Shown here: piece by piece, positions 1 through 64,000 of the stretch
Numbering within the stretch: the first letter of the stretch is position 1
How the letters are laid out: each line of letters opens with the position of its first letter
NCBI GenBank assembly: GCA_044892525.1
Contig: CM097885.1
Span: 32,366,001 to 32,430,000, forward strand
Direction of reading: 5' to 3'
From: Schmidtea polychroa
Lineage: Eukaryota
Length of the DNA stretch: 64,000 nt
The notes under the pieces: generated by a model
Database searches by the model: none
The model's input: only the letters and a program-made list of their open reading frames with translations
Told to the model about the DNA's origin: nothing
Made by a program: the position numbers and the translations under genes

Positions 1-223
1 ATTTACTGACATTAAATGACAATTTGACGGGTGTCCGTAAAAATAGGTATATACAATACATTTCCGCCAAATTAAATGGGCGACAAAAAAGGATAGTGAT
101 ATATTTGCGTATCATTGTATCATTAATTACCAACATAAAAAATTGAGGGGTTCCGAAAATCTAGTGTTAAAATGTTTTTATTTCAATCAAGTAATTTAAT
201 ATCTTTTTTCTAACAGACATTAC

Positions 224-475
224 CAGTGCTTTTTTTCTGGAAAAAAAGGTGCCGGAACGTATCTGTACTATCCTTTATATGAAAAAACAATAACGCTGAA
301 ATTAGCTAACAAATAAAATAATTATGCAGGACACAAAATATACACTTATTACCGACGACATGAAACGATTTTAATAACGTAGTATAATAATCGCGTATAT
401 TTACAGTGAGCGTGTTTTATATAGTTGTAATAACACATAGGAAGCACGGAGTTATGATTAAGAAAAAAAGCACTG
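224..475. mobile_element. hAT-type MITE (252 bp)
   Basis: 15-bp TIR CAGTGCTTTTTTTCT / AGAAAAAAAGCACTG; perfect 8-bp TSD GACATTAC at 216-223 and 476-483. Confidence 0.85.
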
Positions 476-1623
476 GACATTACTAATATATTTTACGACA
501 ACGCTTCGTTATGAATTTAATTTTATGTCTAGAACTTGTAAATGATTCAATGGTTTCAAGTAAGCTTTATTGACGATTGGAAATAAAATATTCTGAAATG
601 AAGAATAAACCAAAAATGTATTTTGAGCAGTCCTGAACTAATTTAAATAAAGACATTAAATCAAGCTATTTCCATGCAATAATAAAAACTACATACTGAT
701 GATGGAAAAATTATTTTGTCATCGTGAGAAATTGTCATTGAAATGTTTGATCATCATGTATTCGAAAACATTAAGTAAATTCTCTTATCAGCTGATAAAA
801 TTTGTCAAAGAATTCAAAACACGCCACAGAACGTTGACAATCAGATTTATGAGCATCTCGAGACAAATACAGATGGATTTGAAAACCTTTAGGCACTTCA
901 AATTGACGATTCGACTTATATTTGATTACGTTTCTATGATTTATTAGAGATAAAAATTTTGAAAACCAATTTTCTTTTGTACTGAGTTAACGAAAAGTAT
1001 CTAGTAGATGGATTGGGACTCTATGGATCATATGTACATCCTAAGGGGCAAAAACAATTTAAATAATTTTTTAGAACAAAGACAATGACTCATCCGATGA
1101 CTCATCATTTTCTAGAACAAAGACAATTTTTAGATGGACTTCTTTGCTATAAATTACATATATAGAAAATATTGACAAAATAATAACGTAACCAAATGCG
1201 TTTTGTGATTTACACTGCCACAATCATATTCAACAGTTTTACTTGTAGAAATCATCAGTAATAAATAAACTTCTTAATAACTAAATTACTTTTGTTTTTT
1301 TTACATTTATAACAATAAAGATAATCAATAAAATTTTCAAAATAATAATAATAATAATAAAATTAAATATAATAATTATCCTCATTTATTGTATCTTTCA
1401 TATACAGGTACACGTCCACTTTCATAGCAAAAATACATATTTTTCATAAATTTAAACCAAATAAGGTGCATTTTCTTAAAAATTTCACATTTTACCCTTA
1501 TTTATTGCCCCTTACACACTTGCATGCACACAATCACTTTAGATCTCGCTTAGAAATATTTTTCTACCCTTAATACAAAGACATGAACAATACAAGTGCA
1601 TGATTAACATATCGAATGTGATA

Positions 1624-2894
1624 CACCTAACCGCGAAATATAACATTATCTATAATCTAAAAAAAATCAATAAATATATATTATAGGAACACACAAACTT
1701 ACCTGTGTGTAGAAATTTAATGCTGCGAAATTTAACATATTTATTATAGGAATCTAAAAAGTGAGAGAAAATAATTAAGCATACAAGCACAGCACACATA
1801 ATGAAAAATACATACAAAATTAAGTAAAGTGTTTTTCATGCGAAATTCAGATTGATTAACATATAATTAACATATCAATATTTTTAAATTATTTAAAAAA
1901 TTATGTACAAAAAACTTTTGAATCAGATTCCGACTGCTCTACGTTGAGCTTTAGGGAAAAAAAAGAAGATACATCGTAAGATTTAATTATAAAATAATTT
2001 GGAATATAAAATTTCTTTAGATATACAGATATTTCACAGGACACAGTGGCTTTTTGCGAAGTTGAAGATCTGACAATGTAAGATTTATTCATTAAAATAT
2101 AAAATATTAAAATATTTTACAGTATAACAGATATTTCTTTGCGTGAAGGTACCATTTCAAATATTGAAGAAGGTCCTTCGACAACTTCGAATTTGCAGAA
2201 AAAAAATCGCAAATCGTAAATTTTAATAAATTATTTTAACAAATTAATATTTTCAGAATTACAGAAATAGACAAAATTCGGCTTATTAATGCATTTGAAA
2301 ATGGGGACAATTATAAAGAATTTGGAAGATTGCTCGGAATCCCCAAAAATTCAATTATTTCAATAATTTACAAATATAAGAAATATGCTGAAATTACAAA
2401 AGGAAAAAGAAGTGGCAGAAACCAAATTATTTCAGAAGAACAGGGAAATAATTTGTTGGATTTTGTCGAAGCCAATTTTTATGCAACGTATTATGCAATG
2501 TATTAAAAAAATGTGTATGGTGATTACTTTATTTATTTATAAATATAAAAATATTTAACTTACATTTTAGCGAAATAATTCCATATTAATGCATAAAATA
2601 TCATAAATTTCCTAAAAAAACACCTGAAATTTAATTATTAATATATTTATAAATGATAAATTATAAATGATGACTAACAGTAATATTTAAGAACTTGAAT
2701 AATGATCTCATAATTATATAAAATCAAAATTCAAGTCCTAAAAATTACTTCAATTCAAAAACTTACTTTAAAATGATTTTTGAAAAATAGAATAAATGAA
2801 ATTAAGTTAACATTGTCAAATAATTGGTGACTCACCTCAGGTGGTGTGCACACCAACGTATATTATAGACAATGTTAACTTTCGCGGTTAGGTG
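1624..2894 (+). mobile_element. Internally deleted Tc1/mariner (IS630-Tc1) DNA transposon
   Basis: ~31-bp TIRs starting CACCTAACCGCGAAA, flanked by TA on both sides (1622-1623, 2895-2896); contains an HTH-type transposase N-terminus. Confidence 0.8.
1902..2506 (+). pseudogene. Spliced, C-terminally truncated Tc1-like transposase (N-terminal HTH only)
   Basis: Removing GT-AG introns 1976-2020, 2078-2122 and 2216-2256 (all phase 2) gives one open frame ending ...KIRLINAFENGDNYKEFGRLLGIPKNSIISIIYKYKKYAEITKGKRSGRNQII..., resembling a Tc1 paired-like HTH plus GRPR-like linker; DDE domain absent; start codon not located. Confidence 0.65.
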
Positions 2895-3857
2895 TATAAC
2901 ATGTGTGTGTAAAATTCTCCCTTAATTATTGCTTCTTATTGACCATTTTCTGTACAGGACAACACCCACTTTCAACCCAAAAACATAGATTTTTCATAAA
3001 TTTCAAAGAAATTTACCTGTATTTTGATAAAATTTCATATTTTTGCCCTATATTATTGCCCCATGCAAACACCCAATAATTCTCGATCTCATACCTCAAA
3101 GTATGTGTGTAAAAATAAATATTTTAGATTTTTCACTAATATTTGCATAAATAATATTTATCTTTGTCTTTGTTCTACAAAATTATGAGCGCTTGGAGGA
3201 GTCATTGTCTTTGTTATATGTGATCCAGAGAGCTCCTGATCCAGCGAGCCCCAATCCATCTACTGTATTTCAGTGAAAATGTTTTTAAGCTGGTTAATCA
3301 AAAGATTGGATCAAATGGACTCCAATAAAATAACTGTGTTAGTATCTGCTCTGTATGATTCATAGAGAGGTTTAGTTTTCAAAGCTCTGCACACTCAGTT
3401 TTTTCAGACAATGAATGAAATAATCAAAGTCGTGAAGAAATCAAGTAAAATCCACTTCGGACAAGAATATTTAAATCTTTATGTGAGACAATGGATTCAG
3501 ATCACAATTGTTTATTATTAATAGCCTTTGTCATTTTATTGTTTTACTCACTAGCATAATTTATATAAATTTTGATAAGGTCGTCTAACAACTCATCTCA
3601 TTGTTATTATATTTTTGCATTTCTTTATGATTTTCTACTTTTAAATTTTGAAATGACAAATAACTTTTACAAAATCATAGAAAAGTAAAAAATTTATGTT
3701 CACGTAAAAACTTCAGATTTTTTCGATTTAGTTGAAAACATTGCCAGAAAGAAATTGACAGTTGATTTAATCCATTTAATGTAATGCCCGTTTAATCAAT
3801 TAAATTAACTAAATAATAACTCGGGGGTTTTAAATTAATATTTTAATTTTTTAAAAA

Positions 3858-3920
3858 GCTTGACTATGAATCAGAAAATATATCGATGTTTTTGATATAT
3901 TTACTGATTCATAGTCAAGC
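3858..3920. repeat. Hairpin core of a dispersed foldback-type repeat family
   Basis: GCTTGACTATGAATCAG...CTGATTCATAGTCAAGC inverted arms; flanking sequence related to 49810-50025 and 54600-54645. Confidence 0.6.
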
Positions 3921-4773
3921 CTTTTAAATAAATACAATGGAAAATAAATCAGTGGTGAAATTTGAAAAAAAAATTCTTATAATAATATTTTAATGGTTTA
4001 TCTAAGTGCTTCTTTAATATTATTGGTTTATCCCACAATTGAATTTAGTCTGTTTAATAAGGACATCTGAAGTTGTCAAACCTTCATAAATCATCATGAA
4101 TCAAACCAATTCATAAAATTTCAGATATTATAAAAACACCTTAGAGGTACTGAATAGAGCTTGAAAATAAGCAAGTCTTTTAACTAAGAATTTGTGAAAT
4201 GATATTTTAATCAAACATGTATTTCTACCAAATATTCTTAAATATTTTATGAATTTGCTAAATAATATCCGAGTAACTATGTATCTTACTAAAGTTTATC
4301 CATAAGAATTACCAATTAACTATGTATTTCTAATAAATACAACTAATGTGTTATATTCTTTGATAAAACAAAACAAATTGAAAAAATACAAACATTAAAT
4401 TTATTCGAATATTATAAAAATAGATTTTAAACAAATAAATGATAAAGAAGCCTTTTGTTTCAAAATATATATTGAATAAAATGAAATAATTTTCGATAAT
4501 AAAAATTGTCCTCACAATTTATTTTTTGCATTTTGAATTATTAATTATTTTTATTAATTTTCGTATATACTCTTATTGATTTACAATATGTGTTGTTTTG
4601 TGTTTGTATTTTTTTTTCTATCTTCTTACATGTATTTATGAAAGAATATAATTTATTAGATGTGTTTGTTAGAAAATGAAGGCTATCTTATAGTCGAAAA
4701 TATTTTAATTTGTATTAAATATATTATTCGCAGCAAAAGGCTTAAATTTTCATTTAATTGTTTTAAAATATAA

Positions 4774-4844
4774 CACGTTGAACGCCGCAATCCTAAAAAC
4801 AAAGGTACCGTGCATCGTATACGATTCGCACGGCGTTCAACGTG
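4774..4844. mobile_element. 71-bp piggyBac-like micro-MITE
   Basis: 14-bp perfect TIR CACGTTGAACGCCG / CGGCGTTCAACGTG, flanked by ATAA and TTAA. Confidence 0.5.
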
Positions 4845-6257
4845 TTAATGATGCTACCAAGGAATCATCACTTTATAAATTAACAAATAATAATCGTGAT
4901 CAAATTGTATCAAACTAAAACATATTTTAATAAAATTTTGAAAAACATTTTAAATCAAACAAATTATTTTGATTTTAAAAAACGCACAAAACTGTTAACA
5001 AAATATTATTTTTAAGTTTAAATTTTTATACTGCTCCTGAGAGATTTTGTGAATATAAATACAAACGAAATATTGTGAGAGGATTAGTTTTTCGTGCCGA
5101 GGTCTTTATCATCCACGTTTATCAATTCAGTGAAAAGTATTGATTGTTTTGCCGTGTTGCTTCTTAAAAATGGATATTCTCAATCTTTTCTTGAGTGCAT
5201 GACAAAATATACCGTGTTGAATACTCATGATCTTTTCACAGGTTATTCAGAAGATAATGATCTTATTTTTGATGTTGAAGTCTATGTAATCAAATGATTT
5301 TTTTTCTTTTTTATTTAATATAAATATTTTTTAGATTTTATGATAAAAGAGGTAAGACAATTATATATTTATTTTATCATGGACAAAAACTTAAGATTTA
5401 AATTGCTTTGTTTCATCATATATTAAGGATAAAACATTTTAATGAGATAATAGTAATTTCTCAAATTACTCTAATCTGGTTTTTCGAATTCTACATTAAC
5501 TGCTTGGCGTATTCCAGAAACTCATTCTTATAAATTGGTGAGCTGAGAAAACTTTAATTCTTTCTCCATTTTCAATTTTACTAAATACAATCTAAGTGAA
5601 GCATAAATATGGATTAGAATCAGAAATATCCTCAAATGTATTCATATTTAATCGTTTTAAAATAAAAATTTGTAGTTTATTAAATGTACTGGAGTTTAAT
5701 TAATGTTCATTTGCGTGTAAATTTTATTATGTAGTTTTTGTGAACCATGCTTGTTTGCATGTATTTATTTTTCTTCCAAATTTGAATTTTTTTATCCGTC
5801 TATAGTGTAAGCCATCATTTAATGTTATGTATTTAATTAAATGTCACTTGGCTACGGCACACACACATTTATTATAGATAGGTTTTATTTATATTTTTAT
5901 TAATAATTTATTAATCTTTATATTAATGTCCATTAAGCCATATTCTATTTCTCTCTGGTTTAAAAAAAATAGCGATAGAATTTACTACCTAAAAAAGATA
6001 TATCCCTTTTTTAGGAAAACTAAACCAAACCCTCACAGTACTGACGTCAAGAAGTGATATATTGGTAAAGAAAGTAACACCTCCTAAAGATTAAGCCGGA
6101 AAAGCAGGTGAAACATTATGTTACGCAATGAAAGATAACATCTTCAGCACATTTTGAAGTAATGTCTGAATAAATCGAAACTTGTAAAATCTTTAAGTCT
6201 GTAAACAAGTGATCGGTTAATTTTTGATATGGGATTTCTGAAAGAAAGTGGTCGATG

Positions 6258-6376
<119 letters not shown>

Positions 6377-8200
6377 TGACGAATTTGGTAATTTTAATTA
6401 AATTAAGAACGCTGAAAAATTATGATATTCGATGCTACTTAGTGGCAGAGGGGCGAAGATCTTGTTATTGGTCATAAAGTTGCGGAGTTTGATCCTGAAT
6501 GAGATCGAGTTTTTTACATAGTACCGATGATATTCAAAAATAATAATGGAATTGCATTGAATATCACTAATAAAAACTTAATAATAAAATTTCAACATGT
6601 TAAAATTTTATTTTTTTGAAATAGTTTATAAATTAAAGAGATTTATCTCAAAACAATTTCTAAATGTTATTAACATTTAACATTATTTTAATACAATCTT
6701 TAATAAATTTGCGTTATAAAAAAAAGAAAAAGTTATTATAAAATTTAAAACAATAAAAATGAAAATCCTTAATTATCAACTACTTCATAAATTTGGAAAT
6801 GAAAGATTTAAAACTAATTAAAATAAATTTCTAAATTGAAAAAAGTTTTTAAAATAAATCTCAGCTGACTACTATCTGATTGAAGAAAGGAAGTTGCAAT
6901 GTTCTAATTATTTTTTTGTCCAAATTGTTTTAATGGTTTGAAAAATTGGTTTTTTATATAATTTACTTTTGGATATTTTAAAGAAAGTATGAAAATAATT
7001 TCTATAGAATAAAGGGATTCTTGAACTAATAATAAAATATTAATATTTGACGGCCCATTGTTTACACATGGATGAACCATTATCATTAAAGATTTTATAT
7101 TATGAGAACCTTTATCGGACCTGACAGGTAATTGTTTAATAAAAAACTATTAATGAATTAATTCAACATATAATATATTAGATCCGCGATTTTCAAACGA
7201 TGATACGCAGAATAAAAATTGTTTATGATTAAGATATTAAAATTAAATTCATTTGAAAATGTAAGAAACTTATTGCAAGCCATATGAGGTTACGAGAAGC
7301 TCGTTCTCCAACTATTTATATTTTTAAATGCTGAAACATCACAGACTCGTCATTTAGTTTTATTTTTTATAACAATGGTTATTATATAATATAATTCAAG
7401 TACATTTTTTGTCACTTCTATCTCAAAACAACCTTTATTCATCGATAAAATGCTGCAAAATGCGCTGTCAGCTATGGCTTAGCCTTAGACACTACAATTC
7501 GCCCAGCCTAACTTCAAAGGTCTTCTCGTTCACCTTATACCTTTGATCTGAAATTTGCTGATTTTTCCGTCTGGCGGAACAATAAAAATCAAGTTTAAAA
7601 ACCTCGGTATTAAATGATATGGTTGATATCATTTATATATATGAATAAGCTATGGAAGCGTCAGCTTAGCGCGACCAATTTCAATTACCTCAAAAACGTT
7701 TTTAATCTTAAGACAAGTAATTAAATATATTACTACCTTTTTTTCTAAACTAACAGAAAAATGTACTCAAAACTCTTGAATTGTAACATTTTGTGTAACA
7801 ATGAACCGTTTCATTTCTATATCGAATGTATATTACAAATGATAAATTTTGTAAAGCTACTACTGATATGTCTACTCGGCGTCGGTTCATATATCGTCCA
7901 GTCAATGGATATATCAAGAACAAATCAACAATTGCGCTCAGATAACAGATACTGCTCTATCGCAATTGAATATGCAAACAACCCGAAATAGGAAAGTCGT
8001 ATTTAATGAAATATATTGAGAAGTAAAATTGCCAAATGTCAAATGCACTTGGTACAAAAATGTGTAATTCCAGTTGAAACGGAAACATCGTTGCTGCTCA
8101 AATCTACTCGATTTGTTTATGAAGAGATTGATACAACAAATAATGATGAATATATTTTACATATTAGTCTTATGTTCCTATACTATCTATATGGGGAAGT

Positions 8201-11141
8201 TGATAGATTCTTAAAGATTTAATTAGAAATTTTGTTAAATTTAAAAAAAATATTTTTATCGAAAAATGTTTTAAAAGGAAAATTGAAATTTGTTTAAATA
8301 ACAAATATAAGAAAGACAAGTTTTTGAATGTAAAATTTATTGAATAATATTTATGGAAATATTTAGTGATTTGCAAACAGATTTTAATGTTGTAACGGAT
8401 GAGAATCCTAATATGGTGGCAGTGGTAAACACCGACGCGATTATCGAAAAATTATTGCCAAAGGTGTTCTGTCAAGGTGATGACTTGGAAAAATTTATCA
8501 GAAGATCCAAGATTTATTTTGATGCTAAAGGCATCAATAAAAAAGAACAGGACAGATTGACTGCATGCATGATCAACGAGGATCTATTGGAGAAATAATG
8601 GAAGACAGTTAAAAAGTCAGAAGGATTTCAAGCCAGGTTACGAATGGCATTTGATTACGAAAGAGACGTAATAAAGGATATGGAAAGTTTATTGAATTAT
8701 AAAAGAAGAGGCGAAGAGACTGAAACATATTTTATAAAAGGTGAGGACCTTGTCGGCAGGTTGTTTGAGAATAAAGAATTCACCAAAGAGAAAATAACAG
8801 CAATAAAAAAGAAGAATAAAAAAGTTGAGAAAGAAGTAATTTTGCGAAAGATAAAAAGCATAGAGGAAATAAAGGAAACATTAATTCTGATGGATAAAGT
8901 GGACAGGCAGGAAGATCAGATCAACGATATGAAAAGTTATGCAAAAAGTGGTCTATCAGGATCCACATAGAAGAGGTCAGTACAAGCAGAAATATGAAAG
9001 AGAACAAGGCAGGCGACGAGAAGAACCAAAGTCCTAGCTATGCCACAAAATAGACCACACAAAAATAGACTGTCCTGTAAGAAGTAAGATAGAGTGCTGG
9101 ACGTGTCACAGAAGCGGACATATAAGTAGGAATTGTCGTGATTAAAAAGTGCCAAGATGTTTTGGTTGTGGGAAAGAAGGTCATATAAGAATGTTTTGTC
9201 AAGGAATACGGTGTAAAAGAAGCAACAGAAAAGGTCATAGGTCTGAAGAATGTTATACAAAGTCGAGTTACAAGAAAACGATAGAGTAACAAAGAACGAC
9301 AGGAAACAGATACAGACGGATTAATGGAATCGTGCTTAGAGACAAATGAAGATAATTTTAGTAGGACGTACCCATACAACATGGCTACACTAGTAGAGGA
9401 GTTGGTTGGAGCCATATACTAACAGAAAGGTGGATGGGATATCCTCAAGTTGTAGAAAAGTGGGAGAATGTAGGAAGGGTAAGTGAGAAAGTATACAGAT
9501 TCCTAAGGAGAGAAAGGTTTGAAGAGGAAGTGGAAAGAATTGGAACAATTGAAAGGGGTAGGAGGTAGAAATTGTGTGTAACAAGCTACAGGGAAGACCT
9601 AGTGTAACAATAATTATGAATGGGGAATTTTTTGACTGTTTATTAGACGCCGGAGCACGAATAAAAGTAATGAATGTGAATTGTTTTAACAAGTTACGAG
9701 TACAACATTTGATGAGAAGCGACGATAAGTTACGATGTGCAAACGAAAGTACGATAGAGACAATTGGAAGAACAAAGGTTAAAGTAACTATCGGAGATAT
9801 TTCGAAGGAAGTTAGATTCATTGTGGCGGAGAAAGTGACACCAGAGGTGATTGGAGGAGTAGAATTACAAGAAGCATTTGGATATAGGCTGGCAAAAAAA
9901 GAAAGATATCGAATCTAATGAAAAAAGACAAGATCTATAATTGTAACATTGAAGCAAAATTTGGCAGACAAATAAAGGATGGCGAAAGATTGACGCGAGC
10001 GTTGGAACATCTAAAGATTAATGAGGATAGTAAATTAAAGAAAATAACAACGAACAGTGGAAACGTGTTTATGGCAGATAAATGGGATGCGGGTCGAACG
10101 CATTTAGTAAAACATAAGATAATAACAAGAGTTGAACAAATAAACATAAAACCATATCGTCAACCATTGAATTTGGAAACAAAAACTGAAGAAGGAAAAC
10201 AAAAATTCACGCTAAGGAAAAACCACAAGGCGATCATGTTTATGATGACAACCAAGGAGCCAATTACTTCACAATTCCAAACCTGGATCAATTATTTAAG
10301 CTTTTTGGATCTAATCGTTGAATATAGAAAGAGTGTTAATCACCAAAATGCAGACATGGTGTCCAGAACTAAATGTGAAACTTGTGTTCAATGTCAAATG
10401 GCTCACGAAAAAGCTAAGAAAGGAACGATAAAAACTAGATTACTAGACTCGATCAGAGAAGAAAGTAGAAGCACCAATCAACAAATAAATTTGGAAGAAG
10501 AATTACGAAAGAAAACGATGATACCAGAAAACGAGATACAAGAAACCATAAAGGAAATACATAGACTATTGTGTCATGTTAGAGTTGAGAAGATAGCCGA
10601 TTATATGAAAGATAGATATATTGGGAAAAACCTGTGGAGTCAGATTCAGGAAACTATTCGAAGTTGTGAGACTTGTCAAAAAACTAAGGCTATAACAAAT
10701 ACAACGAAAGAACCAGTAAAAAAACTAGAATCAACCGAAATGTTCGAAATTATATTCGTGGATATATGTGGACCAATGCAAAAACAAAAGGACGTAAGAA
10801 GTATATATACAGCTATAACAAGACAAGACGAGGAGAAAATAAAGAAAACGATTTTATAAAAATGGATTTTAAGATTTGGGTGTCCAAAGGAGATAAGAGT
10901 TGATTGTAGGAAGGCGTTTGAATCAGGAATGATAAGAGAATTTTAAAAAGAAGACTGAAATTTAACATTCTTAAAAAATATTTTTATTGAAAAATATTTT
11001 AAAAGGAAAATTAAAATTTGTTTAAAAAATAAAAATAAGAAAGACAAGTTTTTGAGTGTAAAATTTATTGAATAAAATTTATGAAATTATTTTGTGATTT
11101 GCAAACAGATATTAATGTTGTAACGGATAAGAATCCTTATA
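8201..11141 (+). mobile_element. Decayed Ty3/Gypsy LTR retrotransposon with internal deletions
   Basis: Direct repeats ~8230-8413 and ~10970-11141; PBS TGGTGGCAGTGGT (tRNA-Leu-like) at 8414; gag, protease (CLLDAGA), RNase H tail and integrase H-H-C-C; outer 5' boundary approximate. Confidence 0.85.
8413..10945 (+). pseudogene. Disrupted gag-pol; RT and most of RNase H deleted near 10195
   Basis: ORF fragments 8353-8598, 8644-8970, 9574-9918 and 9918-10859 are homologous to the 35839-40756 element (e.g. TTKEPITSQFQTWINYLS vs TTKKPITAQFQTWINYLS); multiple stops and frameshifts. Confidence 0.85.
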
Positions 11142-11228
11142 ATGTATATTTTAATTTTTATATATTTCTATTGTATTTTCCAACTCATATGTGTACTTTG
11201 CTCCAAAAAAGGCTTAAAATGTTTATAT

Positions 11229-11986
11229 TGTTGGGGTTCAACTAGAGAGGCACAAAAATGAGGTGAAAATCGATAAAAACACCAAATTCAAAATAAAAAT
11301 TTTAAGTACAAAATATTAATTAAAAATCAAAAATTTTAAAAATGAATATTTTCTGGGGGAAACTGGTATGGGCGGATGCTAAATAATGAGACGAGTTCAG
11401 CTATAATAAAATAAAATCAATGGGGTCCCTAAAAGGAATAAATTACAAAAAACAAAAATTAATTAAAAATTAATTAACTAATGGAAAACCCGAGCTAATG
11501 GGAAACCCGAGACAATGGAAAACCCGAGCGAATTGAGAAATCCAATTTTGGGAAGGCAATTAATTTAGCCGGATAAAATAAAAGTGACAAGAGCCGTCAA
11601 AGAAAATGAGCCAATTCCCTTAAATTGAATTAGACCTCCAAGAGGAAGCCCGGGGGAAGTAAGACCAAAACTAATTTGCAAAAATAAAGTCAATTACCAA
11701 GCGGGTATAAAAGCAACTGGCAAGAAAACAAAACTGCCAGTTGGTCGAAGGAAAGAAAGTCGAAGTTTAATGAGAGCGAAAAAGGAAATATTAAAGTTGA
11801 GATTTGTTGGCAATTTGAAAAGTGCAGACAAAACCTGATTGTATCAAGTGTGAGTAAACTAATAAAAAGTGTAAAAGTGTAACTGCAACAGTGTTAATAA
11901 AGATTTTGTGTTGGGTTATTTATTTATTTTGAAAAAGAACATAAAGGAGTCAGACAGTAGTACCGACTTACATTAAAAACCCAACA
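11229..11986 (+). mobile_element. Solo LTR (758 bp)
   Basis: TGTTGGG...CCCAACA termini; ATAT on both sides (4-bp TSD); TATAAAA at ~11706 and AATAAA at ~11861 and ~11896; internal triple AATGGRAAACCCGAG repeat. Confidence 0.75.
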
Positions 11987-12608
11987 ATATTAGGGTCTCA
12001 CTCATTTGAAATTTTTCGAAATGTTCATATCTAGAAGTTGATAATAAAAGAAAAATACGGATGTATATTTCACAATATGATAATAATACATTTTCAAACC
12101 CGCCAAACTATATGATGGTAATTAATTAATATTTAATTAATTTTAACAATATTAATTTCAATATTTAGTGTAAAATAATAATTATTATATTTCAAACCTA
12201 AGATTGTTTGACGGGCTTCGTAATCTTTTGGATTATATAGACCTGACGGATAGAATTAAACTGAGCAATTAAAATTAAATAATACAATTTAACCCCTCAA
12301 ATAGGGTTTTATTAAAATAAATACATTATTATCTTTGTTCAAATGATTAATTAAAATTTTAACTACATTTTAATTTTATTATTGAATTTTAACGAAACGT
12401 TTAGTTAATATTCATAGTTAATATTATTTAAAATTATTATTTATAATTTAAAAATTTATAGATTTAATAATTTCTTTATAAATTATCAATATTGTATCGT
12501 TATTCATCCCTCGTGTATGTAGGTAACCTGACGATGATAGTGATGCTATCAAAATATATTGTGGAAAATAGATTGTTAATAGATTGTTTGAATATTTCTA
12601 TTATATAT

Positions 12609-12772
12609 TGTTGTCTTCTACATTGATTTGCATTATTATTAATAAGTAAGACAACTTTTTCAAATTCTATTTTTATCAAATTAATAACATATTAAAACAA
12701 AGTTTTTAAATATGTTATTATTAATATAAATATTAATTTAATATTTATATTGATTTAATTGGTTTGACTACA
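12609..12772 (-). repeat. 3' LTR (164 bp)
   Basis: Matches the other two LTRs except one substitution and one 1-nt indel; preceded by the PPT on the minus strand. Confidence 0.93.
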
Positions 12773-15618
12773 TAGCCCTCCACCTAGATCAAGGAGTGAT
12801 TTGTTATTGGTTGAAATGTACGCGGGTTTTAACTTGTCTACCGAAACACGAAGGTTTCTTGTCGGAAGTTGAAATTCGAAAGTTTTGAGGTCTGGGCTTC
12901 GACTAATAATTTGGAATGGTCCATCATACATAGCCCTTAAAGTTGTTCTTGTTTCCACTTTAAGCCATACATGAGTGCATGTCTTCAAATCCTCTGGAAA
13001 GAATGTTTTCAAATTTTGTTTTCTAGTTCTTTTAATTGTAGTGTCTCCAGGTAGTTTCCCATTGATTCCAAAGACCGCTTGGCTTGGTGATTGATTATTG
13101 TCTTCTGAAACGACATTTCGAAGCCCCAGTAATACCAATGGTAGATCATTGGCCCAATTTCTATTTGCATCTTCTGAATGTGTTCTCAAAGCCGTCTTGA
13201 GAGTTCTGTGAAATCTTTCAACTTTGTCATTGCATTGGGGATGGTATGGTGTTGTGTGTCTGTGATCGATGTTGTGCTTTTCACAGAATTCTCTAAATGT
13301 GGATGAAATGAATTGCTTACCATTGTCTGTGATCATTATCTCGGGGGCTCCGTATCGAGCTATCCACTCGTTTTCTACTGTTTTGGTTACTAAACTGCTT
13401 GTGATATCAGAGATAGGAATTGCTTCTGGCCATGAGGTGTGTCTGTCAATTATAGTAAGCATGAATCTTTTATTATTTACTGATGGGAGTGGGCCGACAA
13501 TGTCGATATGAATGACTTTGAATTTTCCTGCTTCTGGAAGTTCCTTCAAGCTTGACTTTGTGTGTTTCGTCACTTTATTTCTTTGACACTTTTCACACAT
13601 TCTACACCACTCCCTAATTTGTGCTCGCATACAGGGCCACGCATATTTTGACGATAACAATTTTATTGTCCCATTTGCTCCTGGGTGGCATAAATTATGA
13701 AGCCGCTGGAATTCCCTGAATTGAAATGGTTCTGGCAGTATTATTCGAGGGGAGCCAGTAGACATATCCACTAGAATTCCGTCATCATCTATACTTATTT
13801 TAAATGAGTGATTTGGCTTCAAGGTTTGGGCGAATGATTGTTGTCTTTGTTGATTAATTATTTCATTTTTTGTCATCGGCACAGTCTCAACAATATTGAG
13901 AGTATTGTTGTCTGAATTAGATTGTCTTGATAGGAAATCTGCGACAATGTTGTCTTTCCCTTTGATGTGAATTATCTTTGCATCAAATTCGTTTATGAAC
14001 TGGATCCATCGCCATTGTCTATTGGATGGGTCTTTCATTGTATTTATGTATACCAATGGCTTGTGATCGGTTAGTAATTCGAATGTATTGCCATCCAGGT
14101 GATGTTTGAAATTTTTGATGGCTAAATAGGCAGCTAATAGTTCTCGGTCAAACGTTGAATATCTTTGTTCAGTTTTGTTGAGCTTTCTAGAGAAAAAACT
14201 GATTGGTGTAAGTTTACCTTCTGCCGTTCTGTGATTAAGGCTTGCACCAATTCCAATGTCCGATGCATCCGTGCATACGATGAATGTGCGTTGCGAATCT
14301 GGAGGGATCATTTCAGTGATTTCTTGCAGTTTTTTCTTTGCCGTTTCAAATGCTTGCGAGTGTTGATCTTTCCAGATATATTTACGTTTGTCTTTTGCTC
14401 CGTTTGATGTCAGTTCATGTAACGGAGCCATTATATCCGCCAAATTCGGTATTAGCCAGTGATAGAATGTTACCATTCCAATAAATCGTCTCAGTGCCTT
14501 AGCATCGTTTGGCCTTGAACAGGAGGTGATTGCTTGAATCCTATCGGTTTGGGGTGAGATTCCTGAGTCTGAAATGTGAAATCCAAGAAAGTTAACCTGA
14601 TTTTTTGATCTTTATTTATTGATAAATGTGCATCTTTTAGAACTTTTTCGATTGTTTGCAAATGTTTTACATGATCTTCATTCGATTTAGAGAAAATGAT
14701 TATGTCATCGATGTACGCTCTGGAGAACATCCTGTATGGACGTAGAAGCTTGTCCATGAATCTTTGGAAAGTTGATGATGCGTTCCTCAGTCCAAAAGGC
14801 ATTTTGAGGTATTCGTATAGTACAAAAGGTGTAATTATTGCTGTTTTTGGGATGTCGTTTGCTTCAATTGGGATTTGGTGATATGCCTTTTCCAGATCGA
14901 TCGTTGAAAATATTTTGCTTCCCCCGAGTTGATCTAAGATGTCGCTTATTCTGGGCAGAGGATATTTGTCGACTTTCGTGACTGAGGTCAGGAGTCTGTA
15001 GTCACCGCATGGGCGTATTGATCCATCTTTCTTCTTAACTATTACCAATGGTGATGCCCAGTCACTCTTACTTTGACTTAGGATTCCCTTTTTGATCAAG
15101 GTATCGAATTCAGTTTGAATGGCTTCAAGCATGCGTCCACCCAGGCGTCTTACTGACTGCGCAATTGGTGGCCCAGTTGTTTCGATTGCCATTGCATGCT
15201 CAGAGCTGACTGAATTGCTTCTTTTATTAACATTTGTGATAGCTGTATTTCCGATGAAGATTTTAGCATTTTTGCAATCCACTAGAAATCTATAATATAA
15301 TAGAAAGTCTGCCCCAAGAATTGGGCGAGAAACATCTGCTACGATAAATTCCCATTTGAAATGCTGCTTTTGACCTTCAATCGTAAAGTTTAGAACTTTT
15401 GAGCCATGTACTTTTATGCTACAGTTGTTAGCCGCTATGAGTCTGATCGGTGCAATTCTGGAATCGGGTTTAAATATTTTTGTTGGGATAACGCTGACAT
15501 CTGCCCCAGAATCAATGAGAAAATCATATGATTTATTGTCATAGAGGACTGGAACAGTGAAAATTGCATTAATCTTTGTCGACTGTTGAGTTGAGCATTG
15601 GATCTCTGTCGTCGACAT
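12755..15618 (-). pseudogene. pol: pol (protease-RT-RNase H-integrase), copy 1, frameshifted near 14600
   Basis: LIDSGA protease, YIDD RT, TDAS RNase H, integrase HHCC and DDE; short deletion after SINKD shifts the frame (true continuation NQVNFLGFHISDSGI). Confidence 0.93.
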
Positions 15619-16400
15619 TAACGAGATCGTTGGCCTTTTCCCGACTTAACTGAATCAGACCAGCAACACGGTTTTTGACATTTCCTGGCTTTTATTCCGA
15701 ATCGTCTGTGAAAATAACATATTGTTTCTTCACTCGAATGACGTTCCTTTCGAGTAGAGCTTTCGTTCGCCCTTATGACATTGATTTGATCTTGCAGGTT
15801 CTCCATTGCAAGCTGATGGAAGTTTCCGGCAATATTTTGACTTCCCACCGGTGAGATATGCTGATCATTGATGCTTACGTGCAAGTTGGCGATGTTGGCC
15901 AACTCATCAATGCCAACGTTGCTCGATATTAGAAGGTATTGAATGTGAACTGGCATGGAGTTAATGAACTGATGTCTGAAAATTTTGCTCGTTTCTGGGT
16001 CACCATTGGGTTCCATTATTTTATAGTTTCTTTTTAATTCTCTAAGGAGTTGGCTTGGTTTCTGATCCCCAAGTTCCTGTTTCTGTAAAAGTTTGTTTGC
16101 TGCCTCCGTTGTTGATCCTTTTGAGTCATTAATAATTGCTTCTTTAAGTGCTGAATATGGCTGCTTGATATGTGGATCCATTAAATCCGAGTACTCTTCG
16201 AGAACGCGAGATGGTAAGCTGGTTAACAAGTGAAAATATTTGGTTTTTTCGTTTCTGATTGAGGCCAGTTCCAGTGCTGCGTCCACTTGTTGAAACCAGA
16301 CTGCAACATTGTCGAAAAATGTTGGAATTTTCATTTGAATGTGACTACTTTCTTGAGCCACACTTCTGACACCAATGTTGTCTTCTACATTGATTTGCAT
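15618..16400 (-). CDS. gag: gag, copy 1
   Basis: Open ORF from an ATG at 16400 inside the LTR; CYFHRRFGIKARKCQKPC zinc motif. Confidence 0.88.
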   Translation of the reverse strand: MQINVEDNIGVRSVAQESSHIQMKIPTFFDNVAVWFQQVDAALELASIRNEKTKYFHLLTSLPSRVLEEYSDLMDPHIKQPYSALKEAIINDSKGSTTEAANKLLQKQELGDQKPSQLLRELKRNYKIMEPNGDPETSKIFRHQFINSMPVHIQYLLISSNVGIDELANIANLHVSINDQHISPVGSQNIAGNFHQLAMENLQDQINVIRANESSTRKERHSSEETICYFHRRFGIKARKCQKPCCWSDSVKSGKGQRSR

Positions 16401-16540
16401 TATTATTAATAAGTAAGACGACTTTTTCAAATTCTATTTTTTATCAAATTAATAACATATTAAAACAAAGTTTTTAAATATGTTATTATTAATATAAATA
16501 TTAATTTAATATTTATATTGATTTAATTGGTTTGACTACA
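16376..16540 (-). repeat. Shared middle LTR (165 bp)
   Basis: PPT on one side and PBS on the other; matches the 5' LTR at the two sites that distinguish it from the 3' LTR. Confidence 0.93.
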
Positions 16541-19386
16541 TAGCCCTCCACCTAGATCAAGGAGTGATTTGTTATTGGTTGAAATGTACGCGGGTTTTAA
16601 CTTGTCTACCGAAACACGAAGGTTTCTTGTCGGAAGTTGAAATTCGAAAGTTTTGAGGTCTGGGCTTCGACTAATAATTTGGAATGGTCCATCATACATA
16701 GCCCTTAAAGTTGTTCTTGTTTCCACTTTAAGCCATACATGAGTGCATGTCTTCAAATCCTCTGGAAAGAATGTTTTCAAATTTTGTTTTCTAGTTCTTT
16801 TAATTGTAGTGTCTCCAGGTAGTTTCCCATTGATTCCAAAGACCGCTTGGCTTGGTGATTGATTATTGTCTTCTGAAACGACATTTCGAAGCCCCAGTAA
16901 TACCAATGGTAGATCATTGGCCCAATTTCTATTTGCATCTTCTGAATGTGTTCTCAAAGCCGTCTTGAGAGTTCTGTGAAATCTTTCAACTTTGTCATTG
17001 CATTGGGGATGGTATGGTGTTGTGTGTCTGTGATCGATGTTGTGCTTTTCACAGAATTCTCTAAATGTGGATGAAATGAATTGCTTACCATTGTCTGTGA
17101 TCATTATCTCGGGGGCTCCGTATCGAGCTATCCACTCGTTTTCTACTGTTTTGGTTACTAAACTGCTTGTGATATCAGAGATAGGAATTGCTTCTGGCCA
17201 TGAGGTGTGTCTGTCAATTATAGTAAGCATGAATCTTTTATTATTTACTGATGGGAGTGGGCCGACAATGTCGATATGAATGACTTTGAATTTTCCTGCT
17301 TCTGGAAGTTCCTTCAAGCTTGACTTTGTGTGTTTCGTCACTTTATTTCTTTGACACTTTTCACACATTCTACACCACTCCCTAATTTGTGCTCGCATAC
17401 AGGGCCACGCATATTTTGACGATAACAATTTTATTGTCCCATTTGCTCCTGGGTGGCATAAATTATGAAGCCGCTGGAATTCCCTGAATTGAAATGGTTC
17501 TGGCAGTATTATTCGAGGGGAGCCAGTAGACATATCCACTAGAATTCCGTCATCATCTATACTTATTTTAAATGAGTGATTTGGCTTCAAGGTTTGGGCG
17601 AATGATTGTTGTCTTTGTTGATTAATTATTTCATTTTTTGTCATCGGCACAGTCTCAACAATATTGAGAGTATTGTTGTCTGAATTAGATTGTCTTGATA
17701 GGAAATCTGCGACAATGTTGTCTTTCCCTTTGATGTGAATTATCTTTGCATCAAATTCGTTTATGAACTGGATCCATCGCCATTGTCTATTGGATGGGTC
17801 TTTCATTGTATTTATGTATACCAATGGCTTGTGATCGGTTAGTAATTCGAATGTATTGCCATCCAGGTGATGTTTGAAATTTTTGATGGCTAAATAGGCA
17901 GCTAATAGTTCTCGGTCAAACGTTGAATATCTTTGTTCAGTTTTGTTGAGCTTTCTAGAGAAAAAACTGATTGGTGTAAGTTTACCTTCTGCCGTTCTGT
18001 GATTAAGGCTTGCACCAATTCCAATGTCCGATGCATCCGTGCATACGATGAATGTGCGTTGCGAATCTGGAGGGATCATTTCAGTGATTTCTTGCAGTTT
18101 TTTCTTTGCCGTTTCAAATGCTTGCGAGTGTTGATCTTTCCAGATATATTTACGTTTGTCTTTTGCTCCGTTTGATGTCAGTTCATGTAACGGAGCCATT
18201 ATATCCGCCAAATTCGGTATTAGCCAGTGATAGAATGTTACCATTCCAATAAATCGTCTCAGTGCCTTAGCATCGTTTGGCCTTGAACAGGAGGTGATTG
18301 CTTGAATCCTATCGGTTTGGGGTGAGATTCCTGAGTCTGAAATGTGAAATCCAAGAAAGTTAACCTGATTTTTTGATCTTTATTTATTGATAAATGTGCA
18401 TCTTTTAGAACTTTTTCGATTGTTTGCAAATGTTTTACATGATCTTCATTCGATTTAGAGAAAATGATTATGTCATCGATGTACGCTCTGGAGAACATCC
18501 TGTATGGACGTAGAAGCTTGTCCATGAATCTTTGGAAAGTTGATGATGCGTTCCTCAGTCCAAAAGGCATTTTGAGGTATTCGTATAGTACAAAAGGTGT
18601 AATTATTGCTGTTTTTGGGATGTCGTTTGCTTCAATTGGGATTTGGTGATATGCCTTTTCCAGATCGATCGTTGAAAATATTTTGCTTCCCCCGAGTTGA
18701 TCTAAGATGTCGCTTATTCTGGGCAGAGGATATTTGTCGACTTTCGTGACTGAGGTCAGGAGTCTGTAGTCACCGCATGGGCGTATTGATCCATCTTTCT
18801 TCTTAACTATTACCAATGGTGATGCCCAGTCACTCTTACTTTGACTTAGGATTCCCTTTTTGATCAAGGTATCGAATTCAGTTTGAATGGCTTCAAGCAT
18901 GCGTCCACCCAGGCGTCTTACTGACTGCGCAATTGGTGGCCCAGTTGTTTCGATTGCCATTGCATGCTCAGAGCTGACTGAATTGCTTCTTTTATTAACA
19001 TTTGTGATAGCTGTATTTCCGATGAAGATTTTAGCATTTTTGCAATCCACTAGAAATCTATAATATAATAGAAAGTCTGCCCCAAGAATTGGGCGAGAAA
19101 CATCTGCTACGATAAATTCCCATTTGAAATGCTGCTTTTGACCTTCAATCGTAAAGTTTAGAACTTTTGAGCCATGTACTTTTATGCTACAGTTGTTAGC
19201 CGCTATGAGTCTGATCGGTGCAATTCTGGAATCGGGTTTAAATATTTTTGTTGGGATAACGCTGACATCTGCCCCAGAATCAATGAGAAAATCATATGAT
19301 TTATTGTCATAGAGGACTGGAACAGTGAAAATTGCATTAATCTTTGTCGACTGTTGAGTTGAGCATTGGATCTCTGTCGTCGACAT
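16523..19386 (-). pseudogene. pol: pol, copy 2, with the same frameshift as copy 1
   Basis: ORF translations (375 aa and 573 aa) identical to copy 1. Confidence 0.93.
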
Positions 19387-20168
19387 TAACGAGATCGTTG
19401 GCCTTTTCCCGACTTAACTGAATCAGACCAGCAACACGGTTTTTGACATTTCCTGGCTTTTATTCCGAATCGTCTGTGAAAATAACATATTGTTTCTTCA
19501 CTCGAATGACGTTCCTTTCGAGTAGAGCTTTCGTTCGCCCTTATGACATTGATTTGATCTTGCAGGTTCTCCATTGCAAGCTGATGGAAGTTTCCGGCAA
19601 TATTTTGACTTCCCACCGGTGAGATATGCTGATCATTGATGCTTACGTGCAAGTTGGCGATGTTGGCCAACTCATCAATGCCAACGTTGCTCGATATTAG
19701 AAGGTATTGAATGTGAACTGGCATGGAGTTAATGAACTGATGTCTGAAAATTTTGCTCGTTTCTGGGTCACCATTGGGTTCCATTATTTTATAGTTTCTT
19801 TTTAATTCTCTAAGGAGTTGGCTTGGTTTCTGATCCCCAAGTTCCTGTTTCTGTAAAAGTTTGTTTGCTGCCTCCGTTGTTGATCCTTTTGAGTCATTAA
19901 TAATTGCTTCTTTAAGTGCTGAATATGGCTGCTTGATATGTGGATCCATTAAATCCGAGTACTCTTCGAGAACGCGAGATGGTAAGCTGGTTAACAAGTG
20001 AAAATATTTGGTTTTTTCGTTTCTGATTGAGGCCAGTTCCAGTGCTGCGTCCACTTGTTGAAACCAGACTGCAACATTGTCGAAAAATGTTGGAATTTTC
20101 ATTTGAATGTGACTACTTTCTTGAGCCACACTTCTGACACCAATGTTGTCTTCTACATTGATTTGCAT
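19386..20168 (-). CDS. gag: gag, copy 2
   Basis: Translation identical to copy 1. Confidence 0.88.
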   Translation of the reverse strand: MQINVEDNIGVRSVAQESSHIQMKIPTFFDNVAVWFQQVDAALELASIRNEKTKYFHLLTSLPSRVLEEYSDLMDPHIKQPYSALKEAIINDSKGSTTEAANKLLQKQELGDQKPSQLLRELKRNYKIMEPNGDPETSKIFRHQFINSMPVHIQYLLISSNVGIDELANIANLHVSINDQHISPVGSQNIAGNFHQLAMENLQDQINVIRANESSTRKERHSSEETICYFHRRFGIKARKCQKPCCWSDSVKSGKGQRSR

Positions 20169-20308
20169 TATTATTAATAAGTAAGACGACTTTTTCAAAT
20201 TCTATTTTTTATCAAATTAATAACATATTAAAACAAAGTTTTTAAATATGTTATTATTAATATAAATATTAATTTAATATTTATATTGATTTAATTGGTT
20301 TGACTACA
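20144..20308 (-). repeat. 5' LTR (165 bp)
   Basis: TGTAGTC...ACAACA on the minus strand, followed by the PBS. Confidence 0.93.
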
Positions 20309-21158
20309 TATATTATTAAATTATTTTAACAAAATGAACAAAATTCTAGATTAAGTTTAGACGTGTAAATAAATTTGAAATAATTATGTTTACAATTAAT
20401 TACCTGGCGTAAAAATATTAATTTACTAATTTCCATGGCAATAGAAAAAAATAAATAAACTTAATTGGATTTTCTTGACAAAACAATTTTTATTTGTTGT
20501 TTTAATATATTTACAGAATCCGTATATTTTAAAAAATAAAAACAAAATTAATAATATTAAGGAAATTATTTGAAATAATTAATGATTTACCATTGATTTA
20601 ACATTTCGTTTTATTTTCATTACGACCATAGATCAAATTTTCCCCCTATGTAACATATTAAAAGTTAAGGATATATATGATTTCGTAATCCGTTAGTGAT
20701 TGTACTATTTTCAACTTTATTAACTCCGTACTTAGACAATGTTTGTTTTCCCGTTAATTTAGCAGCAGAATTGTTAATAGGTTTTAGCTTCTAAAGTGTC
20801 ATTAAACTGCCAGATTCTTCTCACTTTGAATATGTCATAATTAATGTCTTCATATTCTGTCAGGATTGCAGAATTGAGAGAAATAAATAAGAAGTCTTTA
20901 ACCACTTCTGTAGTCAACCTTTGATTAATTGTTCTCGAAAGATTAAATTACGGCACGTGTCACTCAACGCGCGCGATACGTTCTCTAGACTGGCGGGGGA
21001 ATGCCCCAAGTTGCTCTCGAGCAAATCACTATAAAACGTTTCGTGTACGATTTGCCCGAATCCAGTTCAGGCAAATCACACAAGGGGTTAATAAATATTA
21101 TTATAATTAGGCTTGTATAATTTGAACATTGAACAGAATATTGATATTGTGTTCTCAC

Positions 21159-21494
21159 AAGAGGTCGCAACCGGTACCCATACCCGCGGTTTACCCGACG
21201 GGTACGGGTAAAGTTTTTAAGAGTTAATACTCGGGTAGGGTTCGGGTAACATCTGTTTACCCGAAAATTATTCTGTTTTATATCATATTTTATTTCATAA
21301 AAATAGCTGTAGCATAGCTTTTGTATCGTATTTTTTTAGTGTAGTCACGGTCACAAATATTATCAGTTTTAATTTAGTTTCGGGTTATTCTTGGGTAGAT
21401 ACGAGTCGGGTACGGACCGAGTACGGGTAAACTTAATATCAAGCTACAGGGTACGGGTAGAAGTCGGATAAAAAAAGGAAGTTTGCGACCACTG
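21159..21494. mobile_element. hAT-type MITE with ACCCG/CGGGT subterminal repeats
   Basis: Imperfect TIR AAGAGGTCGCAACC vs CAGTGGTCGCAAAC; 8-bp TSD GTTCTCAC/GCTCTCAC; many ACCCG/CGGGT motifs. Confidence 0.7.
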
Positions 21495-21525
21495 GCTCTC
21501 ACCAAAATCTTTCGTTTCACTTTAA

Positions 21526-21750
21526 CCTTCACTCTGTGTATTGAGAATCGGACCCCATATACATTTTGATATATTAGTTTTTATTTAAATATTTACTAAA
21601 TATAATAACATAATAATAAAAATTCAAATAAAAGGTAATTAAACTTCAATGAATGAAATAACCCAAACATAATTCGGATTTAATACATAAAAGTTGAATC
21701 ACATTTAAAATGGACTGGGGCCCATTAGACTCCAGTATACAGAGTGGAAG
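21526..21750. mobile_element. piggyBac-like MITE
   Basis: TTAA on both sides; imperfect TIR CCTTCACTCTGTGTA vs CTTCCACTCTGTATA. Confidence 0.55.
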
Positions 21751-23944
21751 TTAAATCTGTATGATGTATTGTTGGAGTCGTCATGAAAATGCGTATGAAA
21801 AAAGTGACCCATAGTTCATGAGAACTCGTGATACAATGATGAAGTTGCTTGACTGGACAAAGCGACCCCAAACCTCTATGAATATATGAGCAAGTATTCA
21901 GAATGATTGATTGCCATGGGAATGTTGATAGTAGTATTGTTTATTTGAATAATTTCAGGAATATACCCAGATAACGACCGACAAAAACGGGTACGAATGA
22001 ATCATGTCAAATGGACACATTTCGAGTCTAGGGGTGGAATATTGATTACCGAGTGATGGTCACTGGCTCGGGTAAACAATCAATACATTTAGATGCGGAG
22101 GTCGTCATTAAAAGAAAGCCAAAGCTGAATTCTAAGTAAATGAATTGATAGGCCACCTAAACCGGGTACTCAGAGACGTGGAGTCCGGAAGAAGACCCAA
22201 TGCCAACGGTCAATTCTAATATCGATCCGACCGGGAATAGAGGCCCAAGATGGAGCTAATCACTACTGCTAAACAGTGTTTTCATTATCGAATGTTTCTT
22301 AGATAGCTTGATTGCTGTTGTTTATTTGTATGATGAGGAAAATATCGGTGACACCATTAACTATATATTCAAAGTAATATATTTAAATGCAGACTAAGTA
22401 TACAACATTGAAATATATGAATTTTGGAACAGTTAATTTAACTGGTTACAGTAAAAAATTAGAATGACTAACCGACACTCAGTTAATTTATGTTATCTCT
22501 AATATATCGAGTCATTGCAAACTTCATGGTGGAGCTTGGAGACTATCTGGTTCAAACCCGAGGTTATGAAAAATGAACGAATGAAAATGCAGCCACTCCA
22601 AGAACAGGCCACTTACAATGAAGTTGAGTTACGAGCCATGAATCTCAGCATAGAACAGTTAAATTTGGAATACCTTCAAGAGGAAAATGATGAAGAAATC
22701 ACGCGTTAGACGCTCCAGAGAGAGCATATTGAACTCTTTCCGACAGATAGGGCAAACCAGCAGCTTCCGATGCTACCAACAACACCCTTCTCATGAATGA
22801 ACAACCGATATAAACATGGACTGCAAAATCGGATACATTGGAAACATCTCGGACGAGTAAAATGTTGGATTCTTGTAGCCCATCAATAAGGAAACAAAAA
22901 ATAAAAAAAAATTTAAATAGAAAAAGTATAATTACTTATAAAATTGTATAACAGTTATCCAGGCCATTAGTCATCCAGAACACCTCCCCCATTCTGAGGA
23001 AAAGTATTAAGCTAATATTTATTCTTAACTAGTATTTTATTTGTAAGTCATGAAAACTAAGTCATATTACCACGGGAATCAACCAAAGTTTTATGTAGAT
23101 AACGGAAATTTAATGAAAACATATGACTCTGTTTCAAGATAATAGTGAACTCAGTCCAGTATAATAAATAAGTAGGTCACAGACACATATTCTATATAGT
23201 TTTATTTAATAAATATGTAAAATAAATACACGCGCAGTTTAGTTGGTTTTATTAATAAATAAATGGGTCACAGACACACAATTTATAAAGTTTTATTATT
23301 AAAAAAATTTGTGTGTCACAGAGACAGGTGAAAGAGGAGAAAGATATCTATCTAATGGCATATTATTCAATGTTTTTCACACATATCTAAATTATAGCTT
23401 GAGTAATCTGCATTTGTTTTAAAAACAATTGATACAAAGGTTGATTTGATTGTATTATAATCCAAATAGTAAATTATCTATGATAATACTTTTCTCAAAT
23501 TAACAGCTAATTCCTGACCAAGGCTGAATTAGAGTAATAAAATGATTTGCCTCAGCCGAATGTTTAAAGAACTGGTACCGTTTACAGAATAATTATTGGT
23601 TTTTAGCGTCAAAAAAGCTCTTTTGAATGTTGGAATATTCACATTTAAATCATTCTCTTCGCCAAATCTTAAGTCAGCCCTGAGATCCCAAGAAATTCCT
23701 GTACATTTCACTGAAAATTTGAAGAACAGAGATATTTATAAAGGGTTTGTGCTGATGACTATATTGTTTTCTCTTTATGTCACGGGTGACAAAATTAATA
23801 AATCGGTTTCTCGGAGGAGGGCATTAAATGTTTCGACATTCAAAAAATCCATATTTTTAGAATTATAATTCCTAAAAATTAAATTGTTATCCTTCAATAA
23901 GTACAATCCTTTTTTAAATCCTTTTTAAAAATCAAACCAACTAT

Positions 23945-24590
23945 ATGGATAATCTAAGGGAAGCTTTCAAAAAGCCAATGAATATTATGGATGATCTTCA
24001 AGAAACTCTCAAATATTTCCAAGACAAGGATTCAGTTAATGTATTTTGTGGGAAAAAAGAAAAATTCAACAAACGAATTTTGCGACACAAGAGGAATTAC
24101 AGAAATTTCTTATTTTCAATGCAGTAGAAGTTAAAATTGAATATGTCATAATTGAACGAATTTAAGAATGTGAAAGAAATGAAAGTAAGAATTAAGAAAC
24201 ATGGAAAAGTAAATATTGTATATAGAATGTATAAATTGGATGATTGTTGATTGTTTGCGAATGATAAAAGAATTACATATTTAAATAATAATTGTCATGT
24301 CTCGTTGTTGATAAATGGCAAATGGGTGTTTTAGAATGTAATAATGACGATAATTTTAATTTTGATGAATATTTTTGTATAATTAATAATAATAATTTAA
24401 TTAATAAAATAATTAAATATGATACAGTAAATGGGAGACCTAGTATTTCTATTATTAATAATTATGAATTTCGGAGTTAATTAGATACAGTGACAAAAAA
24501 TGTTTGCAACAAACGTTTGTAATTTGTGGTTTAGAAATGCTATTTTAAATGAAGGTGTAAAATATTAAAACATTTGGAAAAATCTTTGCA
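23945..24590 (+). pseudogene. Highly decayed Gypsy gag/protease remnant, related to the 35839-40756 family
   Basis: LREAFKKPMNIMDDLQETLKYFQDKDS resembles LRCAFSKPTSLMDDLKEALSYEQGSDS; YDTVNGRPS...LDT protease start. Confidence 0.65.
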
Positions 24591-24949
24591 CGTGCTAATA
24601 ATTTCTCCTTTTTCAACCAAATTTTATGAGCTCAAATATCTAAAAGAAAACTTTTCCAAAATCTGTTAATTTTTATTTTTAACCTTTTTAACTTTCCTTT
24701 TTTTATAAAAAATATTAAAATATCTTTTATATTATTATTAATTGTGAAAATTATTTTTTTCTCTATAATCACATTAAATTATTACGACTAATATTTTTTA
24801 ATTTTCTATTAAAATTATTACTAATATAATTACTATTATCTTTAGTGTCTGAAAAGTTTTATTATTATATTTTACTTATTTAAAATTAAATTTCAAATGT
24901 GTTATTAAGAATAACAAATATTTAAATTTTATTTTAATAACATAAACGT

Positions 24950-25570
24950 CACCTTTCCTTCAAATGCACAAAAGAAAATGTACTGAAAACTCAGGAATTG
25001 TAACAATTTGTGAAGATGGAACTGCTTCACCTCTATATCAAACGTATGATTGTATTAACATCAATCTTTCTGATCTTCATATGTTTTTGTGCAATCTGTG
25101 CTATAATAGGACATTCATTTCTCATACGTTACTCTTCTTTGCACGCTCAACAAATTTTGTATCTCGATTTATCATCTAATAATTGTCTGTTAAGATTACA
25201 TTGTCTTTTCTGTTTGATACACTGTTGATAATATGTCTCACTTGATTACAATTCCAGCAAGTAATTTCTCTCTCTCTTTACAATACTTTTTAGTTCAAAT
25301 TTTTTCACATATTTCTTAGAATTTCGGAATCTCTAGCGCTCTTCAAATTCTTGTCTTCGTTTCACAACATTTGCAAATTTTTATTTTGGCTGCCGCAACT
25401 CACAAATTTTCTCCATTAACAACATCAACTTTTATGTTTCGACATCATCATCCACCTGGAACATTGGTGAGGTCAAACTTACCCCAATCTTCCATTCTAG
25501 TAAAATCTGTGGTTAAGAATAAGACCGAATTTGTCGATCCAATATTTATTAAAATACAAAAATTTACCGC
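24950..25570 (-). pseudogene. Decayed LTR-retrotransposon gag remnant
   Basis: Minus strand encodes an ITCWNCNQVRH zinc-knuckle-like segment and a PBS-like GGACAGCGGT upstream; heavily disrupted. Confidence 0.4.
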
Positions 25571-27617
25571 TGTCCTATTTAATAAAACAACACAACGAAT
25601 TCCTTAATAATAATATTTACATCATCAAAAAATATTTTCGTACATGTTTAAATTCAATTCAATTCTATTTAATTTAATTTAATTTAATATATTATTTCCT
25701 TATTTACTAACATCCTTACAATGATAATTTAACAATTCAAATGACATAATTTTGACATTTTCACCAAATATTAATAGTGACATTTAAAGGTAAATGTTAA
25801 TATAGATTTAATAACAAATAATAAAGAAATAATTTCAATTTAATGGTAAAATGTTTGATAATTTATTTGAAATCTAGTAAAAAAATTTAGATTATTTTAT
25901 TTGATTAAATAAGATCTTTATTCCCCATTACATAATCATTTTATTTTTATTTATTTTTCGTTTTTATAAACTATTCAATTGGAATATTTTAAATTAATTA
26001 TTTATAGTTTAAGCATTATTTATTACCCCATTTATGTATTTCTCCTTCCATAAATTTAATGAAATTCAAAAGATTTATTATTTTGTTTAATTTTATATTT
26101 TCAGTATTTTTTTATTAAAAGATTTCATTAAAATGAACTCTTTCATCAGCATAAAATCATTCATTAAAATCACGTTTTCGAAAATAATGTGGAATAAACA
26201 AAAAATGACATTTGAAAATCTTTTAGTTTATTAACAAAAAAATTTACTTTAAAATTAATATTGCTATTTTGTAAAAATTTCCAAACCAGATTAAATATTA
26301 TTTACTTTTGTTGTTTAAATTTATTAAATTAAATATTATAAAACGTCGTTTCCTGGTAGGAATATCAATTAAATATAAAATCAAATCAAAAATTATTGCT
26401 TCGGAGATCCAAGGTTTAAACAAAAATATTTTTTTGCATTTTTAGCACTTTCAAAGATTTTTAAGTTTCAATTTTAAACAAATTTCTATATTATTTAAAG
26501 TATATTTTTATATATTGTTTCTTTAAAAATGCTAAAAAAAAGGAGTAATATTTTTCAAACAATATTATTATTGGGCGCTCACACAATGCGAATTTTGATT
26601 AAAAAAAATTTTTTTTTACCAAATACAGCTTTAATGTTACAATTCTCTTTTAAAAAATATTGTTTATTTGCTACTATTTTTAATAGAAATTTATTGAAAA
26701 TGTTTTAATGGTGAAACCTGAGTGTCATTATTCTCTAATGGAAATTGTAAATTATATTAAATAAAGTAAATAACGTTAAAAAAAGGTTATTGTATAAATT
26801 ATGCATACAAATGGCAAATGAAAATACAAATGAAATCGACAAAATTATGTCAAAAATAAATAAATTAAAACAAAATATTTTTTCCGATTATGTTCTCATT
26901 GAGTTGAGTGCAAAAGGCTCTATGTAATTCTCCTATATAAGTTGAGACAAATATTAAAACATGTTAATTACACTAAAAAATAATAATTACTCAATAATGA
27001 GACGAACTCAAAATAAAATAATCATGGATGTATTGCTTCAACCTGGTTCGATAAAAACTTGTACAAAGTTAATATAATATACCTGAAATTCAAAAATGGT
27101 GTTATCTTTTTTAAACAATTTCAGGTTCGATTTTTCTTATTGTGTTAAGTATTTTTTATGATTTTTATTTATCGGAATAAGTAGATGTGTCCCTGTCAAA
27201 TATAGGTCAAGACTCCCTAGAAAAGACAACGTAAAAAAACGTAATTTAATGTCGTCGGTAACTATAGCAACGGTTTGACTACCACAATAACTGTGAAAAG
27301 TAGGTCAATTTAAGATCATTTTCAAGTCAGAATTAAGTAAGTCATATATAAATTATGTATATAACATCTTAAAAATAAGTAAGTCAATTTAAAGACACTT
27401 AAAGGTAATTCTGAGGTCAATGTCAGGTCATATGTTAAATTTGAAATTTAAATAATTTAGGTCAAGTATAAAACTAATTAAGTCAAATATAGGTTACACA
27501 CAAATTAATTATTGCAGCCTAATTTTATAATTAACCCACTTAACCTATTTAGTATGAAACCGATTTAACCTCCAGTGAAATTTTATAATTTTAATCTGTT
27601 TCTTTTAATATTTCATA

Positions 27618-27654
<37 letters not shown>

Positions 27655-28129
27655 TAAAACAATAAAATGATAATTTAAGCCTTCTGCTGCAAATAATGTA
27701 TTTAATGAAAGAATTTTCGACTATACGATAGTCCTTGTCAATCTCCTGGAATTTAGCAATGTTCTTCTTCAAAATACCCTTCAATCTTTCTTTTATTTCC
27801 TTTCTCTTAATTCTCATTGGTTGTAAATATAATGAATTGTTTTACTAAATTTTTTTATAATTTTTACATTTAAAATTTCAAAATGACACAAACTAAAATT
27901 TTTAAATTTTTTACAGCTTCTATAATTAGCTTCTAGAAGCCTAATAAAATATTTGAAAATATTTTAAATAAAGCCTCCAATAACTACTTATATATGCTAT
28001 TTAAATATTTCAATAAATGTGTCAATTTTGATTTTCAAACCCTATTTTTTAAAATTTTTTTCTATATTATTCTAATTATTACTTTTTAATTTATTCTTAT
28101 TTTTTTAATTTCTTTGTATATTGTCAGTT

Positions 28130-28280
28130 ATTCTCAAAGTCAATGACAACAGATCAAATTCATGATTTCATTGATTTCTTCTTTAGTGTTGATCTTTGGC
28201 TGTCTGTTTATTATGAGAATTGCTTCTTTGATTCTGACATTTTTCTTTTGGATGTTTCCATTAGCTATGATTTCTATTGA
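28130..28280 (-). pseudogene. Penelope-like element, GIY-YIG C-terminal remnant
   Basis: Minus-strand NVRIKEAILIINRQPKINTKEE resembles the RxxKEAxxIxxxxPxxN end of PLE endonucleases; abuts an (ATT)n tract. Confidence 0.45.
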
Positions 28281-28285
28281 AATAT

Positions 28286-28332
<47 letters not shown>

Positions 28333-29133
28333 CATCATCATTACGTGTTATTTTATTACTTTTGATAAATGCAGTGTTAAAAAATTGTGTTATGTAGGAA
28401 AATAAATTTTAATCTTTTTTAAGAATAAAATTTAATGAAATCGAAAAGTAGTTCGAAAAAAAATACGGCATATTAAAAATGAATTTAAAATAAATAAGAT
28501 TTTTTATTTAATTTGTTCATTCAATTTATCAAAATCAAAAATTATATATAAAATATTACAAAAATTATATTAAAATTTATTTAATTTCTAATCAGACAAT
28601 TTTTCCAAAAAAAATGTATATTCTTTTATAAGTGATAAACAAATGCACTTATTGTTTAAAATAATGATAGAAAAAAAATTGTCTAACAAAATAGAATAAT
28701 CTGTGAAATGAAATTTGATAGGAATGCAGGAAACATTCATAATAAATAATTTCCATTTTCTGTTTACAATATCTGTTATATAAACATTTCTATAACTGTT
28801 TCCCAAGATTTCATCAGCCGGATTTAAGAATGTCCCTTGTTTAGGAACTTTTCATCGTTTGTAATTTTTGACAAATTATTTATCATGTAAATAATAATAA
28901 TAATAATAGTGACAGTTATATACTTTAATTTTAAAAATATTTTCAATATTTTTATATTTCTAATATTAAAATATCAGTTAAAAAGAATTTGTTTAAAACA
29001 TTCTCTTTGTTAAAAAATTTAGATTAAGAAAGAACTTTTTCAAATTTTGTTTTTAATAAATATTTTGAATTTTAATGGAGGCTTCTTAAACAGTAGATTT
29101 AGAGCCAATTTGACTCATTTAAAATTCTATTGT

Positions 29134-29169
<36 letters not shown>

Positions 29170-30644
29170 AGATTTATTATTTTTTAAAATTATTTTTTGA
29201 ATACATATGTTGGTTTTTAGATACGTCATGAAATATAGGTAAATATTAATTACTCTCCTCAACCGACTCCGTCATTTCGCATATCGAATTAGGTATTCCT
29301 ATTTTTACGCCTTTGAGTCAAATTGACTAATAAAATAATTTAACAATTAATCGCTTTAAGCAAATGAAACTTATGGCTTACGTAAGGGAAGTGCTTACCA
29401 GAATTCTAAAGAAGCGCATGTTTGAAGATTTATGATCAATGTCGTTAATTTTTAGTTAGCTAGTGTAAAAAAGTGCCCTACTAATCCAGCTATTTCATCA
29501 TTCCGTTTGATAAATCGTGTGAACAGATCTTTTATATAGTTTTATAAAATCAGTTTTTGACAACAGAAATTAGATCCACCAAGGTAATTAAAATATTTAC
29601 TTGAATAAGATATTTCAATTGATATCAATTTGTATCTAATTACTTATGACAATATGGAAAAAATTCAGAAAAATTGTCTTTTGCTAAAAACACTTAACAA
29701 AAAAAGGGAAGACCTATCAGATAATGAATCAGATGTACCTGATATGGAATTATGAGATAACGAAAGTGTAATAGAGGAGGATATCAATAGCACTGAAATT
29801 TCGAGTAGTGAAGAAGGGGATATCCTGGCAAAAAAAGAGTGAAAATTATTTCTGATTTTGAAACCAAAAGTGAAGATGAAGATTTTCGCTTTAAAATTCT
29901 CAGCAAAACAATTTCTCGGATTATTTCTGATTTCGAAACTAAAAATTAATTAGATGATATTGATATAACTCCCAATGAAGAAATTTCTACAGTAAAAGCT
30001 GCTGACGAGACTTTATGGAAAACATTGAATTTATCCCGACCGAAGAAAGAAAACTTATCATCAGAACAATGTTTTTATAGTGATGAAATGGGACATAGAA
30101 CTTTAAAGGCTTCTTAAGTGAAGTTTTAATTAAAACAAAAGGGAAAATGCATAAAAATAAAATAAAAATCACTTTATTTAAACAAAAAATAAAGAATTAA
30201 CATTTGGAAAAAAAGATTTTAAAATTTTTAGGAAGGGGTAGGAGTAACGACAAGTGATGAGTATAAACCAAGCCAAATATCAGTGATATACTATTACGTA
30301 ATATTTAAATATTATTTATGTAAAACGAATTACTGTAATACGGAAAATGATTATACACAAATGTAAAATCAATCAAAGCTGTTTCCCAATTACCACTCAA
30401 ATAAATTTATTTTTGAAATTGTATTTTAAAATTACTAGCATTATTAACAGGATAAATAAGAGGACAGTTATTATTATGTAAAATCATATAAAACTGGTTT
30501 TTTTTCATAATATATATTTCATCAATTTGTTTTCAGATATCTAGCTAGAAGTTTCATAACCATGCCATTTAACATAGTATTGTTTATATTTTTTGGTTGA
30601 CTTAGTTTTTAAAATATTTTGAATTCTGAAGATTGTGAGCGATG

Positions 30645-30860
30645 CAATGACTTGTAGTTCTGCTCGTATAATTTTCCATTGACTTGATCGTTTCCTTTGA
30701 TCTGTAATAAAGAACATGGCCGGAGTTTGATTAGTATGAATTTTCGATATTAATGAAAAACGTTATCACCCAATTGTTATCAAAATTCTTGATGAATGGA
30801 GTGGCACTGGTTTTACTCATTCTAACATGGTCTCCTACTTTATATCTCGGCTTTTTTGTT
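30645..30860 (-). pseudogene. Maverick/Polinton retroviral-like integrase, C-terminal fragment
   Basis: Minus-strand PRYKVGDHVRMSKTSATPFIKNFDNNW...TPAMFFITD...VNGKLYEQ(E)LQ matches the KxGDxVRIS...NWS..GxFYExELQ tail of Maverick integrases; frameshifted. Confidence 0.65.
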
Positions 30861-31008
30861 TTTAATTTATCTTGTTGTGATATCTAAGTATCAATATTAT
30901 TTGTTGAATAAATATCAGTTGGTCGTGAAAAATTGTAACTGTAAATTATCGGGATTTGCACTGGGTATCACAAAGGTTGCAATGTTTATATGATTAATAT
31001 TATTTTAA

Positions 31009-31087
<79 letters not shown>

Positions 31088-32059
31088 CAACAGTAAAATT
31101 TCATTTCATAAAGTAATGTAATCAAACTATCACTTAAATTGAATTTAGGTCCTAAAAATTATAAAATTTATGTAAAAGATGATCAAGAAATTCCTATGAC
31201 TTGTATCGGATGCCCGATGTCCAGAGCTGAGTTTGTAAATGCAAGATTTAGTTAAACTAAAGATGGCAACCGAAAGATGGTTACGAAACATATTGTTGTT
31301 AATACAAAGGAATTCTAAATGTGCAAAATGCTCAGAAATCTTATAAATTCTTCATAATTGACATTTTCAAATTGATGAAGCTATATTAGGTTTTGCCTTG
31401 ATAATACAAATATTGATAGTGAAAGATTTGAGATTTGAATTGTGCGATTTGCAATTATATCTTTTTTATTTAAACTGAAATTTCATTTTAAAAAATTCCA
31501 TTGTCATTGACAGATATTTCTCCTTCAATTGTCTTGAGATTGTCATCTATGGGCATTGAAACTGAAATGGGTAATTATTAAAACAAAATTAACAATTACT
31601 GCACATTCCCAACTCTTTTAATAAAATCTTCTTTTGTATCATGGTTTTTCTTCCATATGGAATATGGAACTTCTTGGTAGACCTGAATAATAGAACTTCT
31701 AATGTAAAGTGATCCAAATGTGATCCAAACTTCTGAAAGATTTAATTAAACAAAGTGTCACAAGCTCACCATGCATTGGAAAAGACGGAATATTATGCGT
31801 TATTAAATCGACTAAGCACTTGCTAAAAGTTTCATAATTTCACAGTTGATGTTTCAAAAGTACAAAAATAAGGAAGACAAAAACTTTTTTTTCAGATCGT
31901 ATTTGTACAATTTATATAATTTATAATTTATCATTTCGTTATTCTTTTTTTGTTTTATCTTATAACTTTAATTGAAATTATTTTATGGTTAAAGCTAATT
32001 TATTGTCATTTTATTAAACCAGTTTTTTAATATATTCTTTTTAAGCCAAATAATAATAA

Positions 32060-34657
32060 GGCTCTTATTTATTCGCTATGTATTTTTTTACTAAACGCTA
32101 TGTATTTTATTAGTGCCTTTATGTATTTTTTTCTAAGTAAATATTTATAAAATGCTAAGTATTATATTAATTATATAAGTAAAAAAATAGAATTCATTAG
32201 GTATTTAATTATTTTATTATAGGTAATATGTTTAATTTTTATAAGTAAAAAAATACAAAAACTAAGTAAAACAATGAAAAATTCATAAGAATAAACAAAA
32301 AGTGACACAATAAAAAAATCCATAAAAATAAAAAGACTATATTTCACAAAGACTATTATAAAAATATTTGAAATTATTGTTTTAATAAGGCTTTTTAGCT
32401 TTAGTTGGTCTTCCTCTTGGTAGTTTACTTCCAATAGAAGTATTCTTAGCTACTGCCGGTACTTTGCAATATTTAAGTCTGATTGAAATGCCGACAACAT
32501 GCTTGCAAATAAATTTTTTAAAAAATGCTGGACTATTGCACTGACCGTCGGCCCAATTGGCTTTATCGTTTGGTAAATTAATGCGCCAGACAGTAAAATC
32601 TCGCTTCGTAAATTGATCGAATGTTGTCCAGCGCATTTTTTCAACTTTGTCAATGTCTTCTTGAGTTATAGTTGCGTCACTAGCTGAAACATAGTAGTTT
32701 GTTGACTCTTCTTGGGGCACCGGAAGAATTGCTTTGCTTTTTTTAGCCCATTGATAAGACTGTGTCCATAATGCTGTGTCGATTGATTGTTTTGTAATAA
32801 ACTCCTTCAGACTTCGAGGATATGCTAGTGACCACTTTTTAACAATATCTAAAGCTTGTTTGCTAAATCGAGATAATGGCGTGCGCTCTCTAATAGTTTC
32901 TTCGTCTTTAAGAACTCGATTATTTGACTCTAGATTATTGTTAGTACTTGGCGTGAAGGGCATGTATTCTTCATACCAAGTATTGTGTGTCGTAAGCCAC
33001 ATCATATTCATATAGTCTAAAATCTCAGTCGCTTTTTTTTGTCTCCATTTTTTAACAAATAGAGAACTTGTTTTTTCAAAAATGACTTGGCTTTGTGACA
33101 ATTGAAGTTGATCTGCATCTTCAATTAATTCGTTTTGATCTTCTTTAGGCACTAAAGACTCGATTTTTTTGACACAATTTCTACGCATATGTGCCCAACA
33201 CATCACAATTTCATTTTTATTAAAAACTTGTGAATAAGCTATACGTATAGCGTTAGAAGCATCAGAAATCAATACACGAGGATTGAATAATGATGCATTT
33301 ATTTTTTTCAAGCCAATATTGATACTTGAAAAAATAAAGTTAAAATCAGTAGTTTTTTCATTGGTACATATACCTAGGCCAAAAGAATGAAAATGCCTAT
33401 CTAAATCGGTTGTACCAATGATTAAAATTGGATAGCCCTGCCAAACCAGTTTTTAAGTTGCATCAGCATTTAAAATTGTTGATGGTAAGGCTAGCTTAAG
33501 TGATCTTATTGTACTTATAAAAAATCTAAATTTAGAGCCGTGGTTTTCTTCATCTTCATCGCTTTCTTCATTACTCTCTTCACACTCATATTCATCGGCA
33601 TAAGTTATTTTATAATTGACTACAAAGGCTTCATCTTCTAACTCTGGTATAGAAGATGATGATTGAAGCCAATTTTCAAGCTCACTTAAACTTATTACTG
33701 GTAAACTTCATTTCTAATCTTGTTTAATTGATTTATTAATTGTATAGTAGTAGGAACAGGCTTTATACCTCGTTCATGAAAGATTTCTAACATTCTCTTA
33801 TGTTTTATTTTAAGCTTAAACAACTCTTTAATTAGTTCTTTAGCTTTGTTAGATATTGCAGATTTAGGCATGTTTTCTTCATGCTTATGCTCAGCTTCTG
33901 CCCTAAAAAGAATAACTTCATCTGATCTTGAGTCGTAGAGTAAATGTAATGCAGAATTTAAATTTAACTTGATTGCATCGATAGTAAACTTTTTTACCAT
34001 CTTCAGTTTTGTTGGAATAAGAGTAACTCCATATCTTCTCTTCTTTAATTGCATTTTTTGCTTCTTCAACATTTTTAAATACTTTTTCATGAGTCCAAAC
34101 TTTGGACACTTTTTTGGCTCGTGGTTTCTTTAAACTTGTAACTTCAACATCAGACTCAAGATCAGATTGATAATCTTCAACTTCTGCAAAATTATTAGAC
34201 ATTATAATTTCAGTATTTGTTTTAATTTTGTTTATAATAAATAAATATTTGGGCTTATAAATATTCAGAAACTTGGATAATAAATTAAATCAGATCACAT
34301 GAAAAAAAGACTTAAACAAAATGATTAGAGTTCTAAGACTTTACGTAGAAAAACATACCGCTTTATTGAAAATTTGTAATAATTGTCAAAAAAAAATAAG
34401 ATCTAAGAACATCTTACAAAAAATTAAGATTTATTGATGGATTTTATTAATTGACATATCGTTTTTTTTATTTTACTTATAACTTGTTTTCTTGACTTGG
34501 CATTTATTTATTTTACATAGTTTTTAATTAATAACTTAGCGAATGTATTAAATATCTAGAATTAATTAATTAACATAGAAGTGTTTTACTCTACTGATAC
34601 TGTGTATTTATCTACATAGAAAGTGTTTATAAAATACATAGCGAATAAATAGTTCTC
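32060..34657 (-). mobile_element. Mutator-like (MULE) DNA transposon inserted in a (TAA)n tract
   Basis: TIR core TATTTATTCGCTATGTATTTT at both ends with terminal G/C; TAATAATAA 9-bp flanks. Confidence 0.85.
32382..34202 (-). pseudogene. MULE transposase (MULE DDE, SWIM-like zinc finger, AT-hook), disrupted
   Basis: DAT*KLVWQGYPILIIGTTDLDRHFHSFG, ISDASNAI, CWAH, TNNNLESNN, CNSPAFFKKFICKH and RGRP motifs; frameshifts near 33960 and 33695 and a stop near 33455. Confidence 0.88.
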
Positions 34658-34737
<80 letters not shown>

Positions 34738-35444
34738 TTAATTAATTTAAACAAAATTCACGTATTTGTAATTTCCATTAAAAATAAAATTAGCTTTTAG
34801 TTTACAAAATAAAATTTATTAATAATAGATAATTTTATTTAAAATTTCTGTAATATAATACTTTTTTGAAAAGTACAAATCCATTATATATCATATATAT
34901 AAATTTAAATATTTTTAAATATTTTTTAATCCTAGTAATTAGTTGAATAAGGAAAAAAATTAAGAAAAAATATATTTTAATTGAATTCTTGAATCAATAT
35001 TTATAAATAAACAAAGAAGTTTTTTAAAAATAAATGTTATGTTAGTTGAAATATTAATTCAAGTATACATAATTTCTTATGCTCAATACTGAAACTTCAC
35101 AAGTTAGAGGTTCCACTCTATGGTTTTACCTTTGGAAAATATATATCTCAACATCACCAATTAACATTATCAGTAGCATGTTCCACGCATATCTGAAAAC
35201 TCAATAAAATACCAAACAATTAATTTCTATGGGATTTTTTCCAAATGCTTACAAGATTCCAAAAATATTGACATTATTTCTCATTGTTAGGAGAGGGTCT
35301 TTGTTCTAGATAGCTCACGTGGGGTACAGACGAACGAGACTAGATTTTCTAAAACGATCTTCATATTCGTTATTTTGAACTCGATCATGCTTATTTCTCG
35401 CTGCATTCGGTCTGACAGGGCAATGTTTGCAAATATGCGCCTTT

Positions 35445-35826
35445 AGTAGATGGATGGGGCAACGCTAAAACAGAGCACCGCTGGAACAAAGACATACCCC
35501 ACCTCTCGGGCGAAAAGTTTTTTTATAAAAAAATAATTTTTTGTAGAACAAAGACAATGGCTCGTTCAATGACTCATCAAAAAAACAGGGCACCGCTGGA
35601 ACAAAGACAATGACTCATAGTTAAATATTGATATTTCCAAAAATAATGTCTTTGTTCCAAGGTGCCCTACTTTTGGTCATGCATCAAGTTAGTCTTTCCA
35701 TCATCTGAATTTATTAGACGATAGCTCATTTTAAGGCCCAGTGCAAGTTCTATCTACTGATATATATTTACTATTTTTATCATTATTACTTGTAAAGATA
35801 TTAACACCCGCGCGGAAGATGGTATT
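35445..35826 (+). repeat. Maverick left TIR
   Basis: Reverse complement of 46670-46991 (e.g. CCCGCGCGGAAGATGGTAT / ATACCATCTTCCGCGCGGG). Confidence 0.9.
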
Positions 35827-35838
35827 TTCAATATTATT

Positions 35839-38800
35839 TGTAAGGAGTTAGTAAACCTCTATATAAAATTCTTATGGTTAAATGGTAGAAGTAAGATCAG
35901 TTGGTAGAAATAATTATTTCTGTTAAATTTTTATATTTAAATTCTATATTAAATTATATCATATTATATTAAATTATATTAAATTAAATCAATTAAATGT
36001 ATGACCATTAATTACATTAATATTAATAATTATCACGCCTCGGTGTTTAAATACGCTAGTAAACGGCACAATTTTAAAGTTGTTATAAAAATAAATGCTT
36101 GAAGAAGATTTGAATTTAATTGCGTCTAACATGGCGACCACGACCACGGATTTATTGATAAGCAGACTATTACCTGAGAAATTTTACAAAGGCGATGATC
36201 TAGAAAGTTTTATCAAGGATTGTCAAAGGTTTTTGGCGCGACAAAAACAACAATTAGGATGCAAGTAATATTAACTACAACATTACTTGACAGATCGCTA
36301 ATGGAAGATTATGAAGCAGCCGAAGGAAAAACTATGGAAGAAAAACTTCGATGTGCATTTTCGAAACCGACATCATTAATGGATGATCTAAAAGAAGCTT
36401 TGAGTTATGAACAAGGATCAGATTCAGCTGAAACTTTTATAGAGAAAATTAAAAAGATGACAAAGAAATTAATAGCGCACAAATGGGATTAAGTAGAAAT
36501 AGTAAAAATGCCTGCTTACAAATTGTGTAAGAGATCGAGAAGTTAAAAAAGAGATCAAGATGAAAGATTTGAAAACATCAGAAATAAAAGCGACAATAAA
36601 GAAATTAGAAAAGGTAAACAAAATTATGGGCCATATTAATGTTGTGAAGACTTCACCGGTTGTTCAAAACTACAGAAGTTACAGAGATGTTGCTCAAAGA
36701 GGAATGGTAAACGGAAATAATAATTTCAAGCAGCGAAACGTCAGTAACCGACAATTGGAATGCTGGACATGCAAGAAAACTGGTCATGTTAGTCGAGAAT
36801 GCCAAATGAAAAAGAAAATGACGTGTTTTGCATGTGGAGTTGTACGGCGAGAATGTTCAACGATTCAATGCCAGAGATGACTGCCATACAAATTTGGAAA
36901 AAAGGAAATTTCAAATTAATTCAAACATGAGAAACAATAATTATTATGCCCATCAAACCACAAGCTATCAACAAAAGATCAACAATCCAGGAAGAACAAT
37001 TGCAGCAATTGAAGCTAATGATGAGACGATGCCACTTGAGTATTCAGATGATGCAGAAGACAAATATGAGGATATTTAGCACCCAAAAGTACATGCTTCG
37101 ACACGGGAGTCAATGATCGGAGCAATATACTAGGTAATTTTGATATTGATATAAATATTGGTCATAATAATTTTAATAATGTAAATAATCCTTATATATA
37201 TATATATATAGTAATGTAGAACCTTTATGTAATAAAATTTGTAATTTTAAAAAGTTTCCTTTAAATAATTTTAAATGTTATAGTTATTTTAATGCTAATC
37301 GATCTTTAATAAATAATAATAATAATCCTAAGAATCAAGAAGAGTATAATGAAATTAAAGAAACAGAATATAATAATAAAATTAGAGAGAAGTGAAATTG
37401 GGTGGATTAATGAAATATCAGAGGAGTAAAATATTTTCACTAAAGATGAATGGAAACGACCGATACTGAGTTATGACAAAATGCAAGGTAGACCGAGTAC
37501 AACTCTTGAAATTCAGGGCTATAGAATAAAATGCTTACTAGATACAGGAGCAAGAGTAATTTTAATGGCAGAAGCAGTTGTGGACAAATTAGTGAATGTG
37601 AAAATCATAAAAACTGATGAGATGTTAAGATGTGCAAATGATAGTAAATTAGAGACAATCGGAAAAATAAATATTGATGTTAGAATTGGTAATATGGAAA
37701 GGAAAATAACATTTATAATAGTTAAAAATATTGTTCCAGATATAATAGGCGAGTGGAATTGCAGAAAGAGTTTGGAACTGAATTAAACTACATCAAGCAA
37801 AATGAATTAGGATATAATGAATTTGTGTGTGAAATAGAAGCTAGATTTGGGGAAAAGATTACAGATAACGAGAGATGTCAAAAAGCAATAGAAATTCTAA
37901 GATTAAACGAAAATAAAAGACTGTTAGAGATTGCTAAAAACAATAAGTGTTTTTATGGCTAATAACTGGGATATCGGATGTACTGATTTAATTGCACATA
38001 AAATCATCACAAAAGAAGGGTCAATTATGATAAAACCCAGAAGACAACCCATCAATTTAGAGGAGAAAATAAATGCTGCTATAAAAATTTAGAAAATAAT
38101 GATATCATAAGAAGATGTAATTCACCTTGGAATACGCCGTTAGTATGCGTGTGGAAAAAAGACAAAAAAGATATCAGACTTTGTTTAGATTTTAGACAGT
38201 TAATAAGATTACTGAAAGACAGGCTTTTCCTATGCCGAATGTAGAAGAAATTCTAGATACATTACATGGATCTAAGTACTTTAGTTCTATAGACCTTGGG
38301 AACGCTTATTATCAAGTGAAATTGGACATAGAATCGCAAGAAAAGACAGCATTTTCTACTAAAGAAGGGCAATTTTGTTTTAATAGAATGCCTTTTGGCA
38401 TTGCGGAGGCACCGGGTACATTCCAAGAATTAATGACAAAAATATTGAAAGATCTATGGAAAGAAGGAGTTATGGTGTATTTAGACGATATTTTAATTTT
38501 TACAAGAACAATTGAAGAACATTACAATGTGTTTGGAAAGTTCTAGAGAAAAAAGGGAAGCTAAATTGAGAATCAACCCAGAAAAATGTCAGTTATAAAG
38601 TGCAAAGTAAAGTTTTTAGGGCACATTATTAACAGTCAGGGGATTCGGACAGATCAAAGTAAAATTGAGGCTATTAAATCATTTCAGAGGCCTAAGTGTA
38701 TAAAGAATTTAAGAAGCTTTTTAGGTATATGTAACTATTATCGGAGATTTATTAAGGAATATGCAACAAAATCAAGAGCTCTAGAAAGCATATGTGGAAG

Positions 38801-40756
38801 CAATAGTGAAAAAATAATCTGGACTGAGGAATGTGAGAAAGCTTTCGAAGAAATGAAAATGGCGTTGACTACAGCGCCAATTCTCGTATTTCCAGATTTC
38901 AAGAAAGAATTCATATTAGATACAGACGCAAGCTTTGATACAATTGGAGCTGTATTATCACAAAGAGATGAAATGGGGCATGAACACGTTATTGCATATG
39001 GATCCCATGCAATGAGTAGCCATGAAAGAGGATATTGTATAACACGAAAAGAGCTTTTGGCTATATATTATATCTGTCGCCATTTCAACCATTATTTATA
39101 CGGTAAACGGTTTGTTTTGCGCACTGATCATAAAGCAATAACTTTTATGTTAACGACAAAGAAGCCGATAACAGCACAGTTCCAAACGTGGATAAATTAC
39201 TTGAGCAGTTTAGACATAAAAATGGAGTTCAGAAAAGGTACGGCGCATACGAATGCAGATATGCTGTCTAGAAACACATGCGGCAAATGTGTACAATGTT
39301 TGATGGACCATGATAACCCCAAATCAGGGCGATTAAAAACTAGATTGTTAACATTGATGACCGAAAATAATGGAAATGAATGGCAAAGAGATAATGCAGA
39401 AATACAAGATATAAAAGATCAAATAAATGAAAGGAAAAATAATAAATATATGTTAAAAGGAAATATTATCTATACCAATCAAAACAAAATATGGATACCA
39501 GAAACAAAAAGACGAGAAATGATTAAGGAAACACATTTATTATTATGCCACGCAGGAGTAGAAAAAGTTATGAAATATATTAGGAACAATTTTGATATGG
39601 AAGATTTGCTAAATGAAGTAAAAGAGACTATTTCAATATGTGAAGCATGTCAGAAAAACAAAGTTTTAACTACAGAGTCAAAAGAAAAAAAGTAATTCAA
39701 GCTTCAGAACCTATGGAGAAAATATACATGGATATTTGCGGTCCATTAAGAGAAACCTTTAGAGGAGAAAATATATTTGTGCAATAATCGATCGTTACAG
39801 TAAATAAATATCTCTAACTCCTATTAGAAAGCAAGATGAAAATACAATAAAGGCAGTTCTGTTAAATAATTGGATATTGAAATTTGGAGCCCCGAAGGAA
39901 TTACATGTTGATTGTGGAAAGAATTTCGAAGCAAATAGTATTAAAGAACTAGCAAGGGCAGCAGGAATTGAGTTGATATTTTCGAGTCCGTATCATCATA
40001 ATACTAATGGTGTAATTGAAGGACAATTTCGTACTATAAGAAACTACATTAACGCGTCACTCAGAGAAGGAGTTAAAAAAAGCTGGGCAGAATTAATACC
40101 TGATATAGAATACGTTTTAAATGCGACAGATCAAAAAACTGCTGGAGTGAGTCCAGCAGAAATTATATTTGGAAGAAAGATTAATAGATCGCAATGGCAT
40201 AGTAATAATGAAGGGGATAGAAAAGAAATCATGCGGAAATTAGAGGTTAAAAGACAGCAAGCGAAAGAAATTGGCACAACTAGGAAATTAGAAGTGGGGG
40301 ACAAAGTATTGGTGAAACAAGAAATTAGAAACAAAGAACACGAGAGATATGAAAGACCATACACAGTAATTAAACAAAATCATGAAAGAAGTTACTTATT
40401 AACAGACGAAAACGGGAGGAAAATGACGAGGAATATAGAAAGGTTAAAGCATTTTAAAGAAGGGGGATGTAAGGAGTTAGTAAACCTCTATATAAAATTC
40501 TTATGGTTAAATGGTAGAAGTGAGATCAGTTAGTAGAAATGATTATTTCTGTTAAATTTTTATATTTAAATTCTATATTAAATTATATCATATTATATTA
40601 AATTATATTAAATTAAATCAATTAAATGTATGACCATTAATTACATCAATATTAATATTTATCACCTTTGTTTAATTACGCTAGTAAACGGCACAATTTT
40701 GAAGTTGTTATAAAAATAAATGCTTGAAGGTGATTTGAATTTAATTGCGTCTAACA
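35839..40756 (+). mobile_element. Full-length but decayed Ty3/Gypsy element nested in the Maverick
   Basis: LTRs 35839-36131 and 40468-40756 (TG...CA); PBS TGGCGACCAC (tRNA-Arg-like); PPT AAAGAAGGGGGA; TSD TTATT/TTAAT. Confidence 0.93.
36131..40533 (+). pseudogene. Disrupted gag-pol (CCHC gag, protease, RT, RNase H, integrase)
   Basis: CWTCKKTGHVSREC, LLDTGA, YLDD, TDAS and SPYHHNTNGVIE motifs in successive ORF fragments; many frameshifts and stops. Confidence 0.92.
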
Positions 40757-40787
40757 TTAATATTATTATTTTCAAAGTTTTAATCAA

Positions 40788-40849
<62 letters not shown>

Positions 40850-40906
40850 ATCACAATCATTTTGTAGTAGTATAAATAAAACAATATATTTTAAATTACT
40901 GTAGAA

Positions 40907-41414
40907 ATGTCGCAATCTAATTTTTTCGACAACTTGCTAAATGAGCTCGTCAATACAAGTATCACGGAAAGTCTCAGTTGCCTAATTAATCGGACTGAAG
41001 AAATCATCGAGGGGAATCATATTGATTACCAGAACGTGCTGGATATGGTGTCTGGAGACGAAAATGTTTTACTTCAATAGAATCTTCAATTGTCTATTCG
41101 ATGACGAAATGAAGTGGACCCGAATAATTGTAGGGTTCACTTATATGAAAATTATAATTGAAAAGATTTCATGTGACTCAGAACGCTATTATCAGTGGTC
41201 TCAAGATGTAAGATTTTTAAAATCTATATATTTTAATAATATTCATTTCTAGATAATCAAGTCCAAGTTTACTCCATGGATAGAAGCCAATGGCGGATGG
41301 GGTGTATTAAATCAACTAGCCCGCAATGCTAAAGAAACTGACGAAATCAAAAGAAAAATGAAAAACTATTTAAAACTTGCAACTGGAGTTGTTATAATGT
41401 ATATTTTTTTGTAG
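40907..41414 (+). pseudogene. Bcl-2-family protein (Maverick cargo); one intron and one frameshift
   Basis: BH1-like FNRIFNCLFDDEMKWTRIIVGFTY; GT-AG intron 41208-41252; BH2 PWIEANGGW; C-terminal hydrophobic tail LATGVVIMYIFL; 1-nt frameshift near 41062; TATAAATA at 40871 and AATAAA at 41422. Confidence 0.8.
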
Positions 41415-41472
41415 ATATATGAATAAAAATTAATGTTATTGTTTTTAATAGTATATTTAAATGAAAATAATT

Positions 41473-41830
41473 CAATTTAAAAATTTATTAACACATTCGC
41501 AATCATCATCTTCACATTTCATTACATTTTCGACGACATGATCTACACATTCGTTGTACTCATTCGTAATATTTTCCGTATCTTTAGGTTCATCTATAGG
41601 TTCATAGATTTCCTCATCAATTTTTTTGGTATCGGTTTCTTGAGTATCAGTTTCTTCCTGATCATCAAATCCTGAATCTTGAATCTCAACTACCCAGCCG
41701 ATATTTAATGCATTTGCAACTGATAATATATCCTCAATTTTTACACCAGCTATTTCTGCAAAAATTGATTACAAATTCTAAATAATAAATAATTCGGAAA
41801 TTAATTAATCATGTTAACCTTTCTGCAGTC
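41473..41830 (-). CDS. Acidic orphan protein exon (Maverick cargo); 5' structure uncertain
   Basis: Open minus frame EIAGVKIEDILSVANALNIGWVVEIQDSGFDDQEETD...CEDDDCECVNKFLN* preceded by a TTTTTGCAG acceptor; missed by the ORF track. Confidence 0.45.
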
Positions 41831-41967
41831 ATTTTTATCACTTTAAAACTATATTATAAGTTTGTTTATAGATTTCTTTGTTAAATTTGAATGTCATTTG
41901 CATTGATGTTGCAATTTCTTTGTTAATAAAGAGAAAAACAAATATGACTAATACATTAAATACAACA

Positions 41968-42380
41968 TTAAAATAGTTGTGAAAGTCTAGCAGACATAAT
42001 TTTCCAAATTGGAGAATACACATCATTATTATCAACTTTATATCCCTGGATTGCAATTGTTATATACCAATTTTCATTTTCTTTGAAACTGATTTCATCA
42101 AAAGCATCGTAAAATCTTGCATATCTGTTGTTGAACCATGCATGTTGATTACATGCTAGATTTGAATCTATCCGTTTGAAAACATCATCAATAGTTTTAA
42201 CATCTATCATTGAAAGAGTGCCGGATAAGAATTGAAATTCAGTTGGAATTAGCTTTACCGGTGCAACCAATTTCATATTGATTTCTTCTTTCAAAAAAAA
42301 ATTTTGTAGTTGTGGAACATTTGAACCGGTTGTACAAGTTCTTCTTTAGGGTTTTCGATTCTTGAAATTTTCTTGGTCAT
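41968..42380 (-). CDS. Maverick cargo protein, possibly an OB-fold ssDNA-binding protein; 1-nt frameshift in a T9 run
   Basis: ATG at 42380 joins ORF 41968-42294 if one T is added at 42293-42301; C-terminal ITIAIQGYKV...YSPIWKI beta pattern; TATAAAAA ~33 nt upstream. Confidence 0.5.
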
Positions 42381-42694
42381 AGTGAATAATGATTAAAATG
42401 AAATGTTACAGGGTTTTTATACCTTTGACTTATGCATATCAACCAATGAGATTATAGCATGTCTTTGTTTAAATTGCATTCAAAATGCATTGATGTTGCA
42501 TTAATGTGTCATATTATTAATGTTTTATTATTACTATTCTCAAATCATTATTATTATTACCATTATTAATATTACTATTTATATTACTATTATTATTATT
42601 ACTATTCTCAAATTATTACTATTTATATTACTATTATTTGAAATATATAAAAGAAAAAACAATAAAAACACAATAAAAACATTTATTAATACAA

Positions 42695-43104
42695 TCACCC
42701 GAGATCTACAACTCGAGAATATTGAAACCTTCTGAGAGTTTTCACTAATTCCAACTCAACATATCGCCGATAACGATCGGCACAGCAAGAGCATTCGATG
42801 ATGCATTGGTATTCCGGTTCCATATCTTTCTGTCGTCTATCTATCGTAATGTCCCACAGGAATTGATGGAACACTTCTAATATCCTGATTTGGGTTGCAT
42901 AAAATACGAGATCTGGAATAATCTCATGTTCACGGTCATTGAGAATTTCATTTAGTTGGGGGTAAAAATACTTGAGTCGATTTAACATGACTTCGGAATA
43001 TTTATCTGAAAATAAAGACTATAAAAATGAAAATAATAAATTTAAAATTTACCATTATTATCGATTTCTTTCATCAAACGAGCGGCGCTTGAATTTTTAT
43101 ACAT
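42695..43104 (-). CDS. Two-exon orphan protein (Maverick cargo) with a Cys cluster
   Basis: Exon 1 MYKNSSAARLMKEIDNN splices over a GT-AG intron (43006-43052) in frame into DKYSEVMLNRLKYF...QCIIECSCCADRY. Confidence 0.6.
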
Positions 43105-43174
43105 TTTTTAAAATGACATCTTAACAAAAAACAGTTTGTTTAAAACAAACATAAACCAATTAGAAATTAACCAA

Positions 43175-43612
43175 TTAAAAATTGACCAATGAAAATATCT
43201 CATCCCTAACATTGTTAACAAATTCTCTATCCTCCAAATTTCTCAACCCCAGCATGACAACCTTTCCACTAGCAAACACATTGATACATATAGGGTTATA
43301 TTTTAATAGACCTAGTGCCGGAAACAATTCCGGTTCAAACATACAATCACATTTTCTCGACATGTTTTATAGATTGATACTATGTCCCATATCCATAGTA
43401 ACGGTAATTGATTGGATTTTAATATTATTTATTCTATATTGTAATTTATTAATATCCAAGGGTTTTTTACATCCCATGATTCTACATTTACCTGTCTTGA
43501 AAAATATTATCGGATATTTTTCGCTTCTAACGATAATTTGCTGGGGTTTTCCTGGTGGGAACCTCATATTCGATACATCAAAATTTCCTCGATAATTTAT
43601 ATTTGTTAACAT
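43175..43612 (-). pseudogene. Divergent TATA-binding protein (TBP)-like gene (Maverick cargo) with one in-frame stop
   Basis: ORFs 43367-43612 and 43175-43363 are in one frame; IIFFKTGKCRIMGCK, KIQSITVTMDMGHSINL, FEPELFPAL and INVFASGKVVMLG align with TBP ALIFSSGKMVCTGAK, KIQNMVGSCDVKFPIRL, YEPELFPGL and LLIFVSGKVVLTG. Confidence 0.88.
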
Positions 43613-43617
43613 TATTA

Positions 43618-45319
43618 CCGTAATTATCCGAATATAAGACGCATCATTAAAAATTGACTGAATTCAAGAAAATATAAGTAACCCAAATATAAGACGCATG
43701 TATAACTATTACATTAAATTTATATTACATTAAATTTATATTACATTAAATTTATTTTTTGTTTAAAATTAAAATTTCAGTTACTTAAATTTAAATTTTT
43801 ATTTCCCTATAATGTCTTCTAAACGCTGCAGTTATACGACAGGTTTCAAATTGAAGGTAATTGAAGCAGCCGAACGTATCGGAAATAGAGGAGCATCTAG
43901 AGAATATGGACTCAGTGAAGCTAATGTAAGGCATTGGAGAAATAATAAAAATACTTTAAAAGAGTGCAGATCCTCTACAAAGGCCCCTGGCAGAGGGAGG
44001 AAATTCTTTTTTCCTGACGTGGAGAAAAAATTAGTTGAATATGTTCATAAAAGGCGATTTTCAGGTTCCTCAATATCCACTGTAGAAGTTAGATTGAAGG
44101 CTTTAGAGTTAGTCAAGGAGATGTATCCTGGTTCAATATTTAAAGCCTCGGCGCGCTGGTGCCAGCTCTTCATGAAAAGGAATGATATTTCTATAAGAAG
44201 AAGGACTTCAATTGCACAGCGACTGCCGGATGATGTAGAAAATAAGCTGCTCGACTATCAGAAATATATAATAAATTTAAGGAAAAGGCATGAATATCCA
44301 ATTAGTTGCATAGCAAATGGGGATCAGACTCCACTAAGTTTTGATATACCTTCATTTCAGACATTGGATTTCAAAGGAGTCAAGTCCGTACCTATTAAAA
44401 CTACAGGCAACGAAAAGAATCGGTTTACAGTTATGTTGGGAGCTTATGGTGACGGCAAGAAGATGCCACCTTATGTAATTTTTAAAAGAAAATCTTTACC
44501 AAAGAACATTCATTGGCCAGCTGGTATGATTGTTAAAGCACAAGAAAATGGATGGATGAATGAGGAGTTGACTAAGGATTGGATTAAGACTATTTGGTGT
44601 AATGATAGAACAGATGAATTTCGAAATTCAAGGAGGTTACTGGTATTAGACGCATTTAGATGCCACCGTATGCCATGCGTAAAGGAAATTTTGGCAAAAA
44701 ACAAAACAGATCTTGTGATTATTCCTGGAGGGATGACCGGGCAACTCCAAGTTATGGATGTAGTTTGGAATAGGCCATTTAAACAAGAGATGCGAAAGAG
44801 ATGGAATGAGTGGTTTTTTTCTGGAGCTCCATCATTTACTGCTTCTGGAAACAGACGAAAGGTTGATTTAGAAACTATTTGCAAATGGATTCAATTATCA
44901 TGGGATGCAGTTAGTGAGGCAATTATTATCAAATGATTCAAGAAATGTTGTTTGAGTAATGCTATGGATGGATCAGAAGACGATGTTATTTGGCAGGACG
45001 ATATATCTGATGTAGGGAATGAGGATGATGATATGGAAAATGAATTAATGTTTGAAGAAGTGGACGAGTCCATTGAGATTGAGAATTTGATAAAAAGTGA
45101 AGATGAAAATAATGATCTCTGTAATGAAAAAAACATTCTGTAACTAATAAAGAAATATTTTGTATTAATTTATGCTTTATTTCCCTTGCCCATACCGGGT
45201 TTTCAGAAAATTTTCTGAGTAGGAAAAAATATTTCCTGTTATACCCATGTATAAGACGCACCACGATTATCATCCCCAAAAGTGATGAAAAAAAGCGTCT
45301 TATATTCGGATAATTACGG
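43618..45319 (+). mobile_element. pogo/Tigger-family DNA transposon nested in the Maverick
   Basis: Perfect 25-bp TIR CCGTAATTATCCGAATATAAGACGC; TA on both sides. Confidence 0.95.
43812..45143 (+). pseudogene. pogo transposase (Brinker-like HTH, CENP-B HTH, DDE_1) with one premature stop
   Basis: ANGDQTP, LVLDAF and LQVMDV catalytic motifs; TGA at 44934-44936 precedes in-frame FKKCCLSNAMDGSEDD. Confidence 0.92.
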
Positions 45320-45407
45320 TAAATCATTTATGAAAATTACTCTTTATATACAATTTTAGTACCAGTTCATTAAATATAAACAAATACATACTTTTATAAA
45401 ATTTAAA

Positions 45408-46026
45408 ATGGAATTAAGAAATGATGCAGTATACCAAATCGTTGTTCCGAGTGGTAGTGGAAAAAATATTATTTGTTTGCACATTACTAAAATCAAATTT
45501 ATTCCAAACAAAATTCAACAGGATTTATTGGCATCAAGTTGCTGATGAAGAACGTGGATTGACGCAATCAAGTTTCTGTAAATTAAAAAACATGAAAATA
45601 GTAAAGGGATTTGATAAAAACTGGTCCAGTCGGTTAAAGAACGGCGATGTCATCATTATCGATGATTTGTACCAAGAAGCTAATAAAGAAAAAGATTTTA
45701 ATAATTTATTCACAAAAATCAGTAGACATGTCGGTGTAACAGTTATTTTCATAACACAAAATCTATTTCATCAAGGTGGAGCACATCGAACACGTAATTT
45801 AAATGTACAATATTTAGTTATTTTCAAGAACCCTAGAGATGCAACTGTGATTGATTTTCTTACACGTCAAGCATACCCTAACAATCGTAATTTTCTTATC
45901 GGCGCATTTCAAGATACTACAAAAATACCTCATGGATATATATTTTTTGATTTCACGCAACAATGTCCCGATGATTTGCGAGTAAAAACGGATATTTTCA
46001 ACCCAAAAGGTGCCATAGTTTATTAA
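45408..46026 (+). pseudogene. Maverick/Polinton A32-like DNA packaging ATPase, frameshifted after Walker A
   Basis: MELRNDAVYQIVVPSGSGK (Walker A), VIIIDD (Walker B), SRH, ITQNLF and IFKNPRD motifs; 1-nt shift in the A-run at ~45462. Confidence 0.9.
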
Positions 46027-46187
46027 CATAGTTGAAAACCTCTATGAATAATAATGTTTTTAAAAGCAAGGGTGAAAAATATTAGGAAATTAAGAAAAAG
46101 TATTAGAAAGAGTATTAAGTTCCAAAGGTTCCACCAACAACTAGTTATACACCATCTAAAAAGCTTGTTTCTGAAAATTTCTCTGCT

Positions 46188-46650
46188 ATGAATCTCATTT
46201 CAATGCCCATTAATTCATCCAGACAATCAAGCCAGCAAATTCATGTTCAATCTCCAGATTCCTATTTTTTTAAATGGTGACTGGGAAGTTGCACTGCAAG
46301 ATTTTACATTCGTGTACAACACATTCCCATTTTATAGTCAATGTAAAATTGATTTCAAAAGCAATATTGTGAAAACATGTAGCGGTATCTTTGTTATCAG
46401 TAATTTTGATAAAACATATCATATTCCAAATCAAATATTAGATCCGCATTGCTATATGTTTTACAAGGATGGATTAAATATCAGTTGTGATTTAAACTAT
46501 TTACAATAACATTCGAAACTATTGAAGATGCCAAACGAATGGGCTGCAATAAGTTGAAAAATATTATTACGGAAACCGAGTATTTATTACGTTTTGATCT
46601 ATTTGAAGCAAACATTGTAGTGAAAGAAGAAATCAAAATATTTGTGTATA
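46188..46650 (+). pseudogene. Maverick minor capsid (penton)-like N-terminal fragment
   Basis: HPDNQASKFMFNLQIPIFLNGDWEVALQDF matches the NxxSxFxxxL..I.L.G.WEVAL penton pattern; truncated against the right TIR. Confidence 0.7.
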
Positions 46651-46669
46651 TTTATTTATATTATTATAT

Positions 46670-46991
46670 TATACCATCTTCCGCGCGGGCGTTAATATCT
46701 TCACAAGTCATAATGATAAAAATAGTAATTATATATCAGTAGATAGATCTTGCGCTGGGCCTTAAAATGAGCTATCGTTTAATAAATTCGGATGATCGGA
46801 AAACTAACTTGTTGCATGACCACAAGTAGGGCACCGCTGGAACAAAGACATTATTTTTGGAAATATCAATATTTAACTATGAGTCTTTGTTCCAGCGGTG
46901 CCCTTTTTTTTGATGAGTCATCGGATGACTCATTGCCTTTGTTCTAAAAGATTTTTATGTCTTTGTTCCAGCGGTGTCCCATTCATCTACT
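46670..46991 (-). repeat. Maverick right TIR
   Basis: Inverted copy of the left TIR ending CATCTACT. Confidence 0.9.
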
Positions 46992-47919
46992 GCTTTTGTC
47001 TCATGGTCCTTTTTGTATGTTATTGATGTTGTTTTATAAGCAAAATAGATTATAATTCAAATTCAGCATAATACCAAAAAATTTCACAAAGTATCCTTGG
47101 TATTTCACTTCTGATTACACATAGGTTTATCCTTTACGTTTTGGTTTATCGAGATAAAATAAAGTCTCATTTGTTCATTCTTTGCTGATTACTTCTGCCT
47201 TGTCAAGCTCTGAGTGAAAAACTGTCATTTTTTATATTTATCCATTCCAAAGATTGTTCAATTGTTTCCTCTGTGTTCTTGATTTTGGTGCGGATAGTCT
47301 CTGTTAAGTCTACGATTACATAATTGGTAAATATTTCCAATGCTCTATCCAAACATTGCATATTGTCAAAGCACATAAAAATTTGCATCTATATTATGAA
47401 ATAATCATTAATTATTTTAAATATTTCTATAATATAGATGTTATTATTCTGTAGTATTGTGTGCTTTGCAAAATATGTAAGTATTGCCATGTTCAAGTCA
47501 CATATGATAAATGGGTAAACTCTCAAAATCTCTATTAGTATGAAGTCTATTGAAAACAGAATGAACCGATTCATTGACATCTGATCTTTCTTTAATGCTT
47601 GTATTATTCTGATATTCTTGTTACGATTGGATCCACATTCATTGTTTGAATCTCCTATTTTAATTCCCACTGACCTTGGACATTTCTTTTTAGTTAAAGT
47701 TTTTGATGAAGACTAGTTAAATAATGTCAAATCATATTTTAAAGATTTTAAATGAAAGAGTGCATGAAAACTATTTTAATTTGCGTTAACAAGTTCTATC
47801 AATTCAGAATACAATGAACTCGATTTTTGATGAATAATTCAAAGTTTTGTTGCATGTTCCAGGATACAAATTGTGAATAATAGCGCTGTATTAATAATTG
47901 CGTTTGCACCAATAGGTGT

Positions 47920-48000
47920 GAGTCGCCACCAGGTACCGGGTCGCAGAAAAATTTTAAAATCTCGTACCGGGCCGCGGTCAAAAAAGTTTAGGAAACGCTG
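47920..48000. mobile_element. Right end of a hAT (Charlie-like) element
   Basis: GTACCGGGCCGCGGTCAAAAAAGTTTAGGAAACGCTG resembles hAT-Charlie termini; no partner end found. Confidence 0.4.
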
Positions 48001-48496
48001 GATTATGCAATGGTGAAAAGGTAAAAACACTTTGATTACAAGTTCAGTTAAGATTTAAAATATTTGCATCTAATAGAATGTTCTGAAAATTGCATCTAAA
48101 AATTGCACCTGAATTATTATTAATTATCAATTATTATTAATATAATAACAATATTATTATTATTATTATTATTATAATTACAAACATCAATGGTTTCATT
48201 GTAAATAGTTTATCAAACACATTTCTACGTCAGTATTACTGGAAGTACTTTAATATATTTTCTTTCCATCATTTCCCTAGAAACTATAATTGTCAAGATA
48301 ACAGTAATTGGAAATTAACTAGATATATTATAATCATAGCCTTTTTATACTCCAGTAGAATATAATGTTTATTTATTTTAATATATTTTTATTGTTTATT
48401 TTAACTAATTAGAACTTCGTTAATTTCCTTTAAATTTTAAAATTAATTCTTAATTAGTTTTAATTTTAATTTATTTAATTTATTTAATCATAATAT

Positions 48497-48554
<58 letters not shown>

Positions 48555-49849
48555 TTTAATAATAAACATGAAACCTGATATATTTTAATTGATGTTCTTT
48601 AATTCACATTTGATTTTCTATCTCAATATCCTTTATCTTATATCAACCGTAGTCAAAATAAATTAAACATCTTACTAGCATTACAAGATTTGTTAAGAAA
48701 GAATATGACTTGAAATAATATGCTTTTTAATAAAGAATTTAAAATGAAAATGGGATTTTATTATTATGTGAAAATTAATTAATTGTATCAAATTTACCAT
48801 CATGTGAGAAACATATTTATATAATTTTCTAAAATAAACGATATTCTGGGTTAGCAAATAGTTTCGACAAGAAGCAATTATAAGATGCGTTCATTAACAA
48901 AGTAATATAAACCAGAAGTAATATGAACAAAATATTTTATTTGTCAACAAAAATATTATGTTAAATAAATAAAATGATCATTTCCTGTATGTTATAGGCA
49001 ATTAATAAATATTTTATATAAATGCATGACCATTAGGAGTAAAATTTAACAAAAATCATAGACAATTTAATTATATTAGCCTAAAATACAATGTCATTAG
49101 AAGTAACCTGTAACAAATGTCAAAAGTAATCAATGTATATTTGTTAGAAATGCATTGATATTTAAAATAAAATTTCATAAATTCTTAGTAAAAACAGTCA
49201 TTTGAATATTATTTAGCAACTTAATAGGATATTTATGAATATTTGAGAGAAATACATCGCTGGCTAGAAAATCATTTAACAAATTCTTACGTAATGTATT
49301 TAGAAGTACATGGTATCTCTCAAGCAACATTCTGAAATTCGTAGACAATTTAGTTAGAAATATATGGTTATTCAGAGTAAGATTTCACAAAATCTTCTGT
49401 CAATGGAATAATTTTTCTTTTTTTCCTTTCCATTTCCTTTATTCCTTTATTTAATATTTTTTTAAAGTTTTCTCGTCTAATTTTTAAAATATCTTTTTTG
49501 CGGCATGTAAGAAATGATCAAGGAAGCAATTTCATATTTAAAAATTTGTTTTAACCCTCTTACTAAGTTTTTCTTTTAATTTTATATGTTATGTTTAAAG
49601 CAATTTTATTTTTTTATTTTTTTATTTTTTTACCCCTCAAGTTGACAACGAAGTTAGTAATTAAATTTAATTATATATTTTTTAGAAAAAACCATTTTTT
49701 AAATAAATCAAAATTATTAAGATAATTATTGTTGGTACTATTAAAAGTGATTCTTAATTAGAGTCCCCTTAATAATTTATCAACTTTAAAATATTGTAAT
49801 TGGTATAAGTTTTATAAGAACTTTTCAATTTCACCACTGATTATTTTTT

Positions 49850-50025
49850 CCATTGAATTTAATAAAAAGAAAGCTTGAAGACTATAAATGAGTAATATAT
49901 CGATGTTTTTTATACTCACGCATTTTCACTTGAAAAAGGCAGTGCCGAAAATTCGTGAGTATCAAAAAACATCGATATATTACTCATTTATAGTCTTCAA
50001 GCTCTCTTTTTAATAAATTCAATGG
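49850..50025. repeat. Long imperfect palindrome (foldback-type repeat)
   Basis: ~75-bp inverted arms CCATTGAATTTA...AGCTTGAAGACTATAAATGAGTAATATATCGATGTTTTTT / reverse complement. Confidence 0.8.
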
Positions 50026-50956
50026 TATACGTTTGTCTTTATGAATTATTATTAAACTAAATCTATTTGATTAATTAAATTAACTTTTACTTCTTGTTAA
50101 TTAAATATTTAAAATGATAAGATAATAAAATATTTCTTTTAAATATTAATTAAATATTATATTTTTGTTTAATTTCATTCATTCCATTAGTTTATTAATA
50201 AAATAACTTATTTAATAGATGGTTTATATAAAAATATATTTAAATCCACAGTAAGCATAAATAATTATTTTTCAAATTTTCAATTAAATTTTACAACATC
50301 TAAATTGTATTCAATTTATTTATGATTGATTAGCAATTTTCGTTACAACAAAAAAGTCCAATAAAAACATCATTAAAAAGTGAATATGAAATATAAAATT
50401 AAAAACAAAAAACACAAAACCATTGATTAAATTTATGAAAATAATGGATTTTTAAAATGAGACGACCTAGTGATCCGAAACGAAGCGTAAACTATTGTAT
50501 GAATTATATTTCCAAATGCAAATCATAAAAGATAATTAATATTGATGGAAATTTATTTTTATTTTCCCATTTTATCAGTTATTATAATCTTGTTTATGAA
50601 TGTATAAATATATCTACAATTAAATTTGTGAAACCTGATGACAGTTCATTTAATTTTTCTAAATAGTTCTAGAATTCATCTTTTCAAATATTAATAATCA
50701 AACGTTTATATATAATATAATATTATTAATATTTATATATAGAAATTGTCATTGATTAGTGTCAACTTGAAATTCAATAGATATTTCTTTTAATTTGATT
50801 TTTTTTATTTTGTATTTTAATTAATATTAAATATTTAATATAAATTGCCATGTAAGACTGAAATGACAAGTCTTTTTGGAAAAAGGTTTATTTAAAAAAG
50901 TGACTTCTTTTAACTTTATATAAAGACATCCATTTTCTAATTTGACTATTTTTAAA

Positions 50957-51021
<65 letters not shown>

Positions 51022-51073
51022 CTATGTATAATTTAAACATTACAAACTTTGTGATACCCAGTGCAAATCCTAA

Positions 51074-51113
51074 TATTAGATTAGTTTCGAGCTTTTGGCT
51101 CTCATCAGTACTA
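51074..51113 (-). ncRNA. Degenerate minimal type I hammerhead ribozyme motif (Penelope-associated type)
   Basis: Minus strand TAGTA-CTGATGA-GAGC-CAAAA-GCTC-GAAA-CTAA-TC-TAATA: intact core and stem II; one mismatch each in stems I and III. Confidence 0.55.
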
Positions 51114-52913
51114 TGCAGGAGACCCGAAGATTTCTCCTCGCGTCAAGTAAGTATACAATATTACTGATTCAACTATATTGCATACTTTCCCTGGTACACT
51201 GGAAATCACATCACTTCCAAATTAGCTAAATCACAGAAAAAATATCTGCAAACTTGTAAACATAGCGTATGAAAAATCATATTCGCTTCTGGAGACACTG
51301 TCATACACAGAAACTGTTTACAAGTGCATATGTAAACCTTAAGCATTTTTAACTTGTAATGAAGTAAAATATTTTTTACGGGTGTCTATAGTATATATAG
51401 TACTATGTATAGTATATATAGTATTTTCATTAGCAGAATTTAATATTTCAAATAATTAATTACATATTAATTAATATCCAAATTATATTTATTTTTTTAA
51501 ATATAATCCTTACATACCTATTTATTGAAGTTTCATTATATATTTGTCATTTAATTAATATTTTTCCCGCGAAATTAATAATAACTAAAAATATAAAAAT
51601 TAAATAATTAAAATCTAAATCAAATATTTAAATTAGAAATTATCAACACTAATTGATGAAAACTTCATAAACAAATATATTCAAATAGTCATTTTAACTT
51701 TTTTTAATTAAGTGAAACTATTTTTATAATATTTCTAAATAATAAGTTATTTAATTTTGAATTTTGATTTATTAGTATATTTAATAAAATAAAAAAAATG
51801 TGAAAAATTTATATTATCAAAATAAAAATTATTTTGTATTTAAATATTGTATCGTATATTGTTTTACTGAAACCCTTACGGAAACCAAAGTCCCTTTTTG
51901 ATCAACAAAGAATTGTTAGTATTGAAAAACTTCTTATATTTTTTTTCTTTTTTGATTTCTTATAGAATTAATACATTTTGCCGAAAGAATTTTCTGAAAT
52001 TTGATACACGAAAAATCTGAAAAACATTATGAAAAGTGCATATTATTCGGGAGTCTTTCAAAAGTCGGAATACATTAGGAATATTCAAAACTAGATTAAT
52101 TGAATTATAAAAATAATTCCATAACATAATTTTTTCATGCTAATAAAAGATCTTTAGTGATATTTTCTCAGTGGTTTGACTTCGATGGAGTGACGAGACT
52201 TCATTCTTAAATCTTAATTATTTATTTCATAAGTATTCAAAGATGTTTGTACTTTTGTTTCGTTAAAGACTACAGTGTAAGAATCCAGACGTATTAAATT
52301 TAATAGAAATTAAATTTCTTTGAAATTTATGAGAAAATATTTGAAAAATAAATTATTTTTTTCTTTAAATATTTGTTTTCTTAAAAATATTAATTTGAGA
52401 AAGAATTCAAAAAATATTTTACAAAAGTTGTTGTTTATGATGTGTAATTTTATTTCTTTAAAATTTTTAAATTAACCATTTATTAATCAATCAAATAAAT
52501 ATATATTTCGGCTAACTATTTTGATAAAAAAACAATGTGGGAACGGAATGAATTTTTGGGATATTCATAAAGTCAATTAAAATTTTAAAAACTCCCAGAT
52601 TTAGGATAATGGAATGCATTTCTGATATTGAAATTGAAAAATAATTCCAATAAATAAATAGCCAAATTTTCTTTCTTAATTGAAATGATTTTAATTTAAA
52701 ACAGATTAAGCAATTTGTTTAATGTCAAATGAGTGCTTGTATCAATTTAAAAAAGACCTTGCTATTTATGTAAAACAAATATTTCCTAGAAACTGCAATA
52801 TTTTTCTAAGTACATAATAAATACCTCATTTTCAAGGCTGTAAAATAATCACTATTTTAATTTATTTTTAGAATATTTTTTAAATAAAATTTTAAATAAT
52901 ATTACATAAATAA

Positions 52914-52955
<42 letters not shown>

Positions 52956-55078
52956 TACAACATTTCTAAAATAATATGAAATTCTAATGAACTTAATTTG
53001 TAACTGAAAAATAAATCTTACGATGATATTCCGTCATTTTCATGACAATTTAGCGTAGTTCTTTAAAACTACATTTAAAAACATTTTCAGCGATCTTTTC
53101 TCTTCTCAAAATTGCGTAAAATAAAGTTATTATAGAAACGTATCTCAGCGGTGCATTTCTATAAATCGAAAGTTTGCATATATTTTTTGGTATGTGTTGT
53201 GTTTGTGTGCAGTATTTAATTTTTCTACCACTTTAGATTTCGATAGTATAAGGTGTATTTCATTGCACTATCAATGAGAACTTGAGTGTGAAATCAAAGT
53301 AAGTATGTATGTTTCTATAAGGTAAGATTATTGATTTTTTGCTTATATTATAGGAAACGTATCTGAGTGATATCTGGTGTATCACATTTGAATTAGTTAT
53401 GCATTAAACGTTTAGAGAGGAATGACTCATTTACGAATCCATCATTATGCTTTTTCAAAGTTGTTGCTTATTGCATCTCATTCATCAGACAGTCTCACAA
53501 TAAGAAATATTTGTTTACACACTTTCTTAGCCAAAGTTGAAATATGTTTCACGCTATAATTTAATAGCAGTGTGCTAACATTGTTTGACATTTTTCATAC
53601 TCGGTGTACAATGGCATAAAAATCTCTACAAGAGTAGAAAAATACAAGAAAAAAGCCGGTTGCAACTCAAAATACAAGTTGTTGGTTCTTATTTCTTTAT
53701 TGGACAGGAAACCAAAGGAAGAAAAGAAAATAACTGTCATTTGTCAATAAGTTAGAAAATTGTGGAATGTGAAGTTGAATTTTCCACACATTCAAGCAAA
53801 GCTTGGTAAGCTTATTAAAATTTACGATGATTGTGTCTTGAGGCAGAACTATGAATAACTCAATGCACTATTTGATATTACGAAAGTTAATGGCTACTGG
53901 CTATCCAGTGATGACAAGAAGTTATGCTACTTACATCTAGAAAGCAATGGGAGGATTGGATATTCAACCGGTCTTACTGAAAGTGAATTATGAGAAATTG
54001 AAGGGATTGTTTGTTTACGGGACAAGAAATCATGGACGAAGGTGGAAGAAGAGATGATATGAAGTTTTTTACTCGAGCATTTGAATTCTATGATATAAAG
54101 AAATACTTTCACATTTCAGAAACTTCTCAACATCAATAACATAAGATGGAACTCAAGAACTATTCTTGCACTTCTGGCTTTTTTCTCTATCCTTTTGAGA
54201 TAAAATCTTTAGCAAAGGTTTGTAAATTTATTTTGTTCACTTGGGCAGACTACTGGTATGCTGATCAGACATATGATCAACATGCTAACAGGAATCTGTG
54301 AAAAGTAATTAAGATTCATAAGAAAGCATTATAATCACTGGAAAAAAGTACCATTAGCCTTGAATACAGCACGAAGCAATCAGTGCGCAGAACTCGCAAT
54401 CAAAGTGATGCAAGTTCTATATGATGTATGTATGAAGAAAGACAAATTATCTCTTCAATTTATATTGACTAATAAGCATGTTTCTCAATTTGTCTGATGT
54501 ATAGTGCATTCTGGTCATGGATTATAAATAATATTATAGCATTTATTTCATCACAAATATTGAAGTCGTATTTTAGTTTTAAGGGGGGCCTTTTTCCCAT
54601 TTCACCACTGATTTCTTTTTTATTGTATTTATTAAAAAGCTTGAAAATTGTATTCAAATTTATAAATATAAAATTAGAAATAATAGCAATTATAAAACTT
54701 TGATTAATGTTTCAAATTAGAAACTAAACTTTATTTGTCAAGATCTATTAAATATTTAGTAATAGTAGTACATGTATAATTATTTATCCTCTAAAAAATG
54801 AATGGCATAGCTTTCGGACTCTGAGAAATATACAAGTTAAAATATGGCTAATCATCCGAATTAATTTAAGCCAGATTCTGAAGTACCATATGTCAAGCAT
54901 CAATTAGGAATGAAACTGTATGATGCCTCAAATGCAAATCTTATTCTAATTTGAAGATGCAAAGATACAAGGAAGAGCTCTTATATTCTATGGAGAGTGG
55001 TATAGAAAAGTCATGTGCAATGAAGAATAAATTTGTATGTGAGCATTTTTAAACTTTTGTGATTGGTTGCACGAGTAA

Positions 55079-55149
<71 letters not shown>

Positions 55150-55297
55150 CATTATCATTTTTGCTAATTTATTATTAGTATTATTATTATGTAATAATTG
55201 GCCTTTACCTATGATATAACATTTGATCATATCATATGGTGTAAAGCTTATGTCGTCCTATACATTATTATGTCATGGGGCAAGAAAATTGTTTAGG

Positions 55298-55443
<146 letters not shown>

Positions 55444-55814
55444 AATAATTCACACAGTTTAACGCCAAGACACATCTCAGGACAAGAACAAATTTATTTT
55501 GAAGTAAATTTTGCTAATAGTAACATGTATAAGTAATAAAATGCCCCATAGTATTTTTATATTGCTATAATATTAATAATAATAATAATAATAATATTAT
55601 TATAAGAACTTTCGATTTTCACCCCTGATTTATTTTCAATTTGTATTGTATTTTTTAACTATATTTTTATAACTAACTTAGTAAAACAACTTTAAAAAAA
55701 ATATTTTGTTAAATTTGATAAAATATGCATCATATGAAAAAGAAAACCGATTTTAAAAATGGTATGGTATCAAGTTTAATTAACATATTGAACACTATAT
55801 GAGCCATATATGAC

Positions 55815-58800
55815 CAGTAGCGTATCTAGGGCCGGGCAAGCGGGGCATTTGCCTCGGGCGCCACGATTTTAGGGGCGCCAAATTGATTTTTGAAACCTAA
55901 ACTTTATTTAAAGATTTTCGATTTTGAAATTTGACCAACATTAAAATAACGAATTTTGATTATTTGAAATATATAAACAAAGTTCACCATAAAATTTAAA
56001 TTTAATTTTAGTACTATTTAAATTAAATTTAAATTTTATGGTGAACTTTGTTTATATATTTCAAAGCCTTTCCAAAATACATGAAATTTGAGTTATATCC
56101 AGAACTCAATCGTAAGATTTATAGAATTATTTGTTAAGCTCAAAATTATTTGAAAAAACTTTCAAACTTTAGAATATCAAAGATGCCGAAACCGAAATTA
56201 AGTGGCGCACAAAATCGTAAAAAGGCCAGAATATTCCGAAATGAAGCTAAAAAGTCAAGTCAAATGTTGCAAAATTATTTAAAAAAGGAAAAAGTTGAAG
56301 AAAATGACCAGATAGAGGATATTAAAGAAGACAAACATATGCCGCAGTCAGATTATGAATTTTTTGATTTTGATGCCTCACAAAACAATGAAGAGTCGGA
56401 TTTTGATTATGAAATGACTGAATCCAACAATAAATCATGTCTTTCAACAATTTCAGAAAATATTCCGAATCTGCTTTTGTTCAATGATTTTGGATATTTG
56501 GAATTTCAAGAAGGTTTTCATTCATTCAGTCCAATAGTTTCACAAAAACTAAGAACTGAAGTCATTTTACGTGGCCCGAGTTTATTTCAAAATAATAAAG
56601 GAAGCTTTGCAGTGCATAATGGACGTTCAATTACATCATCATGGTTTAAGAAGAAGTTGGCAAACGGTATATATGTTAATCGATCTTGGTTAATTTATTC
56701 GCCTCATAAAGAAACACTTTTCTGCTTTTGTTGTTTGTTATTTTATAATGATTTTTGTAAAACTGCATTTTCTTCACCGGCTGGTTTTAGAGATTTTAAG
56801 CATTCAGAAAGAGTAAATGATCATGAAAATAATATTATACACCGTCAGAATTTTACAACATGGAAAGAAACTGAACGAAGATTGCCTCAAGGTGCTGGAA
56901 TCGATATGGAAGTTCAAGCTCAAATATTGTTGGAAAAAGATCGATGGAGAGAAATTTTAAAAAGATTTCTTTCATGCATAAAATTCTTAGCATTTCATAA
57001 TTTAGCATTACGTGGTTATAATGAAAATTTGTTGAATACAGAAGGCAATCCAGGTAATTTTCTGGGTCTCTTACAATTGATTGCGCAATATGATCCACTT
57101 TTGGCAAGTCACATGGAACATTCTCGTTTACATCCAGGAACAACATCTTATTTATCACCAGGCATACAAAATGAGTTTATTCACCTTTTAGCTTCAACAG
57201 TTCAAAATGTTTTGATTGAAAATATTAAAAAAAGCAAATACTTTGGCATGATATTTGATTCTACTCCAGATTTACAACATCGTGAACAATTTTCAGAAGT
57301 TATTCGTCACGTTGAAATAGATTTTGATAAAAAAACAGTGGAAATTAAGGAATCATTTCTGGGATTTATTGAGCTAGCTGAAAAAGATGCCGAAGCTCTT
57401 AAAAATACTATACTCAAATTATTACAAACTGATGGATTACAACTCTCGGACTGTCGATCGCAATGTTATGATAATGCGGCAGTTATGGCTGGTCATGTTT
57501 CTGGATTGCAACAAAGAATTACCAAATTGAACCCTCGCGCAGTGTTTATTAACTGCGATAATCATAGTTTAAATCTTGCAGGATTACATTCTGTTCAAAC
57601 TAATCCCATAATGCTAACTTTTTTTGGTGTAATTGAACAAATTTATTTATTTTTTTCAAGATCAACCAATCGTTGGCAAAATTTAACCGATGTCATTCCT
57701 TTGACTGTAAACCGTGAATCAACAACACGATGGAGTGCACGAGCAGAAGCTGTAAAAGCAATTTTTATTGGAATCGATAATCTTGTGAAATTAATTGAAG
57801 ATCTTTCTGATGATTTCAATCAAACATCTGACACAAGAAGCGAATCATACAATTTATTGCAAAATATATTGAATTTTAATTTTCTGGTTTTGATAAATTG
57901 TTGGCATCACGTTCTCGAGAAAATTGATCGTGTACAAAAACGAATGCAAGATCCAAAAATTAATTTTAAAGATGCCTCCGATGATTTACAAGGATTAAGC
58001 ATACATATGCAGCAATTTCTTGAAGATCTATGCATTCAATCAATTGAAGCAGGTAAAAAAAAGTGTTTTGAATAAAGAAAAGAGTGCGACGTATAAAAAT
58101 TAGATTAGGTGAAAAAATGACTGATTCTGGTTTGACTGCTGAACAAGAGTTAGATCGTGTGTTGAAATGCTCAGTTGATAGATTAATTCAAGAATTAAAA
58201 ACTCGATTTACTCGCCTTAATTCATTGAACGAAAATTTTGGATATTTCCTTGACACTGAAAATTTTCTAAATTGCCATGATCCTGCTAAATTAAAAGAAA
58301 AATGTTCAAATTTGGGAAAATTTTACAATTCAGATATTGATGAAAACGAACTATGCAATGAAGTTGCTGACTGTAAAATGCTTCTTAATGCTCGAAAAGA
58401 TGAAATTCCAAAATCACCTATAGATCTTTTAAAATTTTTAATATCTTATGGTGAAGATGTTTTCCCAAATTTAAGAATTTCATTGCAAATTCTTTTGACA
58501 ATTGGTATTTCTGTTTCAACATGCGAGCGTTCCTTTAGCAAATTAAAATTAATTTTGTCATATCTTCGAGCAACAATGAGTGAAGAACGTTTAAATAATT
58601 TGGCATTATTAAGTATTGAGACAAACACTGTGAACAAAATTAACTTTGATGATGTCATTGACAAGTTCGCAAGTGTTAAAGCACGAAAAATTTGTTTGTA
58701 AATTATTACAATAAATAAAGTTTAAAATTAACTTGTTGCAAAATTAAATTAATTTTTTTTAAAACTGCTGCAAATCAATTTTAAAGAGTGAAAATTTTTG

Positions 58801-58955
58801 ATTTTTTTTAAATAATAATTTTTTTTTCTTAAAAAAGAAATGTCACTTTAGTGCAAAAATAATATACCAATAATAAGGACAAGAAAAAATTCACGTGGAG
58901 AGGGGCGCAATTTTAAGTTTTGCCCCGGGCGCCGTGAACCCTAGATACGCCACTG
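55815..58955 (+). mobile_element. hAT DNA transposon (ZMYM1/Tip100-like)
   Basis: 17-bp TIR CAGTAGCGTATCTAGGG / CCCTAGATACGCCACTG; perfect 8-bp TSD TATATGAC. Confidence 0.95.
56183..58701 (+). pseudogene. hAT transposase (TTF-type zinc finger, DUF4371-like core, hAT dimerisation domain), broken at ~58075
   Basis: RSWLIYS...LFCFCCLLF, FDSTPD, YDNAAVMAG, CDNHSLNL, TRWS, CERSFSKLKLI and ERLNNLALLSIE motifs. Confidence 0.92.
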
Positions 58956-60875
58956 TATATGACTCACACCCTTCACACCGATATTTTTAAAAAAATTGTT
59001 TTATATGGTTATTAGAACCCCAATAATTACATTGAAATCATGGTGCCAAGAATGATTTTATTTTCAACAACATTTTATTAAACAAAAAAATAAAAAAGCA
59101 ACAAATATAATTGAAAAATTAACCATAATTCTTATGAAGTCTATTAAAGCATTTGATACATTAAAATTCAAAACCCAAAAAAACAAAAATGAAGTGTTAT
59201 AAGTGTGTGACAATGTGAGTCATATGTAACTCACGTTTTATAAAGTTAAACATTGCTTCTGTCCCACAAAGAAAAAATGAAAAAAATCAACGTATTAAAA
59301 GTTATGTTAAAATTTCAAATATGCAATATTAATCTTATGTAAATTAAATACAATGATATTAGGCATTAATAATTTAATAAAATGTGTTATTCATATCCAT
59401 ATATTCATTATTTCACAAATTAGTTTTATTTTAAAATCTTCGCTTAATTTTCAAACCTTTTTTATTATAATGTAAGTTGCAAAAATTCTTTCAATGACAT
59501 AATTCAAATGAAAAATAATTAAAATATGTAAAGAATTTTATACTGATTATCATACTGAAACTCATTAATTAAATATTTATTACAATAACATTATTTCCCA
59601 TGAGAAATATTGAATTATATTTATTTTGGATTTTTTAAAATAAACTTTGAATAAATAAATATTTTGGTTTTCTAAAATGAGATAAAAATTTTGCTTTTTC
59701 CGATTTATTTTTGATAAATTCTATTTCTTCGTTTAAAAAAATTAACCAAATTAATTTATACAGTTAAATCTTCAGAAAAAATTTGTTAGAAAATTTAGGA
59801 AATTTTAATTTCAATTTATGAAATATTTTTGAAATATAAACTTAATTTTTAGTTTTATATTGAAAATTATGAAGAATTATTTTTACAGTTGTAGATGTTT
59901 CTTTCCTATATCAGATGAAATGTTTTAAAAGCATTTCTATCAGTTGTAATAATATTTTGAAATTAATATATTATTTTAATAATTAGTGTATTTATTTAAA
60001 TACATAAATTTATATCATTATTAATCTTGAGTATTCAAACTAATTTAAGAGACTATAATTTCAATTTTATCAAAGAGAACTGTGATTCAAACTGCATTCA
60101 ATCAAATATTTTTAAATTATAAATTGTTTGTAAAATTTGTTATTAAATCTTTTATCATTGAATTTTTATAAAATTTCAAATTGTATTTTTAAATTTTCAA
60201 TAATTTTAGATTTTAATATTTTAAATACAGCATCTTCTGTCCTCCCATCTTTTTTTTATTATTATCTTTTATCTTATCAATATTTCTATTTATTTTTTAA
60301 AACTTTGATTTACAGTTTCGATGTTGAATTAACTTAAAGTTTTACCCTAAATTCCTTCATTTAAATATTCAATTAAAATACACATAATAATAGTGTAGGA
60401 ATGGTCTTTTGGTGTCCCCAAGATCCCAAAAATATAATAAGCACACAATGCATGACATTATATTAATTATGATAGGTATATTTTTATTAGTCTAAGTGCT
60501 AGAACTTCTTTGTCTCTTAGGAGTTTATCCTCTTTGGTGAGTAGATGGATTGGGCACCGCGAAAACAGGTCACCGCGAGTACAAAGACATTTTTTACCCC
60601 CACCCCCCCGGCCGGGAAAATTTTTTCAAGGTCAACTTGAGAACAAAGACATATGACTCATCAAGGTCATTGAAACAAAGACCATGACTCATCAAGGTCA
60701 TTCTCAAGGTCACATGACTCATTTAAGGTCAACTTGAGAACAAAGACATATGACTCATCAATGATATATAATTATTATTATTTTTAAAAATATTATTATT
60801 TCTAATGTCTTTGTGCTCGCGGTGACCTACTATTTGGTCTGCCAAAAGTTATCGTTCCCATCATATTATTATTAA

Positions 60876-60939
<64 letters not shown>

Positions 60940-61085
60940 ATTATTATTATTAGTATTAATCTATATACTCCGAGTTTATCCGACAAAATATTTTGTCCCC
61001 CTATGGGTAATGCTCAAAAGGGTACTGCTCACGCTCAACAACTCACAAGGGTATTATTAAACAAATCAACAAAACATACATTTAT

Positions 61086-61337
61086 TTAAACAATAAAATA
61101 ATGTAAAATTAACAAAGGTAAACTAAATATTGATGTACTAGTATTCGCGACAATATTGTTTGAAATTGGTAACGTTGAATTGATTTTCAGATATTCTATT
61201 GATCCTTTGATTGTTTGAAGTTCTCTTAATAATAAATCGATCTTTTTTAACAAATAATCATGCTTCTTATCAATAATTTTCATATTCTTTTTATTTTCAA
61301 CAATAGAGTTATTGAAAACTTCAATATGATCAATCAA
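61086..61337 (-). CDS. Small hypothetical coiled-coil-like protein fragment (Maverick)
   Basis: 83-aa ORF with heptad-like LLKKIDLLLRELQTIKGSIEYLK between the TIR and pPolB. Confidence 0.3.
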   Translation of the reverse strand: MIDHIEVFNNSIVENKKNMKIIDKKHDYLLKKIDLLLRELQTIKGSIEYLKINSTLPISNNIVANTSTSIFSLPLLILHYFIV

Positions 61338-61399
61338 TTTAATTTTTATATTTTGTATATATGCAAATGATAGTTCATAACTAGTAGGTAGTTAGTAGC

Positions 61400-64000
61400 T
61401 TACGGGAACAATGGGAGGAAAAAAGAATCTGTATCACCTGCAACAATATTAATTTTACAATTAAACTCATTGCGAAATGATTCCAGATCCTTATATTGCA
61501 ATTCATACATTCTAAGTTTAGATAGATCAAGTACAGATTGACCAATGTAACTCGGTCTATCTAAACATATAGAATCTGAATTCAATAGTGCTGCAATTAA
61601 ATTATCTGCTATTTTAATAGATTTTTTAAAAGTCGGTTTTGACGAATATTTAACTAATTTACCGGCAGTTGTACAAAGACGAAGATTCATTCTTCTCTTT
61701 AAATTTTCAACTGTTCTGCCGTATAAACTGTTATTTAGCAATTTATAATAATTTTTATCTAAGCTATTTACGCTTTTTGATCTTAATTCGGTATTTGTAT
61801 CTATATATTTTTTAAAAATTGGTGATTGCTTAAATCTTACACCCCTATTTACACGTGTTACTTTAACACCAAGTTCCAAATATAATTTTAATAATCTCCA
61901 ATGAATAACATAATTAGATTTTGGAAGATGAGTTAATAATAATTTTTCAACCTTAGACCCAGCAGGTTTCATTTTTTCAGCAGCTACATGGAAATCATCC
62001 AACTTATCATGAAGCTCAGAAGGAATTACAAGATCAACTTCAAGAGTGTATCCATAAGACAAAGATTCAAGATTTAAATTCCTACATTCATCCATTATTT
62101 TATCAAATCCATCAAGAACCCAACAAAATTCGCCACAAGGTAATGATTGACTTAAAGCCCAGCCATAAAGATTATTAATATCTATATATAGTAACTCGGT
62201 GTTCTCGTGGGTCTTTACGTAATGCTTATTCACAAAAGTAAGACCGCCTCTTATTCCACCCTCATAAAAGCTAAACATTTCGTTTTCAGTTATGAGTTCA
62301 ATTGGTTGGTCTAAGGACATTAATGCAGAAGACCAAGACATGCCTGGAATTCCGAAATAATTCAAAGGCTCTAATCTATTGTGAGCAATTGGTTTCAACC
62401 TAAACTGATGAAAGAAATCAGCCAAAAGAAAACAATCAAGTTTTAGGTAGATCATCATATAATCTAATAAAGTTCGGCAATTAGATTCTACCCAAATCTC
62501 CTGAGCTTTTTCATACTCAAGCTCAGTGACACCCTCCCAGATTGGTGGTAATTCATACGTAGTTTGTAGAACATCTAAAGAAGTGGCGAAATTATAAGGG
62601 AAGATTCCTTTTTCACCTACTATGGTGCCAGAAAAAGCAGAATTAGTAAAAGGCAAAGAATTCAAAGTTTTGACTGCTTTAGCCAAAGAATCATTGACAA
62701 ATTGATATGAATCAATGAATCTTAGGCTAATTTTGCCTAAATGAGCAATCAAAGATATAAATTTTTCCGTAGTTATTGGGATGCACCCTAAATTCCAATT
62801 TTTAAATTTATTTAATCCATATTTAAGTATATTCAAGTTGTGAAATACGATAGGCAAAATTTTATTTATTTTTCTATTTACGTTACATGTGCTACAAGCT
62901 GCACCCAAGTATTTGCCCGTAAAATGATCGTGATCTCTAACAGGATCCACGATAGATTTCAAACAAAGATAACAAACCGTTGAATTAACGAATTGTTGTT
63001 GCTCAATTTTCGTTAATTTAATCATTGGTTTCCTACCCATTTTATAATAAAAAGGAAGAACCTTATTTAATGCTATATCCTCTATAGCACTTAAAAAACT
63101 CTCGACGCAATCTAAACCTATGAACTGCTGATAAGATTTAGATCCGTCAAAGTTATTTACTAGTAAAAGACCAGCAGATATTGGCATGTGTCGCTGAAAA
63201 TGATCATTATCACAAGGTAAAATAGCCTCAAAATCGGCATAAACTACGAAAGGAGGAGTTACTGTTTTCGACCAGTCAGTAAACTGTAAGAATTTATTTT
63301 GAGGGAAAGTATAAAGAGTAGTTCCTAATTGATTGCGTTTGCATAATATTTCATGTTTTTCTAGTGCGTTTCTATTTTTAAAACCATTCAAACATCGATG
63401 ACACCATAATGATTGTATGCGTGTAGGACAAGTAGTGTTGATACCACAATTCAGTAACCTATTTAAATTGCTTATAGCAACGTAATGGAAATTGTTCCCT
63501 TTATTTAATAATAGTAAATTAATTACTGTTCCATTTAAAACTTTGGAACGATGTATAATGTCTAAATGTGGGTGTTTTAAAACGTAATTATCTGTTAATT
63601 GTTTGTTATTATCATAAGAAAAAACGTTAATTATTAAGCCTGGATTTTTGGCCTCGAATTTTCTAATGTCTTTTAATTTCATGGGTAAGTCTAATGGATT
63701 ATATATTAACTCAGATAAATTATAACTGGATGTTCTATTTCTATATTGTTTAATAACTTCATCATATTTTAAAATAGCTAAAATGCTATATAAAAAACAT
63801 GAATCGTCGGTGTTTTTTACATTAATTAAACAATATTTATTTTTTAGACAAGTAGGTAGTTCAATGAAACTTCTACCACTTAATCTACTTAGCCTACTTA
63901 TCTTTGTTATGGTGAAGTGGATTTCAGTTATTTTTTTTATGATCCAGCTACTACCTAACTCTGTGATATTACTTATTTTCTCGTTTAGTTCCCTAATGCC
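61400..64000 (-). CDS. Protein-primed family B DNA polymerase (group 2 Polinton type), C-terminally truncated; start lies beyond the window
   Basis: Frame open from 64000 (GSSW...SFIELP...INVKNTDDSCFLYSILA); C2H2 finger; exonuclease YADFE; EndoVII-like CYLC..RDHDHFTGKYLGAACSTCN; YIDINNLYG, KLLNNSLYG and GDTDS, then an abrupt stop. Confidence 0.93.
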   Translation of the reverse strand, partial: GIRELNEKISNITELGSSWIIKKITEIHFTITKISRLSRLSGRSFIELPTCLKNKYCLINVKNTDDSCFLYSILAILKYDEVIKQYRNRTSSYNLSELIYNPLDLPMKLKDIRKFEAKNPGLIINVFSYDNNKQLTDNYVLKHPHLDIIHRSKVLNGTVINLLLLNKGNNFHYVAISNLNRLLNCGINTTCPTRIQSLWCHRCLNGFKNRNALEKHEILCKRNQLGTTLYTFPQNKFLQFTDWSKTVTPPFVVYADFEAILPCDNDHFQRHMPISAGLLLVNNFDGSKSYQQFIGLDCVESFLSAIEDIALNKVLPFYYKMGRKPMIKLTKIEQQQFVNSTVCYLCLKSIVDPVRDHDHFTGKYLGAACSTCNVNRKINKILPIVFHNLNILKYGLNKFKNWNLGCIPITTEKFISLIAHLGKISLRFIDSYQFVNDSLAKAVKTLNSLPFTNSAFSGTIVGEKGIFPYNFATSLDVLQTTYELPPIWEGVTELEYEKAQEIWVESNCRTLLDYMMIYLKLDCFLLADFFHQFRLKPIAHNRLEPLNYFGIPGMSWSSALMSLDQPIELITENEMFSFYEGGIRGGLTFVNKHYVKTHENTELLYIDINNLYGWALSQSLPCGEFCWVLDGFDKIMDECRNLNLESLSYGYTLEVDLVIPSELHDKLDDFHVAAEKMKPAGSKVEKLLLTHLPKSNYVIHWRLLKLYLELGVKVTRVNRGVRFKQSPIFKKYIDTNTELRSKSVNSLDKNYYKLLNNSLYGRTVENLKRRMNLRLCTTAGKLVKYSSKPTFKKSIKIADNLIAALLNSDSICLDRPSYIGQSVLDLSKLRMYELQYKDLESFRNEFNCKINIVAGDTDSFFLPLFP

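Follow-up and report, generated by a model that had tools for sequence, protein, structure and literature searches.

A dead Maverick copy in Schmidtea polychroa belongs to an Alpha-type family whose TBP-like gene and promoter box suggest a two-step, virus-like programme

The TBP mimics of beta- and gammaherpesviruses (EBV BcRF1, KSHV ORF24, HCMV UL87) act on TATT late promoters; they are large, multi-domain proteins that belong to a complex of six proteins, which contacts polymerase II directly. The TBP homologues of nucleocytoviruses and mirusviruses serve virus-encoded RNA polymerases. For animal Mavericks, it is a standing question whether they are true viruses with a regulated cycle, and the case has so far rested on the presence of capsid genes. 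Polintons are reported to become derepressed on piwi knockdown (PMC8532177). Bcl2, IAP and SSDBP are already accessory genes of animal adintoviruses (PMC8502044, section 8 and Fig. S2 text). In the sections of that source covered here, the one TBP label is given to MELD viruses, in the legend of Fig. 5 within a section on non-animal datasets; the animal maps of Fig. S2 carry no TBP label and the passages give no promoter motif. A Polinton with a putative late transcription factor is likewise described, in the excerpts covered, for the coral VLTF3-bearing polintoviruses (PMC11131425), the factor being of an unrelated protein family. The main texts of PMC11161782, PMC10748475, PMC11131425 and PMC8097293 gave 0 matches for TBP, TATA or Bcl, and PMC11131425 does not mention SSB either. 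No description of a TBP or of an ATAAAC promoter in animal Mavericks was found in the full text searched.

The window analysed is a 64,000-nucleotide stretch of the S. polychroa genome (GCA_044892525.1, contig CM097885.1, positions 32,366,001 to 32,430,000). Within it, 35445..46991 is a single Maverick/Polinton copy, internally deleted and dead, of a high-copy Alpha-type family (Table 1). A 6-bp target-site duplication (TSD) is a hallmark of these elements, and here the two duplications are identical at 5/6 bases. The terminal inverted repeats (TIRs) pair at 307 matching positions against 20 mismatches and some gaps. The element bounds of the initial annotation are confirmed. Both element ends are of AGT type but have the terminal letters AGTAGA, not the Maverick end motif (AGT)2 given in the part of PMC8097293 covered. 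The nested Gypsy and pogo insertions are likewise as first described. The Gypsy matches Pfam RVT_1, RT_RNaseH and rve, all in broken frames, and no clean TSD was found at its ends; the pogo matches DDE_1 (E 5e-27) and lies between the TBP-like gene and its TATA box. Without them ~4.9 kb remain, against an earlier estimate of ~5 kb.

The cassette holds Bcl-2-like, orfA, SSB-like, orfC and TBP-like genes, followed by remnants of the ATPase and penton genes. The copy is called dead because four of the five cassette genes and the ATPase are broken, orfC alone being open (frameshifts lie near 41,050 in Bcl-2, in orfA, near 42,300 in the SSB and near 45,460 in the ATPase), and because deletion has removed the integrase, putative major capsid, protease and pPolB. 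The integrase was lost at the junction 46201/46204; the 40 scored copies align only to 46201-46203 and then diverge. The first description, of a virus-like element with its own basal transcription factor and apoptosis regulator, is partly supported: the genes are family-wide and selected, but it does not apply to this single copy, which is dead and cannot itself behave as a virus.

Table 1. Features of the Maverick copy and its flanks (window positions)
Feature	Position	Strand	Remark
Left target-site duplication	35439..35444	.	GCCTTT, vs GCTTTT on right
Left terminal inverted repeat	35445..35837	+	aligned with right TIR
Nested Gypsy LTR retrotransposon, broken	35839..40756	+	LTRs 279/289 identical
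Bcl-2-like gene, two exons	40907..41414 (40907-41207, 41253-41414)	+	exon 1 frameshifted
Intron of Bcl-2-like gene, 45 nt	41208..41252	+	GT..AG conserved across 11 copies
orfA, acidic orphan, two exons	41472..41832	-	41-nt intron 41778-41818; frameshifted
ATAAAC box of orfA	41864-41869		upstream of orfA 41472..41832 (-)
Single-stranded DNA-binding protein-like (SSB-like) gene	41968..42380	-	frameshifted in this copy
orfC, 120-aa orphan with Cys cluster, two exons	42695..43104	-	47-nt intron 43006-43052; open
TBP-like gene, 145 codons	43175..43612	-	in-frame stop 43367-43369
Nested pogo/Tc5-type transposon	43618..45319	+	28-nt TIRs 26/28, TA duplication
Canonical-type TATA box of TBP gene	45342..45350	-	cut off from gene by pogo
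TATAAAC box before ATPase (putative late promoter)	45375..45381	+	16/16 family ATPase loci
A32-type packaging ATPase	45408..46026	+	frameshifted near 45,460; Pox_A32 E 8.5e-4
5' remnant of basic pX-like core-protein gene	46054..46201	+	between ATPase and penton
Putative minor capsid (penton) gene, internal fragment	46204..46647	+	94.8% to copy L048
Right terminal inverted repeat	46663..46991	-	aligned with left TIR
Right target-site duplication	46992..46997	.	GCTTTT

A search of the genome with the TIR gave 78 matches from the 40 scored of 2125 candidates. The cassette is at least 93% covered in one piece at 30 of the 40 scored places (this copy included), and the other whole-cassette copies are 79-88% identical to it. 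The five cassette genes follow one another in the same way in each of 9 further cassette loci inspected; the TBP gene stands head-to-head with the ATPase in 9/9 other ATPase loci, and an element terminus lies 0.2-1.4 kb upstream of Bcl-2 in 7/9 other cassette loci. The cargo is neither peculiar to one copy nor placed mostly outside Maverick TIRs, nor do the two TIRs stem from separate insertions. Pieced together from separate copies rather than read off one single stretch, the family gene order runs from a TIR through Bcl-2 (rightward) to orfA, SSB, orfC and TBP (all leftward), then rightward through ATPase, pX, integrase, penton, pVII-like, MCP, protease and pPolB to the other TIR. Across different copies the cassette is linked to every core gene.

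Individual core genes are recognisable in sister copies. The ATPase of natural copy L036 matches Pox_A32 above cut-off (E 4e-7). Other copies have a 179-aa basic (pX-like) ORF and then the integrase, which matches rve at E 3e-4 in L047 and 1e-12 in the relative L057. Penton, pVII, MCP and protease follow the cassette copy at C2:12.93 Mb, and the adenain-like protease of L131 matches Peptidase_C5 (E 2e-6). The putative capsid genes are conserved genes of 407 aa and ~340 aa at the positions expected for the double and single jelly-roll capsid proteins; neither MCP nor penton gave a profile match (Pfam, NCBIfam and PHROG for the penton) or a PDB match. The penton assignment of the initial annotation agrees in homology and position, the gene being homologous to one that in metagenome elements has the integrase on one side and the putative MCP on the other, but lacks a profile of its own. 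Protease and then pPolB lie downstream of MCP in 2/3 loci fetched (L132, L134), both pPolBs being 62% identical to one with Pfam DNA_pol_B_2 at E 4e-26; searched alone, the L132 frame had Endonuclease_7 as its sole match. For 8/16 long-frame pPolB matches a Pfam Bcl-2 match lies 9.4-9.9 kb upstream on the same strand (0.03 expected), pairs that are known from coordinates alone and possibly form a sister subfamily.

Two other arrangements were considered and rejected. In L040, a frame of 1,322 aa lying upstream of Bcl-2 was first read as the family's pPolB, and was dropped because the cassette element there ends 230 nt upstream of Bcl-2, inserted into another element. A two-segment Maverick, with a pPolB segment and a virion segment, had been suggested by the finding that 0 of 140 TBP, 102 MCP and 39 ATPase matches lie near 54 paired pPolB loci; it was rejected for this family because the protease-pPolB loci and the Bcl-2-pPolB pairs link both parts.

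All five cassette genes are under purifying selection. Their dN/dS across copies is 0.09-0.24 (orfC 0.09, orfA 0.24), with 0.17 for the ATPase; by variant class, shared variants give 0.04-0.27 and singletons 0.32-0.77.

The TBP-like assignment of the initial annotation is upheld by several lines of evidence. With its stop read as X, the gene of this copy matches Pfam TBP at E 2e-16, and the TBP-like proteins exceed the PF00352 cut-off with 55-60 bits in two stretches. A natural copy is predicted to adopt the two-lobed saddle fold of cellular TBP (pLDDT 95.5), and all 44 matches listed by Foldseek against the PDB at E<=0.001 are TBPs; the TM-score to cellular structures is 0.66-0.77 (~0.7) at 20-25% identity. 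Homology was found for 108 of 116 candidates (37-98% identity), and homologues adjoin Maverick ATPases in 24/80 metagenome loci; since these loci were picked by their TBP and are mutually related, the counts are not independent. No relatives were found in viral_contigs. In a tree, a 100/100 branch splits 13 element-linked TBPs from 6 canonical-like ones. The TBP represents an element lineage of long standing, 145 aa in size, rather than a gene taken locally from the host. The earlier idea of one host-manipulation cassette peculiar to this lineage is not supported in that form: the TBP and SSB genes are ancient, occur widely in elements and seem to belong to the element's own equipment for expression and replication.

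Residue conservation in these proteins is uneven. The C-terminal stirrup, the TFIIB-binding surface of TBP, keeps the E, P, E, L/I and F of the cellular EPELF in 64, 65, 64, 63 and 65 of 65 aligned rows. Three of the four intercalating Phe are kept, the second and fourth in 64 and 65 of 65 rows; the first is variable, and DNA bending could therefore be weak. Among the DNA contacts, the second-repeat Asn is Ser in 63/65, the first-repeat Thr is Met in 65/65 and the second-repeat Thr is Leu, so that the four Phe and paired Asn/Thr contacts of canonical TATA-binding TBP are not all present. The protein is ~35 residues shorter than cellular TBP and lacks most of first-repeat helices H1 and H2; the H2 span has a median of 22 residues versus 35, within an imprecise N-terminal alignment, and the model has three helical residues there. 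With the herpesvirus mimics the element shares a TBP fold and a variant TATA word before virion genes, but its protein is a stand-alone 145-aa saddle with a TFIIB stirrup and the likeness found is one of fold (macaque gammaherpesvirus BcRF1 is a weak structural match, E 0.028). The nucleocytovirus and mirusvirus homologues also have this fold, and many of the 19 BFVD matches at E<=0.001 are from nucleocytoviruses (7-20% identity); unlike those viruses, the element has no RNA polymerase gene.

A short candidate promoter word separates the element genes into two groups. In the metagenome elements, whose counts again are not independent, ATAAAC is the top-ranked 6-mer of the regions upstream of virion-module genes, preceding 77/88 of them against 4/34 TBP genes (background 6.4%), with 77 sense occurrences and 1 antisense. 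It lies mostly 31-44 nt before the ATG (range 6-98 nt before the first ATG, some start codons being guessed). At its last position C occurs in 77 of 88 regions versus 14 and 15 for A or T; an A follows the box in 59/77, ATAAACG accounts for 14 cases, and GTAAAC occurs in just 5/88. The word precedes 20/20 metagenome ATPases; the ATPases covered by the 6-mer ranking fall into 17 clusters at 90% identity and into 2 groups at 50%. In this genome's family, TATAAAC stands before the ATPase (16/16), pX (14/15) and orfA (10/11), and before TBP, SSB and Bcl-2 in 0/16, 0/16 and 1/21; the TBP gene instead has a TATAAAG-type box in 14/16 loci. By its box, orfA would sort with the late genes. As a negative control, TBP-less Mavericks were sought through the ATPase and none were found; the box may therefore exist without a TBP, read by a host factor. 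This distribution is best read as a putative viral-type early-to-late transcription switch.

The SSB-like protein is predicted to have the OB fold with capping helix of T7 gp2.5, Enc34 and ASFV CP312R (natural copy pLDDT 89.9). These folds are the top four of 48,161 chains in VIA-align (Z 7.0-7.5, all below 8, against 5.4 for the next; rmsd 2.8-4.0 over 100-126 residues), and the top four Foldseek rows are Enc34 SSB at E 0.06-0.19, all above 0.001. Homologues occur in 21/80 metagenome loci, which with the fold matches upholds the putative SSB of the initial annotation. A word-seeded search of a 5.8-billion protein set, restricted to near lengths, gave one near-identical protein, and an ESM Atlas search gave no usable match.

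The Bcl-2-like gene of this copy matches PF00452 at E 9e-5 with 23.4 bits, below the 31.4 cut-off; single exons also stay below it. Sister dispersed copies reach 32-34.5 bits with the same one-TAG read-through signature, and the top ESM Atlas matches are Bcl-2 clusters (0.91, Atlas recognition being low); the PDB match has E 0.48. The Bcl-2-like assignment is probable. A BH1-like segment aligns to BCL2A1 with the NWGR glycine replaced, and exon 2 encodes a BH2-like WI..NGGW and a hydrophobic C-terminal tail. Exon 1 has one near-identical protein in the same 5.8-billion set, searched in the same way. Bcl-2, orfA and orfC gave no tblastn match in the 80 metagenome loci, most of them short, and were found only in this genome's family. 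The same kind of cargo is carried in high copy by Burro, the giant Gypsy elements of planarians, whose BCL2-like domain lies, in the part of PMC6431247 covered, inside a retroviral polyprotein, whereas the Maverick gene stands alone and has a predicted intron. Many Pfam Bcl-2 matches in the genome fall within open frames 1,000-3,090 aa long, which is what Burro would lead one to expect.

We propose, with a probability of roughly 0.6, that this is a dead copy of an Alpha-type family with a two-step, virus-like programme and a late box read by its TBP. The proposal builds on the gene content and synteny observed, on purifying selection, on the folds, and on how residues are conserved and the motif is distributed. 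The early genes (Bcl-2-like, SSB and TBP-like) would be transcribed by host polymerase II behind ordinary TATA boxes, to which Bcl-2 and SSB add CCAAT boxes. The SSB would support protein-primed strand-displacement replication, and the Bcl-2 homologue, putatively anti-apoptotic, would delay death of the host cell. The compact TBP would next bind the oriented (T/C)ATAAAC, the candidate late promoter, before packaging, integrase and capsid genes; by its conserved stirrup it would recruit TFIIB and polymerase II of the host, working without the convex-surface helix by which cellular TBP meets other partners. That such a minimal viral TBP uses the host machinery in this way across a widespread Maverick clade, as a single-protein equivalent of the late-gene system of herpesviruses acting on those same gene classes, seems slightly better than an even bet; the sequence itself would then be direct evidence of a timed virus cycle in these 'transposons'.

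The TBP-like protein could instead be a decoy that titrates host TFIIB or sits on host TATA boxes, for shut-off or modulation, while ATAAAC has a different reader: the TBP of the host, a host paralogue of it, or some other protein of the element. Its most conserved surface is indeed the TFIIB stirrup, the changed first Phe and Asn/Thr contacts might reflect a loss of DNA binding, TATAAAC differs by one base from a canonical TATA box, and the host genome has several stronger TBP-family matches among its best 10. Yet the replacing Ser and Met on the DNA face are near-invariant, and a new, fixed specificity therefore fits better than decay; the preference for C at the last box position and the avoidance of the box by the TBP gene also speak against a decoy, which we regard as unlikely. 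A host Forkhead-type site is doubtful to a greater degree. ATAAACA resembles the Forkhead-type consensus, as the frequent A after the box would suit, and could serve tissue-specific expression, leaving the TBP an unrelated role such as at a replication origin in the TIR; but the strict orientation, the scarcity of GTAAAC, the ATAAACG cases and the distance peak indicate a core-promoter element, not an enhancer site. That the five genes are host DNA caught between unrelated TIRs, or functionless passengers, might be suggested by the breakage in this copy and by three genes with host-type introns. It is refuted by the whole-cassette copies, kept order, TBP and SSB homologues in distant elements of the metagenomes and low dN/dS, to which the common TSD and the divergence of the TBP from cellular structures can be added, and we consider it highly improbable.

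With the Alpha-type adintoviruses or animal Mavericks-Polintons, as described in the sections of PMC8502044 covered, the family shares TIRs, pPolB, rve integrase, FtsK/A32 ATPase, adenain protease and small basic core proteins; it differs in that three accessory genes and apparently the integrase have short introns. The TBP family may sit among the unnamed 'Adintoc' groups of that source. Bcl-2 and SSB genes were known from those sections; what the literature searched lacks is a TBP in Mavericks of animal type, together with its promoter box. The initial claim of an undescribed gene combination survives for the TBP and falls for Bcl2, which with SSDBP stands on adintovirus maps; since Bcl-2 cargo has been reported for this class of element before, it is by itself of modest interest. 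A conserved element TBP with a matching box before virion genes offers a concrete and cheap test of the virus question, one protein and a six-base word, and a means of telling early genes from late ones, orphans included. If the switch reading is true, the protein would be a naturally occurring TBP, altered in specificity and reduced in surface. Some related metagenome elements carry PLA2.

Three cassette genes have introns with conserved GT..AG, as first reported, but of 45, 47 and 41 nt in this copy, not up to 60 nt within the ~45-60 nt claimed. The Bcl-2 intron is 44-78 nt over 11 matched copies; GT..AG is kept in 8 copies for orfC and 10 for orfA, among 17 loci scanned, not every one of which reaches each gene. 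Family searches with orfA and orfC gave no match. Four contig runs, three presumed RNA and one unlabelled, were aligned to a natural copy, and none of the 15 joints listed of 163 spans a predicted intron. In one run, single contigs end loosely in poly(T) shortly beyond the stops of the ATPase and Bcl-2 genes, and one does so inside orfA, a weak hint of expression.

The Maverick/Polinton copy in the window is dead and its locus is ordinary; the feature is real, and its interest lies in the family. The initial annotation had described matching TIRs, a 6-bp TSD, a nested Gypsy and pogo, and about 5 kb left after their removal, and this architecture is borne out. The aligned TIRs, each beginning with AGTAGA, show 307 matches and 20 mismatches, and the flanking hexamers are identical at 5 of 6 bases. 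The Gypsy LTRs agree at 279 of 289 positions, and the pogo has matching TIRs (26/28) and a TA duplication. The remaining stretch of about 4.9 kb holds five cassette genes (Bcl-2-like, orfA, SSB-like, orfC and TBP-like), the ATPase, a remnant of the small basic pX-like gene and a fragment of the penton, a putative minor capsid gene. The TBP gene has an in-frame stop and is cut off from its TATA box by the pogo; Bcl-2, orfA, SSB and ATPase are frameshifted, leaving orfC as the sole open gene, and a deletion lies at 46201/46204. Three introns of ~45-60 nt had been proposed; all three are supported, at 45, 47 and 41 nt, short of the upper lengths. In 11 copies the GT..AG ends of the predicted Bcl-2 intron are conserved, although its length ranges from 44 to 78 nt. 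In another copy (L035:1370-1503), the TA site ahead of the TBP gene that took up the pogo in the window is occupied by a different 132-nt insert with a pogo-like terminus at its end.

Features of the window and their coordinates
Feature	Position	Strand	Details
Small non-autonomous element	1003-3264		two Maverick-type termini that face each other across 2.26 kb
Tandem Gypsy array	12606-20310		period 3,768 nt; two near-identical units, three LTR-like copies between them; gag/RT/integrase frames repeat exactly
Fragment of another Maverick	30353-30949	minus	integrase 3' part, then penton 5' part
Mutator-type transposase	32382-34289	minus	
Cassette-bearing Maverick	35445-46991		TIRs 35445-35837, 46663-46991
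Nested Gypsy	35839-40756		
Bcl-2-like gene	40907-41414		
orfC	42695-43104		
Nested pogo	43618-45319		
hAT transposase	56138-58701	plus	
Second Maverick family, one end	60540-64000		terminus 60540; pPolB 61400-64000 minus

The cassette genes are part of a Maverick family, as had been proposed, and are not peculiar to one copy. Among 4,173 candidates in the AT-rich, 781-Mb genome, the cassette is at least 93% covered in one piece at 30 of 40 scored places, window copy included. Its gene order is identical in 9/9 other cassette loci, and TBP stands head-to-head with the ATPase in 9/9 other ATPase loci. In seven of the nine other cassette loci a terminus is found 0.2-1.4 kb ahead of Bcl-2, which places this gene first in the element. 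The family numbers hundreds to thousands of copies; searches returned 2,998 TBP candidates (150 scored), 4,772 for the putative major capsid gene (MCP) and 2,401 for Bcl-2 exon 1, where 143 of 150 scored copies, a set biased toward the best, are stop-free.

Pieced together from different copies, the order downstream of the ATPase is the basic pX-like gene, integrase, penton, a pVII-like gene, a 407-aa putative MCP and an adenain protease. The protein-primed polymerase (pPolB) comes next in two of three loci fetched downstream of MCP; the third has the Bcl-2 arm in its place, and 587 nt of that arm match, at 97%, the sequence that directly follows pPolB. Independently, 8/16 long-frame pPolB hits are preceded at 9.4-9.9 kb by a same-strand Pfam Bcl-2 hit, against 0.03 expected. 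In arm-duplicated derivatives (L032, L042, L133) an inverted copy of the Bcl-2 arm takes the place of pPolB at the opposite end, and several convergent pairs of Bcl-2 hits occur in the genome 3.6-21 kb apart. The family integrase, seen in copies L043, L047, L049 and L050, is split at a single point by an (ATT)n-rich sequence that varies in length and is probably an intron enlarged by a microsatellite.

The dN/dS comparison across copies suggested by the initial annotation was computed on 9-16 copies per gene from 21 loci offered, excluding two exact duplicates and same-place loci, and gave 0.09-0.24 for the five cassette genes. Means are 0.24 for TBP, 0.11 and 0.24 for Bcl-2 exons 1 and 2, 0.21 for SSB, 0.09 for orfC, 0.24 for orfA and 0.17 for the ATPase, with saturated pairs removed (15/55 for Bcl-2 exon 1, 38/91 for orfC). 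Variants shared between copies give 0.04-0.27 and singletons 0.32-0.77. Synonymous divergence (dS) between copies reaches 0.6-1.3 in Bcl-2 and orfC versus 0.10-0.18 in neighbour genes; old alleles have therefore been swapped between otherwise close elements, and these deeply diverged alleles reflect gene-sized exchange between subfamilies.

The TBP of the element is genuine, ancient and altered. One natural copy of 145 aa scores above the Pfam TBP cut-off, and its predicted model (pLDDT 95.5) matches cellular TBPs at a TM-score of about 0.7 and 20-25% identity, which upholds the original assignment. Homologues of the element TBP made up 108 of 116 candidates; at E<=0.001 there are 683 cluster representatives, cellular TBPs among them. 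Eighty metagenome loci were kept (81/168 confirmed), four of them distant hits of intron-like structure and perhaps of cellular origin; matches to further element genes occur in these loci for ATPase (24), SSB (21), integrase (15) and penton (11). In four metagenome elements (L057, L063, L105, L113) the Maverick gene set is almost whole and TBP lies near the ATPase. In a 61-row tree, drawn with host TBP left out and a root for display only, a branch with 100/100 support separates 13 element-linked TBPs from 6 canonical-like ones. Across 65 aligned homologues there is hardly any variation in the C-terminal stirrup, the TFIIB-binding surface of TBP, or in three of the intercalating Phe; the first Phe is variable, and the Asn and Thr that contact DNA are exchanged for fixed other residues; helix H2 spans 22 residues versus 35. 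This TBP is therefore an element lineage and not recent host cargo; judged from the alignment, its TFIIB surface is retained and its DNA face is altered.

Other accessory genes of TBP-bearing metagenome elements (L063, L105, L113, L078, L121) encode a ubiquitin-conjugating enzyme, RING finger, PLA2, KilA-N, C2H2 finger and LRR protein, and a 154-163-aa gene recurs in 18 TBP-bearing loci. Three apparently intronless TBP-family genes in the same genome assembly (C2:182.64 Mb, C2:132.29 Mb, C1:195.75 Mb) score between host and element TBP; they may be paralogues in the host or may belong to other elements.

A putative promoter box accompanies the virion genes. In the genome family, against a background of 2.6%, TATAAAC lies upstream of ATPase (16/16), pX (14/15), orfA (10/11) and the single pVII and MCP starts (n=1 each), and TAAAC upstream of integrase (11/11) and penton (5/5). 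TATAAAC precedes TBP in 0/16, SSB in 0/16 and Bcl-2 in 1/21 cases, where ordinary TATA boxes mostly stand, and the box was not found before four protease starts. Among the metagenome elements, related loci chosen by TBP, ATAAAC precedes 77/88 virion-module genes versus 4/34 TBP genes (background 6.4%); the ATPases behind this count sort into 17 clusters at the 90% identity level and into two groups at less than 50%. An ATPase-based search for TBP-less Mavericks to set against them found none. The box peaks 31-44 nt before the ATG and is often retained within the terminal coding sequence of the preceding gene.

A conserved minimal TBP and an oriented box before virion genes most likely constitute an early-to-late switch (probability roughly 0.6). 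The nearest working analogy is found in herpesviruses, whose TBP mimics act with TATT late promoters. That the TBP-like protein, with its conserved stirrup, is a decoy and not a switch appears unlikely. Upstream of virion-module genes ATAAAC is the top 6-mer, with 77 sense and 1 antisense occurrences and GTAAAC at 5; an origin of ATAAACA as a site for a host factor of Forkhead type is more doubtful still. Full-text literature searches turned up no publication that deals with a TBP in Mavericks or with its promoter.

The SSB assignment also held. The SSB-like model (pLDDT 89.9) has four SSB-type folds as its top matches among 48,161 chains (DUF2815, ASFV CP312R, Enc34 SSB and T7 gp2.5; Z 7.0-7.5, next 5.4), and Foldseek places Enc34 first, without significance. 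The Bcl-2-like assignment draws on several modest signals: a Pfam E of 9e-5 here, below the cut-off, dispersed sister copies above it, BCL2A1 as the best PDB sequence match (E 0.48), and Bcl-2 clusters leading in the Atlas at low recognition. From family membership we infer an anti-apoptotic protein. No relatives beyond the organism's own near-copy were found in the 80 metagenome loci, most of them short, or at near lengths in a 5.8-billion protein set. orfA and orfC are orphans. Bcl-2 cargo is already reported for adintoviruses: PMC8502044 describes Bcl2 and IAP homologues and labels SSDBP on animal adintovirus maps; in its available text TBP occurs a single time, in the legend of Fig. 5, and is missing from that of Fig. 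S2. A BCL2-like domain also occurs in planarian Burro retrotransposons (PMC6431247). Burro-like Bcl-2 hits in very long frames are present in this genome as well, in keeping with a planarian host. A term search of main text in the Polinton papers PMC11161782, PMC10748475, PMC11131425 and PMC8097293 returned no mention of TBP, TATA or Bcl.

The second Maverick family, whose pPolB is 62% identical to that of the cassette family, has copies 97-98% alike with long open frames and is largely palindromic: 108 of 150 pPolB 5' hits form 54 divergent pairs, a median of 5.9 kb apart, and none are convergent. Two palindrome centres fetched (L135, L136) are self-inverted over their whole length at 99.4% and 92.7%; they contain tandem repeats but neither capsid-module nor cassette genes. 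These elements resemble products of fold-back replication that integrated with two polymerase genes, or may be an assembly artefact. At one locus (L040:4496; C3:12.34-12.37 Mb of the same assembly), a cassette element has inserted into the middle of one of the palindromic pPolB elements.

Follow-up and report, generated by a model that had tools for sequence, protein, structure and literature searches.

What is a miniature TATA-binding protein (TBP) doing in a Maverick element, and which promoters would it serve? The question is raised by one frame in the window, that is, the whole stretch of 64,000 nucleotides from Schmidtea polychroa analysed here, which is AT-rich, filled with transposons and part of an animal genome of 781 Mb. 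A first-pass annotation had described this frame as a shortened, asymmetric TBP-like protein encoded by a Maverick, and had proposed either an element-specific TBP or a TFIIB decoy. We find it probable that the gene, called mini-TBP below, encodes an element-specific TBP of altered specificity which runs an early-to-late switch.

The reported frame of 146 codons with one in-frame TAA was recovered as 145 codons and a stop, the TAA being codon 82 (Table 1), and the motifs FFKTGK, FEPELFPAL and VFASGKVV are all present as quoted. The Pfam search then recommended, with PF00352, scored 59.8 bits (E=2.3e-16), the cut-off being 22.9 bits. Its best TBP stretch covers residues 63-128, which form repeat 2, in agreement with the claim that this repeat is the better conserved. 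Every one of the 35 sequence matches in the PDB is a TBP or a TBP fusion, the best being the archaeal TBP 2z8u (E=1.6e-13).

Table 1. Positions of mini-TBP, of the surrounding Maverick remnant and of other mobile elements in the window.
Feature	Position	Strand	Evidence or remark
LTR-retrotransposon gag-pol frames, two identical tandem sets	12755-20168	-	possibly duplication or assembly artefact
Maverick remnant, left part, ~80% identical to intact copies	40846..43617	.	sequence comparison
Weak Bcl-2-like remnant in left Maverick part	near 40.9-41.4 kb	.	Pfam / sequence comparison
Second candidate late box, before acidic ORF	41863..41870	-	motif scan
SSB-like neighbour gene (T7 gp2.5 / Enc34 resemblance)	41968..42345	-	model of a relative, not the window copy
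Small element ORF downstream of mini-TBP, no credible Pfam match	42695..43018	-	ORF, Pfam search
Mini-TBP gene (145 aa), broken copy	43175..43612	-	ORF, Pfam, PDB sequence match, family comparison
In-frame TAA, codon 82	43367..43369	-	private to the window copy among the best 150 of 4105 genome matches
Pogo/Tigger-like DNA transposon, between mini-TBP start codon and promoter	43618..45319	+	inverted ends, TA duplication
Pogo/Tigger-like transposon ORF	43812-44936	+	Pfam DDE_1 + HTH_Tnp_Tc5
Canonical TATA box TATATAAAG of mini-TBP gene, now severed from the gene	45342..45350	-	comparison with uninterrupted copies
Candidate late box TATAAACA	45375..45382	+	32 nt before packaging-ATPase ATG
A32-like packaging ATPase, head-to-head with mini-TBP, frameshifted near start	45408..46026	+	Pfam, comparison with copies
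Penton (minor capsid) gene fragment	46204..46647	+	comparison with intact copies
hAT-like transposase (DUF4371), two frames	56183-58701	+	
pPolB with endonuclease VII-like insert	61400-64000	-	~65% DNA identity to L046 copy

The window copy itself is non-functional, because its frame is broken by the TAA and because the pogo-like transposon, unnoticed in the earlier reading, sits between its start codon and its TATA box. In uninterrupted copies, a canonical TATA box lies at most 60 nt from the mini-TBP ATG in all 29 examined, and the spacer of about 100 nt between mini-TBP and the packaging ATPase carries this TATA box and a second motif, termed here the late box, back to back (29/29). The head-to-head arrangement with the ATPase, along with the integrase, penton, capsid, adenain and pPolB genes of intact copies, bears out the Maverick origin that had been assigned; in the window copy, the integrase region between the ATPase and the penton fragment is absent. 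The pPolB gene on the right of the window is so distant from the L046 copy that it derives from another subfamily copy.

Stop-free copies, which the first-pass annotation suggested looking for, are the rule: among the best 150 of 4105 genome candidates, which were the ones scored, the window copy has the TAA, one other has a TGA and the remaining 148 are free of stops. The 29 other copies that were fetched differ by 0.85% on average, and the family has therefore spread recently in this genome, which also harbours relatives at 54-60% identity in three more subfamilies. A database search retrieved 95 relatives among 96 candidates, at 37-89% identity, and a profile search returned 715 representatives at E<=1e-10, ordinary TBPs included, with lengths that grade from about 145 residues up to 180. 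Between subfamilies, dN/dS ranges from 0.09 to 0.31 where dS is unsaturated, values that indicate purifying selection on the family. In a midpoint-rooted tree of 64 rows hand-chosen from the search matches (46 family members, six TBP-like frames of the host and 12 other TBPs with two repeats), a branch (100/95) separates all 46 family rows from the host frames and the other two-repeat TBPs. Searched by blastn, six host TBP loci gave matches of 16-35 nt only and no extended similarity at the DNA level, and the earlier view that mini-TBP did not arise as a processed copy of host TBP stands. The host itself possesses at least six TBP-like loci (L128-L133), several of them divergent.

By gene content, the carrier is a Maverick/Polinton element. 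Genes for pPolB, an rve integrase, an A32-like ATPase, adenain and the major and minor capsid proteins surround copies L042-L046 and relatives L058, L062, L102 and L111; pPolB and the ATPase have Pfam support, and the capsid and penton labels come from position or similarity, without such support. Across 81 metagenome and IMG/VR loci, most of them 1-5 kb long and three of them Polinton loci with two-repeat TBPs, the neighbours of the TBP gene include the ATPase (24 loci), integrase (15), capsid (12), penton (11) and pPolB (7), and an SSB-like gene lies beside the TBP gene in 21. No RNA polymerase was seen among the genes of the mini-TBP elements surveyed, and no TFIIB among 21 element proteins scanned. 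Parts of the element, mini-TBP included, are covered by contigs from four runs that may be RNA; these contigs carry no information on strand, level or start.

A number of side observations concern these neighbours and the host. Modelled on a relative (L049:1503-1838), the SSB-like family shows an OB-fold like those of T7 gp2.5, Enc34 SSB and ASFV CP312R, the top four rows having middling Z scores of 6.7-7.8 over 103-109 residues. Clusters C14, C17 and C25 resemble it by eye, and an ESM Atlas search with this neighbour gave no usable match. The elements also carry cargo at L082:1918-3330, L046:8695-9186 and L042:2718-3029, which comprises an LRR protein, a RING protein and a gene with weak likeness to Bcl-2. 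In another Polinton (L126:664-2731), a two-repeat TBP has a pair of PC4-like genes as neighbours (E=3.6e-21 for the first, a weak match for the second), and the Polinton-like contig L125 (2065-3585) has two adjacent TBP-like genes, of which one has two repeats and the other a single Pfam repeat. In the host, single-frame TFIIB-like genes of about 301-310 aa are expanded (L039:1180-2094, L141:4682-5587 and 11 more on C1/C3, some in tandem); no Maverick genes were seen around the one at L141.

The structure prediction that had been advised was run on a natural stop-free copy, not on the window copy, with 137 aligned rows, and yielded a TBP saddle with a pLDDT of 96.4. All 145 residues of the predicted model superpose on residues 66-240 of yeast TBP (1ytb; Z 13.2, rmsd 2.4 Å) and the sheet of both repeats is retained; as modelled, mini-TBP is a whole two-repeat TBP saddle. 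The model starts at yeast residue 66, in accordance with the reported lack of an N-terminal extension, and the suspected loss of helical segments in repeat 1 appears in it as the absence of H1 and the reduction of H2 to a 3-residue turn. Between the equivalents of yeast N69 and F116 the spacing is 34, where canonical TBP has 47, and between those of G125 and E186 it is 46, where canonical TBP has 61; among 143 family proteins these segments mostly measure 34-41 and 46-52, with a minority near-canonical. The H2 segment is 15 residues shorter, and the basic helix H2 (K133, K138, K145) is absent, no long helix being present in the model.

The DNA-binding face has been rebuilt. Residues were mapped by hand via canonical TBP, with motifs as anchors, and hhalign agrees with this mapping from residue 31 on, repeat 2 included. 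Among the 137 rows, the changes in repeat 1 are V71N (94%), F99P (97%), V122R (98%) and T124M (100%), F99P being the loss of the NPKRF phenylalanine already remarked upon; further changes are N159S (92%), V161T (86%), I194R (87%), V203C (91%) and L205N (100%). Neither the canonical minor-groove set (N69/T124, N159/T215) nor the hydrophobic face is kept, as T124M, N159S, V122R, L205N and I194R attest. The three of four phenylalanines that were said to persist are F38, F97 and F113 of mini-TBP, equivalent to yeast F116, F190 and F207. The stirrup glutamates E186 and E188, also claimed to be kept, occur in 93% and 98% of the family rows, and it is from this conservation that TFIIB binding by mini-TBP may be deduced. 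According to PMC1636458, I194, V203 and L205 are the three altered-specificity positions of the yeast mutant TBPm3. A face so different and yet near-invariant within the family predicts a different DNA target. Mini-TBP is thus a member of the TBP superfamily (PF00352) that departs from a canonical TBP orthologue in everything tested except the stirrup.

A scan of promoter segments from -80 to +20 at start codons, with near-copies removed and 1708 segments as background, separated two promoter classes. ATAAAC was the top 6-mer de novo, present in 80 of 115 segments (p=8e-65 against background). Extended to ATAAAC[AG], it precedes the ATPase in 23 of 26 segments against 5.3% in the background, and is found in 17/20 segments for the pV-like gene, 7/9 for PLA2, 10/14 for capsid and 9/16 for penton. 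It is patchier for other genes of the virion module (integrase 7/15, protease 3/7, PZ 1/8), and before presumed early genes it occurs in 3/5 segments for C14, 3/22 for the SSB-like gene and 1/5 for pPolB. On the reverse strand, it was found in none of the virion-module gene sets. At 110 sites, T (61%) or C (30%) stands before ATAAAC and A (80%) or G (16%) after it; read in TATA register, the late box spans 8 bp and has its C at position 7. In virion genes it lies about 35 nt ahead of the ATG, and before the ATPase 17 of 24 sites fall at -31 to -37. Altogether, 138 virion-module segments gave 83 occurrences of ATAAACA and 19 of ATAAACG, against three of TATAAAA[AG]. As a side observation, the LRR protein also stands behind a late box (5/5).

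The mini-TBP gene itself belongs to the other class, with a late box in one of 58 segments and a canonical TATA in 25 (TATA background 6.4%). In this early class, an initiator follows the TATA by 29-33 nt, with 28 matches among 49 TATA segments; the same scan found no initiator spacing after the late box. The element's ordinary TATA boxes, which had been put forward as the binding target, precede early genes such as this one, and the predicted target is instead (T/C)ATAAAC(A/G). Where the box falls inside the 3' end of the ATPase gene, TAT or CAT followed by AAA is used in 19 rows of 19 against 0.46 expected from the same genes, a statistic made optimistic by the relatedness of the rows, and this codon use argues for a constraint on the DNA. 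Over the box, the encoded amino acids switch from YKQ to HKR and back within the limits that the DNA motif sets.

The box also follows the gene from element to element: it was tallied in 24 of 27 elements with a family TBP and in none of six where no family TBP was detected, four of these six being partial contigs whose TBP gene may lie outside. Among five loci chosen by their ATPase alone, L165 is the only one to have a family TBP, and it has the box as well (at the ATPase, pV-like and integrase genes); the partial loci L164, L166, L167 and L168 have neither. In a second Maverick family of the same genome, no TBP match was found in ten 10-kb stretches and no late box in 48 gene segments. By eye, many ATGs of that family (L154-L163) are preceded by CATTTT at about 15-20 nt. 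The late box is likewise absent from L126, the Polinton with an ordinary two-repeat TBP. IMG/VR scans with ATPase and capsid queries gave 0 loci and therefore leave few independent controls; a scan with the family alignment gave a single locus, carrying an ordinary two-repeat TBP. When a distant ATPase or capsid served as query against this same genome, the top matches, not individually checked, resemble the TBP-bearing group in frame length and place. As the family is one lineage, the co-occurrence may go back to a single evolutionary event. Covariation between residues and bases was seen once for and once against: L121, whose mini-TBP is divergent, has ATAAAT for ATAAAC at all three corresponding promoters (110, 1190, 1853), by sequence a concerted switch, and combines Q194/H203 with ATAAAT; L117 combines C194/H203 with ATAAAC.

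The binding steps, start sites and timing that we infer would run as follows. Host TBP/TFIID and Pol II would transcribe mini-TBP and the other early genes through TATA and initiator, as suggested by the promoter anatomy. Mini-TBP would then bind (T/C)ATAAAC(A/G) before the genes for packaging, capsid and other virion functions; at position 7, its rebuilt concave face would accept a G:C pair that host TBP would tolerate poorly. The intact C-terminal stirrup would recruit host TFIIB, and hence host Pol II. Helices H1 and H2 of TBP repeat 1 carry docking sites for TAF1, Mot1, Brf1 and TFIIA. Their loss would remove these sites, and mini-TBP would thereby stay outside TFIID and TFIIIB and escape host control. 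As for host-type proteins, Table 4 of PMC10005294 credits a plant TBP with 27% activity on TATAAACG, and a passage of PMC4402545 citing Patikoglou 1999 states that a G in the box fits only with Hoogsteen pairs.

One tension runs through this scheme: the strictest changes (194, 203 and 205) contact base pair 2 in canonical TBP, whereas the box differs at position 7. Either base pair 7 is read by the repeat-1 changes V71N, V122R and F99P, or the protein is bound in the reverse orientation. Mini-TBP may lie reversed on its box, because the bottom strand YGTTTATR has at position 2 a G, which the repeat-2 positions of TBPm3 accept.

Other explanations of the gene and its box have to be weighed against this switch. 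The box could be a deliberately weak TATA for host TBP, fired late after template amplification, with mini-TBP devoted to another job such as autoregulation, binding at the replication termini or bending DNA for packaging. The residual activity of the plant TBP (27%, as tabulated in PMC10005294) and the fact that wild-type TBP has been crystallised on the C(-25) variant (1qn3) are in favour of such a box, and the frequent SSB-like neighbour would suit another job for the protein; we nevertheless judge this unlikely, since many substitutions would weaken a TATA box, yet position 7 is almost always C, and since the box is absent from elements without the mini-TBP gene. Quite unlikely, too, is the decoy of the earlier proposal, in which the stirrup would soak up TFIIB or host TATA would be blocked, shutting off the host, while something else reads the box. 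The conservation of E186 and E188 and the far better preservation of repeat 2 than of repeat 1 agree with a decoy, as does the loss from repeat 1 of the loop phenylalanine that is most important for kinking in simulations, according to PMC5809078. However, a decoy needs no near-invariant new residues on the concave face, repeat 1 (N6, R44, M46) included, and it leaves unexplained why the box tracks the mini-TBP gene. The distinct conserved DNA face and the matching box clearly favour the other half of that proposal, the element-specific TBP.

It is very unlikely that the box is bound by a host factor such as Forkhead, or is a variant poly(A) signal, with shared ancestry as its only link to mini-TBP. 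The Forkhead core is RYAAAYA, which ATAAACA fits, and the co-occurrence of box and gene is phylogenetically non-independent; yet the box keeps a constant distance from the ATG and is found where a divergent gene lies upstream. Both identifications were rejected on motif counts in the 138 virion-module segments, with no GTAAACA, TGTTTAT or TGTTTAC for Forkhead and AATAAAC in four segments for the poly(A) signal. Hardly credible, finally, is the neutral capture of a functionless host TBP pseudogene. The stop and the severed promoter of the window copy would fit it, but stops are absent from 148 of the other 149 top matches, dN/dS is low, the relatives are numerous and diverged, and no extended match to host TBP DNA exists; for the family this reading is refuted, and it is true only of the dead copy in the window.

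If the proposed switch is true, a programmed virion phase persists in these "transposons", which also possess a natural orthogonal TBP-promoter pair. This bears on whether animal Mavericks/Polintons are still viruses and on how capsid genes could be timed without an RNA polymerase of their own. A dedicated TBP and its late box would supply a motif for virion-gene promoters and a marker of elements capable of a late phase, as well as a natural experiment on dispensable TBP surfaces and on the rewiring of TATA specificity. We give somewhat better than an even chance to the broader proposal that a widespread clade of animal Mavericks has a herpesvirus-like early/late cascade built on the code YATAAACR and a single orthogonal TBP of 145 aa, the smallest natural one and stripped of its docking sites. 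It would represent a second, independent origin of the herpesvirus-type late-gene strategy based on a viral TBP, in a far smaller form.

Set beside known systems, mini-TBP shares with cellular TBP (1ytb, 2z8u) the full-length two-repeat saddle, the EPELFP stirrup and three of the four intercalating phenylalanines. It differs in being some 30 residues shorter, without H1 and H2 in repeat 1, in having proline for the loop phenylalanine and nine DNA-face positions fixed otherwise, and in forming a separate clade. The TBPs of NCLDVs and mirusviruses are, like mini-TBP, divergent virus-encoded TBP folds. The best BFVD fold match is the TBP of Heterosigma akashiwo virus (E=2.2e-8), and the matches at E<=0.001 are longer than mini-TBP (186-608 aa, 7-20% identity). 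Most giant viruses pair their TBP with an RNA polymerase of their own, unlike the mini-TBP elements surveyed.

By title and abstract, none of the papers listed in the literature searches describes the family or its box; bioRxiv supplements, Repbase and subscription papers may mention the gene. A "TBP" label appears in the maps of adintoviruses and MELD viruses of Starrett et al. (2021, PMC8502044; Fig. 5 legend), and from the legend this may be either the same family or a two-repeat TBP like that of L126. Section 3.4 of that article describes no mechanism or promoter for it, the searchable portion of its supplement gave no match, and the main texts of PMC10748475 and of a 2026 PLV preprint contain neither "TBP" nor "TATA".

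The laboratory counterpart is TBPm3 (I194F, V203T, L205V; PMC1636458), which is changed at the same three positions. Mini-TBP is natural, has R, C and N there and adds the repeat-1 changes. The base that TBPm3 accepts is a G at base pair 2, whereas the late box has its C at position 7. The closest functional model comes from the herpesvirus TBP mimics (KSHV ORF24, EBV BcRF1, HCMV UL87), with which mini-TBP is convergent without being a member, its fold similarity to BcRF1 being weak (E=0.033). In that system, as given in PMC6541308 and PMC7498053, a viral protein with a TBP fold acts with host Pol II at virion genes, on a minimal modified TATA (TATT) about 30 bp upstream. The analogue of the TATT late promoter would here be YATAAACR, enriched in the sequence segments before virion genes. 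For ORF24, contact with Pol II is made by an additional N-terminal domain, and five further viral proteins are required (same sources). Mini-TBP has no such domain and consists of a bare 145-aa core with its TFIIB stirrup.
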